Of a stretch of 64,000 bases of DNA, positions 1 to 64,000 are shown in pieces. The stretch comes from Gemmatimonadales bacterium (lineage in GTDB: Bacteria > Gemmatimonadota > Gemmatimonadetes > Gemmatimonadales > GWC2-71-9). Under the pieces are notes generated by a model, which worked only from the letters and a program-made list of their open reading frames with translations, did no database searches and was not told the DNA's origin. The stretch is from contig DASWCE010000230.1 in NCBI GenBank assembly GCA_036390255.1, positions 5,701-69,700 on the forward strand, read 5' to 3'. The number at the start of each line of letters is the position of its first letter. Positions within the stretch are counted from its first letter, which is position 1. The translations under genes were made by a program, and so were the position numbers.

Positions 1-1
1 G

Positions 2-1534
2 CTCACGCTTGCCAAGACCGTGGGGGGCGGCCAAACGCCGCGCGCCATCGCCGAGCGGCTGGTCGGCTCATTGGAGCTGCCGGCCGGCCTGGTGCGTAAG
101 ACCGAGATCGCGGGACCCGGCTTCATCAACTTTTTCCTCGCCGACGCGCAGGTCGTCAGCGCGCTCCCCGCGATTCTCGCGGCGGGTCCTGATTATGGAA
201 AGAGCGACGTTGGCCGCAGCGCACCCATCAACGTCGAATTCGTGTCGGCAAACCCCACGGGCCCGCTGCACGTCGGCCACGGCCGGCAGGCCGCGCTCGG
301 TGATGCGATCGCGGCGCTGCTCGAGTGGACCGGCTGGCGTGTGAGCCGCGAGTTCTACTACAACGACGCGGGCAGCCAGATCATGAATCTCGCGCACAGC
401 GTGCAGGCGCGCATTCGCGAGGCCCGCGGGCTGCCGGGCGAGATTCCCGAGCAAGGCTATCAGGGCGACTACATCCGCGAGATCGCCGAGCGCTATGTGG
501 CCGAGCATCCGCGCGATCCGGAAGGGAAGGACCTGGAGGCCGTGCGACGCTTTGCAGTGCGTGAGCTGCGCGCCGAGCAGGACCGCGATCTGCAGGCGTT
601 CGGGGTGAAGTTCGACGTGTACTTCCTCGAGTCATCACTCTACACCGACGGCAAGGTGGAAGAGACGACCCGTCGTCTCGTGGCGGCTGGACACACGTAC
701 GAGCGCGACGGTGCGCTGTGGCTGCGCACCACCGATTTCGGTGACGACAAGGACCGCGTGATGCGCAAGAGCGCGGAGAAGGGCCGCGAGTTTACCTACT
801 TCCTGCCCGATGTCGCGTACCACGTCACCAAGTGGGAGCGGGGGTTCAAGCACGCGATCAACGTGCAGGGTTCGGACCATCATGGCACGGTCGCTCGCGT
901 GCGGATCGGCTTGCAGGCGCTCGAAATGGGGATTCCACCAGGATATCCCGAGTACGTGCTGCATCAGATGGTGACGGTGATGCGTGGTGGGGCAGAAGTG
1001 AAGCTCTCCAAACGCGCGGGGAGCTATATGACGGTGCGCGAGTTGGTCGAGGAAGTGGGCCGCGATGCGGTGCGCTATTTCTATCTGATGCGCCGCGGCG
1101 AGACACATTTCGTGTTCGACGTCGATCTCGCCAAGAGCCAGACCGACGAGAACCCCGTCTTCTACGTTCAGATGGCGCATGCGCGCATGGCGGGAATCTT
1201 CCGCGTGGCGGGGCGTGATCCGGCGAGCGTCCGGGCCGAGGGCGGAGGGGAGGGGGTCGACCTCAGCGTGCTCACGCAGCCGGAGGAAGCCGATTTGATC
1301 AAGGTGCTGGCCGATTTTCCGGCCACGCTCGCCGGAGCCGCGGGGGCGCGCGAGCCGCACCGCATCACGAGTTATCTCGAGGGACTGGCCCGGCTTGCCC
1401 ACGCGTGGTATCACAAGTACCGCGTGCTGGGCGAGCGCGAGGAAGCGGCTCGGCTGGTGCTGGCGCGCGCCGTCAAACAGGTCCTGGCGAATGGACTCTC
1501 TCTTTTGGGGATTCGCGCCCCGGAACGGATGTGA
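2..1534 (+). CDS. argS: Arginine--tRNA ligase, 5' end outside window
   Basis: Open frame from window edge. Class I HIGH-type motif SANPTGPLHVGHGRQAALGD, then YYNDAGSQI and a C-terminal anticodon-binding region ending ...LGIRAPERM. Confidence 0.95.
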   Translation, partial: LTLAKTVGGGQTPRAIAERLVGSLELPAGLVRKTEIAGPGFINFFLADAQVVSALPAILAAGPDYGKSDVGRSAPINVEFVSANPTGPLHVGHGRQAALGDAIAALLEWTGWRVSREFYYNDAGSQIMNLAHSVQARIREARGLPGEIPEQGYQGDYIREIAERYVAEHPRDPEGKDLEAVRRFAVRELRAEQDRDLQAFGVKFDVYFLESSLYTDGKVEETTRRLVAAGHTYERDGALWLRTTDFGDDKDRVMRKSAEKGREFTYFLPDVAYHVTKWERGFKHAINVQGSDHHGTVARVRIGLQALEMGIPPGYPEYVLHQMVTVMRGGAEVKLSKRAGSYMTVRELVEEVGRDAVRYFYLMRRGETHFVFDVDLAKSQTDENPVFYVQMAHARMAGIFRVAGRDPASVRAEGGGEGVDLSVLTQPEEADLIKVLADFPATLAGAAGAREPHRITSYLEGLARLAHAWYHKYRVLGEREEAARLVLARAVKQVLANGLSLLGIRAPERM

Positions 1535-2454
1535 GTGTGGGCTTGCTTGTGGTCGGCTCGATCGCGCTCGATTCCGTCATCACGCCGTTCGGCGAGACCG
1601 CCGACACGCTCGGCGGCGCTGCGGTGTTCTTCGCAATGGCGGGCGCTGTGCTTCACCCCGTGCAAGTCGTGGGTGTGGTCGGCAGCGATTTTCCGGAGGC
1701 ACACCTCAAGAAGCTCGCGGCGCGCGGCGTCGATCTCGCGGGCGTCGAGCGGCAGGAGGGCGAGTCCTTCCGCTGGAAGGCGCGCTACTCCTACGATCTC
1801 AATAGCCGCGAGACGCTGGAGACCCGACTCGGCGTCTTCGCGGAATTCCAGCCACGCATTCCGGACAAGTTTCGCGACGCGAAGTTCGTGTTTCTGGGCA
1901 ATATCGATCCCGAGCTGCAGCTCAACGTGCTCGATCAAGTCAAGCAGCCGACGCTGGTCGCGTGCGACACGATGAACTATTGGATCCAGGGCAAGAGGGA
2001 TTTGTTGCTCGAGCTGCTGCGGCATATCGACATTCTGATGGTCAACGATTCCGAGGCCCGGGAGCTTTCGGGGGATTGGAACATCTATCGCGCCGCGCAC
2101 TGGATTCTGGGCCGGGGTCCCAAAATGGTTGTCATCAAGCAGGGCGATCACGGTGCGCTGCTCGTCGATCCTGATACCATCTTCAAGGTGCCGGCCTATC
2201 CGCTGCAGGATGTGTTCGATCCCACTGGCGCCGGCGACGCGTTCGCCGGGGGCTTCATGGCGCACGTCGCGCGCACCGGGGATCTCGGGTTCCCCAACCT
2301 CCGGCGCGCGATGGTCTACGGCTCGGCCATGGGATCGCTGGCCGTCGAAGCATTCGGAGTGCAGCGCCTCGAGCAAGTGACGCTGCAGGAGGTGCGCAGC
2401 CGCGTGAAAGCGTTCCGCGATCTCGTGCACTTCTCGCTGGACGGCGAGGAATGA
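1531..2454 (+). CDS. PfkB-family carbohydrate/nucleoside kinase
   Basis: N-terminus VGLLVVGSIALDSV and PfkB signature DPTGAGDAFAGGF. GTG start at 1531 or 1537, overlapping the argS stop; the 1405 ORF start is an upstream extension. Confidence 0.85.
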   Translation: MSVGLLVVGSIALDSVITPFGETADTLGGAAVFFAMAGAVLHPVQVVGVVGSDFPEAHLKKLAARGVDLAGVERQEGESFRWKARYSYDLNSRETLETRLGVFAEFQPRIPDKFRDAKFVFLGNIDPELQLNVLDQVKQPTLVACDTMNYWIQGKRDLLLELLRHIDILMVNDSEARELSGDWNIYRAAHWILGRGPKMVVIKQGDHGALLVDPDTIFKVPAYPLQDVFDPTGAGDAFAGGFMAHVARTGDLGFPNLRRAMVYGSAMGSLAVEAFGVQRLEQVTLQEVRSRVKAFRDLVHFSLDGEE

Positions 2455-3491
2455 CCAAGGCGGATCGGTACGCCGCGGCGGGCGTGAAGTTGGACACCGC
2501 CGCTGAAGCGAAACGGCGCATCGCGCAGCTCGTGAGTGCCACGCGAACGCCGCTCGCCCGGGGCCAGGTCGGCGGATTCGGCGGCATGGTGCGCGTGCCC
2601 GATGGTTTCAAGAAGCCCGTCCTCGTGATGTCGACAGATGGCGTCGGGTCGAAAGTCCTCGTTTCCGCCGCCGCCGGTATTCACGACACGGTCGGCGAGG
2701 ATCTGGTCAATCATTCCGTCAACGACATCCTGGTGCACGGCGCCACACCGCTCGCGTTCCTCGATTACATCGCGGCGGGGAACCTCGTGCCGGAGATCGC
2801 CGAGCAAATCGTCGCTGGTGTCGCGCGCGCCTGCCGGGCGCACGACATGACGCTCGCCGGCGGCGAAACGGCACAGATGCCGGACCTGTATCAGCCCGGT
2901 CACTACGATCTCGCCGGGGCGATCGTCGGCGTGGTCGAGGAAGACAAGGCGCTCCACGGAGACCGCGTAGCAGCCGGCGATCAGCTGATCGGCTATGCAT
3001 CCACGGGTCTGCACACCAACGGCTACACCCTGGCGCGGAAGATCGTGTTCGATTCGATGAAGCTGAAGATCGACGATCCGTTTCCCGAGACCGGCCAGTC
3101 GGTGGGACAGGTCCTCCTCGCGGTCCACCGGAGCTACGCCACCGCTGTCCGGCCGGTGCTCGACGACATCCACGCCCTCGCGCACGTCACGGGGGGCGGC
3201 ATCGCGGGCAATCTCGTTCGGGTGCTGCCGCCCGGCGTAGAGGCGGCCGTCGACGCGGGGAGCTGGCCTTGGCCATCGCTCTTCCGCGTCCTCATGCGCG
3301 CCGGTCACGTCCGGCGCGACGAGATGCGGCGCGTGTTCAATCTCGGCATCGGCATGGTCGCTGTGGTGGCACGCGATAATGTCGAGACGGTCATCCGCGC
3401 GGCCGCGCGCGCGCACGTTGCGGCGTGGATCATCGGCGAAATCCGGCCGGCGCGTGGCTCCGCTGCGACGGTTCGGTTTGAAGAAAGATAG
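2451..3491 (+). CDS. purM: Phosphoribosylformylglycinamidine cyclo-ligase (AIR synthetase)
   Basis: YAAAGVKLD, GGFGGM and STDGVGSKV motifs; ATGA overlap with upstream stop. Confidence 0.95.
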   Translation: MTKADRYAAAGVKLDTAAEAKRRIAQLVSATRTPLARGQVGGFGGMVRVPDGFKKPVLVMSTDGVGSKVLVSAAAGIHDTVGEDLVNHSVNDILVHGATPLAFLDYIAAGNLVPEIAEQIVAGVARACRAHDMTLAGGETAQMPDLYQPGHYDLAGAIVGVVEEDKALHGDRVAAGDQLIGYASTGLHTNGYTLARKIVFDSMKLKIDDPFPETGQSVGQVLLAVHRSYATAVRPVLDDIHALAHVTGGGIAGNLVRVLPPGVEAAVDAGSWPWPSLFRVLMRAGHVRRDEMRRVFNLGIGMVAVVARDNVETVIRAAARAHVAAWIIGEIRPARGSAATVRFEER

Positions 3492-3510
3492 AGATAGAGA
3501 GCTCGACGCG

Positions 3511-4584
3511 ATGCGCCGCGCCCTCGAGCTCGCCTGGCGCGGCTGGGGGCGCGTTTCGCCGAATCCCATCGTCGGTGCCGTCGTGTTGCGCGGCCAGGAC
3601 ATCGTCGCCGAAGGGTGGCATGCCGAATTCGGCGGCCCCCATGCGGAGCTGAACGCGCTGGTTGCCGCAGGCGACCAGGCACGGGGCGCTACGCTGGTCG
3701 TGACCCTCGAGCCCTGCGCGCACCATGGCAAGACGCCGCCGTGCACCGACGCCATCCGGGCCGCGGGCGTGCGACGGGTCGTCGCGGCGGTCCGCGATCC
3801 CGATCCCGAGGCGCGCGGGGGCGCGGACGTTCTGAAACGCGCCGGGATCGAAGTCCAGATCGGATTGCTCGCCGAAGCCGCCGCCGCTCAAAACGCGCCT
3901 TTCCTTTTCACCAGGCAGCAGACAGACCGCCCCTTCGTCGCGCTCAAGCTCGCCACGTCCATCGATGGCCGCATTGCGGATGCCGGCGGCCGCTCGCAAT
4001 GGATCTCCGGTCCGGAGGCGCGCGATCATGTCCATTGGTTGCGCGCCGGCTTCGACGCGATCGCGGTCGGCGGCACCACCGCCCTCACGGACAACCCGCA
4101 GTTGACGGCCCGCGGCGACCTGACGCCCCGGAAGCCGCCGGTGCGCATCGTGTTCGACAGGCGCGCCATGCTGAACCTCGGCGTTTCGCTCGTCCAGACG
4201 GCGCGGGAAGTGCCGACGTGGGTCGTCGCGTCGCCCGAGGCGCCGATGGCCAATGTGTCGGTGCTCGAAGGCAACGGCGTGCGCGTCTTCCGCCCCGAAG
4301 CGCTCGCCCAAGCCTTTGCCCAACTGCGGCTCGCCGGGATCCAGTCGTTGTTATGTGAGGGCGGGGGCGCGCTTGGTACCAAACTGTTGACCGAAGGGCT
4401 GGTCGATCGCCTGTACTGGGTGCAGTCGCCCGTCTGGCTCGGAGAGGGCGCGGTGCCCGCTTTCCAAGGCGTTCCGGCATTTCCGCTCGCCGACGCGCCA
4501 CGCTGGGTGGTCGTGGAGCGCCGCCCCCTGGGCTCTGATACATTATTGGTCTTGGATCGACGGCTATGTTTACCGGAATCGTAG
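3511..4584 (+). CDS. ribD: Bifunctional riboflavin-biosynthesis deaminase/reductase
   Basis: Zinc deaminase motifs HAELNAL and LEPCAHHGKTPPC, followed by a reductase domain. ATG 3511 taken as start; TTG 3478 is an alternative. Confidence 0.92.
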   Translation: MRRALELAWRGWGRVSPNPIVGAVVLRGQDIVAEGWHAEFGGPHAELNALVAAGDQARGATLVVTLEPCAHHGKTPPCTDAIRAAGVRRVVAAVRDPDPEARGGADVLKRAGIEVQIGLLAEAAAAQNAPFLFTRQQTDRPFVALKLATSIDGRIADAGGRSQWISGPEARDHVHWLRAGFDAIAVGGTTALTDNPQLTARGDLTPRKPPVRIVFDRRAMLNLGVSLVQTAREVPTWVVASPEAPMANVSVLEGNGVRVFRPEALAQAFAQLRLAGIQSLLCEGGGALGTKLLTEGLVDRLYWVQSPVWLGEGAVPAFQGVPAFPLADAPRWVVVERRPLGSDTLLVLDRRLCLPES

Positions 4585-5153
4585 ATGCGCTCGGCAGGAT
4601 TGACGCGGTGCACGTGAACAACGGCGTGGAACTGCGTGTGAAGGCGTCGTATAAAGGCGTGAAGAAGGGCGAGAGTATCGCGCTCAATGGCGCCTGCCTC
4701 ACCGTCGAAAAGGTTCTCAAAGGCGCCTTTACGGTGCACGCCGTGCAGACGACGCTCGGCCGAACGTTGATCGGCGAGTGGAAAAAGGGGCGGAGCGTCA
4801 ACCTGGAACGGGCGCTCAGGGCAGGCGACCGCTTCGGTGGGCATTTCGTGCAGGGCCACGTCGATGGCGTGGGTACCGTCGAAGGGGTCGCAGAAGTCGA
4901 GGACGCGATGCTCGTGGATATTCGCGTGCCGCCCGACGTCGAAGAAACGACGGTTCTCCATGGGGCCATCACGGTGGACGGCGTAAGCCTGACGGTGAAC
5001 GCGCTGGCAGAAGACAGGATCGTACAGGTGTCGCTCGTGCCGTTCACACGCGCGCACACGACGTTGGGGCGGCTCAGCAGCGGTGACCGGGTGCACGTCG
5101 AGGCCGACGTGCTGGGAAAATATGTGAGGCAGCTATGCCGTTCACAGCGGTAG
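4566..5153 (+). CDS. ribE: Riboflavin synthase alpha chain
   Basis: MFTGIVDALGRI N-terminus and duplicated lumazine-binding repeats (NGACLTV / VDGVSLTV). Confidence 0.93.
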   Translation: MFTGIVDALGRIDAVHVNNGVELRVKASYKGVKKGESIALNGACLTVEKVLKGAFTVHAVQTTLGRTLIGEWKKGRSVNLERALRAGDRFGGHFVQGHVDGVGTVEGVAEVEDAMLVDIRVPPDVEETTVLHGAITVDGVSLTVNALAEDRIVQVSLVPFTRAHTTLGRLSSGDRVHVEADVLGKYVRQLCRSQR

Positions 5154-6340
5154 AACAAGCGATCGCGGATATCCGCGCCGGCAAGCTCGTCATCGTGGCC
5201 GATGACGAGCGGCGCGAAAACGAGGGAGATCTCGTCGGCGCGGCCGAAACGGTCACGGCCGACATGATCAACTTCATGGCGACGTACGCCCGCGGGCTGA
5301 TCTGCATGCCGCTGACCCCGGAGCGCTGCCAGGCGCTCGGTCTGCCGCAGATGACCGAGCATAACAACGAGTCGCACGAGACTGCCTTCACCATCAGCAT
5401 CGACGCCGCCGCGCGGTTCGGGGTGAGTACGGGCATCTCGGCGGCGGACCGCGCCGCCACGATTCGCGTCGCGATCGATCCATCCACAGTGCCCAGCGAC
5501 CTGCGCCGGCCCGGACACGTCTTCCCATTGCGGGCGCGTCCCGGTGGCGTGTTGCAGCGCGTCGGCCAGACCGAAGCCAGCATCGATCTGGCACGACTGG
5601 CCGGCCTGTATCCAGCCGGCGTGATCTGCGAGATCCTGAATCCCGACGGAACGATGGCTCGGCGCCCCGACCTCGAACGGTTCGCCAAAGAGCACGGCCT
5701 CACCTTCATCACCGTGGCGCAGCTGGTCGCCTACCGGCTGAAGCATGAGCGACTGGTGCATCGGGTCGCCGAAGCCCGACTCCCGACGCCGTTCGGCGAG
5801 TTCCGCATCATCGGCTATCGCAACGATGTCGATGCCGCCGAGCATGTCGCCCTCGTCTACGGCGATGCCGCCGGGAAGAAAGACGTCCTCGTACGGATGC
5901 ACTCCAAGTGCCTCACCGGCGACGTGTTCGGTTCAGCACGCTGCGATTGCGGCTGGCAGTTGCACAGCGCCATGCGCATGATCGGCGAAGCCGGAGCGGG
6001 CGTCGTCGTGTATCTCGATCAGGAAGGCCGCGGCATCGGTCTGCTGAACAAGCTGAAGGCGTACGAGCTCCAGGATCAGGGTCACGATACCGTCGAGGCC
6101 AACGAGAAGCTGGGCTTTAAGCCCGACCTCCGGAACTACGGGATCGGCGCGCAGATTCTGCTCGACCTCGGTCTCTCATCGATTCGCGTCCTGACGAACA
6201 ACCCGATGAAGCTGGTCGGCCTCGAGGGCTATGGGCTGGAGATCGTCGAGCGGCTGCCCATCGTGCCGGCGCCGTCGGACGAGAATCGGGCCTATCTCGA
6301 CGTCAAGCGGGACAAGCTGGGTCACTTCCTCACCCACTGA
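5135..6340 (+). CDS. ribBA: Bifunctional 3,4-dihydroxy-2-butanone-4-phosphate synthase / GTP cyclohydrolase II
   Basis: DHBP synthase DDERRENEGDL and GTP cyclohydrolase II zinc site CLTGDVFGSARCDCG. Confidence 0.95.
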   Translation: MPFTAVEQAIADIRAGKLVIVADDERRENEGDLVGAAETVTADMINFMATYARGLICMPLTPERCQALGLPQMTEHNNESHETAFTISIDAAARFGVSTGISAADRAATIRVAIDPSTVPSDLRRPGHVFPLRARPGGVLQRVGQTEASIDLARLAGLYPAGVICEILNPDGTMARRPDLERFAKEHGLTFITVAQLVAYRLKHERLVHRVAEARLPTPFGEFRIIGYRNDVDAAEHVALVYGDAAGKKDVLVRMHSKCLTGDVFGSARCDCGWQLHSAMRMIGEAGAGVVVYLDQEGRGIGLLNKLKAYELQDQGHDTVEANEKLGFKPDLRNYGIGAQILLDLGLSSIRVLTNNPMKLVGLEGYGLEIVERLPIVPAPSDENRAYLDVKRDKLGHFLTH

Positions 6341-6342
6341 TC

Positions 6343-6822
6343 GTGCCGCACAAGGCTCCTCCTCCCTCCGCAGCGCGCAGCTCCAACCGCCAGCGGCGCG
6401 TGGCGATCATTGTCAGCCGATTTCACGAGCACATCACCGCAAAGCTGCTCGAGGGCGCGCGCGAGGCGTTGCGGCGCGGCGGCATCGCGGACTCGAACGT
6501 CGACGTCACGTGGGCTCCGGGCGCCTTCGAGCTTCCCGTCCTCGCGGAGGCGGCTGCCGCGAGCGAACGCTTCGACGCCATCGTGGCGCTTGGGTGCGTG
6601 ATCCGCGGCGAGACGCCGCATTTCGAGTATGTCGCGGGCGAGGCGGCGCGCGGCCTCGGGAACGTCGCGCGTGCGCACCGCATCGCGGTAGGGTTTGGGG
6701 TGTTGACGACGGAGACCGAGGCTCAGGCGCTGGCGCGCGTCAGTAAAGGTGCCGAGGCCGTGCAGGCGGCCCTCGAGACCGCCGCTGCGCTCGAGAGGCT
6801 CGGTGCAGCGCCCCGAGACTAA
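6343..6822 (+). CDS. ribH: 6,7-dimethyl-8-ribityllumazine synthase
   Basis: VAIIVSRFHEHITAKLLEGA and GCVIRGETPHFEYV motifs; sits in the rib operon. Confidence 0.95.
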   Translation: MPHKAPPPSAARSSNRQRRVAIIVSRFHEHITAKLLEGAREALRRGGIADSNVDVTWAPGAFELPVLAEAAAASERFDAIVALGCVIRGETPHFEYVAGEAARGLGNVARAHRIAVGFGVLTTETEAQALARVSKGAEAVQAALETAAALERLGAAPRD

Positions 6823-7216
6823 GGCGCGCGCGCGCGCCCTCCAGCTGCTGTATGCATGGGAGCTTTCCGCCAGACCGACGATAGAAACCGTCGTCGCCCG
6901 CGTGGCGGTCATTTACGGCGGCGCGCCACGCGGCTACGACCGCGGTGCGGATCTCGCCGCGAAGGCGATTGCCGGCCTGCCCGAGTTCGACCGCCGCATC
7001 GCGGACGCCGCCGAGCATTGGCGGCTCGAGCGCGTCGGCGTGGTTGAGCGCAACATCCTGCGCCTGGCGCTCGCCGAGCTCGATGAGGCGTCCACGCCGC
7101 CGCGTGTGGTGATCGATGAAGCAGTCAAGCTCGCCCACTGGTTCGCCGGCCCCCGTGCGCCGGGGTTCATCAACGGCGTCCTCGATGCCATCGCCCACGA
7201 GACCGGCGCATTGTGA
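6803..7216 (+). CDS. nusB: Transcription antitermination factor NusB
   Basis: ARARALQLLYAWE and ERNILRLALAEL motifs; classical ribH-nusB synteny. GTG 6803 chosen; the ORF-track start 6749 lies deep inside ribH. Confidence 0.88.
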   Translation: MQRPETKARARALQLLYAWELSARPTIETVVARVAVIYGGAPRGYDRGADLAAKAIAGLPEFDRRIADAAEHWRLERVGVVERNILRLALAELDEASTPPRVVIDEAVKLAHWFAGPRAPGFINGVLDAIAHETGAL

Positions 7217-8349
7217 AGATTCTGCTCGTGAACTGGAACGACCGGGAGAATCCACAGGCCGGCGGCGCCGAAATCCATCTCCACGAGCTGTTCGGCCGGA
7301 TCGCCTCGTCGGGGATGGGGGGGGGCCATGATGTCCATCTGATCGCGAGCGGTTGGCCGGGTTGCGCGCCGCGCGCGGTTGTGGACGGTATGCAGGTCAC
7401 GCGCATCGGAGGCCGCCATAGTTTCGCGCTGCGTGGCCGGGGAGCGGTGCGGCGCGCGCTGCGTGCCCAGCCTTTCGACGTCGTGATCGAGGATATCAAC
7501 AAGCTTCCGCTGTTTTTGCCCATGCTCACGTCGCTGCCCTTCGTCGCGATCGTGCCACACCTGTTCGGGACGACCGCATTCGCGGAAGCCAGTCCGCCCA
7601 TGGCAACGGTGGTGTGGGCCGCCGAGCTGCCGATCCCCTGGATATACCGCCGTGCGGCATTCCATGCGATTTCCGAGAGTACGAGGGATGACCTCGTCCG
7701 GCGTGGTGTTTCGAAAGAACGGATCGTCGTCATCCATCCCGGCGTGGATTCCCAAGCGTATCGCCCCGACCCGGCAACGCCGCGCGCCGCGCACCCCACG
7801 TTCTTGTATCTGGGCCGATTGAAGCGTTATAAAGGAGTAGAGTTCGCCCTGCGGGCCCTTGCCATCGCGCGAGCCGCACGCCCCGACATGACGCTGGACA
7901 TCTGCGGGCAGGGCGACGACCGGCCGCGCCTCGAGCGGCTGGCCGGTGCACTGGGACTGCGGGACGCCGTGCGATTCCTCGGGTACGTACCGGAAGAGGA
8001 AAAGAAACGGTTGTTGCGCCGCGCCTGGGCCGTCGTCTTTCCGAGCCCGAAAGAAGGGTGGGGGATCACGAACGTCGAGGCCGCTGCCTCCGGAACGCCG
8101 GCGCTGGCGTCCGACAGCGCCGGATTGCGCGAGTCGGTCCAGCACCAGATAACGGGATACCTGGTGCCCCACGGTGATGCACAGGGGCTGGCGGACCGGA
8201 TGCTCGCGTTGGCCGCCGATCCGGCGGCCGTGGAGCGCCTGGGGCGCGCGGCTCGCACGTTTGCGGAAGGGCTGTCGTGGCACGCCGCGGCGCGCGCGAC
8301 GGTGGCCCATATCGAACACACTATCGCTGCACGGGAAAGGGAGCGTTGA
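7213..8349 (+). CDS. Glycosyltransferase, GT4 (GT-B fold) family
   Basis: MKILLVNWN N-terminus and E-x7-E region EGWGITNVEAAASGTPALASD; GTGA overlap with nusB. Confidence 0.85.
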   Translation: MKILLVNWNDRENPQAGGAEIHLHELFGRIASSGMGGGHDVHLIASGWPGCAPRAVVDGMQVTRIGGRHSFALRGRGAVRRALRAQPFDVVIEDINKLPLFLPMLTSLPFVAIVPHLFGTTAFAEASPPMATVVWAAELPIPWIYRRAAFHAISESTRDDLVRRGVSKERIVVIHPGVDSQAYRPDPATPRAAHPTFLYLGRLKRYKGVEFALRALAIARAARPDMTLDICGQGDDRPRLERLAGALGLRDAVRFLGYVPEEEKKRLLRRAWAVVFPSPKEGWGITNVEAAASGTPALASDSAGLRESVQHQITGYLVPHGDAQGLADRMLALAADPAAVERLGRAARTFAEGLSWHAAARATVAHIEHTIAARERER

Positions 8350-8352
8350 CGC

Positions 8353-8679
8353 ATGCGCATCACGATCACCGTCCGTCATACGGACGTCGACGACGATCTT
8401 CGCGCGCACACCCGCGAGCTGGTCGAAAAGGTGGTAAAACTCGTGCGGCGCCCGCATCACGCGCAGGTGATTTTCACCGAGGATCATGGCGAGGCGGGTG
8501 TCGAGATCGAGATCCATGCGCCGCGGGGCCGCGTCCACGTCGCCAAGTCTCAAGGCCCTGATCAGCGCTCCGCGCTCGACGCGGCGATCGCGCGCGTGAA
8601 GCGCCAGCTGCTCGATGGGAAGGAGACGCCGCGCGCCCGCCGCACGACGCGGCGTTCCAGAGTGCCAGGGCCGCGGTGA
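8353..8679 (+). CDS. hpf: Ribosome hibernation-promoting factor (short HPF/RaiA type)
   Basis: MRITITVRHTDVDDDLRAHTRELVEK; about 108 aa; lies just upstream of hprK. Confidence 0.88.
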   Translation: MRITITVRHTDVDDDLRAHTRELVEKVVKLVRRPHHAQVIFTEDHGEAGVEIEIHAPRGRVHVAKSQGPDQRSALDAAIARVKRQLLDGKETPRARRTTRRSRVPGPR

Positions 8680-9668
8680 CCACGCCTCCCGCGACGTCGC
8701 CGCGGCTCAAAGTCGGCGACCTGCTCGCCCGCAAGGGCGATCCGCTGCAGCTCGAGGTGCTGACGGCCGAAGTGGGGCTCGCGCGCGAGATCCGGTCCCC
8801 GGAAGCCTCGAGTCCCGGACTCGTGCTCGCCGGCTACACGGCTCGGTTCGTGGGCACCGATCGCATTCACATTCTCGGCGAAACCGAAATCACGTACCTC
8901 GCTTCGCTCGACGCCAAGGCGCGGCGCAAGTCGATCGAAACGTTCTTGTCCTACGACCTGCCGTGCATCGTCATCACGAAGGGCCAGGAGGCACCGGAAG
9001 AATTGCTGGTGCTGGCGCGCGAGAGGGGCATCGCGGTCATTCGCACCCGCCTCAAGACGGCGGAATTTTACCGGGGGCTCAAGCCGTTTCTCGACGACGC
9101 CTTCGCCCCCCGCACGACCGTCCACGGCTCGCTCGCCGACGTCTTTGGCGTGGGTCTCTTGTTCCGGGGACGTTCCGGGATCGGGAAGAGCGAATGCGTG
9201 CTCGACCTGGTCGAGCGCGGGCATCGCCTGGTGGCGGACGACGTCGTCCACGTCACGCGCCGCGGGAACGACGTGCTGATCGGCCGGGGACACGAGATTT
9301 CCCGGCACTTCATGGAGATCCGCGGCGTCGGCTTGATCGACATCAACGCGTTGTTCGGGATTCGCTCCGTCCGGCAACAGAAGCGCATCGAGGTGGTGGT
9401 GCAGCTCGAGGATTGGGACAATACGCGGGAATACGACCGGACCGGTCTCGACCAGCAGCGCACCGAGCTCCTCGACGTCGAGCTGCCGCTCGTGACGGTG
9501 CCGCTGAATCCCGGCAAGAACCTCACCGTGATTTGCGAAGTCGTCGCAATGACTCACCTGCTGCGCTACAGCGGCGTGGACTCCGCGAACGCGTTCAACG
9601 AGCGTCTCATTCGTCGCATGCGGGAGAAGGGCGGCGTGCAGCAGTACCTGGAGGAGGATTATGAGTGA
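8676..9668 (+). CDS. hprK: HPr kinase/phosphorylase
   Basis: P-loop GRSGIGKSECVLDLVERGHRLVADD and EIRGVGLIDI motif; GTGA overlap with hpf. Confidence 0.93.
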   Translation: MTTPPATSPRLKVGDLLARKGDPLQLEVLTAEVGLAREIRSPEASSPGLVLAGYTARFVGTDRIHILGETEITYLASLDAKARRKSIETFLSYDLPCIVITKGQEAPEELLVLARERGIAVIRTRLKTAEFYRGLKPFLDDAFAPRTTVHGSLADVFGVGLLFRGRSGIGKSECVLDLVERGHRLVADDVVHVTRRGNDVLIGRGHEISRHFMEIRGVGLIDINALFGIRSVRQQKRIEVVVQLEDWDNTREYDRTGLDQQRTELLDVELPLVTVPLNPGKNLTVICEVVAMTHLLRYSGVDSANAFNERLIRRMREKGGVQQYLEEDYE

Positions 9669-10035
9669 CCTCCGCGGCATCATCGTGACGCACGCCGCGG
9701 TCGCGCAGGCACTGGTGGCGGCGGTGGGTGCGATCACCGGCGTTCAAGATGCGCTCACCGGCGTATCGAACGAGGGGTGCGGCACGGCGGAGTTGGGCGA
9801 GCGCCTGCGCACAGCCATCGGCGAAGGACCCGCCGTGCTCTTCGTCGATCTGCCCGGAGGCTCCTGCTTTACCAGCTCGGTCCGCTATGCGAGGCAGCAT
9901 GCCGAAATCGCCGTCGTCACCGGTGTGAATCTCGCCATGCTGGTCGATTTCGTCTTTCACCGGGACATCTCACCCGCGGAGGCCGCCCGTCGTGCCGTCG
10001 ACGCCGGCGCGAAGGCGATTCGCGTGAGCGCATGA
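9661..10035 (+). CDS. PTS mannose-family EIIA component
   Basis: N-terminal phosphorylatable His context GIIVTHAA, then VDLPGGSCF and VTGVNLAMLV, as in EIIA-Man. Confidence 0.85.
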   Translation: MSDLRGIIVTHAAVAQALVAAVGAITGVQDALTGVSNEGCGTAELGERLRTAIGEGPAVLFVDLPGGSCFTSSVRYARQHAEIAVVTGVNLAMLVDFVFHRDISPAEAARRAVDAGAKAIRVSA

Positions 10036-10505
10036 GTCTCGCGCTGTATCGCATCGATGACCGGCTGATCCACGGCCAGGTGGTCGTGGGGTGGGGCCAG
10101 CCGCTCCACGTCTCATTCATCGTGCTCGTTGATGACGAGGTGAGCAGCAGCGATTGGGAGCAGGATCTCTACCGCATGGGCGTACCGCCCCAGATCGAAG
10201 TGATCTTCGCGTCGGTGGATCAGGCGGCGCAGCTGTTTTCGACTTGGGAAGCGGATGAGCGCGTCGGGATTCTGCTCGTGGGCGATATCGATACGGCGGT
10301 CGCGCTTGCCGCTCGGGTGCCGCAGGTGCGCCGGTTCAATGTGGGCGGCGTCCATCACCGCACCGGTCGGAAGGAACGGCTGCGTTTCGTGTATCTGACC
10401 GACGATGAAGCGTTTAAGCTGCGCGAGTTGGCGGCGCGCGGCGTCGACGTCACCGCGCAGGACGTGCCGACGGCGCGCGCGGTGCCGATCGGAGAGTTCA
10501 CATGA
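10032..10505 (+). CDS. PTS mannose/sorbose-family EIIB component
   Basis: YRIDDRLIHGQVVVGW (active-site His motif); ATGA overlap with EIIA. The ORF-track start 9777 is an upstream extension. Confidence 0.88.
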   Translation: MSLALYRIDDRLIHGQVVVGWGQPLHVSFIVLVDDEVSSSDWEQDLYRMGVPPQIEVIFASVDQAAQLFSTWEADERVGILLVGDIDTAVALAARVPQVRRFNVGGVHHRTGRKERLRFVYLTDDEAFKLRELAARGVDVTAQDVPTARAVPIGEFT

Positions 10506-11194
10506 TCCTCCCCATCGAGGTCCTGATCGCGCTCCTCCTGTGGGGCACGCTGGTGGGCGTCGATCTGGTCAGCCTGCCCCAGATGATGATCGCCCGGCCG
10601 CTCGTGGCGGGCACGGTCGCGGGCGCCATCCTCGGCGACATCCCGACGGGCCTCAAGCTCGGTGTCGTCTTCGAGCTGCTGCAGTACGACATCCTGCCCG
10701 TCGGCGCGGTGCGTTACCCCGAATACGGGCCTGCAACCGTCGCCGCGGTCGCGACGGCGCACTCGGCGCCCGGGGGTGGCGTGCTCGGCCTGGGTCTCGG
10801 GGCTCTCGTGGGACTCGTGACCGGCCTGCTCGGGGGTGTCACGATCAACCTGCTGCGCCGCGTGAACTCGCGGATCGTGCATGCCGCCGCAGCGCAGCTG
10901 GAATCGGGAGACCCGCGCGCGCTGGTGCGCATACACGTGGGTGGGTTGCTGCGTGACGCCCTGCGGGCGGCACTGGTGACGATGGTCGGCCTCGTGCTCG
11001 CCTGGCTGGCGCGGCCACTCCTTGCCGGTGCGCTCACCGTGCGCGGCGCGCTGCTCCTGGCCGTCGCCGCCGTCGGAACCGCGCTCGCCGCGGGTGCCTC
11101 GGGCACGCTGCGGCTCGTGGGACGCGGGCCGAATCTCGCATGGTTCGCCGCCGGTTTGGGCGGCGGCATTCTGGCGACGATATGGGTACGGTAA
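10502..11194 (+). CDS. PTS mannose-family EIIC membrane component
   Basis: Polytopic hydrophobic protein positioned between EIIB and EIID; FELLQYDILPVGA segment; ATGA overlap. Confidence 0.8.
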   Translation: MILPIEVLIALLLWGTLVGVDLVSLPQMMIARPLVAGTVAGAILGDIPTGLKLGVVFELLQYDILPVGAVRYPEYGPATVAAVATAHSAPGGGVLGLGLGALVGLVTGLLGGVTINLLRRVNSRIVHAAAAQLESGDPRALVRIHVGGLLRDALRAALVTMVGLVLAWLARPLLAGALTVRGALLLAVAAVGTALAAGASGTLRLVGRGPNLAWFAAGLGGGILATIWVR

Positions 11195-11919
11195 ACGGCG
11201 CGCTCGCGCGTGCGTTGCTGCGGCTGTTCGCCGTGCAGGGCTCGTACAACTACGAGCGCATGCTCGGCGTGGGCGTTGGCGTCGCCGAAGAGCCGCTGCT
11301 GCGCGATCTGGGCAATGGCCAGTACGGGCCAGCCGTCGCGCGCGGCGCGCATTTCTTCAATGCGCATCCCTATCTCACCGGCCTCGCGGTTGGCGCGGCT
11401 GCCCGCGCGGAACACGACGGCGCTTCGCCCGATCAGATCGAGCGGCTGCGGGAAGCGCTGTGTGGCCCGCTCGGCTCGCTCGGCGATCGTTTGGTCTGGG
11501 CTGGATGGCTGCCGTTGCTGTCGGGACTGACGATTGCGGCGATCGCGCTTGGCGCCGGATGGTTTGCGGTGGCGGGATTCCTGATCGTCTACAACATCGG
11601 TCACGTGGCGCTTCGCTGGTGGGCGCTCTCCGCTGGATGGACCTACGGTGCGCGCGTGAGCGTCGCGCTGCACAGCCCGATGCTGCAGAAAGCGGGGGCG
11701 CTGCTCGGTCCGGCCATGGCGTTCGCCGTAGGCTTTGCACTGCCGCTGGCGGCTCGCTTCCTTGCGGTTCCGTTCCCACGCTGGGGCCAGCTGGCCGCGG
11801 TGGTGACGGCGGGGCTGGTGTTCCTGGCGTTGCGTTGGCGCAGTGACCGGTTGAATGGTCTACGTGTGGCGCTGGGGCTGTCGGCCGTGGCGCTCGTCGT
11901 CGGGTTGATATGGCAGTAG
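11182..11919 (+). CDS. PTS mannose-family EIID membrane component
   Basis: LFAVQGSYNYERMLGVGVG (ManZ-type motif) followed by C-terminal transmembrane segments; ATG 11182 chosen. Confidence 0.82.
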   Translation: MGTVNGALARALLRLFAVQGSYNYERMLGVGVGVAEEPLLRDLGNGQYGPAVARGAHFFNAHPYLTGLAVGAAARAEHDGASPDQIERLREALCGPLGSLGDRLVWAGWLPLLSGLTIAAIALGAGWFAVAGFLIVYNIGHVALRWWALSAGWTYGARVSVALHSPMLQKAGALLGPAMAFAVGFALPLAARFLAVPFPRWGQLAAVVTAGLVFLALRWRSDRLNGLRVALGLSAVALVVGLIWQ

Positions 11920-12212
11920 TCGAGCGCGACGCCCAGATCGTGAACCCGCTCGGGATGCACGTCCGGCCGGGGGCGGAGTTCGTCAAAGTGGCGAACAAGT
12001 TCAAGTCGACCGTCGAAGTGCACAAAGACGGCGCCGTCGTGAACGGCAAGAGCATCCTCGGCATGATGACGCTGGCTGCGGAATGCGGCTCGTCCATTCG
12101 AATCAAGACCGATGGCGCGGACGCGGAGGAAGCGATGGCCGCGTTGCTCGAGCTGGTGGCTGCCGGATTTCATGAGATGCACCTGAAGGCTCCCGCCAAG
12201 GACGACGAATGA
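11910..12212 (+). CDS. ptsH: Phosphocarrier protein HPr
   Basis: His site NPLGMHVRPG and HprK target serine NGKSILGMMTL are both present. Confidence 0.92.
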   Translation: MAVVERDAQIVNPLGMHVRPGAEFVKVANKFKSTVEVHKDGAVVNGKSILGMMTLAAECGSSIRIKTDGADAEEAMAALLELVAAGFHEMHLKAPAKDDE

Positions 12213-14020
12213 GCGCGTCCGACCGTCTCTTGAAGGGCATTGGGGTCTCGCCGGGCATCGCCATGGGGCCCACGGTGACGGTGCGGTGGGCCCTCCCCGA
12301 GGTCCCCCATCGCGTCGTCGCCCGCACGCAGGTGGAGAAGGAGATACGACGCCTGCGTGCGGCGATCAAAGACGTCAAGCGACAGCTCGCCGAGTTCCGC
12401 GCCCGGGCGGTGGATCGCGCCGGCGTCGACGAGGCGCGCATCTTCGACGCGCAGGCCCTGATGCTCGATGACAAGGACTTCATCGGCGGGATCGAGGAGC
12501 TGATCCGGGAAAACCACCTCACGGCAGAGAAGGCGTTCGAGTTCAAGACACTCGAGGTCCGTGATCTGTGGACGGCGGCGGGCAATCCGCTGCTCAAGGA
12601 GCGGCTCGCCGACGTAACCGGTGTGGCCATCCGCGCCATCCAGCATCTGATGCACAAGGGAAGCGGCGCCGATGTGTGGGAAAGTCTCTCCGAGCCGTCG
12701 ATTCTCGTGGCTCGTGAGCTGTCGCCCGGGCTGACGGTCCAGCTCGACCGCGACCAGATCGTCGGGTTGATCAGCGAAGAGGGAACGCGCACGTCCCACG
12801 CGGCGATTCTCGCGCATTCCATCGGCATTCCGGCGATCTTCGGCCTGCGCGGTGCCGTGGCGCGCATCAAATCCGGGACCAAGGTCATTCTGGATGGCAC
12901 GCGCGGCACGGTGCTGGTGGACCCCACCCCCGAGGAGGTGGCGGAGGCCGAGCGCGCCGATAGCCGCAGGCGGGAGCTCGCCGGCCGGCTGGAAGAGGCC
13001 GTCGCTCAGCCATCGGTGACCCTGGATGGCGTGCGTTTCACCTTGCGCGGAAATGTCGATCTGCCGGACGAGCTGGAGGCCGCGAAGGCGCATGGCGCGG
13101 AAGGCGTGGGCCTCTTGCGGACCGAGTTTCTCATCACTGGGCACAGTGAGCTGCCGGATGAAGAAACGCAGACCAACTACTTCCGTCACGTCGGCGAGAC
13201 GTTTGCCGGATATCCGGTCGTCGTGCGGACCTACGACCTCGGCGGCGACAAGTTCCCCGCACCCTTCCGCACGCCGGTTGAGCCCAATCCGTTCCTCGGC
13301 TGGCGGGCGATTCGGGTCTGTCTCGACGAGCCGGAGATGTTTCGCACACAGATCCGTGCCGTGTTACGCGCCGCGGTGACGGCGAATCTGCACCTCATGA
13401 TTCCGCTCGTGACTCGCCTCGACGAGGTCGAGCGCACCCGCGAATTGATGCACGAGGAAGCGGCCCGCCTGGAGAAAGACGGCGTGGCCGCGGCCAAGAG
13501 CGTGCCGCTGGGCGTCATGGTCGAGACACCCGCCGCGGCCGTGCTGGCGGATCGGCTGGTCGAAATCAGCGACTTCCTCAGCGTGGGGACCAACGATCTC
13601 ACGCAGTACACGCTGGTCGTCGATCGGGCGAACGCGCGCCTGGCGGATCGTTTCACGCCGCACGATCCGAGCGTCCTGCGCCTGCTCAAACTCGTTGCTG
13701 AAGCGGCGCGCGCCGCGAACAAGCCCGCCAGCGTGTGTGGCGAGATGGCCTCAGAGCCGCTCTCGGCATTCCTCTTGCTGGGGTTGGGGTACGACACGCT
13801 GTCCGTCGCGCCGCCGGCGCTGCCGCTCATTAAATGGCTCATCCGGCAGGTGACCACGGCGCAGGCGCGAGCGGCTGCCGAGGCGGCGCTCGCGGCTCGC
13901 TCGGCAGAGCTCGCGCTCGACATCTTGCGATTCGCACTCGCGGAAGCTGTCGATCCGACACTGCTCGATCCGGACGCGCGGTTGCCCGCCGGACGGCGCT
14001 CCGGTAGCTTGAAACTCTAG
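12209..14020 (+). CDS. ptsI: Phosphoenolpyruvate-protein phosphotransferase (PTS Enzyme I)
   Basis: GTRTSHAAILAHSIGIPA active-site His region, GLLRTEFL, and SVGTNDLTQY in the PEP-utilising C-terminal domain. Confidence 0.95.
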   Translation: MSASDRLLKGIGVSPGIAMGPTVTVRWALPEVPHRVVARTQVEKEIRRLRAAIKDVKRQLAEFRARAVDRAGVDEARIFDAQALMLDDKDFIGGIEELIRENHLTAEKAFEFKTLEVRDLWTAAGNPLLKERLADVTGVAIRAIQHLMHKGSGADVWESLSEPSILVARELSPGLTVQLDRDQIVGLISEEGTRTSHAAILAHSIGIPAIFGLRGAVARIKSGTKVILDGTRGTVLVDPTPEEVAEAERADSRRRELAGRLEEAVAQPSVTLDGVRFTLRGNVDLPDELEAAKAHGAEGVGLLRTEFLITGHSELPDEETQTNYFRHVGETFAGYPVVVRTYDLGGDKFPAPFRTPVEPNPFLGWRAIRVCLDEPEMFRTQIRAVLRAAVTANLHLMIPLVTRLDEVERTRELMHEEAARLEKDGVAAAKSVPLGVMVETPAAAVLADRLVEISDFLSVGTNDLTQYTLVVDRANARLADRFTPHDPSVLRLLKLVAEAARAANKPASVCGEMASEPLSAFLLLGLGYDTLSVAPPALPLIKWLIRQVTTAQARAAAEAALAARSAELALDILRFALAEAVDPTLLDPDARLPAGRRSGSLKL

Positions 14021-14032
14021 GGAACTCAAAAC

Positions 14033-16585
<2,553 letters not shown>

Positions 16586-16586
<1 letters not shown>

Positions 16587-17113
16587 TGGCCAGCCCGGGG
16601 GGGGCCATGCTGCAGGTTCGAGTAGCTCACCTCGGGCTGGATCGCACGACGAACACGCCGGTCGTGATCCTGCAGGAAAACGATGGTCAGCGCGTGCTGC
16701 CGATCTGGATCGGACCGGCGGAAGCCAGCGCCATCGCGATGGAGCTGGCCGGCGTCAAGTTCTCACGCCCGCTGACGCACGACCTGCTCAAACAGGTGAT
16801 CCTCGGCCTCGGCGCCGAGCTGCGCAAAGTGATCATCACGCAGGTGAAGGACAACACGTACTTCGCCGAGCTGCACATCTATCGCGGCGACACGGTCATC
16901 CAGATCGACGCCCGACCCTCGGATTCGATCGCGTTGGCGCTGCGGCTCAAGGCGCCGATCATGACGAGCGAGACACTGCTCGAGCTAACCTCCATCGATA
17001 CGAGCGACGGCTCGATCCAGCCGGGCACCGGCGGTAGCCCGCTCGATGCCGATACGCTGAAGTCATACCTCCAGAACCTCGATCCTGAAGATTTCGGGAA
17101 GTTCACGCCGTAG
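16586..17113 (+). CDS. Bifunctional nuclease family protein (DUF151/BFN)
   Basis: NTPVVILQENDGQRVLPIWIGPAEASAIAMEL...RPLTHDLL and C-terminal PEDFGKF; alternative ATG at 16607. Confidence 0.8.
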
Positions 17114-18065
17114 CTGCCTGATCCTGGCGCTCGGTGCCTTCTCGACGCTTGCGGCGCAGCAACCGGTGAGCGTCAGCGGGCGTGTGCTGCGGGGCGGCCG
17201 GGACACGGTGCCGCTCTCCAATGCCGTCGTTGTGCTGCACCGCATGGCGAGCGCAAGCGCCGGCCCTATCGACTCCGTGCGCAGCGACGCCCGCGGGCGC
17301 TACCGCTTGGCCCTGCGCAATCCCGACAGCACAAGCGGGTACGTGGTCAGCGTGTGGTACGACAGCATCGCGTATTTCTCGCTGCCGTTGAACGTCGTCA
17401 GCCGGCCGGCGGTGCACGTCGAGGATATCTTGACGTTTCCGGCGAGCCGCACCGGCCCGCCGCTCCGGCTGGCGCGACGGCTGGCGACGATCAGCACCGC
17501 AACCGCCGACGGCTCGCGGGAAGTGTTGGAGATTTTGGAGCTCGAGAATCCGGGGCAGGCGACGCGAACCACCGACGACACGCTGGTACCCACGTGGTCC
17601 GGTCGCCTGCCGGGGCGCACGGGGCAGTATCGGGCGGGGCAGGGTGATGTCTCGCCGGAGGCGATGCGCTTCCGCAACGACAGCGTCCTCATCTACGCGC
17701 CCATCCCTCCCGGCCTGGCCAAGCAACTCAGTTTTGACTATACGCTCGCGGCCGGCGCGCGCACGTTCGTCATGCCCATCGACCAGCCCACCGTCGAAGT
17801 GAACCTGCTGGTCGAGGACACCGTCGCGCTGGTGATCGCGCCCAAGCTCGAGTCGTTCGGTGTCAAGGAGATCGAGGGGCGTCGCTTCGCCGCGTATCGC
17901 GCGGGTCCGCTCGCCGCGGGCGAGCGGGTCGAGATTCGGCTCCCGCCGGGCAAATTCCGGGCGCAGGTGTTGCTGCCGTATGTCATCGCGGTCGTCGCGG
18001 CCGGTATGCTGGTGGCGCTCGTGTGGGCATTGCGCCGGCGACCCGCGGCATCTAGACTGACTTAG
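17085..18065 (+). CDS. Carboxypeptidase-regulatory-like domain protein with C-terminal TM anchor (start uncertain)
   Basis: VSVSGRVLRGG...SDARGRYRLAL beta-sandwich signature and C-terminal LLPYVIAVVAAGMLVALVWAL. A signal-peptide-like segment lies upstream of the first canonical start at 17166 (see finding). Confidence 0.6.
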   Translation: MKISGSSRRSCLILALGAFSTLAAQQPVSVSGRVLRGGRDTVPLSNAVVVLHRMASASAGPIDSVRSDARGRYRLALRNPDSTSGYVVSVWYDSIAYFSLPLNVVSRPAVHVEDILTFPASRTGPPLRLARRLATISTATADGSREVLEILELENPGQATRTTDDTLVPTWSGRLPGRTGQYRAGQGDVSPEAMRFRNDSVLIYAPIPPGLAKQLSFDYTLAAGARTFVMPIDQPTVEVNLLVEDTVALVIAPKLESFGVKEIEGRRFAAYRAGPLAAGERVEIRLPPGKFRAQVLLPYVIAVVAAGMLVALVWALRRRPAASRLT

Positions 18066-18075
18066 TCGTCATTTT

Positions 18076-18243
18076 GCGAATGGTGATACGGAAGCCGGTG
18101 TAAGTCCGGCGCGGCCCCGCCACTGTAACGGGCAGCTGTGATCGGCTCAATGCCACTGGGATAACCCGGGAAGGCGAGCCGGTTCGCCCGAAGCCAGGAG
18201 ACGTCTTCATTCGCGCCACCAGTCGGTTCCCTCGCGGGAGGGA
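18076..18243 (+). promoter_or_regulatory. Cobalamin (B12) riboswitch with RBS-sequestering hairpin
   Basis: GGTGAtacGGAAgCCGGTGtAAgTCCGGcGCGGcCCCGCCACTGT core, GCCACTGGG...GGGAAGGC, and B12 box AGCCAGGAGACGTC. P1 stem 18076-18082 (gcgaatg) pairs with 18208-18214 (cattcgc). Hairpin tccctc-gcgg-gaggga (18228-18243) covers the SD and the A of the ATG. Confidence 0.88.
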
Positions 18244-19061
18244 TGGTGATGCGCAGGCTCTTACTCTCCGTTCTCATTCTTTGTGGCTGTCATTCGACGG
18301 CCCGACGGCCTGACGGCCCGCCGGCCCATCGCATCGTTTCATTGCTCCCTTCATTCACCGAGATCCTGTTCGCCATCGGCGCCGGCGATCGCGTCGTAGG
18401 CCGCACGCAGTGGTGCGACTATCCGCCCGCAGCCCTCGCCGTGCCGAGTGTCGGCGAGGCGCTGCCTCCGAACGTCGAGGCTGTCGCGGCGCGGCGGCCG
18501 GACCTTGTGGTGCTGTACAATGCCGGCCCCAACGTGACGGCGGCAAAACAGCTCGAGCGTCTTGGGATCCCTACGGTGCTGATCGACTTGAACCGCCTGG
18601 AAGACCTCGGCCCCGCGACTCGGGCGCTGGGCACACTGACCGGGCGAGAGGTGCAGGCGGAGTCGCTTGCCATCGTGATGGACCGGCTCGCGGCACGGCC
18701 GCCACCAGCCCCGACGACCTCTCTCGCGTTTGTCGTGTGGGACAACCCGCCGATCATCATTGGGCACGGCAGTTATCTCGATCAACTGGCGACGCAGGCA
18801 GGTGCGCGCAACGTCTTCGGTGATGTCAGCGCGCCGTCCGCGCAGGTCTCGCTCGAGACCATCGTCGCCCGCGATCCGCAATGGATCGCCGTCCTTTCGG
18901 ATTCCGCGGTCGCGCCTGCCTTCGCGAAGCGCCGAGAGTGGCGCGCCATTCGGGCGGTCCGGGAAGGGCACTTCCTGTTGCTCGAGGGCTCTCTATTCGG
19001 GCGTCCCGGACCGCGCTCCTGGGACGCGATCGGACAGTTCCGAGCTTTGCTCGCTCGATGA
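18243..19061 (+). CDS. Periplasmic cobalamin/siderophore-type substrate-binding lipoprotein (BtuF-like)
   Basis: Lipobox-like MVMRRLLLSVLILCGC, then IVSLLPSFTEILFAIGAGDRVVGRTQWCDYP; immediately downstream of the B12 riboswitch. Confidence 0.85.
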   Translation: MVMRRLLLSVLILCGCHSTARRPDGPPAHRIVSLLPSFTEILFAIGAGDRVVGRTQWCDYPPAALAVPSVGEALPPNVEAVAARRPDLVVLYNAGPNVTAAKQLERLGIPTVLIDLNRLEDLGPATRALGTLTGREVQAESLAIVMDRLAARPPPAPTTSLAFVVWDNPPIIIGHGSYLDQLATQAGARNVFGDVSAPSAQVSLETIVARDPQWIAVLSDSAVAPAFAKRREWRAIRAVREGHFLLLEGSLFGRPGPRSWDAIGQFRALLAR

Positions 19062-19999
19062 AATGGACCTTCCTCGTGCTGGTCGCCGTGCTCGCGCTGA
19101 TCACGAGCGTGGTCCTGGGTCCTGCCGCCGTTCCGCTCGGCGAGCTCCTCCATTCGGATATCGTCTGGAACCTGCGTGCGCCCAGGGCACTGCTCGCGTT
19201 CTTGGTTGGCGGATCGCTCGGCGTTGCCGGTGCCGGCCTCCAAGCGCTCGTCCGCAATCCTCTCGCCGATCCGTTCCTGCTTGGCCTCTCCGGTGGCGCG
19301 GGGCTCGGCGCCGTACTGGCGATCGCGCTGCACCTGTCGGGCCCCTGGGCGTTGCCCATCGCTGCCTTTATCGGTGCGCTGGCCGCGCTGGGCCTGGTGT
19401 ATCGGTTGGGACTGATAGGCGGCGCAGCCCTCGACCCGCGCATTCTGCTGCTGGGCGGCGTGGCGATCGGCGCCTTCGCCGCGGCGATCACGACGGCGAT
19501 CGTTTCCCTCGCCGACGCCGCAGAGCTGCGCAACGCGTTCCTCTGGCTCTGGGGCGGGCTCTCCGGCGCCTCGTGGGATGCCGTGCTCCTGGTCGCGCTG
19601 TACGCCCCGATCCCCCTGGCCGTGCTGCTCGCCGCCGCGCGGCCGCTCGACCTACTCGCATTGGGTGAGGAATCGGCGGGCTATCTGGGCGCGGATGTCG
19701 AAGCAGTCAAACGCCGCGTTTATCTCGCCGCGTCGCTGCTCACCGCGGCGGCCGTGGCCGTCTCCGGGGTCATCGGGTTCGTGGGACTCGTCGTCCCCCA
19801 TCTCGCGCGGCTCACGTGGGGCCACCGCCACCGCGCTTTGCTCCCCGCCGCGTTTCTCGGGGGCGGCACGCTCCTGGCGTTTGCCGACACCCTCGCGCGA
19901 ACGGTCGTCGCGCCCCGCGAGCTGCCCGTGGGCGTCGTGACGGCGCTGATCGGTGTGCCGGTGTTCGCGTTCTTGTTGCGGCGCTGGACGATCGCGTGA
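19058..19999 (+). CDS. FecCD-family ABC permease (BtuC-like)
   Basis: MKWTFLVLVAVLAL..., RAPRALLAFLVGGSLGVAGAGLQALVRNPLADP and a polytopic profile; ATGA overlap with btuF-like. Confidence 0.9.
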   Translation: MKWTFLVLVAVLALITSVVLGPAAVPLGELLHSDIVWNLRAPRALLAFLVGGSLGVAGAGLQALVRNPLADPFLLGLSGGAGLGAVLAIALHLSGPWALPIAAFIGALAALGLVYRLGLIGGAALDPRILLLGGVAIGAFAAAITTAIVSLADAAELRNAFLWLWGGLSGASWDAVLLVALYAPIPLAVLLAAARPLDLLALGEESAGYLGADVEAVKRRVYLAASLLTAAAVAVSGVIGFVGLVVPHLARLTWGHRHRALLPAAFLGGGTLLAFADTLARTVVAPRELPVGVVTALIGVPVFAFLLRRWTIA

Positions 20000-20790
20000 T
20001 GCTTACGCTCAAGGACGTCCGGTATCGCTACCCCGGCGCGACAGACGATGCGCTGGCAAGCGTCTCGTTGTCGGTCGGACTCCGCGAATTCCACGCGGTG
20101 CTCGGTCCGAACGGCAGCGGCAAGACGACGCTCGTTCGGATCGCGCTTGGCGCCTTAACGCCTCTCGTGGGACGTGCCGACGTTGATGGTCGTCCTGCGG
20201 CTAGCTGGGCGCGACAAGATCTGGCCCGGCTCGTGGGCGTCGTGCCGCAGCGCGAGGACAACCTCTTTCCCCAGCGCGTGCGCGAAACGGTGCTCCTCGG
20301 CCGCTACCCGCATTTGTCGCTGTGGGGCCGTGAGCGCCCCGAAGATCACGCCGCCGTGGACCGCGCGCTCGCCGCGTGCGACGTCGAGCACCTCGCTAAT
20401 CGCTGGGTCTGGACGCTCTCGGGCGGGGAGTATCAGCGCGTGCGCGTGGCGCGTGCGCTCGCGCAGGAGCCCAAGCTGCTCGTGCTGGATGAGCCCGGCA
20501 TGTCACTCGACTTGAAACACGAAATGGGATTGTTCGAGCTGGTGCGCGGTCTGGTCGCAGATCCAGGACTCGGCGTGTTGATGATCACGCATGACCTGAA
20601 CCTTGCCGCCCGCTTTGCCGATTCGTTGCTCCTGCTCGAGGGTGGCCGCCCTATCGCCGCCGGTCCGCCGGCGGAGGTCCTGACGCAACAAACCGTCGAG
20701 GCGGTGTTCTCCTGGCCGGTCACGATGCAGACGATCGATGGCCGTCCCCAGATGGTCCCACTCCGCAAACCGAAGGAGTCTCGGGCATGA
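19999..20790 (+). CDS. ABC transporter ATP-binding protein (BtuD/FepC-like)
   Basis: Walker A GPNGSGKTT, signature LSGGEYQRV, Walker B LLVLDEP; ATG 19999 or GTG 19996. Confidence 0.9.
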   Translation: MLTLKDVRYRYPGATDDALASVSLSVGLREFHAVLGPNGSGKTTLVRIALGALTPLVGRADVDGRPAASWARQDLARLVGVVPQREDNLFPQRVRETVLLGRYPHLSLWGRERPEDHAAVDRALAACDVEHLANRWVWTLSGGEYQRVRVARALAQEPKLLVLDEPGMSLDLKHEMGLFELVRGLVADPGLGVLMITHDLNLAARFADSLLLLEGGRPIAAGPPAEVLTQQTVEAVFSWPVTMQTIDGRPQMVPLRKPKESRA

Positions 20791-22676
20791 ACGCGATGTT
20801 CCTCGTCCTCGCGCTCGCCGTGCAGCAACCTCAGGACACCGTCGTCCTCAAGCCGGTGGTCGTGACTGCGACCCGCGTCCCGGTGGCCGCAGACCTCGTC
20901 GCCTCCGCCGTGACTGTGCTGCGAGGCGTGGATCTCGTGGCGCAGGGAGTGCGGACGGTCGCCGACGCGCTGGAGACGGTCCCCGGGGTCCACATCGCTG
21001 AGACCGGGAGCTTCGGCGGCCAAACGTCGCTGTTCATGCGAGGCGGCGAGAGCGACTACGTAAAGGTGCTCCTGGACGGTGTGCCGCTGAATCAGGCGGG
21101 CGGCGGGATCGATCTTGCGCATCTGACTACCGATAACGTGGACCGCATCGAGGTCGTACGCGGCCCGGTCAGCGTGCTGTACGGCTCCGATGCGATGACG
21201 GGCGTCGTGCAGATCTTCACGCGCACCGGTGCAGGTCGGACACGGATCGGCGCGGACCTTCAGGCCGGAACCTACTCGTCGCTGGATGGGGCCCTCGATG
21301 TGGCGGGCGGAACGACGAGCATTGGTTACGCGGCGCGCGTCTCCCGATTCTCGTCCGACGGCTTGTATCCCTACAACAATCAGTACCGCAATACCGTGGT
21401 GAACGCCCGCACGACGGTCCGACCGGATGCGCGCACGGATGTGAGTCTCACGTATCGCTACGGCGACGACATCTATCATTTCCCGACCGACGGGTCCGGC
21501 GCCCCCGTGGACTCGAATCAACGCGCCGCCGAGCGAGGCCCGCTGTTCAGTCTCGCCGCCGAGCGGGTGGTCGGCAGCCACGTGAACGCACGGATCAGCG
21601 CAGCCCTCAAAGAGTCGCGGCTGTTTTTTAACGATGAACCCGATTCCCCGGGAGAGGACGGCACGTTCTGGAGCCGTGACTGGATACGGCGCGCGACGAC
21701 GAGCGGGCTGCTCACCTGGAGCGCCCCCGCAGGTCTCACCCTCACAGGTGGAATCGAGTACGAAGACGAGCGGCAGCGCGGCACCAGCCAGTTCAGCGCC
21801 TCATACGGCACTTTCCCCGATTCGATCGGCGTGCAACGTCACAACACCGGGTACTTCACTCAGGCGATGATCTTCCGCGGGCACGCCGCCCTGACGCTGG
21901 GCGGGCGGTTGGACGACAACTCGCAGTTCGGCACGCACACCACATATCGGACGGGTTTGGTCTATCGCCTCCCTGCAGCGATGCGCCTGCGCGCCTCGGT
22001 GGGAACGGGGTTCAAAGAGCCGACTTTCTTCGAGAACTTCGCGCATGGCTTCGTGACGGGAAACCCGGCGCTCGATCCGGAGCGCTCGCGCAGCTGGGAA
22101 GTCGGGATGGAGCGCGGCGGGATTGCGCTGACCTATTTCAATCAGCGATTCCGTGGTCTGATCGAGTACAATCCGGCGCCCCCGGCGGGGCAGCCGAACT
22201 ACTTCAACGTCGACGGCGCGGTCGCCACCGGCGTGGAGGCCGAGGCCGCGGCCGCGTTTTCCCGCTCCATCACCGGGTCGCTGTGCTACACGTATCTCCA
22301 CACGCGCGTCGTCGAGTCCGGCGCGCCGAGCGATCCCGACGGGCTGTTCGTGCCCGGCAAGCCGCTCATTCGCCGGCCGGCGCACACGATCACGCCACAG
22401 CTCGCCGTGACGTGGGGCGGCGCCCGTATGAGCCTTGGGGCGCTCTGGGTAGGGAAGCGCGACGATCTCGATTTCGGCCGTCCCGCGGGGCAGCGGCGAG
22501 TCGCGGTGCAACCCTATACGCGCGTCAATCTCGCCGTCGAATACGGATTGGAACGGGGACGCATCGTGGTGACGGGCCGTGCCGCAAACCTCTTCAACGA
22601 CCACCGCGAAGACCTGCCCGGGTTCCGCGTCCTCGGCCGGACGATCTTCCTTGGGGTACGAGTGGGGGTTGATTAG
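20787..22676 (+). CDS. TonB-dependent outer-membrane receptor (BtuB-like)
   Basis: Signal peptide, plug segment VVVTATRVP...FMRGGESDYVKVLLDGVPLN, and a long beta-barrel region; ATGA overlap with the ATPase. Confidence 0.9.
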   Translation: MNAMFLVLALAVQQPQDTVVLKPVVVTATRVPVAADLVASAVTVLRGVDLVAQGVRTVADALETVPGVHIAETGSFGGQTSLFMRGGESDYVKVLLDGVPLNQAGGGIDLAHLTTDNVDRIEVVRGPVSVLYGSDAMTGVVQIFTRTGAGRTRIGADLQAGTYSSLDGALDVAGGTTSIGYAARVSRFSSDGLYPYNNQYRNTVVNARTTVRPDARTDVSLTYRYGDDIYHFPTDGSGAPVDSNQRAAERGPLFSLAAERVVGSHVNARISAALKESRLFFNDEPDSPGEDGTFWSRDWIRRATTSGLLTWSAPAGLTLTGGIEYEDERQRGTSQFSASYGTFPDSIGVQRHNTGYFTQAMIFRGHAALTLGGRLDDNSQFGTHTTYRTGLVYRLPAAMRLRASVGTGFKEPTFFENFAHGFVTGNPALDPERSRSWEVGMERGGIALTYFNQRFRGLIEYNPAPPAGQPNYFNVDGAVATGVEAEAAAAFSRSITGSLCYTYLHTRVVESGAPSDPDGLFVPGKPLIRRPAHTITPQLAVTWGGARMSLGALWVGKRDDLDFGRPAGQRRVAVQPYTRVNLAVEYGLERGRIVVTGRAANLFNDHREDLPGFRVLGRTIFLGVRVGVD

Positions 22677-22714
22677 CTTCCAGTTCTCGTACTTCCCCGT
22701 TGGAGGCTGGGTCG

Positions 22715-24682
22715 ATGCGTCGTCTCGTTGTCGTTGCGTGGTTCGCGCTGGTTGCAGGCCCCCTGTTCTCGCAAGCTCCCCGGATCACCCCGGCCGGGGA
22801 TCCGTCGGTCCGGAACGACACGATCTACAAGCTGGCCGTGAATCCCGCCGATTATCCCGATGACGACTACGTCTACCTGCTCGATGACGGTGTCGTGCGG
22901 TTCGAGCCGGACGGCCGCAGCAGCCGCACCTACCGGCAAGTCGTCCAGATTCTGAACCAGGACGGCGCGGAGGCGTGGGGGGAACAGAGCTTTTCCTACT
23001 CGGGCGGCTCCGAGAAGCTAACGATCAACTGGATCCGGGTCGTCAAACCCAGCGGCGAAGTCGTCAGCGCGAAGCCCGCCCACGAGCAGGAGTCACTCGC
23101 GCCGGTCGCCTTGGACGCGCCCGTGTACTCCGATGAGAAAGTGCATCGCGTGACGCTGAGCGGCGTCGCGCCCGGCACGCTGGTCGACTGGAGTTACACC
23201 GTCGAACGCGTGAAACCGCTCGTCCCGGGCGATTACTACAGCGGCTGGCGGGTGACGAATGGCGTCCTGACGCGCCGCTCGCGCCTTATCGTTGACGTGC
23301 CAGCCTCCGTCACGCCCCGGATCCAGGAACACAACGTGCATTTCAAGCGGCTGGACGACGAGTCGCGCGGTCGCCGCGTCTACACCTGGGCCACGAAGGA
23401 GGTACAGAAGATTCAAGGCGAGCCGTTCGCGGCGTCGCCCAACACGCTCTCGGTGCATATCGACGTGGTCTCACCGATCACATGGGGCGAACTCGCCCGC
23501 TGGTATGCCAAGCTTTCGGCGGGCCGTTACACGCTGAACCCGGCCCTCGAAGCCCAACTCGCCGAACATGTGAAGGACGCGCACTCGCTGGAGGATTCGC
23601 TGCGGGCCGTACATCGCTGGGTGTCGCAGGATTTTCGGTACGTCTCGCTGTCCCTCGGCATTGGCGGCTATCTGCCGCGGCTGCCCGCCCAGGTGCTCGA
23701 AACGCGCTATGGTGACTGCAAGGACAAGGCGACGCTGTTCATCGCGCTGGTGCGAAGACTCGGTCTCACTGCCTATCCGGTGTTGCTGAGCTCCAGCGGC
23801 AACGCCGATTCGACGCTGCCGACCGTACAGCAATTCGATCACATGATTGCCGCCGTCGATCGCCCTGGGAAAAGCGGCGGGCGCATTTATCTGGACCTCA
23901 CGTCGGAGCTGACTCCCTACGGCGAGCTGCCGCCGGCAGAGGAAGGCTCTTTCGTCCTCGTCGTGCACGACGATGGCACGGTCGAGCAAGTCACGCTGCC
24001 ACTGAGTTCGCCATCCGCGAACCGCTCCGAGACACGCATTGTGGGTGAGCTCAACGCCGACGGACATTTCACGGGCCGCTACACCGAGACCAAGGGTGGC
24101 GGTCTGCAGTACGGGCTGCGACGCGCGTACGCGCGTGTGTTCAGCAAGGACGAGCTGAGTCGCCTGACCCAGGCGCTCGCCAACGGCGTGTTCTCGGGGG
24201 CCTCGGGCGACAGCCTGAAGCTGTTCGACGGCCGCGACCTGCAGGCGAAACCGCAGGTGACCCTGCTTGTTCATGACGCCCCGGTGCTGTCCAGCACCGG
24301 CGGGACACGCATCTTCACGCTGCCCACGGCCCTCCCGAACTTTTCCTCGCTCGGCCTTGCCTCCCAGCTCGAGCGCCGCAAGCCGCGTCGTTTTCCGATC
24401 GATATTTCAGAGGTCATCGGACCCATCGAGAGCGAGGCGGAGCTGCGGATGATGCTCCCGCCGGGGTGGAAGGCCGAGCTGCCGCCCAACATCGCGGAAT
24501 CGAGTCCGTTCGGCAGCTACAAGGCCGAGTACGCCCAGGACGGGCGCGAGCTGCGGGTCACGCGCCGCATGACGGGCCGGCGCGGCACGGCGCCGCCGGA
24601 CAGTGTTGATGCGCTCATCGCCTGGCTGCGCGCGATCTCCAAGGACGACGTGAAGTTCATCGTCCTGCAACCGGGGAAGTGA
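22715..24682 (+). CDS. Exported DUF3857-like / transglutaminase-like domain protein
   Basis: GGAGG 8 nt before ATG 22715, signal peptide MRRLVVVAWFALVAGPLFSQA, and transglutaminase-core Cys context RYGDCKDKATLFIALVRRLG. Confidence 0.75.
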   Translation: MRRLVVVAWFALVAGPLFSQAPRITPAGDPSVRNDTIYKLAVNPADYPDDDYVYLLDDGVVRFEPDGRSSRTYRQVVQILNQDGAEAWGEQSFSYSGGSEKLTINWIRVVKPSGEVVSAKPAHEQESLAPVALDAPVYSDEKVHRVTLSGVAPGTLVDWSYTVERVKPLVPGDYYSGWRVTNGVLTRRSRLIVDVPASVTPRIQEHNVHFKRLDDESRGRRVYTWATKEVQKIQGEPFAASPNTLSVHIDVVSPITWGELARWYAKLSAGRYTLNPALEAQLAEHVKDAHSLEDSLRAVHRWVSQDFRYVSLSLGIGGYLPRLPAQVLETRYGDCKDKATLFIALVRRLGLTAYPVLLSSSGNADSTLPTVQQFDHMIAAVDRPGKSGGRIYLDLTSELTPYGELPPAEEGSFVLVVHDDGTVEQVTLPLSSPSANRSETRIVGELNADGHFTGRYTETKGGGLQYGLRRAYARVFSKDELSRLTQALANGVFSGASGDSLKLFDGRDLQAKPQVTLLVHDAPVLSSTGGTRIFTLPTALPNFSSLGLASQLERRKPRRFPIDISEVIGPIESEAELRMMLPPGWKAELPPNIAESSPFGSYKAEYAQDGRELRVTRRMTGRRGTAPPDSVDALIAWLRAISKDDVKFIVLQPGK

Positions 24683-24704
24683 CGTAGGCGGCGCCGCGCG
24701 CATC

Positions 24705-25541
24705 GTGTCGCTGCTGCCGAGCGCAACCGAAATCGTGTGCGCGCTCGGACTCGAGGACCGGCTCGTCGGGATTTCGCACAGCTGCGACTATCCGCCGAGC
24801 GTCACTGAGCTCCCCAGACTGACTCGGCCGCGCCGCAATCTCGACGGTCTCTCGAGCGCTGAGATCGATGCCGCGGTGCGCGCGGCGCTGCGCGAGGATG
24901 GCAGTGTCTACGCGATCGATATCAATGCCATCAATGCGCTCGAGCCAGACCTCATTCTCACACAGGGCATCTGTGATGTGTGTGCGGTGCCGGAGACGCA
25001 GGTCGTCGAAAGCTTTGTTGCGGGCACACGGATTCTCGCGCTGGATGCGCATGACGTCGCCGCCATCTTCCAGAGTATCCGCAACGTCGGTGGTGCGACC
25101 GGCGCCATCGTGCAGGCAGACGCCTTGATTGCCCACATGCGCCAGCGCATTGAGGCAGTTCGCCGGCGTGTCGCCGATCGGCCGCGGCCGCGCGTTCTCG
25201 CGCTCGAGTGGCTCGATCCACCCTACGTGCCCGGCCATTGGGTGCCGGAGCTGATAGACATCGCGGGCGGCGAGCTCGTCGCGGGGACGGCTCGGCGGCC
25301 CTCCTACCGTGTGGAATGGTCCGACCTCCACGCGCTGGCCCCCCACCCCGACGTGGTGTTGGTCATGCCGTGCGGGTTCGATCTCGTGGAGACGCGGCGC
25401 GAGGCTTCGCGCTACGCGACGCGGCTGCAGGGCCTCGCGGGGGCCGTGCATTGCCTCGACGCGTCCGCGTACTTCAGCCGATCGGGTCCGCGCATCGTGG
25501 ACGGACTGGATATGCTCGCGTCGGCTATATTTTCCTCGTGA
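24705..25541 (+). CDS. BtuF/periplasmic-binding-protein-fold paralogue lacking a signal peptide
   Basis: Begins directly at VSLLPSATEIVCALGLEDRLVGISHSCDYPP. No in-frame ATG/GTG/TTG between the upstream in-frame stop (24651) and 24705. Confidence 0.75.
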   Translation: MSLLPSATEIVCALGLEDRLVGISHSCDYPPSVTELPRLTRPRRNLDGLSSAEIDAAVRAALREDGSVYAIDINAINALEPDLILTQGICDVCAVPETQVVESFVAGTRILALDAHDVAAIFQSIRNVGGATGAIVQADALIAHMRQRIEAVRRRVADRPRPRVLALEWLDPPYVPGHWVPELIDIAGGELVAGTARRPSYRVEWSDLHALAPHPDVVLVMPCGFDLVETRREASRYATRLQGLAGAVHCLDASAYFSRSGPRIVDGLDMLASAIFSS

Positions 25542-26341
25542 GTCTCGTTTCGACACCGGCTGTCGTTCTCCGAACCTACCGCTACAGCGAGACCTCCAAG
25601 ATCGTGCGCCTGGCCACGCGCGACTACGGCGTGCAGAGCGCGATCGCCAAGGGCGTGCTGCGGCCCCGGAGCCCGTTCGGGGCGGCGCTCGAGACGTTGA
25701 GCGAAGGTGTGGCGCAGCTCTATCACAAAGAGACGCGCGAGCTCCAGACACTCGCCGCGTTCGACGTCATCCAGCTCCGGCGCGGCCTGGCGGATGACGT
25801 GGGCCGGTTTGCCGGCGCGGCGGCGCTGTCCGAAGTGATGCTGAAGATGGCCCCGCCCGCACCCTTGCCGGCCGCCTACGAGGCGTTCATCCGGGGACTG
25901 GATGCGCTGGTCCGAGCCGAAGCGGGACAGACCGATGCGGCAGCGGTGCGTTGGCTGTGGCTGCTCGTTGGGGTCCTCGGCTTCGCGCCGCAGCTCGACG
26001 CCTGTGTCCGAGACGGCACCGCCGTATCGGGGACCGTCGCATTCAGCGTTGCCGAAGGTGGCGTGCTCTGCGCGAAATGCGCGGCGTCGCCCCCGCAGAC
26101 GCCGGCCAAGCTGCCGCCGCAAGCCTATCGCGATCTCGTCGCCTTGAATGATGAACAGGCGCCACTGCCCGCGCTCGATGCCCCGCATGCCGCGGCCCAT
26201 CGGCGGCTCATCGCCCGCTTCGTCCGGCACCATCTCGACGAGACGCGGCGCAATGGCAGTGAACCGAAGTCGAGCGCCATAGACATCTGGGAGCGTCGCG
26301 CGTGGGTCCCCCCCCCGCCCCCCCCGCCTCCCGCTTCGTAG
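25538..26341 (+). CDS. recO: DNA repair protein RecO
   Basis: [27 protein letters not shown]-fold N-terminus and zinc-finger-like CVRDG...CAKC; GTGA overlap with the upstream stop. C-terminus is a run of eight prolines. Confidence 0.85.
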
Positions 26342-28191
26342 TCGGCACGGCCGGCCACATCGACCACGGTAAGACGGCGCTCGTGAAGGCCCTCACCGGA
26401 GTCGACACGGACCGTTGGGAAGAGGAGAAGCGCCGCGGGATCACGATCGATCTCGGATTCGCCCCGTTGCCACTACCGGGCGGCATTCACGCCAGCGTCG
26501 TCGATGTGCCCGGTCACGAAGGATTCGTCAAGAACATGCTCGCCGGGGCGACCGGCATCGATGTCGCGCTGCTCGTCATCGCCGCCGATGAAGGCATCAT
26601 GCCGCAGACGGAGGAGCATCTCGCCATCGTCGAGCTGCTCGGCGTGCGCCGCGGCATTCCGGTCCTCACCAAGCGCGATCTCGTGGATGACGAGTGGCTG
26701 GGACTGGTGCGCAACGAAGTCGCTGAGCGCCTCTCCCGCAGCAAGGTGCGGTGGCACGCGCCGATCCCCGTTAGCGCTCTCAACGGCGAGGGGTTGGAGG
26801 ATCTGAAACAAGCGTTGGTGGAAGTTGTGGAGGACCTGCGTGAACGGCCTGCGGGCGACCTGTTTCGCTTGCCAATCGACCGCGTCTTCGCACTCGCCGG
26901 AGCGGGGACGGTTGTGACGGGCTCGACGTGGAGCGGGACTGTTTCGGCGGGCGGCAACGTTCGACTCCTCCCCTTGGACCGGGAAGCTCGCGTGCGGTCG
27001 ATCCAAGTACACGGTCAGGACGCGGGGCAGGCGGGCCCGGGCCGCCGCACCGCCCTGGCGCTGGTTGGGGTCGCCAAAGAGGAGATCGAGCGCGGGCACG
27101 TCGCCGTGACCGGCTCAGGTTGGACAGCGACGAGCACGCTCGATGTGGCGCTCGAGCTGCTTCCCGCAGCCCGCAAGCCGCTGGCCGCACGAACCCGCAT
27201 TCGTGTGCATCTCGGCACGGCCGAGGTGCTGGGGCGCGTGGCGCAGGTGCGGGCGATCGCCCCCGGCGCGTCCGATTTGGCGCGGCTGCTGCTCGAGCGG
27301 CCGCTCGTGGCGCGCGGCGGCGACCGCTTCGTCATTCGGAGCTTCTCGCCGGTCACGACCATAGGGGGGGGCGAAGTGCTCGACCCCTTTCCGCCCAAGC
27401 GCCCCCGCATATCCGAGCGCGGCCTGTCGGTTGGCCAAGCCCCCGCCGAACGGCTCGCGCGCTTCGTGGATGAAGCCGGTGTTGCCGGCTTGCGTGCTGG
27501 CGACATCACTGTGCGCCTCGGCATTCTCCCGGCGGACGTCCCTGCCACGATCGCGGCGACCGGCAAGGCCGTCCTGTCCGTAAGCGAGTTTCTGGTCGCG
27601 CGTCGCGCGCTTACGGCGGAGGTGGAGCGGCTCACCAGTGTGGTGGCCGCGCATCACCAGCAACACCCCCTCGACCCTGGCCTGTCGCTGCAGGCGTTAC
27701 GAGCGGGCGTCAACGCTCCGCCGACTGTGCTCGACCTTCTGGTCGAGCACGGCGTGAAGAAGCAGGCGTGGGAGGTGGTAGAGGGCGGCGCCGCCGTCCG
27801 AAAGCCTGGATGGAGTGCGGCGCTCAAGGCGCGAGCGAACGATGCCGGCGGCAGACTGGCGCAGCGCTTGGCCGAAGCCCGGTGGCAGTTGCCCACGGTC
27901 TCAGAATTGCAGCGTGAGTTCTCGGATCCATCCGTCCCGGCCCTCCTCGCGCATCTGGCGCGCGAAGGTTCACTTGAGCGCGTAGATCAGGAGCGCTATG
28001 CCCCAAAGGAGGCGTTGGACGAATTCCGACGCGCGGTCGAGGAGACGCTACGCGAGCTGGGCGCCGCCACGCCTGCACAGTTTCGGGATAGGCTCGGTCT
28101 GACGCGCAAGTACTTGATACCGCTGCTCGAGTGGGCCGACCGGCGGGGCATCACCAGCCGTAAGGGAGATACTAGGGTTCTCCGTGCTTGA
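26302..28191 (+). CDS. selB: Selenocysteine-specific translation elongation factor
   Basis: G-domain [27 protein letters not shown] and TKRD, plus a long C-terminal winged-helix-type extension (629 aa). Confidence 0.9.
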
Positions 28192-28215
28192 CAGCGGCTG
28201 AGCGCTTCCTAGTTT
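28188..28215 (+). promoter_or_regulatory. Putative sigma70-type promoter for the 28303 gene
   Basis: TTGACA (28188-28193, overlapping the selB stop), 16-nt spacer, TAGTTT (28210-28215). Consensus for this lineage is unknown. Confidence 0.3.
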
Positions 28216-28302
28216 TTTCAGTGCAGGATCAAACCTTTGCGCCCTGTACCAACAAGGAGAGCGGTCTAAACGCATCTTTACGTTTGCAGAGGAGTCGGTG
28301 AG

Positions 28303-28749
28303 ATGAAGCTGTACGCCTGGGCATTGCTGGCGGGGGGGCTCGGGGGGGGGCTGCTAGCGGGAGGAGTTGACGGCGTCTTGGGGCAAGCAACGCCCCCACC
28401 GCTGGTGGAGCTCAAGCAGAACTATCCGAACCCGTTCAATCCGGCGACCACGATCCCGTTCACGTTGAACGGTGATCTGTTTGCCAATGGTCATCGGCCG
28501 AAGGTATCGCTCAAGATTTACAACGTGCTGGCGCAGCTGGTCGCGGTGCCAATCCTTCAGGGCACGGGCGAAGCGCTGGCGGATCTTGAGCTGACGTGCG
28601 CAACGGCAGGATCCGCTCCGTGTGCGTTCAGCGCGTACTGGGACGGCAACGTACTGAACACGGCTACGCCGGCCGCGTCCGGCGTCTACATCTATCAGCT
28701 GGTTGTAGACGGGCGGAGGTTTACGAAGAAGATGATTGTCATGAAGTAA
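28303..28749 (+). CDS. Small secreted protein consisting of a signal peptide plus T9SS-type/FlgD-Ig-like C-terminal domain
   Basis: GAGGAG RBS, Gly-rich signal peptide [21 protein letters not shown], then [19 protein letters not shown]...[13 protein letters not shown]...WDG...[23 protein letters not shown]. Confidence 0.7.
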
Positions 28750-28754
28750 GAGGT

Positions 28755-28781
28755 GCGGCCGGTGGCTTCATCACCGGCCGC
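28755..28781 (+). terminator. Putative intrinsic terminator hairpin
   Basis: Perfect 10-bp GC-rich stem gcggccggtg / caccggccgc with 7-nt loop, 6 nt after the stop; only a weak T-rich tail (gctgtcattt). Confidence 0.45.
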
Positions 28782-28832
28782 GCTGTCATTTCGGCACCTT
28801 CCCTCGGCACGCCCGTTGCTTTAGGGTCAGGC

Positions 28833-31448
<2,616 letters not shown>

Positions 31449-31452
31449 AGGC

Positions 31453-31902
31453 ATGGCCGCCGCGCTTGAGCAGGCGCGGCGTGCCGCTGCCCAAGACGAA
31501 GTGCCGATCGGTGCCGTTGTCATGCGCGGCGACGAGATCGTCGCCGAGGCGCACAACGAAACCGTCGCGCGCAAAAATCCCACCTATCATGCGGAGTTTC
31601 TGGCCATCGTGCGGGCGCTCGAGGCGTTAGAGACGGATCGGCTCACCGACTGTACGCTCTACGTCACGATCGAGCCGTGCGCGCAGTGCGCCGGCGCTAT
31701 CGTGCTGGCGAAGGTCGCGAAAGTCGTGTTTGGCGCGTACGATGAGAAAGCGGGGATGTGCGGGTCGGTGGGAGACATCGTGCGGCATCCCCGATTGAAC
31801 CACCGCGTGGATGTCCAAAGTGGGGTCGAAGCTGAAGCCTGCACGGAGTTGATTAGAGATTTTTTTGCAGCAAAACGCCCAGCGCCTCAGCCGCCTCGCT
31901 GA
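31453..31902 (+). CDS. tadA: tRNA-specific adenosine deaminase
   Basis: EVPIGAVV, HAEFLAI and VTIEPCAQCAGA zinc-deaminase motifs. Confidence 0.9.
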   Translation: MAAALEQARRAAAQDEVPIGAVVMRGDEIVAEAHNETVARKNPTYHAEFLAIVRALEALETDRLTDCTLYVTIEPCAQCAGAIVLAKVAKVVFGAYDEKAGMCGSVGDIVRHPRLNHRVDVQSGVEAEACTELIRDFFAAKRPAPQPPR

Positions 31903-32980
31903 TTTGTGCATCCGTGAGGTATGGCGCCGGACCCAGCCGTAACAGCTCTCCCCGATAGTCGGTCCAGATGTTCTTCTTGCGTAACGCTTTTTGAATCTTC
32001 GCAGCCCGCGGCGCCGGGATCGCTAGGAATCCACCAATTGCATCGTTCCTCGAGCCACCAGACAGAATCTCGATTTGATGCTGGTTGAGCTCGCGCAGCT
32101 TCGGCGGCGTGAGCTTCTGGTCTTCGAAGAACTTGAAGACTGACGCCGCTCGATAGTGGCTCGTAAAGTCGTAGGTCGCACCCGCAAATCGCGCCGGCCC
32201 TGGACCATACGCGACACGACCGCCTGCCCGTGAGCGGCTGAGATCTGTGAATTCGCTGAACCAGCCGGTTACGACCGGCCGCAGATCGGAGTCCTGGGGA
32301 AACCGCAGAAACGCATTGCCGGGGCCGAGCTGGCAGTACTTGTATCCACCTCCGACGACGTACGCACGCTGCAGTCCTTCCGCTATAAGAGAAAACGGCA
32401 CGACGTTGAGCGCGTGATACGCGTCCACCACCAGTTCCGCGCCCACGCGCTCGCAGGCCTCCTGGACTACGCGGAGATTTGGGATGATGTGGGCATTCGT
32501 GTAAAGCACCGCGGACACGAGAACGGCTGCGGTGCGATCGTCCACCGAAATCGCCAGCCGCTCGGCCAGCGTCGCCGAAGGCATTGCCGGCACCTTGATG
32601 ACCTCGATGCCTTCTTCCGCCAAGCGATCAAGCTGGCGACGGATAGTGTGAAACTCAGCGTCTGTCGTCACCAGCTGGGGGCGCTTGCGGAGGGGCAGCG
32701 CCGACAGGAACCGCACGACGAGCTCATGGGTGTTTTGCGCCAGCGCGATGCGCTCGGGCGTATCGTCCAGGAGCCGTGCGAACCCGCGCCGCACCTCATC
32801 GGCCTTTGCAAACGCGAGATCCCACACGTCGTCGACATGCTCGGCAGTATCGAGCCACGCCTGCGCCTGCGCTTCGAACCCTACGTCCGGCCACGCCTGA
32901 TGTGAGTGACCTGTGAGAAGGATGCGCTCTGTGACGCGAAACCGGCGATAATGCTTGGCGAGCTCTTCCGGTGTGATCAC
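31853..32980 (-). CDS. kynU: Kynureninase (divergent, PLP fold type I)
   Basis: DAYHALNVVPFSL and the PLP-lysine context VVGGGYKYCQLGPGNAF (compare YKYLNGGPG in known kynureninases), TGWFSE, and C-terminal DYRGELLRLGPAPYL. GTGA overlap with the kynA stop. Confidence 0.78.
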   Translation of the reverse strand: MITPEELAKHYRRFRVTERILLTGHSHQAWPDVGFEAQAQAWLDTAEHVDDVWDLAFAKADEVRRGFARLLDDTPERIALAQNTHELVVRFLSALPLRKRPQLVTTDAEFHTIRRQLDRLAEEGIEVIKVPAMPSATLAERLAISVDDRTAAVLVSAVLYTNAHIIPNLRVVQEACERVGAELVVDAYHALNVVPFSLIAEGLQRAYVVGGGYKYCQLGPGNAFLRFPQDSDLRPVVTGWFSEFTDLSRSRAGGRVAYGPGPARFAGATYDFTSHYRAASVFKFFEDQKLTPPKLRELNQHQIEILSGGSRNDAIGGFLAIPAPRAAKIQKALRKKNIWTDYRGELLRLGPAPYLTDAQISEAAEALGVLLQKNL

Positions 32981-33759
32981 AGCTCGGAGCGAATCGCCCA
33001 CAGATCGGGAAAGGCTGGTTGATTCAACGTCGTGAGCAGATACTCGGCCCCCGCCGAACCCCCCGTGCCCGGCTTCGTCCCGATCGTCCGCTGCACCATC
33101 TTCACATGCCGATACCGCCACTCCATGAACCCCTCATCCAAATCCACCAGCCGCTCGGCGATCTGGGCAACCGTCGGGTTCTTCTTGTAGACCTCGACGA
33201 GAATCCGCTGTATTTCTGGTGACGGCTCGTACATCTGGCTGAAATCCCGCTGGAGCAACGCCTTCGGTACGGGATACTTGTTGGCCGCGAGATACTGAAG
33301 GAAAGCATCCCACAACGTCGGCTGGCTGAATCGACGCTCGACGCGTTTCCGGTTCTCGCTGCCCTCCGGATAGCGCTCGAACGAAGGCCGTCCCTTCTTG
33401 CCCAGCATGAATTCGATCTCGCGAAACTGATGCGACTGAAAGCCGCTCCCCGACTCCAACCGGTCCCGGAACGCCAAAAAGTTGAGCGGCGTGATCGTCT
33501 CGAGTACGTCAATCTGTGCAACTAATGTCTTGAGGATGGTGAGGATTCGTTTCAGAGTCGCTGCTGCGAGCGGGGTGTCGTTTGCGCGCAGGAGCTTCTG
33601 CAAATAGTCGAGCTCGTGCAGCACTTCTTTGAACCACAGCTCGTAGACCTGGTGGATGATCACAAAGAGTGTCTCGTCGTGCTCCAGCTCGCCTGGTCGG
33701 GGCTGCTGGAGCGACAAAAGCTCGTCGAGCTTCAAGTAACTCGAGTACGTGACGGTCAT
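32977..33759 (-). CDS. kynA: Tryptophan 2,3-dioxygenase
   Basis: [16 protein letters not shown] and [19 protein letters not shown] (haem-pocket His region); ATGA overlap with the upstream stop. Confidence 0.92.
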
Positions 33760-36005
33760 GGGCGTGGCTTGTAGCGGTTGAGCGTGGCGTACGGATCGGG
33801 CCAGGGCAGCGGATAGCCTTGCTCGTACGCCGCGTGCCGAGTCCAGTAAGGATCCCACAGATGCGCGCGTGCCAGCACGCACAGATCGGCGCGGCCGGCC
33901 GCGAGAATCGTGTTCACATCCTGGTACGACGAGATGTTGCCGACCGCCATCGTCGCAATGCCGACTTCGTGGCGAATGCGGTCGGCGAACGGGGTCTGAA
34001 ATTGCCGGCCGTACTGCGGCTTTGCATCGGCGACGGTTTGGCCCGCCGAGACGTCCGTGATGTCGCAGTCGTGCGCCTTCAGCATGCGGGCGACTTCGAC
34101 CGAATCGGCGGGCTGCATTCCACCCGGCACCCAGTCGACCGCGGAGATGCGCACCGACATCGGCTTATGGGAGGGCCAGGCGCCGCGCGCCGCGTCGAAC
34201 ACCTCGAGCGGAAACCGCATCCGATTTTCGAGCGAGCCGCCATACTCGTCCGTCCGCTTGTTCGTGAGTGGCGAGATGAAGCTCGCCAGCAAATAGCCGT
34301 GCGCGAAATGGAGCTCGAGCAGATCGAACCCCGCCTCGTGCGACATCTGCGCCGCCCGCACGAAGTGTTCCTTCACCTCGTCCATGTCGGCGCGCGTCAT
34401 CTCTTTGGGCACCTGACTGTAGGGGAAGTAGGGCAGGGGCGACGCCGAGATGATGGGCCAGTTTCCGTCGGGCAACGGCTCGTCCATCCCCTCCCACATG
34501 CGCTGGGTGGACGCCTTGCGTCCGGCGTGACCGAGCTGCATCGCGATCTTCGCATTGCTGTTCACGTGCACAAAGTCCACGATCCGCTTCCAGGCTGCGA
34601 CATGCTCGGGCTTGTACATGCCGGTGCAGCCCGGCGAAATCCGACCCTCTCGGGATACGTCCGTCATCTCGCTGAACACGAGCCCCGCACCGCCGATCGC
34701 TCGGCTTCCGAGATGCACCAGATGCCACTGGTTCGGCGTCCCGTCCTCTGCGACGTATTGGCACATCGGCGAAACCACGACGCGGTTACCGAGGAGCAGG
34801 TCGCGGAGCTTGAAGGGCGTGAACATGGGCGGGGGGGCGTGGGGCGTGGGGCGTGGTACCTGGGATTGCTTCTCTGCTTGATCGGCGTACCACTGGTCGA
34901 TCTCCTCGACGAATTTCGGATCGCGCACCTTGAGATTGTCGTGGGTGATGCGGAGGCTACGCGTGAGCAGATTGAACGCGAACTGCGGCGGCTCGAGGCT
35001 CATGTAGCGCTCGGTGTCTTCGAACCACTGCAGGCTCACTTGCGCGGCGCGCTGTAGACTCTCGACGGCCGGCCGGCGCTCGGTCTCGTATTCAGAGAGT
35101 GCGGTGCCCACGTCGGGGTGGCGTTGCAGCGCGCCGGCGAGCGCGATCGCATCTTCGATCGCGAGCTTGGTCCCCGATCCCACCGAGAAATGGGCCGTGT
35201 GCGCGGCGTCGCCGAGCAGGACGACATTGCCATGCGACCAGACGGCGTTCTTCACGGTGACGAACCGACGCCACAGCGAGCGGTTCTGCTGCAGGCGATG
35301 ACCCTCGAGCTCTTCTTTGAACAGGGCCTCGCAGAACGCGACGGTCTCGTCTTCAGTGGCGGTGTCGAGCCCCGTGTTGCGCCAAACCGCGTCGGTCGTC
35401 TCGACAATGAATGTCGAATGTCCCTGCTCGTACTGATATGCGTGCACACGCCACAGGCCGTGCTTGTCACGCTTGAAGTAGAACGTGAAGGCGGGGAAGG
35501 GGCGGGTGGTACCGAGCCAGACGAACCGGTTGGGCCGCTCGTCAAACGACGGCTGAAAATGCTCACGGAACCGTCCCCGCACGGTGCTGTTGAACCCGTC
35601 GGCACCGATGACGAGATCCGCGTCGGCATAGACCGCCGGATCCGTGACTTCGGTCCCGACTTCGATGCACACACCGAGCTCCTCACACCGCTCGCCTAAC
35701 ACTCCCAGCAGCGCGCGCCGCGATAGCCCGCTGAATCCGTGGCCGCTCGACGTGATCACGTGGCCGCGGTAATGGATGTCAATGTTGTCCCAGTGCGCGA
35801 AGTGACTCGCCATCGCATCGTAAGTCTCGGGATCGGCAGCGGCCAGATTGTTCTGCGTCGCGTCGGAGAAGACGACGCCGAACCCATACGTGTCGTCCAG
35901 ACGATTGCGCTCGAGAATCGTAATCTCGTGCTTCGGATAGGCCTTCTTCATCAGAATGCCGAAGTACAGCGCCGCCGGCCCGCCGCCGATCGTGACGATT
36001 CTCAT
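33756..36005 (-). CDS. Fusion of FAD aromatic-ring monooxygenase and OYE-type NAD(P)H:flavin oxidoreductase (2-aminobenzoyl-CoA monooxygenase/reductase or salicylyl-CoA 5-hydroxylase type)
   Basis: N-terminal half: [23 protein letters not shown] and [19 protein letters not shown]-terminal half: [15 protein letters not shown] and [14 protein letters not shown] (Old Yellow Enzyme family). 749 aa. Confidence 0.8.
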
Positions 36006-37138
36006 TTGATGAGCTGGCCCGCGATGATGAGGTGCTGGATTTCCGTCGTCCCCTCGTAGATGCGCAAGGCGCGCACGGAGCGGTAGAGCCGATCGACGGG
36101 ATGGTCGGCCAGCACCCCGCGACCGCCCAGGATCTGGACCGCGTCATCGACGATCCGCTGGGCGGCTTCGGTCGCGAACGCCTTCGCCATCGCGGCCTCG
36201 AGCGTGACGCGCGGCGCGCCGCGATCCTTTTCCCACGCCGCCCGATAGACGAGCAGCCGCGCCGCCGTCAGGTCGGTGGCCATCCGGGCCAGTTTCTCCT
36301 GAATCAGCTGGAAATCGGCGATCGGCTTGCCGAACTGTCGCCGCGATTTCGCATGGGCGAGTGCTTCGGCCAGCGCGCGCGTCGCCATGCCGCACGCCGC
36401 CGCGCCGACGGTCGCGCGCACCCGGTCCAGCGTGGCCAGACCCAGCTTGAACCCTTCGCCCGGAGGATCGAGCCGGCACGCGCTCGGCACCGACGCCTGC
36501 TGAAACGCAATCTCCCCCAGCGGGTGCGGCGCAGACAGGAGCAGCGGCCGCACGAATCGTAGCCCCGGGGTATCGGCCGTGACGACGAAACACCCGATGC
36601 CCTTGTCCTTCTTGGCGCGGTCGGTGGTCGCGAAGACCGTATAAAAGTCGGCGATGCCGGCATTGGAGATGAAGGTCTTCGTGCCTGAGAGCAAATAGCC
36701 GTCGCCGTTTGGTTCCGCGGTCGCGCCGAGCGAGGCGACATCGGAGCCGGCATCGGGCTCGGTCATCGCGAACGACGCCATCGCGTGACCCTGAATCGCC
36801 GGGTCGAGCCAGCGCTGGCGCATGGCATCGTTGGCGGAGAGCAGCATCGGGACGACGCCAAGCGCCTGCAACGCGAACACGGCGTCGGCGAGCGGTGACG
36901 CCGCGGCGAGCGCCTCGCGCACAATACAACAGGCGCGCCAATCCTGATCGCGAATCGGCTTGAGCCAGCCGGCGGCGCCCAGTTTCCCGAGGAGCTCGCG
37001 GGCCTGCTGGCGCGCAGTCGCATCATCCTTCGGCTCGGCGAGCGGCGCGAGCTGGCGCATGGCGAACTCGCTCACACGGGCGGCCAGGGTCAGGTGCCGC
37101 TCGTCGAGGAATGCGCGGACCGGCGCCGTGTCGACCAT
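36002..37138 (-). CDS. Acyl-CoA dehydrogenase
   Basis: [19 protein letters not shown] and [10 protein letters not shown] motifs; ATGA overlap downstream. Confidence 0.9.
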
Positions 37139-37938
37139 CAGATGAACTTGGGATCGCGCTTGGCGCGGAACGCATCGTGCGCTTCGCGGAAGTTCGGTCC
37201 CTGCATGAGCTGCGCCTGCACCTCCGCCTCATACGCCAGCGCGGCGTCCAGGTCGAGTGCGGCTTCCGCTTCGAGCGCCTGCTTCGTCACGCCCAGTGCG
37301 GCCGACGGTCCGCGCGCCAGCCGCTCGGCGACACCGCGCGCCTCCGGCAGGACCTGCGCCTGCGGCACGACTCGGTTGTAGAGCCCGATCTCGTACGCCC
37401 GTTTCGCGTCCATGAAGTCGCCACTGAGCAGCAGCTCCGCCGCGTGGCCGTAGCCGATGAGGCGCGGCAGGAGCCAGGCCGCACCCATGTCGGCGCCCGA
37501 GAGTCCGACTCTGGTAAAGAGAAAAGCAATCTTCGCCGACTCGGCGGCCACGCGAATGTCGCAGGCAGCGGCGATGACCGCTCCCGCGCCGGCCACGGTG
37601 CCGTTGAGCGCGCCGACGATCGGCCGGCGGCAGCGCCGCATGGCGAGGATGAGGTCGCAGGTGATGCGGGTGAAGTGCTTCAACGCCTCGAGGTCACGCC
37701 CGAGCAACGCCCCGATGATGTCCTCGACGTCGCCACCCGAACAGAATGCGCGACCGGCCCCAGTAATGATGATGGCGCGGACGCCGGGCTCCGTGTCGAG
37801 GCCCTGGAAAGCGTCGCGCAGCTCCTTGTACACGGCGAACGTGAGTGCATTGAGCCGCTCAGGGCGGTTGAGCGTGATCGTGGCGACCTGAGTCTTCTGG
37901 TCGAGCTCGTAGAGGAACGACTCCGCGAAGACGCTCAT
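37138..37938 (-). CDS. Enoyl-CoA hydratase/isomerase (crotonase) family protein
   Basis: ITLNRPERLNAL and GAGRAFCSGGD motifs; ATG 37938 overlaps the RidA stop (ATGA). Confidence 0.88.
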   Translation of the reverse strand: MSVFAESFLYELDQKTQVATITLNRPERLNALTFAVYKELRDAFQGLDTEPGVRAIIITGAGRAFCSGGDVEDIIGALLGRDLEALKHFTRITCDLILAMRRCRRPIVGALNGTVAGAGAVIAAACDIRVAAESAKIAFLFTRVGLSGADMGAAWLLPRLIGYGHAAELLLSGDFMDAKRAYEIGLYNRVVPQAQVLPEARGVAERLARGPSAALGVTKQALEAEAALDLDAALAYEAEVQAQLMQGPNFREAHDAFRAKRDPKFI

Positions 37939-38315
37939 AGTATGGCGACCGCTTCGATCTCGACGAGCGCCTTGGAGTCCATCAGCGATTTCACTTCGAC
38001 GACGGCCATCGCCGGATAATGACGGCCCATATGTTTGCGGTGAACCTCGCCCAGCGGGCTCAAGTTGGCGAGATACGCCGCGCGGTCCGTGATGTAGCAG
38101 ATCATGCGCCCGACGTTTTCCGGCGTGCCGCCGGCCGACCGCACGACCTCCATCACACGCCCCAGCGCGCCGTCCCATTGCGCGACGAAATCACCGACGG
38201 GAACGATCTGGCCGGCGACGAACAAAATGCGCCCGCCCTTCTCCGCCAGCATCCCGTGATTCCAGCCACTCGGCCGCGCGCCGAATATTTTGGGGTTGAT
38301 GATCTCGTACACCAT
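37935..38315 (-). CDS. RidA/YjgF-family (enamine/imine deaminase family) protein
   Basis: 126 aa; ILFVAGQI...MICYITD...PAMAVVEVKSL...VEIEAVA, typical of the family. Confidence 0.82.
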   Translation of the reverse strand: MVYEIINPKIFGARPSGWNHGMLAEKGGRILFVAGQIVPVGDFVAQWDGALGRVMEVVRSAGGTPENVGRMICYITDRAAYLANLSPLGEVHRKHMGRHYPAMAVVEVKSLMDSKALVEIEAVAIL

Positions 38316-38323
38316 TGCTCTCC

Positions 38324-39088
38324 CTATCCTGCGATCGTAACGGCCGTGCCGTTGGGTCGCTGGCCATGCGGGTCGGCGAGCGCCAGGACGGCTTCGGCGA
38401 CTTCTTCCGGCGTGATCAGCCGCCGCTGTGACGCCGACGCCAGCAACGCGGACAGTGCGGCAGCGGGATCCTTGCCCGTCTTCGTGACGACACGCTCGAC
38501 TGATTCCTGAGTCATCTCGGTATCTACAAAGCCGGGACAGACCGCATTGCACGTCACGCCGGTGCCTTCGACCTCGGCGGCGACACTTTGTGTCAGGCCG
38601 ATCACGGCATGCTTGGCCGCGGCGTACGCGGCGATATAGCGCCCACCTGTCAGTCCCGCGACCGACGCGACATTGACGATCGAGCCTCGTCCGCGCTCGA
38701 GCATGCCGCCGAGGAACGCGCGCGTACACAGAAACGTACCTGTCGCGTTCACTGCCAGCACGCGGTTCCAGTCCTCGAGCGAGGTCTTCGCCACCGGTGC
38801 GCTATGCGCAACCCCGGCGTTGTTGACCAGGATGTCGACGCTTCCGGCACTTCGCGTGGCAGCCTTGACGAGATCCGCGACACTGGCCACGTCGGTGACG
38901 TCGCATGGCACCGCCCACGCCTTGCCGCCACGGCCGCGGATTTCAGTTGCAACCTGCTCGATGCGATCGGTGCGGCGCGCCGCGACGACGACCGCGGCGC
39001 CCTCGGCGGCCAGCGCGTTCGCGACGGCGGCGCCGATGCCCTGGCCGCCCCCGGTGACCAACGCGACCGCGCCGTCAAATCTCCGCAA
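38324..39088 (-). CDS. Short-chain dehydrogenase/reductase (3-hydroxyacyl-CoA/3-oxoacyl reductase-like)
   Basis: AGGAGG 6 nt before TTG 39088; ALVTGGGQGIGAA, NNAG and YAAAKHA (YxxxK) motifs. Confidence 0.88.
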   Translation of the reverse strand: MRRFDGAVALVTGGGQGIGAAVANALAAEGAAVVVAARRTDRIEQVATEIRGRGGKAWAVPCDVTDVASVADLVKAATRSAGSVDILVNNAGVAHSAPVAKTSLEDWNRVLAVNATGTFLCTRAFLGGMLERGRGSIVNVASVAGLTGGRYIAAYAAAKHAVIGLTQSVAAEVEGTGVTCNAVCPGFVDTEMTQESVERVVTKTGKDPAAALSALLASASQRRLITPEEVAEAVLALADPHGQRPNGTAVTIAG

Positions 39089-39830
39089 GCACGGCCTCCT
39101 CGAGGATCGCACCCAACGCGTCAACGAGACGCGAGCCCTCGCCGGCGGTGGCGGCGGCGGGGTCGCCAAAGTAAGCGCGTGGACCACCGGCTTCCTCGAA
39201 CGTTCGTTTGCCCGCACGGATCGCGTCGGAGAGCGAGGGCGGGTTGGGCGGCAAAGTGCCCCGGACCGCCTCGCGGACGGCCGCGGGACGCTCGCTGAGG
39301 ACGATCGAGCTCTCGAACTGGCCCGCGTGACACGCGCCGCTTTTGAATTCCTCTCCGAGCCTCAAGGCCCACGGCTTCTGCGTCAGGTCGGGGAAGACGA
39401 CCGGCAGCAGCCGATCGGCGCGAGCGAGCTTCACGGCTTCGTTCAGCGCCGTGAGATGCTCCGGGTCGAGATGGGCATTGGCGATCGCCAGCAGTCGAAA
39501 CCCTTGCTGCGACAGGCTGCGCGCCAGATCCACGATGACGGCGGTGACTGTGATTCCGGAAATGGACAACGTGCCGTGAAACGCGGCGCCGAAGCTGGCC
39601 GCGGTATAGGCGAGCGCGGGCAGAATCACGCTGTCATTCCCCCGTGCCGCGAGCCGCATGGCTCCCGCTCGGGCCATGGCACTGGCGATCAGGACGTCGG
39701 TCTCGAGCGGGAGATGCGGCCCGTGCGCTTCGATGGCTCCGATGGGCAGTATCGCTAGGGTGCGCGCGCGGCCCAAGTCCCGGACTTCCTCCCAGGTGAG
39801 TTGCGCCAGCTCATGAACCGGCATCATCAT
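39075..39830 (-). CDS. Creatininase (creatinine amidohydrolase) family metal-dependent hydrolase
   Basis: LTWEEV...LPIGAIEAHGPHLPLETD plus the downstream IANAHLDP and CHAGQFESS segments; starts with ATGATGATG. Confidence 0.8.
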   Translation of the reverse strand: MMMPVHELAQLTWEEVRDLGRARTLAILPIGAIEAHGPHLPLETDVLIASAMARAGAMRLAARGNDSVILPALAYTAASFGAAFHGTLSISGITVTAVIVDLARSLSQQGFRLLAIANAHLDPEHLTALNEAVKLARADRLLPVVFPDLTQKPWALRLGEEFKSGACHAGQFESSIVLSERPAAVREAVRGTLPPNPPSLSDAIRAGKRTFEEAGGPRAYFGDPAAATAGEGSRLVDALGAILEEAVLAEI

Positions 39831-39838
39831 CCTTTCGC

Positions 39839-41362
39839 ATGCTACGCGAGATCCCTGAGCGTCTGAACATCGCCGATTGGCTGTTGGACGCGCGCGTCCG
39901 GGAGGGGAGGGGAGACCGGCCGGCGCTGCTGACAGACCAGGGCACACTCACCTACCGTGAGGTGCAGACGCTCGCGAACCGATTCGGTCATCTGCTCCAG
40001 AGCGCCGGCGTAGAGCCGGAACAACGCGTGATCATCGCGCTCCCCGATGGGCCGGAGTTCGTCGCCGCGCTGTTCGGCACACTCAAAGTTGGCGCGGTGG
40101 TGGTGATGGTCAACCCACAGCTGGCCGTAGATGCGATCGAGTACTTCTACACATACACGAGAGCCACGGTCGCACTCGTGCACCGCCACACCGCACCGGT
40201 ATTTCAGGCGGCGCGCAGTGCCGCCGGAAGCTATCTCAAGCAGATCATTGTGGTGGGGGAGCCGGGAACGGCGCGTGCCATCGACGGCGCGTCACCCGAC
40301 CAGGACACGTTCCCGAGTCACCGCGACGACGCCGCGATCTGGTTGTTCTCCGGCGGCACGACCGGCAAGCCGAAGGCGGTGGTACAAAGTCACCGCTCTT
40401 TCGCCAATACGACCCTGTGTTACGGTCAAGGCGTGCTCGGTCTTACGGAGCGTGACATCACGCTTGCGGTACCGAAGCTGTTCTTTGGGTACGCGACCGG
40501 CTCGAACCTGTTCTTTCCGTTTTCGGTCGGTGCGGCGGTCGCCCTGTTTCCCGAGAAGAGCACCGCGGAAACGCTGTTCGCCAAGATCCGCAGATTCGGC
40601 CCGACGGTCCTCGTGAACGTGCCGACGATGGTGAACCAGATGGTCGCTCATCCCGACGCCAAGCAGCAGGATCTGTCGTCGCTCCGGCTCGCGACCTCCG
40701 CCGGCGAAGCGCTGCCCGTCGAGCTGTATGAGCGCTGGAAGAAGACGTTCGGGGTGGAGCTACTCGACGGACTCGGCACGGCGGAGATGTGGCACATCTT
40801 CATTTCGAACCAGCCCGGCGCGGTCAAGCCTGGCACGATCGGGACCGTCGTACCGGGCTTCGACGTCAGAGTGCGCGACGACCTGGGGCACGACTTGCCG
40901 GATGGTGAAGTCGGCATGCTGTGGGTGCGCGGCGGATCGCGGGCGATCGGCTACTGGCAGCAGATGGAGAAGACGCAGGCTGCATTCCGCGGCGAGTGGT
41001 ACGTCTCGGGCGATCTCATCCGCCGCGATGCCGAGGGCTACTTCACCTACTGCGGTCGCGCCGACGACTTGTTGAAGGTCGGGGGCAAATGGCTCGCGCC
41101 ACAGGAGGTGGAAGGTTGTTTGCTCCAGCACCCGCTCGTCAAAGAAGTCGCCGTCGTGGGTGTGGAAGATGCGAGTGGGTTGACGAAGCCGCATGCGTTT
41201 GTCGTTGCGACGGAAGAACGGCCAGGCCTTGCCGAGGAGCTTCAGGCATTCGCCCGCGAGCGACTGGAGCCGTACAAGGCGCCGCGCACGGTCAGATTCC
41301 TCGATGCTCTCCCCCGAACCCACTTGGGCAAGGTGGACCGTGGCAAGCTCCGGCTTCAATGA
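39839..41362 (+). CDS. Benzoate-CoA-ligase-family aryl-CoA ligase (candidate 2-aminobenzoate-CoA ligase)
   Basis: AMP-binding core WLFSGGTTGKPKAV, YVSGDLIRRDAEGYFTYCGRADDLLKVGGKWL and C-terminal PRTHLGKVDR. Confidence 0.88.
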   Translation: MLREIPERLNIADWLLDARVREGRGDRPALLTDQGTLTYREVQTLANRFGHLLQSAGVEPEQRVIIALPDGPEFVAALFGTLKVGAVVVMVNPQLAVDAIEYFYTYTRATVALVHRHTAPVFQAARSAAGSYLKQIIVVGEPGTARAIDGASPDQDTFPSHRDDAAIWLFSGGTTGKPKAVVQSHRSFANTTLCYGQGVLGLTERDITLAVPKLFFGYATGSNLFFPFSVGAAVALFPEKSTAETLFAKIRRFGPTVLVNVPTMVNQMVAHPDAKQQDLSSLRLATSAGEALPVELYERWKKTFGVELLDGLGTAEMWHIFISNQPGAVKPGTIGTVVPGFDVRVRDDLGHDLPDGEVGMLWVRGGSRAIGYWQQMEKTQAAFRGEWYVSGDLIRRDAEGYFTYCGRADDLLKVGGKWLAPQEVEGCLLQHPLVKEVAVVGVEDASGLTKPHAFVVATEERPGLAEELQAFARERLEPYKAPRTVRFLDALPRTHLGKVDRGKLRLQ

Positions 41363-41392
41363 GGCGTTTGGACCGATTACTTTGGTGTGCCT

Positions 41393-41479
41393 GGATAGGT
41401 GGCCGAGCGGCTGAAGGCACACGCCTGGAGAGCGTGTAAACGGGTAACCGTTTCGTGGGTTCGAATCCCACCCTATCCG
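41393..41479 (+). tRNA. tRNA-Ser (anticodon GGA)
   Basis: Hand-folded cloverleaf: acceptor GGATAGG/CCTATCC, anticodon stem CACGC/GCGTG with loop CTGGAGA, long variable arm, T-loop GGTTCGAATCC, discriminator G. No encoded CCA. Confidence 0.93.
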
Positions 41480-41482
41480 CTT

Positions 41483-41569
41483 GGACAGGTGGGTGAGTGG
41501 TTGAAACCGCCGGTCTCGAAAACCGGTATGCCCGCAAGGGCATCGAGGGTTCGAATCCCTCCCTGTCCG
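41483..41569 (+). tRNA. tRNA-Ser (anticodon CGA)
   Basis: Acceptor GGACAGG/CCTGTCC, anticodon stem CCGGT/ACCGG with loop CTCGAAA, long variable arm ATGCCC-GCA-GGGCAT, T-loop GGTTCGAATCC. Lies 3 nt after the previous tRNA. Confidence 0.93.
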
Positions 41570-41574
41570 TCCCC

Positions 41575-42333
41575 ATGGGAATCTGGAACAGCACGCTGGT
41601 GTACGTCGGCGCGCGCACGCTGCTCGCGGGAGCGATGATCGCGCTGCTCCTCCGGCGTCAGGTCGGTCCATGGTACGCCGGCGGGCAGGTGGTTTCCGAT
41701 CTCTCCTGTGCGGCGTTTCTGCTGGCGTACGTCAATCCGGACATTCGCGACGACGTCGGCGTTCTCGTCATACCACTCCTGCTGTACGTGCTGTACTGGG
41801 AAGCGACGCGATTTCTCGACAACCGGCGCGCGGCCGCCGCGCGCGACGATGAGGAAAGCACGCTCGATACGGTCCTGCGCGTGTACGGTTCGATGTGGGC
41901 ATTCGGGTTCGTGATGCCTGCCGTGCTGGCCGGTGGTTTTCTGATGTTCGACCTGCTGGCGCCCGGACAATGGCCGTTCCCGAATCCGCGGCCCGGCCTG
42001 GTCTGTGACCCGTCGCAGCTCGAGCCGGGAGCAGCCCTGACGATGCGCATGAGCGTCCCCCATGGCGCGGAGCTGAGCGTGTTCACGCCGACCGGCCGCT
42101 CGCTTGTCGTCGTCCCGTTCGTGCAATTGGGGACGCAGCCCCGCGGTTCCGGGTTCGACTATACTGCTCGGCTGACGCTCGCGACGGATACGGTGACGGG
42201 ACTTGCCGCGCCGGGCTCGCGTCCGGAACGCGTCTTCGCCGATTCCGGCGTCTACATGCTGAGAGTCAGCTCGGAAGCGGAGTTCAATGCCTCGCAGGTT
42301 TGCCGCGTACGCTACAATTCGGGGAAATCATGA
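41575..42333 (+). CDS. Hypothetical membrane protein (N-terminal TM bundle plus beta-rich C-terminal domain)
   Basis: ORF with about 4 hydrophobic segments and no motif I recognise. ATG 41575 is only 5 nt after the tRNA 3' end; alternative starts at 41599 and 41635. Confidence 0.5.
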   Translation: MGIWNSTLVYVGARTLLAGAMIALLLRRQVGPWYAGGQVVSDLSCAAFLLAYVNPDIRDDVGVLVIPLLLYVLYWEATRFLDNRRAAAARDDEESTLDTVLRVYGSMWAFGFVMPAVLAGGFLMFDLLAPGQWPFPNPRPGLVCDPSQLEPGAALTMRMSVPHGAELSVFTPTGRSLVVVPFVQLGTQPRGSGFDYTARLTLATDTVTGLAAPGSRPERVFADSGVYMLRVSSEAEFNASQVCRVRYNSGKS

Positions 42334-43130
42334 ACGCGCTCTTCAGCCTGCTTACGCCGCTCTGCCTGCTGCAATCGGTCGAGTATCGCTCTCCCGGGGG
42401 CGTCGAATACCGTGCGCAGCGCGATACCGGTGCCATTGCGCGCGCCGAGAGCGCGCTGGCCGCCGATCCGCGCAATATCGATCGGATCATCGCGTTGGGC
42501 GTCGCGCAATCCGGCGTGCGCCAATATCGCGAAGCGATCGAGACCTTCTCGCGCGGCCTCAAGATCGCGCCGAACAATGCGTTGCTGTATCGCTGGCGGG
42601 GGCATCGCTATCTCTCGACCCGCCAGTTCGATCGTGCGATGGACGACCTGACGCGCGGCGCGCGGCTCGACAGCACCATCTACGGCATCTGGTATCACCT
42701 CGGCATCGTGCGCTTCGTGCGGCGCGATTTCGCCGGCGCGGTCGACGCCTTCACGCGCGCCCTACCAATGGCGCCTGATTCCGGCGAGCGGTCCGGCTCC
42801 ACCGATTGGCTCTGGATGTCGCTGTCGCGTGCCGGTCGCACGGCGGAGGCGAGAGGCTTGCTGGATCGTCATCCGGACGTACCGCCCGCGGGCAACGCAT
42901 ACACGCAGCGGCTTCGGCTCTACCGTGGCGAGGTCTCGCCCGATTCGGTGTTTGCGCCCGCCGATACCAGCGACATCCAGGTTGCAACGCTGAGCTATGG
43001 GATCGGCAATTGGTATCTGGTGCGCGGCGATACGGCGCAAGCGCGCAAGTGGTTCGAGCGATCGATCGCCTCCGGCGGATGGCCGGCGTTCGGGTTCATC
43101 ATGTCGGAAGTGGAGTTGCGCAGACGATGA
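42330..43130 (+). CDS. TPR-repeat protein (NlpI-like)
   Basis: Signal-like MNALFSLLTPLCLLQS, TPR-like helices (YREAIETFSRGLKIAPNNALLYRWRGHRYL), and C-terminal YGIGNWYLVRGD...GWPAFGFIMSE; ATGA overlap. Confidence 0.7.
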   Translation: MNALFSLLTPLCLLQSVEYRSPGGVEYRAQRDTGAIARAESALAADPRNIDRIIALGVAQSGVRQYREAIETFSRGLKIAPNNALLYRWRGHRYLSTRQFDRAMDDLTRGARLDSTIYGIWYHLGIVRFVRRDFAGAVDAFTRALPMAPDSGERSGSTDWLWMSLSRAGRTAEARGLLDRHPDVPPAGNAYTQRLRLYRGEVSPDSVFAPADTSDIQVATLSYGIGNWYLVRGDTAQARKWFERSIASGGWPAFGFIMSEVELRRR

Positions 43131-43351
43131 CACGCACCGAATTCCGGCGCATGGCGCTGCGCTTGGTACAGTTGACTCCGGAGCAACAGGAGTTGTTCGT
43201 GCGCGCCGAGCCGAACACGTTCCAACCGGTGCCGGGAGGGTGGGGACGAAAAGGCAGCACACACGTCCTGCTCAAGACGGCCAAGAAAGCAGCGGTGCGT
43301 GAGGCGTTGAAGATCGCTTACACGAACCGTGCGCCCGGGAGATCCACATGA
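43127..43351 (+). CDS. Small hypothetical protein (74 aa)
   Basis: ORF bracketed by ATGA overlaps on both sides; no family confidently recognised. Confidence 0.45.
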   Translation: MTRTEFRRMALRLVQLTPEQQELFVRAEPNTFQPVPGGWGRKGSTHVLLKTAKKAAVREALKIAYTNRAPGRST

Positions 43352-44754
43352 AGCGCGTTAGTTTGTTCGCGTTGCTCATGACACAGCCGCTGCAGCTCTG
43401 CGCGCAGACCCCGCGGGCGCTTTCCCCAAACGATCAGCGCGCGCACGACATTTTTGAGCAGCTCATCAACATCAACACCACGGCGTCGAGCGGGAGTACG
43501 ACGATCGCCGCCAATGCGATGGCCAAGCGCCTGACCGAGGCCGGGTTTCCCGCGGCCGATGTGCAGGTCATGGGTCTCGAAGGCTCGAAGAACTACAATC
43601 TCGTCGCACGATTTCGCGGTACGGGTCGGGAGAAGGCGATTCTGTTGCTCGCGCATCTCGACGTCGTCGAGGCGAAGCGCGAGGACTGGTCGCTGGACCC
43701 GTTCACATTCGTCGAGCGTGATGGCTACTTCTACGGCCGGGGCACGCAGGATATCAAGGATGGCGGGGCCATCCTGGTCGCGACGTTCGTGCGACTCAAG
43801 CAGGAGGGGTATCGGCCAAACCGCGACTTGATCCTCGCCCTGACAACGGGCGAAGAAGGCGGGAGCGACTACAACGGTATCGAGTGGTTGCTGGCGCATC
43901 ACCGCGAGCTGATCGATGCGGCGTATGTGCTCAACATGGACGCCGGTGATCCAGTGATCATGAACGGGAAGCGCTTGATGCGACCGGTGCAGGCGAGCGA
44001 GAAGGTGTACGTGACGTTCAAGCTCGAGGTGCACAATCCCGGCGGGCATAGCTCGTTGCCGACGAAAGACAATGCGATCTACCGCCTGGCGTCCGCTCTT
44101 GGCCGGTTGAGCGCGTACGAATTTCCGGCGCAGCTCAACGAGATCACGCGCACCTTTTTCCAGCGGATGGCCGCGCTGCAGCAGGGACAGCTCGCCACCG
44201 ACATGGCCGGGGTGGCGGGGCCGACACCCGATGCAGCGGCGATCCGCCGGTTGTCGGACGTCAGCCCGCTGTATAACGCGCAACTGCGCACGACGTGCGT
44301 CGCGACCGAGCTCTCCGGCGGTCACGCCGAAAACGCGCTGCCGCAGACCGCGACCGCGACGGTGAATTGCCGGATGCTGCCCGGGACCCCGTCGGACGAG
44401 GTCCAGGGGATGCTGAGCAGGGTTGTCGCCGACACAGCCGTGAAGGTCAGCGTGGTGACCGCGGCAACTCCGAGTCCACCGTCGTCGCTCACCCCGGCGA
44501 TCATGGACCCAATCGAGCACGTGACCAAACGCCTCTGGAATATCCCGGTCGTTCCGGTGATGGAAACGGGCGCCACCGATGGGCTGTATCTGCGCAACGC
44601 CGGCATTCCCGTCTACGGCGTCTCGGGGGTCTTCATCGACGTCACCGATATTCGCGCCCACGGCCGCGACGAGCGCGTTGGAGTGCAGGATTTCTACGAC
44701 GGCGCCGAGTACATCTATCAACTCGTGAAGGCGGTCTCATCAGCACAACGGTGA
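43348..44754 (+). CDS. Exported M20-family metallopeptidase
   Basis: Signal peptide MKRVSLFALLMTQPLQLCAQ; metal/catalytic motifs LLAHLDVV, GRGTQDIKDG and TTGEEGGS. Confidence 0.85.
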   Translation: MKRVSLFALLMTQPLQLCAQTPRALSPNDQRAHDIFEQLININTTASSGSTTIAANAMAKRLTEAGFPAADVQVMGLEGSKNYNLVARFRGTGREKAILLLAHLDVVEAKREDWSLDPFTFVERDGYFYGRGTQDIKDGGAILVATFVRLKQEGYRPNRDLILALTTGEEGGSDYNGIEWLLAHHRELIDAAYVLNMDAGDPVIMNGKRLMRPVQASEKVYVTFKLEVHNPGGHSSLPTKDNAIYRLASALGRLSAYEFPAQLNEITRTFFQRMAALQQGQLATDMAGVAGPTPDAAAIRRLSDVSPLYNAQLRTTCVATELSGGHAENALPQTATATVNCRMLPGTPSDEVQGMLSRVVADTAVKVSVVTAATPSPPSSLTPAIMDPIEHVTKRLWNIPVVPVMETGATDGLYLRNAGIPVYGVSGVFIDVTDIRAHGRDERVGVQDFYDGAEYIYQLVKAVSSAQR

Positions 44755-45884
44755 AGAAAGGCGGTCTCGACGGCGTCGTCGCCGCTCAGACGCGTCTCAG
44801 TCACGTCGATGGTCAGGCGGGTGAGCTGATCATCGGAGGCTACCAGCTCAAGGAGCTGGCGGGCCGTGTCGCGTTCGAGGAAGCAGCGCACCTTCTGTGG
44901 TGCGGCGCGCTGCCGACTCGGGACGAGCTGGCGACGCTGCGGCGCGAGATCGCCGAGCTGCGCGCGCTACCGGACGAGACGATGCGGGTGGTGCGGGCAG
45001 CGGCGCAGACGCCGCCCATCGACGCGTTGCGCATGGCCTGCGCGACGATGTCGCTCGACCTCGCGCATCCCGACGACATTTCCCCCTCCGCCGACATGGC
45101 AGCGGCCAAGCTGCTCACGGCGCGTTTTCCGACGGTCGTCGCGGCTCACACACGGCTGAGCGCTGGCAAGCAGCCGATCGCGCCGCGCGCCGATCTGCCG
45201 CTGTCCGCGAACTTCCTCTATATGGTGCACGGCAAAGAGCCCGACCCGATCGCGGCGCGCGCGATCGACACCTACTGGGTGACGGTCATCGATCACGGGA
45301 TGAACGCATCGACGTTTGCCGCGCGCGTGATCGCCAGCACGCGCTCCGACATGGTGAGCGCGGTCACCGGCGCCATCGGGGCCTTGAAGGGCCCGCTCCA
45401 CGGGGGTGCCCCCGGACCGGTGCTCGACATGCTCAAGGACATCGAGTCGGCCGATCGTGCCGAGCAGTGGGTTCGCGCTGAGCTGGCGGCGGGCCGGCGC
45501 ATCATGGGATTCGGGCATCGCGTGTACAAGGTGCGTGACCCACGCGCGGATGTGTTGAGCAAGGTCGCCAACGAGCTGGGTGCGGCGGCGCTCGAGAACC
45601 GCAAGCTGTTCGATCTGGCGCGTGCCGCCGAGCAGACGATTCTCAGAGTGCTCGAGGAGGCGAAGCCGGGGCGCAACCTCCGGACGAATGTCGAGTTCTA
45701 CACAGCGCTGGTGCTGCAGGCGCTGGGTCTCGAGCCACGCTCGTTCGTGGCGACATTCGCCTGTGGACGCGTGGCAGGGTGGTGCGCGCATGTGATCGAG
45801 CAGCATGCGGAAGACCATCTCATCCGTCCGCAGTCGGAGTACATCGGGCCGCGAGACTTGAGAGTGAAGGGAGGCACGTCATGA
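44751..45884 (+). CDS. Citrate synthase family protein (short, about 377 aa type)
   Basis: GPLHGGAPG and GFGHRVYKVRDPR catalytic-His motifs; GTGA overlap with the M20 stop. The ORF-track start 44295 is an upstream extension. Confidence 0.9.
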   Translation: MKKGGLDGVVAAQTRLSHVDGQAGELIIGGYQLKELAGRVAFEEAAHLLWCGALPTRDELATLRREIAELRALPDETMRVVRAAAQTPPIDALRMACATMSLDLAHPDDISPSADMAAAKLLTARFPTVVAAHTRLSAGKQPIAPRADLPLSANFLYMVHGKEPDPIAARAIDTYWVTVIDHGMNASTFAARVIASTRSDMVSAVTGAIGALKGPLHGGAPGPVLDMLKDIESADRAEQWVRAELAAGRRIMGFGHRVYKVRDPRADVLSKVANELGAAALENRKLFDLARAAEQTILRVLEEAKPGRNLRTNVEFYTALVLQALGLEPRSFVATFACGRVAGWCAHVIEQHAEDHLIRPQSEYIGPRDLRVKGGTS

Positions 45885-46303
45885 CCGGTCGTCTCGTTGC
45901 ACTGCTCTTGATTGCTTGCAGCACGCGAGGGCTCGCCCAGGTCGAGGACTCGGTGCGCGCCGTAGAAATGAGCCGGCGGCAGGCACTGCTCGCAGCTGAC
46001 ACGGTGGCCCTCTCGCGCATGCTGGCTCCCGACTTCGTCGAGATCTCTCGCCTGGGCGCGATCCGCACGCGTGCCGACAATATTCGTGACATCGCAAGCG
46101 GTGACCTGCATCTCACGGCGATCAACTACGACAGTCTCACCGTAAGGCTCTACGGTGATGTCGCGGTGCTGACGGGCATCGCGAACAATACGGGCACGTT
46201 TCACGGCTTTCCGTTCAGCGGGAAGATTCGATACACGCGAGTCTTCGTTCGCCGGGACGGACGCTGGCAGGCCGTGTTGATGCAACAGACGCCGATCCCA
46301 TAA
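45881..46303 (+). CDS. Exported NTF2-like (DUF4440/SnoaL-like) protein
   Basis: Signal peptide MTGRLVALLLIACSTRGLAQ; cone-fold-like pattern ending FVRRDGRWQAVLMQQT. Confidence 0.7.
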   Translation: MTGRLVALLLIACSTRGLAQVEDSVRAVEMSRRQALLAADTVALSRMLAPDFVEISRLGAIRTRADNIRDIASGDLHLTAINYDSLTVRLYGDVAVLTGIANNTGTFHGFPFSGKIRYTRVFVRRDGRWQAVLMQQTPIP

Positions 46304-46306
46304 GAC

Positions 46307-47245
46307 TTGGCGCATCCCGTACTGGTCGCTGCGGAGCTCAAGAATCTCCTCGAGCCGACGCAGCTCGTAGATCTCGACATCACCTGGCTCGCGGCTGATC
46401 AGCCTACGCCAAAAGGCGACTGGGTGGCAATCGTCCCGTTGTTGTCGCGTTGGGTCGGCGGTACCGAATTCAAAAACATGCCCAGACTTCGGATCGTCGC
46501 GAACTGCGCCGTCGGTTACAACAATGTCGATCTCGTGGCCGCCGAGATGCGTGGGATTCTCGTCACCAACACTCCCGGCGTGCTCACGGAAGCGACCGCC
46601 GACCTGACGTGGGCGCTGATCCTCGCCCTGGCCCGTCGGCTCGTCGAAGGCGTCGATCTCGTGCGGAGCGGCCAGTGGACCGGCTGGCACCCCGAACAAC
46701 TGCTTGGCCTCGAGTTGCGCGGGCGGACCCTCGGGTTGCTCGGCGCCGGGCGGATCGGGCAGGCGGTCGGCCGGCGGGCCCCGCCATTCGGCTTGCGGAT
46801 CCTCTACACGGCCCGCACGCCGAAGCCGGAGTTCGAGCGCGAGACGGGAGCGCGGCGCGTGGATACCAACCAGCTGCTCGCCGACAGCGACATCCTGAGC
46901 ATCCACGTGCCGTCGACGCCCGAAACGAAGGGGATGATCAACGGCGAGACGCTCGCACGGATGAAACGCGGTGCCATTCTGATCAACACCTCGCGCGGCG
47001 ATGTGATTCGCGAGGAGGCGCTCGCCAAGTCGCTCGAGCTGGGCCATCTCGGCGCGGCGGGTCTCGACGTGTATGCCGATGAACCCCACATCCATCGGCG
47101 ACTGCGGGCGGCGCCACGGACAGTGCTGTTGCCCCACATCGGCAGCGCGACCGAGGCGACGCGGCGCAAGATGGCTGCGATCGCGATTGAAAACGTCCAG
47201 TCGGTCCTGAGCGGCAAACCGCCTTTAACCCCGGTATATTCTTAG
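46307..47245 (+). CDS. D-isomer-specific 2-hydroxyacid dehydrogenase (glyoxylate/hydroxypyruvate reductase-like)
   Basis: NAD site LGLLGAGRIGQAVGRR, NTSRGDVI and PHIGSAT; TTG start. Confidence 0.9.
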   Translation: MAHPVLVAAELKNLLEPTQLVDLDITWLAADQPTPKGDWVAIVPLLSRWVGGTEFKNMPRLRIVANCAVGYNNVDLVAAEMRGILVTNTPGVLTEATADLTWALILALARRLVEGVDLVRSGQWTGWHPEQLLGLELRGRTLGLLGAGRIGQAVGRRAPPFGLRILYTARTPKPEFERETGARRVDTNQLLADSDILSIHVPSTPETKGMINGETLARMKRGAILINTSRGDVIREEALAKSLELGHLGAAGLDVYADEPHIHRRLRAAPRTVLLPHIGSATEATRRKMAAIAIENVQSVLSGKPPLTPVYS

Positions 47246-47250
47246 CTACC

Positions 47251-47790
47251 TTGAGCACCGAGATCCGCACCCAAATCCTCGACGCCCGCGCGATGTCGCG
47301 GGCGTTGCAGCGTATGGCCGTGGAAATCACCGAGCAGGCGCACGGCACGGACGACCTGGTGCTCATCGGCATCCAGCGTCGCGGTGTCGAGCTCGCCGAA
47401 CGCCTCGCCAAACTCATCGAGAAGGAAGAAGGCGCAGAGGTGCAGCGCGGCGCGCTCGACATCACGCTGTACCGCGACGATCTCGAAACGGTCGGTCCCA
47501 AACCCGTAATCGGTGAGACGCACATTCCGGGCGACCTCACCGACAAACACGTGGTCATCGTGGACGACGTGCTGTTCACGGGCCGCACCGCGCGCGCGGC
47601 GCTCGACGAGCTGGCCGATTTCGGACGCCCGAAACGCATCTCGCTGTGCGTGCTGGTGGACCGCGGCGGTCGAGAACTTCCGATTCAGGCCGATATCATC
47701 GGGAAGTCGGTCAAGACGAGAAGCGGGGATCGCGTCGACGTGCAGGTCGAAGAGCTGGACGGCCGGGACGAGGTGGACTTGATCCAATGA
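47251..47790 (+). CDS. pyrR: Bifunctional pyrimidine operon regulator / uracil phosphoribosyltransferase
   Basis: LIGIQRRGV and PRPP site [17 protein letters not shown]; lies upstream of pyrB. Confidence 0.92.
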
Positions 47791-48752
47791 CCAGTTCGAT
47801 TCTCGGCAAGGATCTCACGGGGCTCGAGCACATGACGCCGGAGCAGATCCGGCTCATTCTCGACACTGCCGAGCCATTCAAGGAAGTGTCCGAGCGCCCC
47901 ATCAAGAAAGTTCCGGCGCTCCGCGGCAAGACGATCGTCAACCTGTTCTTCGAAGCCTCTACCCGCACACGCGTCTCCTTCGAATTCGCCGAGAAGCGGC
48001 TGTCGGCCGATACCGTCAACGTGGCGGCGACTGGCTCCTCCGTCTCGAAGGGCGAGACCCTGGTCGATACGGCGCGGAACCTCGAGGCGATGCGCATCGA
48101 TATGGTCGTGATCCGCCATCCCTCCTCGGGCGCGGCGGAGTTCCTCGGCGATCGCATCGCGTCGAACGTCATCAACGCCGGCGACGGCAAGCACGAGCAT
48201 CCGACCCAGGCGCTGCTCGATCTGCTGACGATCCGCGACAAGCACGGCAAGATCGCCGGTCTCAAGGTCTGCCTGGTCGGCGATGTGCTGCACTCCCGGG
48301 TCGCGCGCTCGAACCTCTGGGGGCTCACGAAGCTCGGCGCCGAAGTCGCCGTCTGCGGCCCCTGGACGCTGATGCCGCGGGGGATCGAAGAGCTGGGCGT
48401 GCGCGTGTTCGGGCGCGTCGAAGCGGCAATCGAGTGGGGAGCGGACGTGCTCAACGTCTTGCGCCTGCAGCTCGAGCGCATGGAGACGGGATTCATCCCG
48501 AGTCTGCGCGAGTACTATCGCGTCTTCGGTGTGACAGCGGAGCGGCTCGAGCGCTCGCCCAAACCGATCACGATCATGCACCCCGGACCGATGAATCGCG
48601 GCGTCGAGATCGACTCACGCGTGGCTGACGGGCCGCACAGCATCATCCTCGATCAAGTCACCAACGGCGTCGCGGTGCGGATGGCGGTGCTGTACCTGCT
48701 CGCCGGCGGCCGCGCGGAGCTCGCGGATGCCGCGAAGCGAGGGACGGAGTGA
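47787..48752 (+). CDS. pyrB: Aspartate carbamoyltransferase catalytic subunit
   Basis: [17 protein letters not shown] and HPGPMNRG motifs; ATGA overlap. Confidence 0.96.
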
Positions 48753-50032
48753 GCCGGCCCATCCTATTGCAGGGCGGTCGCGTCATCGATCCGAGCCGCG
48801 ACCTGGATGATCCCGCCGATGTGCTCATTCAGGACGGAAAGATCACGGCGGTCGGGCGAAGCCTCACGGCGCCAGATGGTGCCGTCGTCCGCAATGTGAA
48901 AGGCAAGGTCGTCGCACCGGGTCTCGTGGACCTCCACGTCCATCTGCGCGAGCCGGGCAATGAAGACGAAGAGACGGTCGCGAGCGGCGCGCGTGCGGCT
49001 GCCGCGGGCGGGTTCACCGCAATCTGCGCGATGCCCAACACCGATCCCGTGACCGACAATCAAGCGGCCGTCGGCTTCATCGTGCGGCAGTCCGGTCTTG
49101 CCGGCCTCGCGCGCGTGCATCCGATCGGCGCCGTCTCGATCGGCCAGAAAGGCGAACGACTGGCGGAGTTCGGGGAGATGGTGAGTGCCGGCGCCGTCGC
49201 GGTCTCCGACGACGGCAAGCCGGTCGTCTCGAGCCATCTCATGCGGACGGCGCTCGAGTACGCCCGCACGTTCAATGTCCCGGTCGCCGATCACTGCGAA
49301 GACCCGACGTTGGCGGCCGGCGGTGTCATGCACGAGGGCCTGGTCTCCACGCGCCTCGGTCTCAAGGGGATTCCGTCGGCCGCTGAAGAGATCATGGTGG
49401 CGCGCGATGTCGTCCTGGCCGAGCTGACCGGCGGGCACGTGCATCTGTGCCACATGTCCTGCCGCGGCTCGGTGGCAATCATTCGCGAGGCGAAGGAGCG
49501 CGGCATCCGCGTGACGGCCGAAGTGACGCCGCATCACTTGACGCTCACGGATTACGCGTGTGAGGAGTACGATACGCATGCCAAGATGAACCCGCCGCTC
49601 CGCGAGGCCGCCGACGTCGCCGCCCTCCGCGGCGCGCTCAAGGAGGGCGTGATCGACTGCATCGCCTCCGATCACGCGCCCCACGCGTACGACGAAAAAG
49701 AGGCCGCCTTCGACGATGCGCCGTTCGGGGTCGTGGGCCTCGAAACCGCGTTCGGCGTGGCGCATACGGAGCTGGTGGAGAGCGGCCTGTTCACGCTGCC
49801 CGAGCTGATTCGCCGCATGAGCACGGATGCGGCGCGCGCCTTTCACTTGCCCGGTGGCACCCTCGCGCCAGGCTCGGTCGCGGACGTTGCTGTCTTCGAT
49901 ACCGCGGCGAAGTGGTCCGTCGACCCGGCCGCATTTCACTCCAAGAGCCGCAACACCCCATTCACCGGTCGCGCACTGACGGGACGCGCGGTCCTCACCA
50001 TCGTCGCCGGCACGATCGCCCACGACCTGTGA
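48749..50032 (+). CDS. pyrC: Dihydroorotase
   Basis: [11 protein letters not shown] and IASDHAPH motifs; GTGA overlap. Confidence 0.93.
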
Positions 50033-50688
50033 ACGCGAGTGCGGTAGCCCGGCGCATGGCGCTGTGCTGCCGGCAGCTCGCAGCGCAGGGACTGATTGCG
50101 GGGCGGGACGGGAATCTGTCGGTGCGTCTGGGCGCCGATCGCGTCCTCGTCACGCCGAGCGGATTCATCAAATCGCTGCTCAAGCCGGCCGACATGGTCG
50201 AAGTCGATCTCGCCGGGAAGCCGCGCAAGCGCGGCACTCGCAAGCCTACCAGCGAGTTGGACTTACACCTGCGTATCCTGCGCCATCGCCCGGACGTGCA
50301 TGCCGTGGTGCACGCGCATCCGCCTGTGGCTACAGGATTTGCCGTTGCGGGCGAAGAGATTCCGGGCAATTTGTTGCCGGAGCTTATCTTCGTGGTGGGA
50401 CCGGTGCCGCTCGTGCCCTTCGGGATGCCAGGTACGCCGGAGCTTGGCGATCGCATGGTCCCATACATCGCAGCCACACGTCACCAGGCGCTGCTGCTGG
50501 CGAATCATGGCGCCGTGACGATGGGCAAGACGCTCGACGAGGCCTGGATTCGGATGGAGAGTCTCGAGCACGCGGCGCGCATCATCGCCGCGGCGCGCGC
50601 GATCGGAGAGCCGAAACCCCTGACCGCGCTGTCCGTCGAGAGACTCGAAGTACTGCGCGCCCAAGTGCAGCGGGAGAAGGATGCCTAA
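50029..50688 (+). CDS. Class II aldolase/adducin-domain protein
   Basis: GRDGNLSVR, SELDLHL and HAVVHAHPP metal-binding His cluster; GTGA overlap with pyrC. Confidence 0.85.
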   Translation: MNASAVARRMALCCRQLAAQGLIAGRDGNLSVRLGADRVLVTPSGFIKSLLKPADMVEVDLAGKPRKRGTRKPTSELDLHLRILRHRPDVHAVVHAHPPVATGFAVAGEEIPGNLLPELIFVVGPVPLVPFGMPGTPELGDRMVPYIAATRHQALLLANHGAVTMGKTLDEAWIRMESLEHAARIIAAARAIGEPKPLTALSVERLEVLRAQVQREKDA

Positions 50689-51439
50689 GGGATCGTCCAA
50701 GAGTGCCGCGGCGATTCAGCGGCTGTTGGAAGAGCGCCGCCAGTACGAGGCGTGGCTTGCGCGCATCAAGGCGACGGCCGACGCGGCACCCGAGCACGTC
50801 CGTACGCGTGTGAAAGCCGACTACGAGGCGCGACTCAAGGCGGTCACTGAAGAGCTGAGAGCCCACGCCGATGCCGCACGCCAGCTGATCGCCCAGCGGA
50901 AGGAAATGCTGCTCGAGCTCCAGAAAAAAGAAAAGGCGGCCGCCGAGCGCCTGGCGGAGACGGAGCTGCGGCATGAGGTCGGCGAATACGACGAAACGCA
51001 GTGGGCGCAGGTCCACAAGGACGCGCTCGCGGACCTCGGTGCGGTTCGCGACGAGCTGCTGGATGCCGAGCGCGACATCACCCGGCTCGAGGAGCTCGAC
51101 GCGCTCGTGAAAGCCAAACCCACCCCCCCCTCCCGGGGCGTGGCAGCGGAGCTCACGCTCACTCCTTCGCCGCCGCCCAAATCCGAGAAGCGCAAGACAC
51201 CGATGGACGAACTCGCGTTCCTCAAGTCGGTGACGGAAGACGACAAGAACGCGCCGTCGCCGCGACGGGCGAGCGGCGCGCAATATCAGGTCGACGATCC
51301 GCAGGATGCCACACCCCACGCCCCGGTCGACGAAGACGCGCCCGTCGAGAAGACGCTCAAGTGCCGCCAATGCGGGACGATGAATCTGGCGACGGAATGG
51401 TACTGCGAAAACTGCGGCGCGGAGCTGGCCGCGATGTAG
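50681..51439 (+). CDS. Coiled-coil protein with C-terminal zinc ribbon
   Basis: Long heptad-like, charged N-terminal half, Pro/acidic linker, and C-terminal LKCRQCGTMNLATEWYCENCG (CxxC...CxxC). Confidence 0.6.
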   Translation: MPKGSSKSAAAIQRLLEERRQYEAWLARIKATADAAPEHVRTRVKADYEARLKAVTEELRAHADAARQLIAQRKEMLLELQKKEKAAAERLAETELRHEVGEYDETQWAQVHKDALADLGAVRDELLDAERDITRLEELDALVKAKPTPPSRGVAAELTLTPSPPPKSEKRKTPMDELAFLKSVTEDDKNAPSPRRASGAQYQVDDPQDATPHAPVDEDAPVEKTLKCRQCGTMNLATEWYCENCGAELAAM

Positions 51440-51440
51440 C

Positions 51441-51710
51441 CTATGCCGAAGCTTTTTCCTTCAGCTTTTTCACGAGCGCCGCGAGGCGGGACTTCTGCCG
51501 CGCGGCGTTGTTTTTGTGGATGAGTCCTTTGCGCGCGGCGCGATCGAGGACGCTGGCGGCGAGGGCGTACGCCGCGGCGGCAGCGTCGGCGGTGGCGGCG
51601 GCGCGCACGTGCTTCAGCGCGGTGCGCAGCGACGAGCGTTGGGCGCGGTTGCGGATGGTGCGCGTGCGCGCCTGGCGCATCGCTTTCTTCGCGGATTTGA
51701 TCTTCGGCAT
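51441..51710 (-). CDS. rpsT: 30S ribosomal protein S20
   Basis: MPKIKSAKKAMRQARTRTIRNR; 89 aa from the internal ATG at 51710. Confidence 0.93.
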   Translation of the reverse strand: MPKIKSAKKAMRQARTRTIRNRAQRSSLRTALKHVRAAATADAAAAAYALAASVLDRAARKGLIHKNNAARQKSRLAALVKKLKEKASA

Positions 51711-51760
51711 GGCGCGGAAAGTAGACGGTAAGTTGCGTCGGGTCAAGACTATACATATCT

Positions 51761-52471
51761 TTGGCGGTCGCTTACCCGAGCAACGCTATCTCGTTCGAGT
51801 TCTTCGTCTGGGCCCCGGTGTTGCTGTTCTCGATGATCGCCCACGAATATGCCCACGCCGAGGCCGCCTACCGGCAGGGTGACTCCACCGCCTACATGCT
51901 CGGGCGGCTGACGTTCAATCCGCTCAAGCACATCGATCCGTTTATGACGGTGATCCTGCCGTTAGTGCTGTGGTTCGGATCGCACGGCACCTACACCTTC
52001 GGCGGCGCGAAGCCGGTGCCGGTGAACCCCCGCAATTACCGGCAGTACGTCAGGGGGGACGTCATCGTCTCGCTCGCGGGCATTGTCGTCAATCTCGTGT
52101 TGTTCCTGATTTTCACGGCGCTGTTTGCGACCGTCGGCACGATCGCCGAAGCGTTACCGGCGCTCGGCCCGACCCTCGAGATTCTCCAGCGCATGATGTA
52201 CTACGGCATGTGGCTCAATCTCGTGCTCGCGTTTTTCAATCTGATTCCGATCCCGCCGCTTGATGGCAGCCACGTCTTCTATCATCTGTTACCGCCCGGC
52301 GCCGGCATGCAGTACCGGCAGCTGCAGCGCTTCGGCTTCCTGCCGATCATGCTCGTCAGCTTCGTGTTGCCGGGGGTGATTCAGTTCTTCCTCTGGCCCG
52401 CGGTGAAGCTGATGCGCGTTGCCCTGACCATGGTGATTCCGGTCGCGTTGCCGCACGGGCTGCCCTCATGA
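51761..52471 (+). CDS. Site-2 protease family (peptidase M50) membrane protein
   Basis: HEYAHA zinc motif within a TM segment, NLIPIPPLDGSH second motif; TTG start. Confidence 0.85.
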   Translation: MAVAYPSNAISFEFFVWAPVLLFSMIAHEYAHAEAAYRQGDSTAYMLGRLTFNPLKHIDPFMTVILPLVLWFGSHGTYTFGGAKPVPVNPRNYRQYVRGDVIVSLAGIVVNLVLFLIFTALFATVGTIAEALPALGPTLEILQRMMYYGMWLNLVLAFFNLIPIPPLDGSHVFYHLLPPGAGMQYRQLQRFGFLPIMLVSFVLPGVIQFFLWPAVKLMRVALTMVIPVALPHGLPS

Positions 52472-53217
52472 CGGGTACGCCTATCCTTCGCGATCCCGGC
52501 AACAGCGGCTTTATCGTCGAGCTGGAGAAGTTCTCCGGTCCGCTCGACCTGCTGCTGCATCTCATCCGCGAAGACGAAGTCGACATCACCGATCTGCCCA
52601 TCGCCAAGATCGCCGACCAGTTCCTCTCAGTGATCAACGAGCTCGGACTCAACCAGGCCGCCGATTATCTCGAAATGGCCGCGCGCCTCTTGCGCATCAA
52701 GGCGCAGTTGCTGCTGCCGCGCCGGCTCGGCGATGACGAATGGGAAGATCCGCGGGCCGAGCTGGTCCGCCGGCTGCTGGAATACCAGCAGATCCGTGAG
52801 CTCGTGGACTGGCTGGGACATGCCGCGGACGTTCGCGCTGAGCGTCTTGGCCGCGGCTATGAGGCACCGCCGCCGGATGCGCCGCCCGCACCGCTCCAGA
52901 TCGACCTCAACGATCTGCTCGCCGCCGCAGAGCGCGTCATCGCGCTCATCCCAGAACCGATGCTCCACCGCGTCGTGCCGCGCCCGCTCGACGTCGAAGG
53001 GGCGACCGCCCGGATCAACGCGCTCCTGGCGGCGCGGGAGCAGTTCGGCTGGTCCGACATCGTGGGCCGGGGCGCCACGATCGTCGACGTACTGTCGGCG
53101 TTCATCGCCCTCCTCGAGCTGGCCAAGCGCAGCGCGCTGACGCTCTCGCAACCCGAACCCTTCGGCCCGATAGTCATCACCCGTGCGGCCCAACAGCCCC
53201 CTCGCGAAGCTGCTTGA
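52468..53217 (+). CDS. scpA: Segregation and condensation protein A
   Basis: FSGPLDLLLHLIREDEVDITDLPIAKIADQF. Confidence 0.88.
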   Translation: MTGTPILRDPGNSGFIVELEKFSGPLDLLLHLIREDEVDITDLPIAKIADQFLSVINELGLNQAADYLEMAARLLRIKAQLLLPRRLGDDEWEDPRAELVRRLLEYQQIRELVDWLGHAADVRAERLGRGYEAPPPDAPPAPLQIDLNDLLAAAERVIALIPEPMLHRVVPRPLDVEGATARINALLAAREQFGWSDIVGRGATIVDVLSAFIALLELAKRSALTLSQPEPFGPIVITRAAQQPPREAA

Positions 53218-53740
53218 AGCCGCGCTGTTTGCGGCGTCGCGCCCGCTGACGCTCGAAGAGCTCGCGTCGCTCGACCAGGGCGCGGGAGAAATCGCAGTGC
53301 GTGCTGCCATCGACGAAATCCGATCGATGTACGGTGAGGAGCACGGCGTCGAGCTCGTCGAGATCGCGGAGGGGTGGCAGTTCCTTACGCGCCGCGAATA
53401 CGCCGAGACCATCGAGCGTGCGCAGTTTGCGCTGCGGCCGCGCCGTTTGTCACCGGCCGCGCTCGAAACGCTGGCGATCATTGCCTATCGCCAGCCGGTG
53501 GGGCGGCTGGAGGTGGACGAGATCCGCGGCGTGGACTCGGGGGCGGTCATCGACAAGCTGCTCGAGCGCGGTCTCATCGAGGTCGTGACGCGCGGCGCAG
53601 GTCTGGGCCGCCCGCTGCTGTATGGCACCACGCCCTCATTCCTGGAGATTCTCGGCTTGAAGAACCTGGAGGATTTGCCGCGGCTCGAAGAGCTGACCGT
53701 GGCCCTCCGGCGTCCCACCCCCGTCGACGAGCCCGAATGA
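53183..53740 (+). CDS. scpB: Segregation and condensation protein B
   Basis: LLEAALFAASRPLTLEEL and SPAALETLAIIAYRQPV; GTG 53183, 35-nt overlap with scpA. Confidence 0.85.
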   Translation: MRPNSPLAKLLEAALFAASRPLTLEELASLDQGAGEIAVRAAIDEIRSMYGEEHGVELVEIAEGWQFLTRREYAETIERAQFALRPRRLSPAALETLAIIAYRQPVGRLEVDEIRGVDSGAVIDKLLERGLIEVVTRGAGLGRPLLYGTTPSFLEILGLKNLEDLPRLEELTVALRRPTPVDEPE

Positions 53741-54468
53741 CCCTCATGCGCCTGCAGCGCGCCCTGGCGCGCGCGGGCGTCGCGTCACGCCGCAAGGCGG
53801 AAGACTTGATCCGCGCCGGTCGCGTGCGCGTGGACGGTGCACCGGCGACGATCGGGATGAGCGTCGATCCAGGCGCGCAGAAAATCACGGTCGACGGCCG
53901 TGCGGTACGGAGCGCGACGCGCACCGCCTGGCTCGCGCTCAATAAGCCGATCGGCTACGTGGTCAGCCGCTCCGACCCTGAGGGGCGCCGCACCGTCTTC
54001 GGGTTGCTCCCGAAGATTCCCGGCCTCACGTACGTTGGACGGCTGGACGTGATGACCTCAGGGCTGCTGCTCCTGACGACGGATGGAACCGCGGCGCACC
54101 GGCTCATGCATCCACGCTACGAAGTGCCGCGCACGTATTGGCTCGCGGTGCACGGCGCCGCGGGGGGCGGGGGGACGGACGCGATTCGACAGGCGCTGGC
54201 GCAACGCATCGTGATCGAAGGGCGCGCGGTGCGTATCCTCACCTCCCGTGTTCGCCCGGCAGGCAAGTCAGTCGAGATCGAGCTGACACTCGCCGAGGGC
54301 CGGCAGCGGATTGTGCGCCGCATCGCGGAAGCGTTGGGTCTCAAGGTCGAATGGTTGCATCGTGTGGCCTATGGCCCGGTCCGCCTCGGGAAGCTGGCGG
54401 AGGGTCATTGGCGCGAGCTCACCCGGCAAGAGATCGGAGCGATCGAGCGACTGCATGAATCTCGCTGA
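53737..54468 (+). CDS. rluB: Pseudouridine synthase (RluB/RsuA family)
   Basis: S4 domain RLQRALARAGVASRRKAEDLIRAGRV and catalytic VGRLDVMTSGLLLLTTDG; ATGA overlap with scpB. Confidence 0.9.
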   Translation: MTLMRLQRALARAGVASRRKAEDLIRAGRVRVDGAPATIGMSVDPGAQKITVDGRAVRSATRTAWLALNKPIGYVVSRSDPEGRRTVFGLLPKIPGLTYVGRLDVMTSGLLLLTTDGTAAHRLMHPRYEVPRTYWLAVHGAAGGGGTDAIRQALAQRIVIEGRAVRILTSRVRPAGKSVEIELTLAEGRQRIVRRIAEALGLKVEWLHRVAYGPVRLGKLAEGHWRELTRQEIGAIERLHESR

Positions 54469-54949
54469 CCGGACGGTAATGTTGCTGGGCGGGAGTGGCC
54501 TCGTCGGCTACGCCGTCGCGCGCCGGGTGCTGGCGGCGACACCGCCGCCTCGCCGTCTGCTCGCCACGGACGCTGCGCTGCGGCAACAGATTATCTCGGT
54601 CGGGTTGCCGATCGTGGCGCCGGACGGCAAGACTCTCTACCGTGGCAGTAGTGTCGTCGTGGCACCAGAGGCGGGCCGGGGCGGCGGGGGCGGCTGGGGC
54701 GGCGGGGCCGGTGATCTGCTGAGTGCCGCGCCGCGCGGGTGGGTCGACCTGCGTCCCGAGCAGTTTGGCGTGTGGATTAAACGGGCGGGCGCGATGGTGC
54801 AGCACGCGGACGCGCGCGCCGCCGGACCCCAAAGCTCCGGCAGCGACGTGGAGTGGAACGCGATCGAGCCTGATGATCCGATCGAGCCCTCGCGCTTCGC
54901 AACATGGGTGTTTACGGTCGAGGACAAGGGGACGCGTATCAAGCGCTGA
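54455..54949 (+). CDS. Hypothetical protein (Rossmann-like GGSGxVG N-terminus, Gly-rich insert)
   Basis: ORF fills the rluB-HEAT interval. MLLGGSGLVGYAVARRVL and GRGGGGGWGGGAGD segments; no family recognised. Confidence 0.45.
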   Translation: MNLADRTVMLLGGSGLVGYAVARRVLAATPPPRRLLATDAALRQQIISVGLPIVAPDGKTLYRGSSVVVAPEAGRGGGGGWGGGAGDLLSAAPRGWVDLRPEQFGVWIKRAGAMVQHADARAAGPQSSGSDVEWNAIEPDDPIEPSRFATWVFTVEDKGTRIKR

Positions 54950-56535
54950 TGGCGATTGACACGGGAGCAGTGGACCGCGCGCTCGGCGCGATCGGCACGA
55001 CGTTCCGGCTGACGCGCCTGTATCCGCCGTCGCACCCGGCGGTGCTGGAAGCCATGCGCCAGATCAGCTCCTGCTTGCCGGCGCTCGCCGCGCTCGGGAC
55101 GGTCGAATGGAAGATCGGCGCGACGGGACTGCACTGGCACGGCCAACACCTGCTGCCACGCAACACCCAGGTGGCTGAGATCGCGGGACTCTTGTTCGCG
55201 CGCGGCGTGCGCGCGATTCAGATCAATCCCGGCGTCACCGCGGAGCAGTGGCTCGGGCTGTTCGGCGTCGCCGTCGGCACCGTCGCGCCTGACGACGCGA
55301 TCCTGGGCCGCATCGCCGTGTTGCTGGGACGTCGCGCGAGCCAGCGGCTGTCGGCGTCGCGCGTGCTCGGTGAAGCGCCACCAGCCGCAGCTCCACCGGC
55401 TGCACCGCCTCCGCAACCTTCCCCCGCACCTCCAGAACCTCCACCAACGGTCGTCCCATCGGCGCCCGTCTTCGTCGCCGCCGCGCCGCCGCTGCGGTCC
55501 GAAACGGTGGCGCCGGCGCGACAGACCGGGGCGTTCCGGCCGGATGTGCTGCCGGCCGATGTAGAAGCACGACGTGCGGTTATCGCGTTGCAAGCTGCCT
55601 CACGGCCGGAAGATCAGCGCACAATCATCGAGAAACTGCGACGTCTCACCCCGGACGTGATTGCATTACGCGACATTGGTGCGGTAGCCGAAGTCGTTGC
55701 CGGACTCGACCGGTCACTTAGCAAGATTCAGGATCCCGAGATTCAGGAAGCCATCGGGGAGGTGGCGGGAGCGCTTGCGGACGAAGCTATTGTGGAGCGT
55801 ATGGTGACGCGGCTGGGCGAGCCCCGGGTCCCGCCTGCCGAGCGCGCGCATCTCGTGAACGCGGTCGGCGCGCTGGGCGCCGTCTCCGCCGGTCTCGTGG
55901 TGGACGCGTACCTGCACGCGGCGCCGGAGCTGCGGGAAGCGTATCGCGCCGCCGTGCGCGCGGCCGGCGAGCGCAGCATAGAGCTTTTGCAGAGCCGCAT
56001 TGCGAGCAAAGTTCCCGAGGTGGTCGCGGCGGCGGCGGAGTTCTTAGGGTTGAGCGGGAGCCCGGCGGTCACCGAATCGCTCGTCGGACTGACGCGGCAC
56101 GCCGATGAGCGCGTGCGCGAAGCGGCGCTGCTTGGTCTGGCCGAGCTGGGAGGGTGGGAGATCGCGCGACCCGCGATGCCCGCGCTGAAAGACGAATCGG
56201 TGCTGGTCCGCACCGCCGCGGCGCGCGCGATTGCGGCTGCCGGCGACGTGGGGGCGACGACGGTGCTGGTGCGCCGTTTGGAGCAGGAAAAGGACGAAGG
56301 GGTATTGGCTGCGTTGCTGAAGGCGATCGGCCAGCTCGGCGCCAAGGAGGCGCTGGAAGTGCTGGCGAAGTACGCCGAGCCCGGTGGAAGACCACGCCGC
56401 ACGCCGTTCGTGCGCGCGGCCGCGATCGAAGGACTGGCGCGACTGGATCGAATGGAGGCAAAAGCGTTGCTCGAGCTCTACGCGCGGGACAAGGAACCGA
56501 CGGTGAAGCGCGCCGCGGAGGCGTCGCTCCGATGA
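54949..56535 (+). CDS. HEAT-repeat protein with Pro-rich linker
   Basis: C-terminal HEAT/PBS-lyase-type repeats (DERVREAALLGLAELG, DESVLVRTAAARAIAAAG, FVRAAAIEGLARL) and a PPAAAPPAAPPPQPSPAPPEPPP linker; TGATG junction. Confidence 0.65.
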   Translation: MAIDTGAVDRALGAIGTTFRLTRLYPPSHPAVLEAMRQISSCLPALAALGTVEWKIGATGLHWHGQHLLPRNTQVAEIAGLLFARGVRAIQINPGVTAEQWLGLFGVAVGTVAPDDAILGRIAVLLGRRASQRLSASRVLGEAPPAAAPPAAPPPQPSPAPPEPPPTVVPSAPVFVAAAPPLRSETVAPARQTGAFRPDVLPADVEARRAVIALQAASRPEDQRTIIEKLRRLTPDVIALRDIGAVAEVVAGLDRSLSKIQDPEIQEAIGEVAGALADEAIVERMVTRLGEPRVPPAERAHLVNAVGALGAVSAGLVVDAYLHAAPELREAYRAAVRAAGERSIELLQSRIASKVPEVVAAAAEFLGLSGSPAVTESLVGLTRHADERVREAALLGLAELGGWEIARPAMPALKDESVLVRTAAARAIAAAGDVGATTVLVRRLEQEKDEGVLAALLKAIGQLGAKEALEVLAKYAEPGGRPRRTPFVRAAAIEGLARLDRMEAKALLELYARDKEPTVKRAAEASLR

Positions 56536-57506
56536 CTACACGCACGGCAAAAACGACCGACGCGGTGTTGGCGCAGACTATCACGCGCGAAGTCGCGAAG
56601 CGCGTGGTGGGGCAGGAGGTCATGGTGGAGCGGCTGCTGATCGGGCTGCTCACCGGGGGACACATTCTACTCGAGGGCGTGCCGGGTCTGGCCAAGACGC
56701 TGGCGGTGCGAACGGTCGCCGAATGCCTGCGCATCAGCTTCTCCCGGATTCAGTTCACGCCCGATCTGCTGCCGGCGGACGTGATCGGCACGATGGTGTT
56801 CGATCAGCGCTCGCAGGAGTTCTATCCTAAGAAGGGTCCGCTCTTTGCCAACCTCGTGCTCGCCGACGAAATCAATCGCGCGCCTGCGAAGGTGCAGTCG
56901 GCGCTGCTCGAGGCGATGCAGGAGAAACAGGTCACGATCGGCGGCGAGACCTTCTACCTCGGCGAGCCGTTCCTTGTGCTCGCGACGCAAAACCCGATCG
57001 AGCACGAAGGGACGTATCCACTCCCGGAAGCGCAGCTCGACCGCTTCATGCTGAAGGTGCGTGTCGGCTATCCGACGCGCGACGCCGAGAAGGAGATCGT
57101 CGGCAGGATGGCATCGGGACGGCCCATCGAAGTCCAGCGGATTGCGGAGGCGGAGGACATCCTCGCGGCGCGGAGCGCGATCGCTGAGCTGTTCATGGAT
57201 CAGAAGGTGGTCGACTACATCGTGGATGCCGTGCGGGCCACGCGCGAGCCGCAGGCCGTCGGCTTGCCCGAGCTCAAGCCGCTGATCGCGTTCGGGGCGT
57301 CGCCACGCGCCTCCATCTACCTCGCCCAGGCTGCCCGCGCGCACGCCTATCTCCGCGGGCGCGCGTTCGTCGTGCCGGAAGACGTGAAGGCGATGGCCTT
57401 CGACGTGCTGCGGCATCGCGTGCTGCTCACCTTCGAGGCCGAAGCGGAAGACATGACCGCCGACCAGGTCATCGCGAAGATCCTGGAGGCCGTGGGAGTG
57501 CCGTGA
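56532..57506 (+). CDS. MoxR-family AAA+ ATPase
   Basis: Walker A LLEGVPGLAKT, Walker B VLADEINRAP, and LATQNPIEHEGTYPLPEAQLDRF; ATGA overlap. Confidence 0.93.
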   Translation: MTTRTAKTTDAVLAQTITREVAKRVVGQEVMVERLLIGLLTGGHILLEGVPGLAKTLAVRTVAECLRISFSRIQFTPDLLPADVIGTMVFDQRSQEFYPKKGPLFANLVLADEINRAPAKVQSALLEAMQEKQVTIGGETFYLGEPFLVLATQNPIEHEGTYPLPEAQLDRFMLKVRVGYPTRDAEKEIVGRMASGRPIEVQRIAEAEDILAARSAIAELFMDQKVVDYIVDAVRATREPQAVGLPELKPLIAFGASPRASIYLAQAARAHAYLRGRAFVVPEDVKAMAFDVLRHRVLLTFEAEAEDMTADQVIAKILEAVGVP

Positions 57507-58444
57507 CATTCGAGGGCAAGGATCGTCGGCGCGGCGGGACTCCAGCCCACCGGGTGCGCCGGCGGGCCGTGACTGCGGAAGTTTTGCGGCACGTCAAGGG
57601 GATCGAGCTTCGCGCCCGCAGCCTGGTCAACACGCTGTTCACTGGCGAATACCGGTCGGTCTTCCGTGGTCAGGGCATCGAGTTCGCGGAGGTCCGCGCC
57701 TACCAGCAGGGCGACGACTTCCGGGCAATCGACTGGAACGTCTCCGCACGGATGGGACATCCCTTCGTCAAGACGTTCATGGAGGAGCGCGAGCTCACAC
57801 TCCTGCTCGTGGTGGACCAGTCCGGTTCGCTGCACTTCGGACACCCCTACACGAAAGCCGGCCTGGCAGTAGAGGTCGCCGCGGTGTTGGCGCTCGCCGC
57901 CGCGCGACACAACGACCGCGTCGGCGCGCTGCTCTTCGCCGACGCACCGGAATACGTGGTGCGACCCGCGAAGGGCCGCGCGCACGCGCTCCGGGTCATC
58001 CGCGACCTCGTGGCGTTCGCTCCACGCGGTCGGGGCACGAACCTCGGTGGGGCGCTGACGTATGCGGCGAAGTTGCTGCGGCACCGGGCGATCATCGTCG
58101 TCCTCTCGGACTTCAGGGCGGCAGAGTGGGAAGTCCCGCTCAGTCAACTCGCCGCGCGCCACGAAGTGGTGGCGATCACCATCGACGATCCGCGCGAGTA
58201 CGATCTCCCGGACGCGGGGTGGGTCGAGCTCGAAGACGCGGAGACGGGGCAACGCTTGCTCGTGGACACGAGCCACGCGCCGACGCGGACGCGGATTCGC
58301 GTCGCGGCTGAAGGGATGCAGCAGGAGCGCAGCCGGAAGCTCGTGCAGGCCGGGGTGGATCGGGTCTCGCTCTCCACGACCGTCCCGTACGGTGTGCCGC
58401 TGCGGCGTGCCTTCGCTGAGCGCGCAAAGCGCTTGAGCCGATGA
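57503..58444 (+). CDS. DUF58 domain protein
   Basis: FRGQGIEFAEVRAYQQGDDFRAIDWNVSAR, and the canonical position after MoxR; GTGA overlap. Confidence 0.85.
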   Translation: MTFEGKDRRRGGTPAHRVRRRAVTAEVLRHVKGIELRARSLVNTLFTGEYRSVFRGQGIEFAEVRAYQQGDDFRAIDWNVSARMGHPFVKTFMEERELTLLLVVDQSGSLHFGHPYTKAGLAVEVAAVLALAAARHNDRVGALLFADAPEYVVRPAKGRAHALRVIRDLVAFAPRGRGTNLGGALTYAAKLLRHRAIIVVLSDFRAAEWEVPLSQLAARHEVVAITIDDPREYDLPDAGWVELEDAETGQRLLVDTSHAPTRTRIRVAAEGMQQERSRKLVQAGVDRVSLSTTVPYGVPLRRAFAERAKRLSR

Positions 58445-59283
58445 TCGCTCTGACCCTCGTCGTGCTGCTGCTGCAAGGCGATGGCTGGACCGCCTCGCCG
58501 AGCCGGACGACGGTCGGTGATACGATCCGGCTCGAGCGCACATTGCCCGCGCCCGCCGGTTGGCGCGTGCGCACGGCCAAGCTCGCCTCCAGCATGGTTG
58601 CCGAGCCGCTCGGCGATCCGGTGGTGGTCGCCACGGCTGCCGGCTACTGGGTCGTGCGCTATACGGTGGTGGCGTGGAGGCCGGGCGAGATCACGCTCGA
58701 CATGCCGCCGATCTGGCGACTGGGTCCTGATGGTACGGCGGACTCCCTGCCGGGCGGTACGGCCGCGTTCCATATCGCGAGTGTGATCCCGGACAGCGTG
58801 AAGGCGCCCGCGCCGCAACCCGCCGTCGGACCGCTCCGGCTTGCGCGAACCAGCCCGATTCCCGCTTTTGTGGGGGTGATTGTCGCCGGCGGTGCGCTGC
58901 TGCTCCTGATTGTCTGGCGACGCCGCGGCCCACGCGTCATCGCGACCAGTGCCCTAGCGGGGCTCGTGGTCGATGGGGAGGTCCCGGACACGCGCTGGCT
59001 CTCTGCCGGTGAGCCGAAGGCGGTGGCGGCGCGCGCGACCCAGCGTCTGCGGCGAGCGGTGGCGCGCGCGATTCCCGATGCGCACGAGGCGCTCAGCACG
59101 ACGGAATGCTTGGAAGCCGTCGAACGGGCCCGGCCGAACGCGCCGCTGCGCGACCTGCGTGAGCTGCTGCAGGCGCTCGATCAGGTCGCGTTTGCGACGG
59201 CCCACGGAGTGGACATCGCGCCACTCGCCGCGCGCGCCCGTGCCCTCGCGCGCGAATTCGGCTCGAACGGATCGTCGGCATGA
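58441..59283 (+). CDS. Hypothetical single-pass membrane protein of the Bat-like operon
   Basis: N-terminal beta-rich exported-looking domain, TM segment PAFVGVIVAGGALLLLIVW, helical C-terminal tail. Occupies the slot of the small TM protein seen in MoxR-DUF58-VWA operons. Confidence 0.6.
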   Translation: MIALTLVVLLLQGDGWTASPSRTTVGDTIRLERTLPAPAGWRVRTAKLASSMVAEPLGDPVVVATAAGYWVVRYTVVAWRPGEITLDMPPIWRLGPDGTADSLPGGTAAFHIASVIPDSVKAPAPQPAVGPLRLARTSPIPAFVGVIVAGGALLLLIVWRRRGPRVIATSALAGLVVDGEVPDTRWLSAGEPKAVAARATQRLRRAVARAIPDAHEALSTTECLEAVERARPNAPLRDLRELLQALDQVAFATAHGVDIAPLAARARALAREFGSNGSSA

Positions 59284-60260
59284 GCTTCGGACGGCCGCTG
59301 CTGCTGTTGCTGCTCGCGGCGCTCCCGCTGTGGTGGTGGTGGCGGCGCCGGCGGCTCGCGAAGCTCGCGGGCGCGCCGATGAGCGATGTCCGGCCGGCGT
59401 TCGGACCGGTGGAGCGGTTGTGGATCGCTCGCCTGCCCGTCTCGCTGCGATCGCTCTGCCTCGCCGCGTGGATCGTCGCCGCGGCCGGTCTGCGTCTCGG
59501 CTCGGCGCGCGCGGAGCTGCGCAGCGAGGGGATCTCGATCGTGCTGGCGGTCGATATCTCCAGCAGCATGCTGGCGGAAGACTTCTCGCCCGCCAACCGG
59601 CTCGATGTCGCGCGGCGCACGGCGACCGAATTCGTGCGCGCGCGGTCGTCGGATCGGATCGGGCTCGTCGCTTTTGCCGGGCAGGCGTTGACGCAGGTGC
59701 CCATCACGACGGATTACGAGGTGCTGGAGGAAGCGATTCGTCAGCTGCGCGTGGGCATTCTCGAGGATGGGACGGCGATCGGCACCGCGATCGCCACGAG
59801 CGCGAACCGGTTACGCCGCGCCCCGGGGAAGAGCAAGGTCGTGGTGCTGCTCACGGATGGGGAGAACAACAAGGGCACGGTCGATCCGCGCACCGCGGCG
59901 CAGGCCGCGGCGGCATTCGGCATCAAGATCTACACGATTGGCGTCGGCACGCAGGGTGAGGCGCCCGTGCCGACGGGGCAGGGGCCGCTCGGTCTGCGGT
60001 ATGAGACGATGCCGGTGAAAATCGACGAGCAGCTGCTCGATGAAGTCGCGCACACGACCGGCGGCCGCTATTTCCGCGCGACCGACGCAGCGTCGCTCTC
60101 GAACATTTTCAGTGAGATCAATCGTCTCGAGAAGACGCCGGTGCAGCATCTCGTCTACCATCGCTACGAGGAAGCCTATCGCTGGCCGCTCGGCATTGGG
60201 CTGCTGGCGCTTGCGCTCGAGCTGGTGCTCGCCGGCACCTTCGCGGTGCGGGTCCCGTGA
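59280..60260 (+). CDS. VWA-domain membrane protein (BatA-like)
   Basis: N-terminal TM segments, MIDAS VLAVDISSSM, and VVLLTDGENN. Confidence 0.85.
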   Translation: MSFGRPLLLLLLAALPLWWWWRRRRLAKLAGAPMSDVRPAFGPVERLWIARLPVSLRSLCLAAWIVAAAGLRLGSARAELRSEGISIVLAVDISSSMLAEDFSPANRLDVARRTATEFVRARSSDRIGLVAFAGQALTQVPITTDYEVLEEAIRQLRVGILEDGTAIGTAIATSANRLRRAPGKSKVVVLLTDGENNKGTVDPRTAAQAAAAFGIKIYTIGVGTQGEAPVPTGQGPLGLRYETMPVKIDEQLLDEVAHTTGGRYFRATDAASLSNIFSEINRLEKTPVQHLVYHRYEEAYRWPLGIGLLALALELVLAGTFAVRVP

Positions 60261-61891
60261 TCACGTTCGACGCGCCGGTCGTCGTGGCACTCGCCCCCGT
60301 GGTCGCCGCCGCGGTGTGGTCGGCGGGGGCCTGGGCGCGCCGCATCCGGCTGCGGCGCGCGGCGGCCTGGTCGGAGGCAACGGCCCGCATCGCGCGCTCG
60401 GCGGGTCAATTCGGCGCTCCCGCCCTGGGCCTGGCCGCGGGGCTCGCCGCCGTCGCCCTGTCGGGACCACGTTGGGGCGAAGAGCGGATCGTCACCGAGA
60501 CGCGCGGGCTCAACCTCGTGCTCGCGATCGACATTTCGCGCTCGATGCTGGCGGAAGACGTCAAGCCCAGCCGCTTGCGGCGGGCGCTGCGCGAGGCGCG
60601 CCGCCTCGTGCAGGACCTCGACGGCGATCGCCTTGGGCTCTCCGCCTTCGCGGGCACAAGCTACATCCTCTCGCCCCTGTCGGTCGATGGCTCGGCATTG
60701 ACACTGTATCTCGATGCCCTGGATCCGGATGTCGCGTCCGAAGGCGGGACGTCGCTGGCACCGGCGCTGGCTCAGGGGATCGATCTCCTGCATGCCAGTC
60801 CCGAAATCGCCGATCGCGTGCTCGTGCTGTTTACCGATGGCGAAGCGCACGACTCGCTGGAGCAGGCGGTTCAGGAAGCGCGCCGGCTCGCGGGACTCGG
60901 CATTCATTTGATCCTGGTGGCGGAAGGCGGAAAGCAGCCGACGAAAATCCCGGTGCGCGACGATCGGGGCACGCTGGTCTCGTGGCAGCAGGACGAATCC
61001 GGGAATCAGATCCTCACGAGCCGGCGCGACGATGTGCTGGGTGCGATCGCGGACGCGGCGCAGGGAACGATTGTCGCGGCGGAGCTGCCGGATCAGGCCG
61101 GTGCTGTGCGTGATCTCGTCGCCTCGTACAAGCGGGCCACGGCGACTGAGAGTCGCACGCAACACGGCCGGCCGCGCGCCTGGATTCCACTGCTCCTGGC
61201 CGGTCTGGTGCTGGCTGCCCAGACGTTCACCCGACGCACCGCCGCGCTGATTGGTCTGTTGCTGTGCGTCGTGCCTGCGCTGCACGCGCAGCGGCCGCGC
61301 TCACCCGCCGAGAAAGCGTGGGACAAGGGGGACTCGCGCGCCGCGGCCGCGGCGTACTTGGCCGAGCTGAAGTCACACGGGGACGATGACACGGCATGGT
61401 ACAACACCGGCACCGCGGCACTCGCCGCGGGCGATCCGGCGCTGGCGCGCGCGGCGCTTGCCCGGGCGGCCTCCTCACTCGATCCCGACCTGCGGTTCCG
61501 GGCGCTGTACAATCTTGGTCTCCTCGGGTTGCGCGAAGCGAAGGCGGACAGCGTCAATCGCGAGGCGCATCTGGCGGACGCCGAGCGTGCCTATCGCGAG
61601 GCGTTACTGCTGCAGCCGCACCACATCCGCGCCAAATGGAACCTCGAGCTCGTCAATCGGCTGCGTGGCGGCGGCGGACAGAACACGCCCAATCCTCCAC
61701 CTCCGCCGTCTGGTGGTGGGGGAGGCGGAGCGGCCCAACCGCCGCCACCGCCGCCGCGTGGCGGAAGCGGCATGAGCGAGTCGCAAGCGGATCAGGTGCT
61801 GCAGTCGATCGGGCAGGAAGAGCTGCGCACGCGGCGTGATCGCACCGGTCGCACGCGGCGCGCCGCGCCCGCGGGAGTGAAGGACTGGTGA
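60257..61891 (+). CDS. VWA plus TPR domain membrane protein (BatB-like)
   Basis: MIDAS VLAIDISRSM and VLFTDGEAHD, a TM segment, TPR helices, then a Gly/Pro-rich tail. Confidence 0.82.
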   Translation: MITFDAPVVVALAPVVAAAVWSAGAWARRIRLRRAAAWSEATARIARSAGQFGAPALGLAAGLAAVALSGPRWGEERIVTETRGLNLVLAIDISRSMLAEDVKPSRLRRALREARRLVQDLDGDRLGLSAFAGTSYILSPLSVDGSALTLYLDALDPDVASEGGTSLAPALAQGIDLLHASPEIADRVLVLFTDGEAHDSLEQAVQEARRLAGLGIHLILVAEGGKQPTKIPVRDDRGTLVSWQQDESGNQILTSRRDDVLGAIADAAQGTIVAAELPDQAGAVRDLVASYKRATATESRTQHGRPRAWIPLLLAGLVLAAQTFTRRTAALIGLLLCVVPALHAQRPRSPAEKAWDKGDSRAAAAAYLAELKSHGDDDTAWYNTGTAALAAGDPALARAALARAASSLDPDLRFRALYNLGLLGLREAKADSVNREAHLADAERAYREALLLQPHHIRAKWNLELVNRLRGGGGQNTPNPPPPPSGGGGGGAAQPPPPPPRGGSGMSESQADQVLQSIGQEELRTRRDRTGRTRRAAPAGVKDW

Positions 61892-64000
61892 CGCTTTCGC
61901 TGGTCGCTGTCCTGGCCCTTTTACAAGGGGCCGAAGTCACCGCCAGCGTCGATCGCACGCAGCTGCGCGTCGGCGAAGAACTGACGCTGACGGTGCGCGC
62001 GCGCACGCGCTCCGCCGATGCCGTCGAGATCGTGCTTCCTTCAATGAACGGATTCGCAATCGTGGGCTCCCGCGATATGACGGAAGTCGCGATCAACGGC
62101 GCCTCCGGATCTACGCGGACGACCGTCCGCGAGCTGCAGCTGCGTGCGCAGCAGCCTGGCGCGCTTCTCATCGGTCCGGTGCGGGCGCGGCAAGGGGGCA
62201 GCATCGTATCGACCGATCCGATTCTCGTCACCGTGGACAGTGCCGCCGATCGCACCGCGCTGACGCTGAGCCCGCTGGCCCGCTCGTTGCTCGAAACCAC
62301 GCGCGCGCCCGTCTCGCGGCGCGCCGATCGCGTCGCGCTCACCATGCTCGTGCCGAGCGACACGGTGTTCGCCGGTCAGCAGGTCGATGTGATTGCCGCT
62401 GCCTGGATCCCACGTGACTTGGGTCAGCGCATGCGCCGCCCGCCCTTCCTGACGCTCGTCACGCCGGAAGGCGTATGGGCATATCCGGCCGCCACCTCAT
62501 CTGGCGTTGCGCTCTCACGACAGGTGAGCGGTCGCTGGCTGGATCTGTTCATTGCACATCAGGTCGTGTTCCCACTTACGCCTGGCCGATTGATTATCCC
62601 GCCGGCCTCCGTCGAATACGCGCTTCCCGTGACGTTCTCGTTCTTCAGTCGTGAGGAGCGGTACGCGCTCCGCAGTGATTCAATTGCCATTACGGTCCTG
62701 CCGTTGCCCCCTAGCATCCCGGCGACGAACGTCGTCGGCGAACGTCTGAGTCTCGAGCTGCAGGTAGATCCCGCGACGACGCGTGTTGGCGAGCCGGTCG
62801 AAGCGTCGGTCACCGTCACCGGCATCGGCAACGTGGCGCTGTGGCCCGAGCCCGCGCTGCGCTGGCCCACCGGGTTTCGTGTCTACCCGGCGCAGACCGA
62901 GGTCCGTGTCGCGCCGGTGGCTGGGCGGGTCGCCGGTGGCAAGACATTCCACTTCCTGGCCGTGCCGGATTCCGCCGGCAACTTCAAGTTGCCCGAAGTG
63001 CGGTACCCCTACTTCAATGCCACAACCGGGCGCTACGAGACGGCGACATCGTCGCCCCAAGCGCTCGCCGTGGCGCCTGGGGCCGAGCCGCGTGCCGCGC
63101 GGGTGCTTCCACCGCTGCTGCCGGCCCGCGGCGAGCTTTCCAGCGAACGCCTGGGCCGGCGCCTCGGGTGGGAAGGCTGGCTACTGGTGCTGTTTGTGCC
63201 GCCGCTGTTCGCGTGGATGGTGCGGCGCCGCTCGCGGGCAGGCACGCCGTCCATCGCGACTGTCGGACCGGAGGTGACGCCGCTGGGTCGCGTTGAGCGT
63301 GAGTTTCTTGCGGTGCTCGCGAGTCATGTCTCAGATCCGTTCGCGCGCGATGGGGATGGCTTGGCGCAAGCGTTACGCGCCGCCGGCGTCGATAGCGCCG
63401 TTGCCGATCACGTCAAACGGCTGCGCGACCGGCTGCGTGCCGCGCGTTATGGGCCTCGTGGCTTAGGCGACGCGGCCGAGCTCGCGGCCGAGATCCAACA
63501 GGTGCTGCGCGTCCTGGGCGCGGACGGACCAACGGGGGGTGGGACCAGGCGACCGCACCCGCTCGTGGCTACGGGGCTGCTGCTGCTGCTGGTTTTCGTT
63601 CCACGGGTCGAATCGCAGCAGACCGCCAGCGCGGAAGCATTATTCGAGGCCGGGGCCCTGCGGGCCGCGGCCGACTCGTTCGCCGCGCGCGCCACGCGCG
63701 ACCCGCGCGATCCAGCGCACTGGTACAATCTCGGCGCCACGCTGTATCGCGCGGGGGCGGACGGCAAGGCCACGGCGGCATGGATTCGTGCGGCGCGACT
63801 GGCGCCGCGTAATGAGGCGATTCGCCGAGCGCTGCGGCTGCTGCCGGCACCGGATCCTGTGACCGAACAGCTCCTCCGCGTCGGCTGGGCCACACCGATC
63901 GAATGGGGATTTCTGGGCGCGGCGAGTTGGGTGGTTCTGTGGCTCGCCGTCGCCGCGGGTGCCCGCCGCCGCGTGCCGCTCGTGCTGATCGGCGCCGTCG
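61888..64000 (+). CDS. BatD-like (oxygen-tolerance family) protein fused in frame to a TPR (BatC/E-like) module; 3' end outside window
   Basis: My own codon-by-codon translation from GTG 61888 (GTGA overlap with the BatB-like stop) found no stop through 63999. Sequence starts VTLSLVAVLALLQGAEVTASVDRTQLRVGEELTLTV, has TM WLLVLFVPPLFAWMV and a second hydrophobic segment LVATGLLLLLVFV, then TPR AHWYNLGATLYRAG. Absent from the supplied ORF track. Confidence 0.75.
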   Translation, partial: MTLSLVAVLALLQGAEVTASVDRTQLRVGEELTLTVRARTRSADAVEIVLPSMNGFAIVGSRDMTEVAINGASGSTRTTVRELQLRAQQPGALLIGPVRARQGGSIVSTDPILVTVDSAADRTALTLSPLARSLLETTRAPVSRRADRVALTMLVPSDTVFAGQQVDVIAAAWIPRDLGQRMRRPPFLTLVTPEGVWAYPAATSSGVALSRQVSGRWLDLFIAHQVVFPLTPGRLIIPPASVEYALPVTFSFFSREERYALRSDSIAITVLPLPPSIPATNVVGERLSLELQVDPATTRVGEPVEASVTVTGIGNVALWPEPALRWPTGFRVYPAQTEVRVAPVAGRVAGGKTFHFLAVPDSAGNFKLPEVRYPYFNATTGRYETATSSPQALAVAPGAEPRAARVLPPLLPARGELSSERLGRRLGWEGWLLVLFVPPLFAWMVRRRSRAGTPSIATVGPEVTPLGRVEREFLAVLASHVSDPFARDGDGLAQALRAAGVDSAVADHVKRLRDRLRAARYGPRGLGDAAELAAEIQQVLRVLGADGPTGGGTRRPHPLVATGLLLLLVFVPRVESQQTASAEALFEAGALRAAADSFAARATRDPRDPAHWYNLGATLYRAGADGKATAAWIRAARLAPRNEAIRRALRLLPAPDPVTEQLLRVGWATPIEWGFLGAASWVVLWLAVAAGARRRVPLVLIGAV

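Follow-up and report, generated by a model that had tools for sequence, protein, structure and literature searches.

Within a 64,000-nt stretch of DNA from a Gemmatimonadales soil bacterium (the window), we identified what is probably a catabolic operon, by which L-tryptophan would be converted to anthranilate and then channelled through the aerobic 'hybrid' 2-aminobenzoyl-CoA pathway to central metabolites. A preliminary description of this DNA had proposed the route from tryptophan via anthranilate, 2-aminobenzoyl-CoA and a non-aromatic CoA ester to beta-oxidation-like steps, and comparative genomics and homology now support it. The assignment to anthranilate follows from the coupled and conserved kynA-kynU pair, the Rid-family gene and the relatives of the aryl-CoA ligase.

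The operon comprises eight minus-strand coding sequences, which run from 39830 to 31853 and are joined by overlaps of 1–14 nt or an 8-nt gap, with a benzoate-CoA-ligase-family gene diverging from its head (Table 1). Both the coordinates and the divergent ligase gene, which passes TIGR02262, agree with the preliminary description, and its family assignments hold for all nine genes in Pfam and NCBIfam comparisons, with amendments to kynU and RidA. Gene content, family membership and tight coupling are direct observations; the eight genes would be co-transcribed, and no terminator-like site was found on the minus strand within the operon. The third ATG of the creatininase-family gene corresponds to the start in homologues and is preceded by an AAAGGA Shine-Dalgarno sequence, so that the divergent start codons are 8–14 bp apart, depending on the start chosen. 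The 8-bp spacing is common to six close relatives, and most others have about 45–99 bp (mode about 65). A spacer of 8 bp leaves no room for intergenic promoters, a point against the proposed reading. The operon is surrounded by housekeeping genes (tadA, clpB, selB, tRNA-Ser and citrate synthase).

Table 1 Features of the operon and the divergent ligase gene (positions within the window).
Feature	Position	Strand	Remark
Creatininase-family gene	39830–39075 (start more probably at 39824)	minus	operon head
SDR gene	39088–38324	minus	TTG start, 14-nt overlap with upstream gene
Rid-family gene	38315–37935	minus	8-nt gap after SDR gene
Enoyl-CoA hydratase (ECH) gene	37938–37138	minus	4-nt overlap with Rid-family gene
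Acyl-CoA dehydrogenase (ACAD) gene	37138–36002	minus	1-nt overlap with ECH gene
FAD-monooxygenase::OYE fusion gene	36005–33756	minus	749 aa, 4-nt overlap with ACAD gene
kynA	33759–32977	minus	4-nt overlap with fusion stop codon
kynU	32980–31853	minus	GTG start, 4-nt overlap with kynA stop
Spacer	39831–39838		8 bp between divergent start codons
Aryl-CoA ligase gene	39839–41362	plus	divergent from operon head

The kynA product (260 aa) matches Pfam Trp_dioxygenase with 210 bits, can be aligned along its entire length with the bacterial tryptophan 2,3-dioxygenase (TDO) structures 2nox and 2nw7 (E 1e-50) and contains the HQxxELW and WRYRH motifs; on TIGR03036 it scores 272 bits, under the cut-off of 390.7. 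By homology, kynA is a TDO gene. The earlier naming of kynU (375 aa) as kynureninase is backed by a profile match and by motifs, but the protein is short, divergent and only marginal in curated models: it reaches 28.7 bits on Pfam KYNU_C (cut-off 27), and none of the NCBIfam kynureninase models matched. The profile of its family aligns over the full length with the Pseudomonas fluorescens kynureninase 1qz9 at E 2e-18, the next match being IscS at 5e-4, and the D..H motif, the PLP-lysine motif YKY, GWF and R..G.aPY are conserved. In addition, it shares 56% identity with an annotated kynureninase adjoining TDO in Streptomyces goshikiensis, and its close homologues are named kynureninase by both JGI and NCBI. 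These data point to a short, divergent kynureninase, predicted to release anthranilate and L-alanine from kynurenine. The pair resembles the kynA-kynB-kynU systems of Pseudomonas, Bacillus and Cupriavidus, where TDO likewise adjoins kynureninase and anthranilate is the product. Unlike these, it belongs to a short, divergent kynureninase subfamily and comes without a cyclase-type (KynB-type) formamidase, which was found neither in the operon nor anywhere in the 64-kb window; moreover, anthranilate would pass to the CoA ligase encoded next door and not to anthranilate dioxygenase.

A candidate aryl-formamidase, acting on N-formylkynurenine or N-formylanthranilate, is the creatininase-family metal amidohydrolase (249–251 aa; PF02633, 172 bits), for which a role as C-N/C-C hydrolase of the lower pathway is the alternative candidate function. 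The protein scores under the NCBIfam cut-offs for both MftE and creatininase; in comparison with creatininase 1q3k, E34, H36, D45, H120 and H178 of the metal-binding and catalytic set are kept and E122 is changed to D. In the genome scan, its gene occurred only at loci with a benzoate-CoA-ligase (BCL)-type ligase, and it is divergent from this ligase in essentially every metagenome locus showing that junction. The pairing persists where kynA/kynU are absent, and clusters with both genes group together as a single clade of the fusion phylogeny.

The ligase (507 aa) scores 485.6 on TIGR02262 (cut-off 375), and its PDB matches are benzoate-CoA ligase 2v7b (399 bits) and the anthranilate-CoA ligase AuaEII 4wv3 (389 bits). 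Its closest annotated plasmid homologue (48% identity) is encoded divergently from TDO-kynureninase in a Streptomyces enediyne cluster. We thus place it in the benzoate-CoA ligase family as a predicted anthranilate-CoA ligase. An AbmG-type ligase, or AbmG orthologue, could be ruled out: identity to the AbmG-type ligase of Ralstonia is only 36%, and the latter fails TIGR02262.

The central enzyme of the proposed route is the fusion protein, whose two-part architecture, an FAD-monooxygenase joined to an Old Yellow Enzyme (OYE), had been recognized before and is confirmed by PF01494, PF00724 and a score of 1160.6 on NF006101 (cut-off 1078), an NCBIfam equivalog whose family takes in both 2-aminobenzoyl-CoA monooxygenase/reductase and salicylyl-CoA hydroxylase. 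Catalytic motifs are kept in both domains: GGGP, DG..NS..R, GDAAH and H-x-x-H-G-Y are invariant among the fusion homologues (n = 8, 52–78% identity), and the OYE domain retains H-x-x-H-G-Y together with the catalytic Cys/Tyr residues. Fusion homologues in Ralstonia are about 54.5% identical (tblastn), one of them (L001) within an abm-synteny cluster. JGI names the homologues 'anthraniloyl-CoA monooxygenase', whereas 'salicylyl-CoA 5-hydroxylase' is the label given by the NCBIfam model and in product names at NCBI. The enzyme is most likely of the AbmA/ACMR type, with the anthranilate assignment coming from context, as ACMR and SdgC were not told apart by sequence in this analysis.

For the steps after the fusion enzyme, three proteins have counterparts in abm-type clusters. 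The ECH (266 aa) scores 350 on NF006107 (the PRK08258 equivalog; cut-off 330), on which the Ralstonia abm-type ECH reaches 506. It is the crotonase-family orthologue of the abm-cluster enoyl-CoA hydratase and might act either by hydration or by hydrolytic ring opening. In the ACAD (378 aa), all ACAD Pfam domains were detected; its best NCBIfam matches are glutaryl-CoA, acryloyl-CoA and cyclohexane-1-carbonyl-CoA dehydrogenases, all under cut-off, and its match to the ACAD of the Ralstonia cluster (325 bits) marks it as the counterpart of the abm-type enzyme. The SDR (254 aa; adh_short, 214 bits) is the counterpart of AbmB; its NCBIfam profile matches that of the SDR in the Ralstonia cluster, with PRK12429 scores of 225 for the window protein and 229 for the Ralstonia one. 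A thiolase is absent from the operon.

The protein previously called RidA (126 aa) does belong to the Rid family (PF01042, 47.8 bits), but lies far under the RidA cut-off (TIGR00004, 30.8 vs 106) and lacks the canonical Arg105: it has the conserved motif YPAM where RidA has P-A-R, with Met in place of the arginine. This replacement is shared by every Rid sequence inspected, namely G-type, actinobacterial and Dormibacterota homologues and one Ralstonia-type sequence. Rid-family genes accompany the fusion gene in most clades, as would be expected for an amino-substituted substrate, and the protein is a candidate enamine/imine deaminase for an amino-cyclohexenoyl-CoA intermediate.

An alternative is that the fusion might only hydroxylate anthraniloyl-CoA to 5-hydroxyanthraniloyl-CoA, with cleavage of the 5-hydroxyanthranilate/gentisate ring encoded elsewhere, as in Nocardia. 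ACMR was reported to yield 5-hydroxyanthraniloyl-CoA under limiting NADH (PMC3534580), a gentisate route for anthranilate has been described in Nocardia opaca (PMC4539516), and among actinobacterial relatives, in Streptantibioticus and on a Rhodococcus plasmid, the fusion gene is accompanied by cupin, FAH-family and thioesterase genes. However, the intact catalytic residues of the OYE domain argue against this, as does an operon that contains ECH, ACAD and SDR genes and no thioesterase, cupin or FAH genes; we therefore regard it as unlikely.

Conservation of the arrangement was observed directly. The order and orientation of all nine genes (divergent ligase; creatininase-family, SDR, Rid, ECH, ACAD, fusion, kynA, kynU) are kept at six Gemmatimonadota genome loci (MAGs), including Longimicrobiales at 60% fusion identity, and in about 19 of the 21 soil-metagenome contigs of sufficient length for evaluation, with fusion identities across the recurrences of 60–97%. 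The kynA-kynU pair directly follows the fusion gene in 18 of these approximately 21 contigs, one carries kynA alone, and in one further metagenome contig the pair lies on the opposite flank of the ligase gene instead. Genomes and metagenomes together give about 25 independent contigs in which kynA-kynU and the fusion gene are translationally coupled. Such conservation of a nine-gene arrangement far exceeds chance. Related clusters without adjacent kynA/kynU (L013, L017 and L021) show that the coupling is not obligatory. Kynurenine-pathway genes also stand beside fusion genes in other gene orders in Solirubrobacterales, in Chloroflexota (FUS-MarR-ECH-ACAD-LIG-kynU-Rid) and on the Rhodococcus plasmid, where TDO and a kynureninase-like gene lie about 6 kb from ligase-thioesterase-fusion.

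This persistent coupling by a 4-nt overlap also speaks against the fusion being an SdgC-type salicylyl-CoA 5-hydroxylase that degrades salicylate via gentisyl-CoA, with kynA/kynU as functionally unlinked neighbours. SdgC of Streptomyces sp. WA46 (sdgABCD) resembles the fusion at the level of two-domain architecture and NCBIfam family model; the salicylyl-CoA hydroxylase label is carried by NF006101 and NCBI product names, and the ligase family includes hydroxybenzoate ligases too. The sdg pathway proceeds via gentisate ring cleavage. Yet gentisate 1,2-dioxygenase, thioesterase and maleylpyruvate-pathway genes are absent from the operon (Pfam, NCBIfam), which instead holds kynurenine and amino-group-related genes. 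Given further that the deaminase-type Rid gene is conserved, that the ECH shares NF006107 with its abm-type equivalent, that SDR and ACAD match the abm-type cluster and that the nearest annotated plasmid relative of the ligase pairs with TDO-kynureninase, we consider a salicylate pathway very improbable.

The closest known systems to the proposed tryptophan operon are the abm clusters of Azoarcus/Aromatoleum evansii and the syntenic ones of Cupriavidus, Ralstonia, Burkholderia and Paracoccus, which share the fusion AbmA, the SDR AbmB, a crotonase AbmC passing NF006107, an acyl-CoA dehydrogenase, an aryl-CoA ligase and, in the proteobacterial clusters, a Rid-family gene; in Ralstonia the order is abmA-B-C-D-G. 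In contrast to the window operon, the proteobacterial clusters lack kynA/kynU and the creatininase-family gene and have a MarR regulator, an AbmG-type ligase and usually a hotdog thioesterase. In C. metallidurans, kyn and abm genes occupy separate loci (PMC8879955 supplement), and in Arthrobacter sp. Rue61a, where anthranilate stems from quinaldine degradation, the genes likewise lie apart from kynA/kynU.

A different partial likeness is found in actinomycete biosynthetic modules, such as the enediyne-type cluster of S. goshikiensis, which combines TDO, the 56% identical kynureninase and the 48% identical, likewise divergent ligase, and the antimycin ant genes. There, the anthranilate unit goes into a natural product, and the fusion, ECH, ACAD, SDR, Rid-family and creatininase-family genes are missing. 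That the ligase and kynA/kynU supply anthraniloyl-CoA for secondary metabolism rather than catabolism, as this triad of TDO, short kynureninase and BCL-type ligase and the combination of TDO, kynureninase and an anthranilate-activating enzyme in antimycin clusters (PMC5883857) might suggest, is hardly credible for a window without PKS, NRPS or tailoring genes, in which the operon sits among housekeeping genes and six of its eight genes represent the abm-type degradative set.

In the proposed catabolic route, we infer the substrates of all enzymes and, beyond the fusion enzyme, the order of the steps. KynA would oxidize tryptophan to N-formylkynurenine, and the short kynureninase would release anthranilate and alanine, with deformylation, for which the creatininase-family enzyme is the candidate, occurring before or after the kynureninase step. 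The divergently encoded BCL-family ligase would then form 2-aminobenzoyl-CoA. Subsequently, the amino group may be removed by the Rid-like protein and/or the amidohydrolase, and the alicyclic CoA ester would be opened and oxidized by the crotonase-family enzyme, the SDR and the acyl-CoA dehydrogenase. To our knowledge, the later steps of a tryptophan–anthraniloyl-CoA route have never been worked out. The 2-aminobenzoyl-CoA pathway itself and the functions of A. evansii AbmA, AbmB, AbmC and AbmG have been described (PMC4539516, PMC8879955 supplement), and CoA-ester evidence for it exists in Arthrobacter (PMC3534580). A route from tryptophan to anthraniloyl-CoA was previously listed as a concept, but 'omitted for lack of knowledge' (GapMind, PMC9007349), and also appears in a Cupriavidus reconstruction (PMC8879955). 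With the concept already listed, the new part is the coupling of both pathway halves at the level of one operon and the composition of this operon.

In this operon the kynurenine genes stand together with an abm-type module, a set that would take tryptophan via anthranilate to aliphatic CoA esters; comparative genomics supports the route tryptophan, anthranilate, 2-aminobenzoyl-CoA and CoA-ester degradation that the preliminary description had proposed. The ORF listing and start-codon analysis yielded eight co-directional genes on the minus strand, from 39830 to 31853, with a ligase gene diverging from the operon head, an arrangement present as it had been described from the sequence. The genes are tightly coupled by overlaps of 14, 4, 1, 4, 4 and 4 nt and one 8-nt gap, and within the operon the minus strand shows no terminator-like site.

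Genes of the operon and adjoining features (window positions)
Feature	Position	Strand	Remarks
Creatininase-family gene	39830/39824-39075	-	first in operon
SDR	39088-38324	-	
Rid-family gene	38315-37935	-	
Enoyl-CoA hydratase (ECH)	37938-37138	-	
Acyl-CoA dehydrogenase (ACAD)	37138-36002	-	
Monooxygenase-OYE fusion	36005-33756	-	749 aa
kynA	33759-32977	-	
kynU	32980-31853	-	
Ligase	39839-41362	+	507 aa; divergent from operon head
tadA-like cytidine/adenosine deaminase gene	31381-31902	+	convergent with kynU; overlaps its 3' end by ~50 nt
selB (selenocysteine-specific elongation factor SelB)	26302-28191	+	
Two tRNA-Ser genes (anticodons GGA, CGA)	41393-41572	+	tandem, 1-3 nt apart, immediately 3' of ligase

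Between the start codons of the ligase and creatininase-family genes (39824-39841) lie 8 bp, or 14 bp should translation of the latter begin at the third ATG. This 8-bp spacing is common to six close relatives, and most other relatives carry a conserved GC-rich spacer of ~65 bp between the divergent starts. The window lineage seems to have lost the intergenic promoter/operator region, and the short distance implies promoters within coding sequences or leaderless transcripts. A sigma-70 promoter scan of the operon region returned zero sites. The operon is flanked by housekeeping genes, and the GC content is uniform throughout the region. On one side, clpB and selB lie beyond the tadA-like gene; since SelB is encoded, the organism makes selenoproteins. 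On the other side, genes for a TPR protein, an M20 peptidase and citrate synthase follow the tRNA genes, which were the only matches of an Rfam search.

Profile searches bear out the earlier assignment of the fusion protein to the family of 2-aminobenzoyl-CoA monooxygenase/reductase and salicylyl-CoA 5-hydroxylase, of the divergent gene to the benzoate-CoA ligases (BCL), and of the kynA product to tryptophan 2,3-dioxygenase (TDO). Members of the first family are single polypeptides of ~750-790 aa that combine a FAD hydroxylase with an Old Yellow Enzyme (OYE). In the window protein, an N-terminal FAD aromatic-hydroxylase domain (PF01494) is joined to a C-terminal FMN-type OYE domain (PF00724); residues 1-742 score 1160.6 bits on the NCBIfam equivalog NF006101 (cut-off 1078), and PDB matches are VioD over residues 1-345 and OYEs over residues 392-745. 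The cofactor and catalytic motifs of both domains, GGGP, DG.NS..R, GDAAH, PM.QY and H..HGY, are invariant in eight homologues of 52-78% identity, while the nearest relatives, at 85-97% identity, come from Gemmatimonadales MAGs. The ligase, containing the two AMP-binding domains PF00501 and PF13193, exceeds the TIGR02262 cut-off (485.6 vs 375.25 bits) and resembles benzoate-CoA ligase (2v7b) and anthranilate-CoA ligase AuaEII (4wv3) to about the same degree. The kynA product reaches 210 bits on the Pfam TDO model (cut-off 34.9), lies below the cut-off of the equivalog TIGR03036 (272 vs 390.7), aligns end to end with the bacterial TDO structures 2nox and 2nw7 and keeps the haem-region motifs.

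For kynU, curated models give marginal support (KYNU_C in Pfam, 28.7 vs cut-off 27; no match to the NCBIfam kynureninase model), and the putative kynureninase assignment draws on the family profile, which retrieves the Pseudomonas fluorescens enzyme 1qz9 over its full length (E 2e-18; next IscS, 5e-4), and on the conserved Asp, PLP lysine (YKY), GWF and carboxylate-binding Arg. The AlphaFold model, with an alignment consisting of homologues of at least 84% identity, had a mean pLDDT of 47, too low for use. The Rid-like protein does belong to the Rid family and is not a canonical RidA, scoring 30.8 bits on TIGR00004 (cut-off 106.25). Canonical RidA is a 2-iminoacid deaminase in which Arg105 binds the substrate carboxylate; the window protein has Met (YPAM) at this position, as does every Rid protein inspected, comprising homologues from window-type clusters, actinobacteria and Dormibacterota and one Ralstonia-type sequence.

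The aerobic 2-aminobenzoyl-CoA pathway and its gene clusters are established in A. evansii (PMC4539516), from which, as cited in that paper, the pathway had been described by 1992. The AbmA, SDR (AbmB), crotonase (AbmC) and ACAD set of A. evansii-type abm clusters is complete and co-directional in the window. However, abm clusters carry an AbmG-type ligase, whereas the window ligase is of the TIGR02262 type, and the MarR-type regulator found inside proteobacterial abm clusters has no counterpart in the operon or its immediate neighbours, where regulator genes of any kind are absent. For example, a syntenic Ralstonia cluster has the order fusion-SDR-MarR-ECH-ACAD-ligase-thioesterase-Rid, equivalent to the abmA-B-C-D-G order tabulated for Cupriavidus versus A. 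evansii. Compared with its proteins, the window SDR and ACAD score 227 and 325 bits, the ECH scores 350 on the equivalog NF006107 (cut-off 330; Ralstonia 506), and the ligases share 36% identity, with the Ralstonia enzyme below the TIGR02262 cut-off. The nearest named relatives of ACAD and SDR are enzymes for alicyclic or dicarboxylic acyl-CoAs, all scoring under cut-offs. The steps downstream of the fusion enzyme can only be inferred here. To our knowledge, nothing past the monooxygenase/reductase step of the aerobic pathway has been established.

Judged by its context, namely kynA/kynU, the Rid gene and the abm-type partners, 2-aminobenzoyl-CoA rather than salicylyl-CoA is the candidate substrate of the fusion enzyme. 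NF006101 is titled 'bifunctional salicylyl-CoA 5-hydroxylase/oxidoreductase' at NCBI, and the same proteins are titled 'anthraniloyl-CoA monooxygenase' at JGI. A route via salicylate or 5-hydroxyanthranilate would need thioesterase and gentisate-cleavage genes, and their absence from the operon favours the anthranilate route. Furthermore, Rid-family genes accompany the fusion gene in most clades of a neighbour-joining tree of 105 fusion proteins; a Rid gene is what an amino-substituted substrate would call for, and with salicylyl-CoA it would have no purpose. NCBI labels all members of the family salicylyl-CoA 5-hydroxylase/oxidoreductase, and most of them lie in abm-type, Rid-containing clusters. 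In at least one paper, a salicylate pathway was inferred from this label alone; the 'sdgC' assignment in a Massilia paper is annotation-based only and was set aside as evidence.

The window contains a TDO and a putative kynureninase; however, the motif HxGTHxDxPxH of KynB, the cyclase-family kynurenine formamidase, does not occur in any of the six frames of the 64 kb, nor in any locus with a creatininase-family gene divergent from a BCL-type ligase. The creatininase-family protein itself (PF02633, 172 bits) keeps the binuclear-metal ligands of creatininase (E34, H36, D45, H120, H178) and stays under the subfamily equivalogs MftE (TIGR03964, 113.9 vs 172) and creatininase (TIGR04448, 82.5 vs 235), which places it by sequence in an unnamed subfamily. 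Archaeal ArfB is an N-formyl-arylamine hydrolase of the creatininase family. The family also includes BrbF, a proven enzyme of this activity (PMC9478397). The window enzyme is a candidate for the formamidase step. It might be a new, non-orthologous aryl-formamidase that acts on N-formylkynurenine, or on N-formylanthranilate made by kynureninase, supplies the missing KynB step and feeds anthranilate to the divergent ligase, a reading that we put forward tentatively and rate as somewhat improbable. It could just as well be a hydrolase of C-N or C-C bonds in the alicyclic CoA ester, since the gene is present in four clusters without adjacent kyn genes and tracks the BCL-type ligase: in the genome scan it occurred only in loci with such a ligase, including a Dormibacterota operon (36% identity). 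Strict co-travelling with kynA/kynU was accordingly rejected (L013, L017, L021 and L037 lack adjacent kyn genes). A tblastn search against plasmids gave distant matches only (at most 37% identity) with uninformative surroundings. Besides that, on a metagenome contig (L107:1-8000) TDO and ligase genes diverge from a creatininase-family gene, which is followed by genes for an inositol-monophosphatase-family protein, a hotdog thioesterase and a Rieske oxygenase alpha subunit. Here the fusion gene is missing and the creatininase-family gene is still found with TDO and ligase though the lower pathway is replaced, which speaks for the formamidase role; the arrangement may represent an alternative downstream route for anthraniloyl-CoA.

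The conservation of the operon was assessed in species-representative genomes scanned with the fusion-protein alignment, which gave 80 loci from many phyla that were annotated by phmmer with window and reference proteins, and in 80 metagenome contigs retrieved with the creatininase-family protein. Six MAGs, five from Gemmatimonadota and one from Longimicrobiales, show the exact order, with the ligase divergent from creatininase-SDR-Rid-ECH-ACAD-fusion-kynA-kynU. Without kynA/kynU, the cluster was seen in two MAGs from Gemmatimonadota and one from Acidobacteriota. All window-type loci in the genome scan are from MAGs, none from a cultured strain. Essentially all metagenome contigs covering the junction carry the divergent ligase/creatininase pair, and among the ~21 that reach past the fusion gene, kynA-kynU follow directly in 18, kynA only in one; one has kynA-kynU beyond the ligase and one has neither. 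In the context-annotated tree, the clusters with creatininase-family gene and BCL-type ligase form one clade in which the kyn-less members are nested; synteny was compared with Ralstonia, Paracoccus and Burkholderia clusters in addition.

Links between kyn genes and the fusion gene recur elsewhere in other forms. In a Chloroflexota operon, the gene of a canonical-type kynureninase lies between ligase and Rid genes, Solirubrobacterales and Caulobacter loci have kynureninase-like or KynB-like genes by the fusion gene, and the Rhodococcus qingshengii plasmid pN9T4-1 (L003:980-12504) carries, close to ligase-thioesterase-fusion, genes for TDO and a PLP enzyme resembling kynureninase. On this plasmid and on pSCAT of Streptantibioticus cattleyicolor (L004), actinobacterial fusion genes are accompanied by ligase and cupin genes, in Rhodococcus additionally by thioesterase, FAH-family and TDO-kynureninase genes; the arrangement is reminiscent of the 5-hydroxyanthranilate/gentisate route reported for Nocardia opaca, in a CoA-dependent form. 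Among plasmid-borne homologues, the one nearest to the window ligase (48% identity) lies on a Streptomyces goshikiensis plasmid, divergent from TDO-kynureninase, and this kynureninase, annotated as such, is 56% identical to the window kynU. The locus (L166:5809-9509) belongs to an enediyne-chromoprotein cluster with TDO, a short kynureninase and a BCL-family ligase, which implies an anthranilate-derived building block there. Since this triad resembles that of the window, TDO, short kynureninase and BCL-type ligase make up a recurring three-gene module.

The pathway concept as such is known: Cupriavidus reconstructions lead from tryptophan through the kyn genes to anthranilate and on via abmG and the abm genes, with the two gene sets at separate loci (PMC8879955), and CoA-ester intermediates consistent with the route were detected in Arthrobacter (PMC3534580). 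Literature searches pairing kynureninase with 2-aminobenzoyl-CoA or anthraniloyl-CoA, and kynurenine and anthranilate with Gemmatimonadota, returned no description of the joined operon, in line with the earlier remark that this physical coupling was not known to be characterised, and nothing on its distribution in Gemmatimonadota or on the creatininase/BCL-ligase variant. What is new is the compact and conserved operon with its different ligase, divergent kynureninase and a creatininase-family amidohydrolase without an assigned role.

Altogether, the whole presumed route is contained in eight coupled genes and a ligase, without regulator or thioesterase, and offers a small set of genes with which the lower steps past the monooxygenase/reductase could be rebuilt in a heterologous host. 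Two of its products, the hydrolase of the creatininase family and the Rid protein without the Arg, are candidates for missing activities; if the aryl-formamidase reading were true, the operon would list the minimal parts of the aerobic 2-aminobenzoyl-CoA pathway's unsolved lower half. It also gives grounds for correcting the salicylyl-CoA hydroxylase names at NCBI. Gemmatimonadota are abundant in soil and little cultured, and the related contigs derive largely from soil metagenomes. The operon suggests how these soil bacteria could draw carbon and nitrogen from tryptophan with no need for a ring-cleaving dioxygenase.

Follow-up and report, generated by a model that had tools for sequence, protein, structure and literature searches.

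The gene crn (39075..39830, minus strand), the first of an eight-gene operon in the window (the whole 64-kb stretch of DNA that was analysed), encodes a creatininase-family (PF02633) protein of 251 amino acids, Crn, whose sequence includes LPIGAIEAHGPHLPLETD. Crn is conserved together with a tryptophan/anthranilate-to-CoA gene cluster in at least five phyla, and no gene keeps company with crn as constantly as that for an aryl-CoA ligase, those for KynA and KynU included. Tentatively, Crn is best read as an aryl-formamide deformylase that would feed anthranilate to this ligase; in this reading we infer what the substrate is, that the chemistry is that of a formamidase and where in the pathway the step falls.

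Crn matches the Pfam Creatininase model with 173 bits (cutoff 31.3) over residues 9-246 of 251. Its AlphaFold2 model has a pLDDT of 97.7, and when this model was compared with the PDB by Foldseek all of the top 26 matches possessed the creatininase fold (TM 0.70-0.77, E about 1e-15). Residues E34, H36, D45, H120, D122 and H168 align with the metal ligands (Glu34, His36, Asp45, His120 and Glu122) and the catalytic His178 of P. putida creatininase, and they are kept in 48-50 of 50 subfamily representatives, with either D or E at position 122. By sequence and model, both of which support the assignment, Crn is predicted to be an intact metallo-amidohydrolase with a creatininase fold and a two-metal site; it is further proposed to be cytoplasmic. 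The returns of the fold search consisted of creatininases and two uncharacterised structural-genomics entries and carried no substrate information.

Several named members of the family were considered and set aside. The P. putida creatinine amidohydrolase (PDB 1j2t/1q3k) is the nearest solved structure (TM about 0.74, 22-24% identity) and shares the aligned metal ligands and catalytic His, but its creatinine-contacting Tyr121 is replaced by Leu in Crn and no Trp is aligned to its Trp174. Crn scores 83.3 bits against TIGR04448, far below the equivalog cutoff of 235, and its gene context is unrelated to creatinine. The best-scoring named NCBIfam model is TIGR03964 (MftE, the mycofactocin peptidyl-dipeptidase), with 114.6 bits. 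MftE has the same fold and metal site, but the score is under the equivalog cutoff of 172, and the operon neighbours are all Kyn or CoA-branch genes rather than mycofactocin genes (mftABCD). The model for IolN (NF041098, 3-dehydro-scyllo-inosose hydrolase), which has a cutoff of 245, matches the N-terminal part only and yields 26.2 bits. Remoter relatives of Crn, those of the P0143 type, found with MBL-fold and PGA_cap genes and without a ligase, were set aside as differing in function. Literature searches on creatininase-family deformylases, missing kynB, 2-aminobenzoyl-CoA clusters and N-formylanthranilate deformylase returned nothing on the Crn subfamily.

The eight genes of the operon lie close together on the minus strand; as judged by codon-usage gene calling, the spacing between neighbours runs from -14 (overlap) to +8 nt (gap) down to position 31853. 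Downstream of crn are genes for an SDR family oxidoreductase resembling 3-hydroxyacyl/3-hydroxybutyrate dehydrogenases (38324..39088), a RidA/YjgF-like protein of the enamine/imine deaminase family (37935..38315), an enoyl-CoA hydratase (ECH) family protein (37138..37938; PRK08258, 349 bits, over the cutoff), an acyl-CoA dehydrogenase (ACAD; 36002..37138) and a fusion of FAD-monooxygenase and OYE-reductase (33756..36005), which is similar to 2-aminobenzoyl-CoA monooxygenase/reductase (ACMR) and scores 1160 bits against NCBIfam PRK08255, 'salicylyl-CoA 5-hydroxylase/oxidoreductase'. The last two genes are kynA, for tryptophan 2,3-dioxygenase (32977..33759; PF03301, 210 bits; TIGR03036, 273 bits, under its cutoff of 391), and that for a divergent kynureninase-like PLP enzyme (31853..32980; KYNU_C, 28.7 bits; P. 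fluorescens kynureninase 1qz9, E=1e-7), which comes after kynA in nearly all related loci. Gene calling and these matches, with that to PF02633, bear out the preliminary description, in which the first gene of the operon was a creatininase-family metal hydrolase in the company of kynA and kynU. Divergent from crn, with the start codons 8 bp apart, lies the gene for an aryl-CoA ligase of the benzoate-CoA ligase family (39839..41362, plus strand; TIGR02262, 485 bits), which in the PDB best matches benzoate-CoA ligase 2v7b and anthranilate-CoA ligase 4wv3.

Crn clades were delimited by identity clustering. At 55-84% identity and with all catalytic residues retained, Crn keeps its position, orientation and tight coupling in Gemmatimonadota, Eisenbacteria, Acidobacteriota, Planctomycetota and Myxococcota. 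Of the 60 informative loci of the window clade, 57 have the ligase no more than 3.5 kb upstream of Crn, while of its 32 loci with full flanks 23 have a Kyn gene within 10 kb and nine do not. Several loci carry Crn with the upper pathway only: ligase/Crn-KynA-KynU in L023, KynU-ligase/Crn in L026 and L062, ligase-Crn-KynA in L159, and Crn-SDR-RidA-KynA-KynU in L022. In the sister clades, whose Crn proteins are 39-49% identical, 15 of 21 loci have a ligase (40-55% identity) directly upstream, and a sixteenth (L088) has one about 3.5 kb upstream; Kyn genes occur in only two of the 21, and most of these loci have no Kyn or CoA-branch genes nearby. Kyn genes accompany Crn in three distinct clades (4, 5 and 9), and CoA-branch genes do so in five. 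The co-occurrence with kynA/kynU anticipated in the preliminary description, surveyed here at the level of loci, is seen in most full-flank loci of the window clade and in few of the sister-clade loci; the link to the ligase is stronger.

Clusters without Crn are also informative. The abm cluster for aerobic 2-aminobenzoate degradation via 2-aminobenzoyl-CoA (Azoarcus evansii; L083 and L084) has ACMR, SDR, ECH, ACAD, RidA and an aryl-CoA ligase in common with the operon, at 36-56% identity. The proteobacterial clusters L083 and L084, however, possess a ligase of another subtype (36% identity) and, instead of Crn, KynA and KynU, a MarR regulator and/or a thioesterase. Crn is not a member of the core abm cluster, being missing from the two proteobacterial clusters (Phyllobacterium and Ralstonia) that contain all the other CoA-branch families. 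Among 72,556 PLSDB plasmid/chromid records no Crn relative above 37% identity was found, although ACMR homologues are present in 551 of them. Both observations indicate that the CoA branch can do without Crn, which comes in along with the tryptophan-opening genes. A Streptomyces module, ligase/KynA-KynU, whose ligase and kynureninase belong to the same subtypes, also has no Crn.

The window holds no cyclase-type kynB, as the preliminary description had claimed. The HxGTHxDxPxH-type motif is absent from all six frames of the window and of 82 loci. In tblastn searches, a genuine KynB from Limnohabitans (L093:2964-3590) matched nothing in the window below E=4 and, across the fetched loci, only the positive controls; these apart, neither motif nor homologue was encountered in the window and 93 other fetched loci (1.4 Mb). 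Pfam scans of 20 less obvious ORFs of the window yielded no PF04199 and no alpha/beta hydrolase, the remaining ORFs being recognised by eye, unscored, as housekeeping genes. Three other candidates for the deformylase were rejected. The only other hydrolase near the operon, an M20 peptidase (43348-44754), has a signal peptide, is syntenic only in the close relatives L001 and L007 and lies outside the cluster elsewhere. What lies between KynA and KynU in Eisenbacteria is an 886-aa gene that encodes a Ser/Thr kinase with PD40 repeats, and a recurrent insert between ACAD and ACMR encodes an OYE-type reductase. Bacterial kynB is commonly unlinked from kynA/kynU, so its absence from a single 64-kb window is weak evidence for absence from the genome.

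As proposed here, Crn would be dedicated to the catabolic route from tryptophan through anthranilate to 2-aminobenzoyl-CoA, acting alongside the aryl-CoA ligase, and would strip from the aromatic amine the formyl group left by KynA. Its substrate may be N-formylkynurenine, as in the classical KynB step, or N-formylanthranilate, which would arise through side-chain cleavage by the kynureninase-like enzyme; with either, free anthranilate would reach the ligase and then ACMR. The creatininase family contains a precedent in ArfB, the archaeal FAPy-monophosphate deformylase, a formamide hydrolase acting on the N-formyl amine of an aromatic (pyrimidine) ring. This likeness is one of family membership, and ArfB differs in serving archaeal riboflavin/F420 biosynthesis with a nucleotide substrate, whereas the context of Crn is bacterial and aromatic-catabolic. 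KynB (cyclase-like, PF04199) shares with Crn a binuclear metal centre and the proposed reaction, hydrolysis of an aryl-formamide between KynA and KynU, and is likewise clustered with kynA/kynU, for example as kynB-kynU-kynA in Limnohabitans. Its fold and family are unrelated, however: Crn has neither the HxGTHxDxPxH motif nor detectable similarity to KynB, and follows the CoA ligase rather than kynA/kynU.

The view that Crn supplies the missing deformylation, put forward in the preliminary description, stands in part. Deformylation is the sole step without an enzyme and Crn the sole enzyme without a step, a point in favour of a formamidase. The intact amidohydrolase site, the conservation within the cluster, the compact module of L023, the lack of a cyclase-type KynB and the proteobacterial CoA clusters that are missing exactly Crn, KynA and KynU agree with it. 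What did not stand is a specific tracking of KynA and KynU: the constant partner is the ligase, Kyn genes are missing from nine of the 32 full-flank loci and from most sister-clade pairs, the actinobacterial (Streptomyces) module has KynA-KynU without Crn, and fusions of Crn with SDR and with RidA tie it physically to CoA-branch enzymes, all of which counts against a deformylase. Tracking of the ligase rather than of KynA/KynU would be explained by a pathway with swapped order, in which the kynureninase-like enzyme cuts N-formylkynurenine to N-formylanthranilate and alanine and Crn deformylates N-formylanthranilate or its CoA thioester; this specific order is considered distinctly unlikely.

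A somewhat unlikely but serious alternative places Crn in the CoA branch, downstream of ACMR and working with the adjacent SDR and RidA. It might there hydrolyse the vinylogous amide (enaminone) C-N bond of 2-amino-5-oxocyclohex-1-ene-1-carboxyl-CoA, or else open the resulting cyclic beta-dicarbonyl ring by hydrolysis. Crn is the first gene of the CoA-branch block, and 63 of 72 loci have SDR directly downstream of it. Proteins in which Crn and SDR are fused recur in divergent forms: at least nine distinct ones share 52-70% identity with the query fusion P0126. A single fusion of Crn with RidA was found too; SDR-RidA, SDR-ECH and SDR-'selenocysteine lyase' fusions exist as well, so that fusion here follows adjacency and not necessarily consecutive chemistry. 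Seven full-flank loci carry Crn with ligase or CoA-branch genes and no Kyn gene, and in L040 Crn stays beside SDR-RidA-ECH-ACAD while the ligase is about 5 kb away with KynA-KynU. The creatininase-family model for a ring C-C hydrolase in NCBIfam, IolN, implies that the fold is not limited to simple amides, but its score for Crn is low. Against a CoA-branch role speak the Crn-less proteobacterial clusters with the same CoA-branch families and the PLSDB records, as well as the ligase-Crn pairs and Kyn-ligase-Crn modules that have no CoA-branch genes nearby (L023, L026, L058, L062, L066, L085-L089 and L091), L058 and L066 consisting of the pair by itself. An amide or lactam hydrolase of this branch, the alternative offered in the preliminary description, is thus favoured by the Crn-SDR fusions and opposed by the clusters without Crn.

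It is also conceivable, though unlikely, that Crn and the ligase make up a general unit of two enzymes, for which the tryptophan cluster is just one place of use. Crn would then either free an aromatic acid from an amide or lactam conjugate before CoA activation, for example from N-acyl-anthranilates or from isatin- or oxindole-type lactams, or process the aryl-CoA product. The pair is conserved in several Crn clades, often runs in one direction with a gap or overlap of 4 nt (L085, L090), and stands apart from Kyn and CoA-branch genes in MAGs of Blastocatellia and Myxococcota; the window ligase is 46-54% identical to the partner ligases of these pairs but only 36% identical to those of proteobacterial 2-aminobenzoyl-CoA clusters. 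The neighbours of the isolated pairs are nevertheless unrelated and give no functional clue, with no recurrent third gene pointing to another substrate. The occurrence of the pair with Kyn and/or CoA-branch genes in five independent clades suggests an ancestral link to anthranilate metabolism, and the same ligase subtype is found without Crn in the Streptomyces cluster. Very unlikely, finally, is that Crn has no dedicated catalytic role and is a synteny passenger or a metabolite-repair/proofreading enzyme, with N-formylkynurenine losing its formyl group spontaneously or through the action of an unlinked kynB or a promiscuous esterase. N-formylkynurenine is labile and is attacked by many hydrolases, and the search for kynB, a gene so often unlinked, covered the window and the fetched loci; yet the retention of position, orientation, coupling and catalytic residues in five phyla argues for selection on Crn within the pathway.

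Whatever the substrate of Crn, the operon by itself joins tryptophan ring-opening and the poorly understood aerobic 2-aminobenzoyl-CoA route, and the cluster surveys reveal a conserved pairing of an aryl-CoA ligase with a creatininase-family hydrolase without a described function that can easily be tested in vitro. For annotators, there is reason to drop the label 'creatinine amidohydrolase' for proteins of the Crn type. If Crn is a deformylase, it would represent a third, unrelated family of kynurenine/aryl formamidases, next to those of the alpha/beta-hydrolase type and of cyclase-like KynB, and the order-swapped version would amount to a kynurenine pathway with a creatininase-fold arylformamidase. 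A pathway hole would then be closed in abundant but rarely cultured soil phyla, namely Gemmatimonadota, Acidobacteriota, Eisenbacteria, Planctomycetota and Myxococcota.

Crn, the creatininase-family protein, is encoded at 39075-39830 on the minus strand, exactly where the preliminary description placed it; the gene (crn) specifies a 251-aa protein that begins MMMPVHELAQ and contains the quoted stretch LPIGAIEAHGPHLPLETD. The family assignment was likewise borne out, with PF02633 (Creatininase) matching across the entire protein (173 bits). Crn scores below the cutoff of every named NCBIfam equivalog, and MftE (114.6 bits, cutoff 172), creatininase (83.3 bits, cutoff 235) and IolN (26.2 bits, cutoff 245) were each rejected. 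With 50 subfamily representatives as input, AlphaFold2 gave a model of very high confidence (pLDDT 97.7), which superposes on creatininase-fold entries only (TM ~0.74, 22-24% identity). HMMER alignment to the creatininase of P. putida places E34, H36, D45, H120, D122 and H168 on the metal ligands and catalytic histidine, positions kept in 48-50 of the 50 representatives; conservation does not extend to the Crn residues aligned with Tyr121 and Trp174, which contact creatinine. Crn is thus an active-looking metallo-amidohydrolase and neither creatininase nor MftE nor IolN. Its closest homologues are Gemmatimonadales MAG proteins and the G+C content of the window is 66%, which gives the window a Gemmatimonadota-like character. 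Soil metagenomes are rich in the subfamily, with 5,933 proteins at E<=1e-10 and 146 clusters (50% identity) at E<=1e-30.

By codon-usage gene calling, crn is the first of eight closely packed minus-strand genes, with junctions between a 14-nt overlap and an 8-nt gap. It is followed by genes for an SDR, a RidA-like protein, an enoyl-CoA hydratase (ECH; PRK08258), an acyl-CoA dehydrogenase (ACAD), a 749-aa FAD-monooxygenase/old-yellow-enzyme (OYE) fusion of the 2-aminobenzoyl-CoA monooxygenase/reductase type (ACMR; PRK08255, 1160 bits), tryptophan 2,3-dioxygenase (KynA) and a kynureninase-like PLP enzyme (KynU; 31853-32980, minus strand) with a weak KYNU_C match. The five enzymes from SDR to ACMR are here called the CoA branch. 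Divergent from crn lies the gene of an aryl-CoA ligase (39839-41362) of the benzoate-CoA-ligase family; among proteins of solved structure it is closest to benzoate-CoA ligase and anthranilate-CoA ligase. The start of crn consists of three consecutive ATGs (minus strand, ending at 39830), 8 bp from the ligase start at 39839 (window 39822-39841), and there is therefore no room in this spacer for an upstream promoter of either gene. A sigma-70 consensus scan of window 31300-41700 found no promoter, and this suggests that each promoter lies inside the gene opposite, that the mRNAs are leaderless, or that the promoters are not of the sigma-70 type. A tandem tRNA-Ser pair (anticodons GGA and CGA; 41393-41572) directly follows the ligase gene; the ORF starting at 41497 overlaps it, so the N-terminus of that ORF is spurious.

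The kynureninase-like enzyme retrieves 1qz9 at E=1e-7, gives tblastn E=0.04 against canonical KynU and has no TIGR01814 match; on these comparisons it is assigned to a kynureninase-like subfamily of divergent sequence, seen also at L095:12765-13964 and L094:12789-13913. In Nonomuraea, a gene of this subtype (55% identity) comes after KynA. The enediyne cluster of Streptomyces sp. Mg1 holds a kynureninase-like enzyme of this subtype (55%) and a ligase of the window subtype (48%) divergent from KynA, with no Crn. In Candidatus Eisenbacteria, the KynA and kynureninase-like genes flank a gene for a Ser/Thr protein kinase of 886 aa that carries PD40 beta-propeller repeats (L013:17013-19673; also L012, L025 and L031).

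The claim that the window lacks kynB, the gene of cyclase-type (PF04199) kynurenine formamidase, held in four checks. The signature HxGTHxDxPxH, strict or relaxed, occurs in none of the six frames; tblastn with the bona fide KynB of the Limnohabitans kynB-kynU-kynA operon gave nothing (best E=4.4); neither PF04199 nor an alpha/beta hydrolase turned up when 20 less obvious ORFs were scanned with Pfam; and the other ORFs, read by eye, are evident housekeeping genes. No KynB homologue was found in 93 other loci (1.4 Mb), control loci apart. Since kynB is in many cases unlinked from kynA/kynU, its absence from 64 kb is weak evidence.

Scanning one genome per GTDB species yielded 80 loci with Crn orthologues (56-84% identity) from Gemmatimonadota, Eisenbacteria, Acidobacteriota, Planctomycetota and Myxococcota, among others. 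Mapping of the nine window proteins revealed a recurring gene order, ligase (divergent) | Crn-SDR-RidA-ECH-ACAD-(OYE)-ACMR-KynA-KynU, with the divergent ligase directly upstream of Crn in 60 of 65 survey loci and SDR directly downstream in 63 of 72. A further 80 metagenome loci were added and all Crn sequences clustered, proteins at least 55% identical to the window Crn defining the window clade. Here the ligase lies within 3.5 kb upstream in 57 of the 60 loci with sufficient upstream sequence; where both 9-kb flanks are present, the ligase is found in 30/32, some CoA-branch gene in 29/32 and a Kyn gene (KynA or KynU) in 23/32. Eight loci carry a stand-alone OYE-type (Oxidored_FMN) gene of ~490 aa between ACAD and ACMR (e.g. 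L067:14180-15670), and at L090:5653-7125 the OYE gene was seen alone, with no FAD-monooxygenase half, a hint that the ACMR step may exist in split or alternative form.

The preliminary description proposed Crn as the missing N-formylkynurenine formamidase, a proposal that gains from subtraction. Proteobacterial clusters with ACMR homologues (55% identity; Phyllobacterium, Ralstonia) contain SDR, ECH, ACAD, ligase and RidA, while Crn, KynA and KynU are all absent; the abm cluster of Azoarcus evansii reportedly agrees. PLSDB holds 551 records with ACMR homologues and no Crn relative above 37% identity. The CoA branch therefore runs without Crn, which comes jointly with the two tryptophan-opening genes. 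From tryptophan to the ACMR product, deformylation is the sole step without an enzyme, and Crn the sole enzyme without a step. Compact modules of the upper pathway also occur: ligase|Crn-KynA-KynU (L023), KynU-ligase|Crn (L026, L062), ligase-Crn-KynA (L159) and Crn-SDR-RidA-KynA-KynU (L022). As a precedent, a genuine formamide hydrolase, ArfB, belongs to the creatininase family. The translations of window 3478-6822 and 8676-14020, read by eye, show an apparent riboflavin operon (RibD, RibE, RibBA, RibH, then NusB) and an apparent HPr-kinase/mannose-type PTS/HPr/enzyme I block; if the former reading holds, the organism would make riboflavin by the bacterial route, with no need of an ArfB-type deformylase.

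Against the proposal, the steadier companion of Crn is the ligase, not the Kyn genes. The Streptomyces module, which has ligase and kynureninase-like enzyme of the same subtypes yet no Crn, also complicates it. Nine of 29 full-flank loci have no Kyn gene within 10 kb, and seven of these nine retain ligase or CoA-branch genes; in two Myxococcota MAG loci (L058, L066) the ligase-Crn pair stands alone among unrelated genes. A profile of more distant representatives recovered a large Blastocatellia/Acidobacteriota clade (Crn 43-49% identical to the window protein), in which L085-L088 and L091 have a ligase just upstream of Crn on the same strand, at 47-49% identity to that of the window, while 20 kb of sequence holds neither Kyn nor CoA-branch genes; L089 has the same arrangement. 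Across all sister clades (39-49% identity), 15 of 21 informative loci have the ligase next to Crn, but only 2 of 21 have Kyn genes. In Blastocatellia (L085-L088, L091, L121) a DinB_2/MDMPI_N-like gene is kept between ligase and Crn, in some cases along with an Amidohydro_1/3 gene or a toxin-antitoxin pair of PIN type, and an N6_N4 DNA methylase gene lies downstream. Four further clades (L090, L159, L168, L104) have Crn within Kyn and/or CoA-branch clusters, as in L090 (KynA-KynU-RidA-ECH-ACAD-x-OYE-ligase-Crn, ligase and Crn overlapping by 4 nt), so that the tie with anthranilate metabolism seems to be an ancestral one; around isolated pairs, the pathway genes may be dispersed in the genome. 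The window ligase is nearer to sister-clade partner ligases than to those of proteobacterial clusters (36%), so that the ligase appears to move together with Crn. At L096:9010-11469 and L098:10747-13236, a Crn 42-45% identical to the window protein precedes metallo-beta-lactamase-fold and PGA_cap (CapA-like) genes with no ligase; this clade probably has a different function within the subfamily.

Crn can be placed firmly inside the pathway from tryptophan/anthranilate to 2-aminobenzoyl-CoA, and the CoA branch in its proteobacterial form does without it; together these favour a role in delivering anthranilate. The coupling to the ligase suggests that its step may adjoin the ligase instead of sitting between KynA and KynU. 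Both points would be accommodated if Crn deformylated aryl formamides, with N-formylkynurenine, N-formylanthranilate or both as substrates, a reading that is tentatively preferred as a real possibility; its order-swapped variant, in which the divergent kynureninase-like enzyme accepts N-formylkynurenine, is improbable.

A role within the CoA branch, for example in enaminone deamination or ring hydrolysis, is possible but doubtful. It draws on fusion proteins: Crn-SDR fusions occur in at least nine distinct forms, 512-533 aa long and sharing 52-70% identity with the query fusion P0126, and there is one Crn-RidA fusion. The Crn-SDR fusions, some on contigs up to 250 kb and one within a canonical cluster (L177), are evidently real and old. 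However, the same search returned SDR-RidA (dozens, ~390 aa), SDR-ECH and SDR-'selenocysteine lyase' fusions, the last partner possibly being the kynureninase-like enzyme, so fusion seems to follow gene adjacency, and in Proteobacteria the branch is present without Crn. Metagenomes commonly encode enzymes of neighbouring pathway genes as fusions (P0126, P0391-P0398, P0404, P0128, P0498, P0500; loci L176, L177). At L176:8775-12405 a kynureninase-like gene overlaps the Crn::SDR fusion by 4 nt directly upstream, a PIG-L/LmbE-family deacetylase separates the fusion from RidA, and a thiolase adjoins the ligase; neither KynA nor ACMR was seen within 10 kb. A broader function for Crn, hydrolysing amides or lactams in partnership with an aryl-CoA ligase, is unlikely, and the absence of any dedicated role is improbable.

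A literature search found nothing on the Crn subfamily or on a creatininase-family kynurenine formamidase. The operon itself joins kynA/kynU to the 2-aminobenzoyl-CoA route; taken with the conserved pairing of ligase and Crn, this amounts to a new variation on known catabolic systems.
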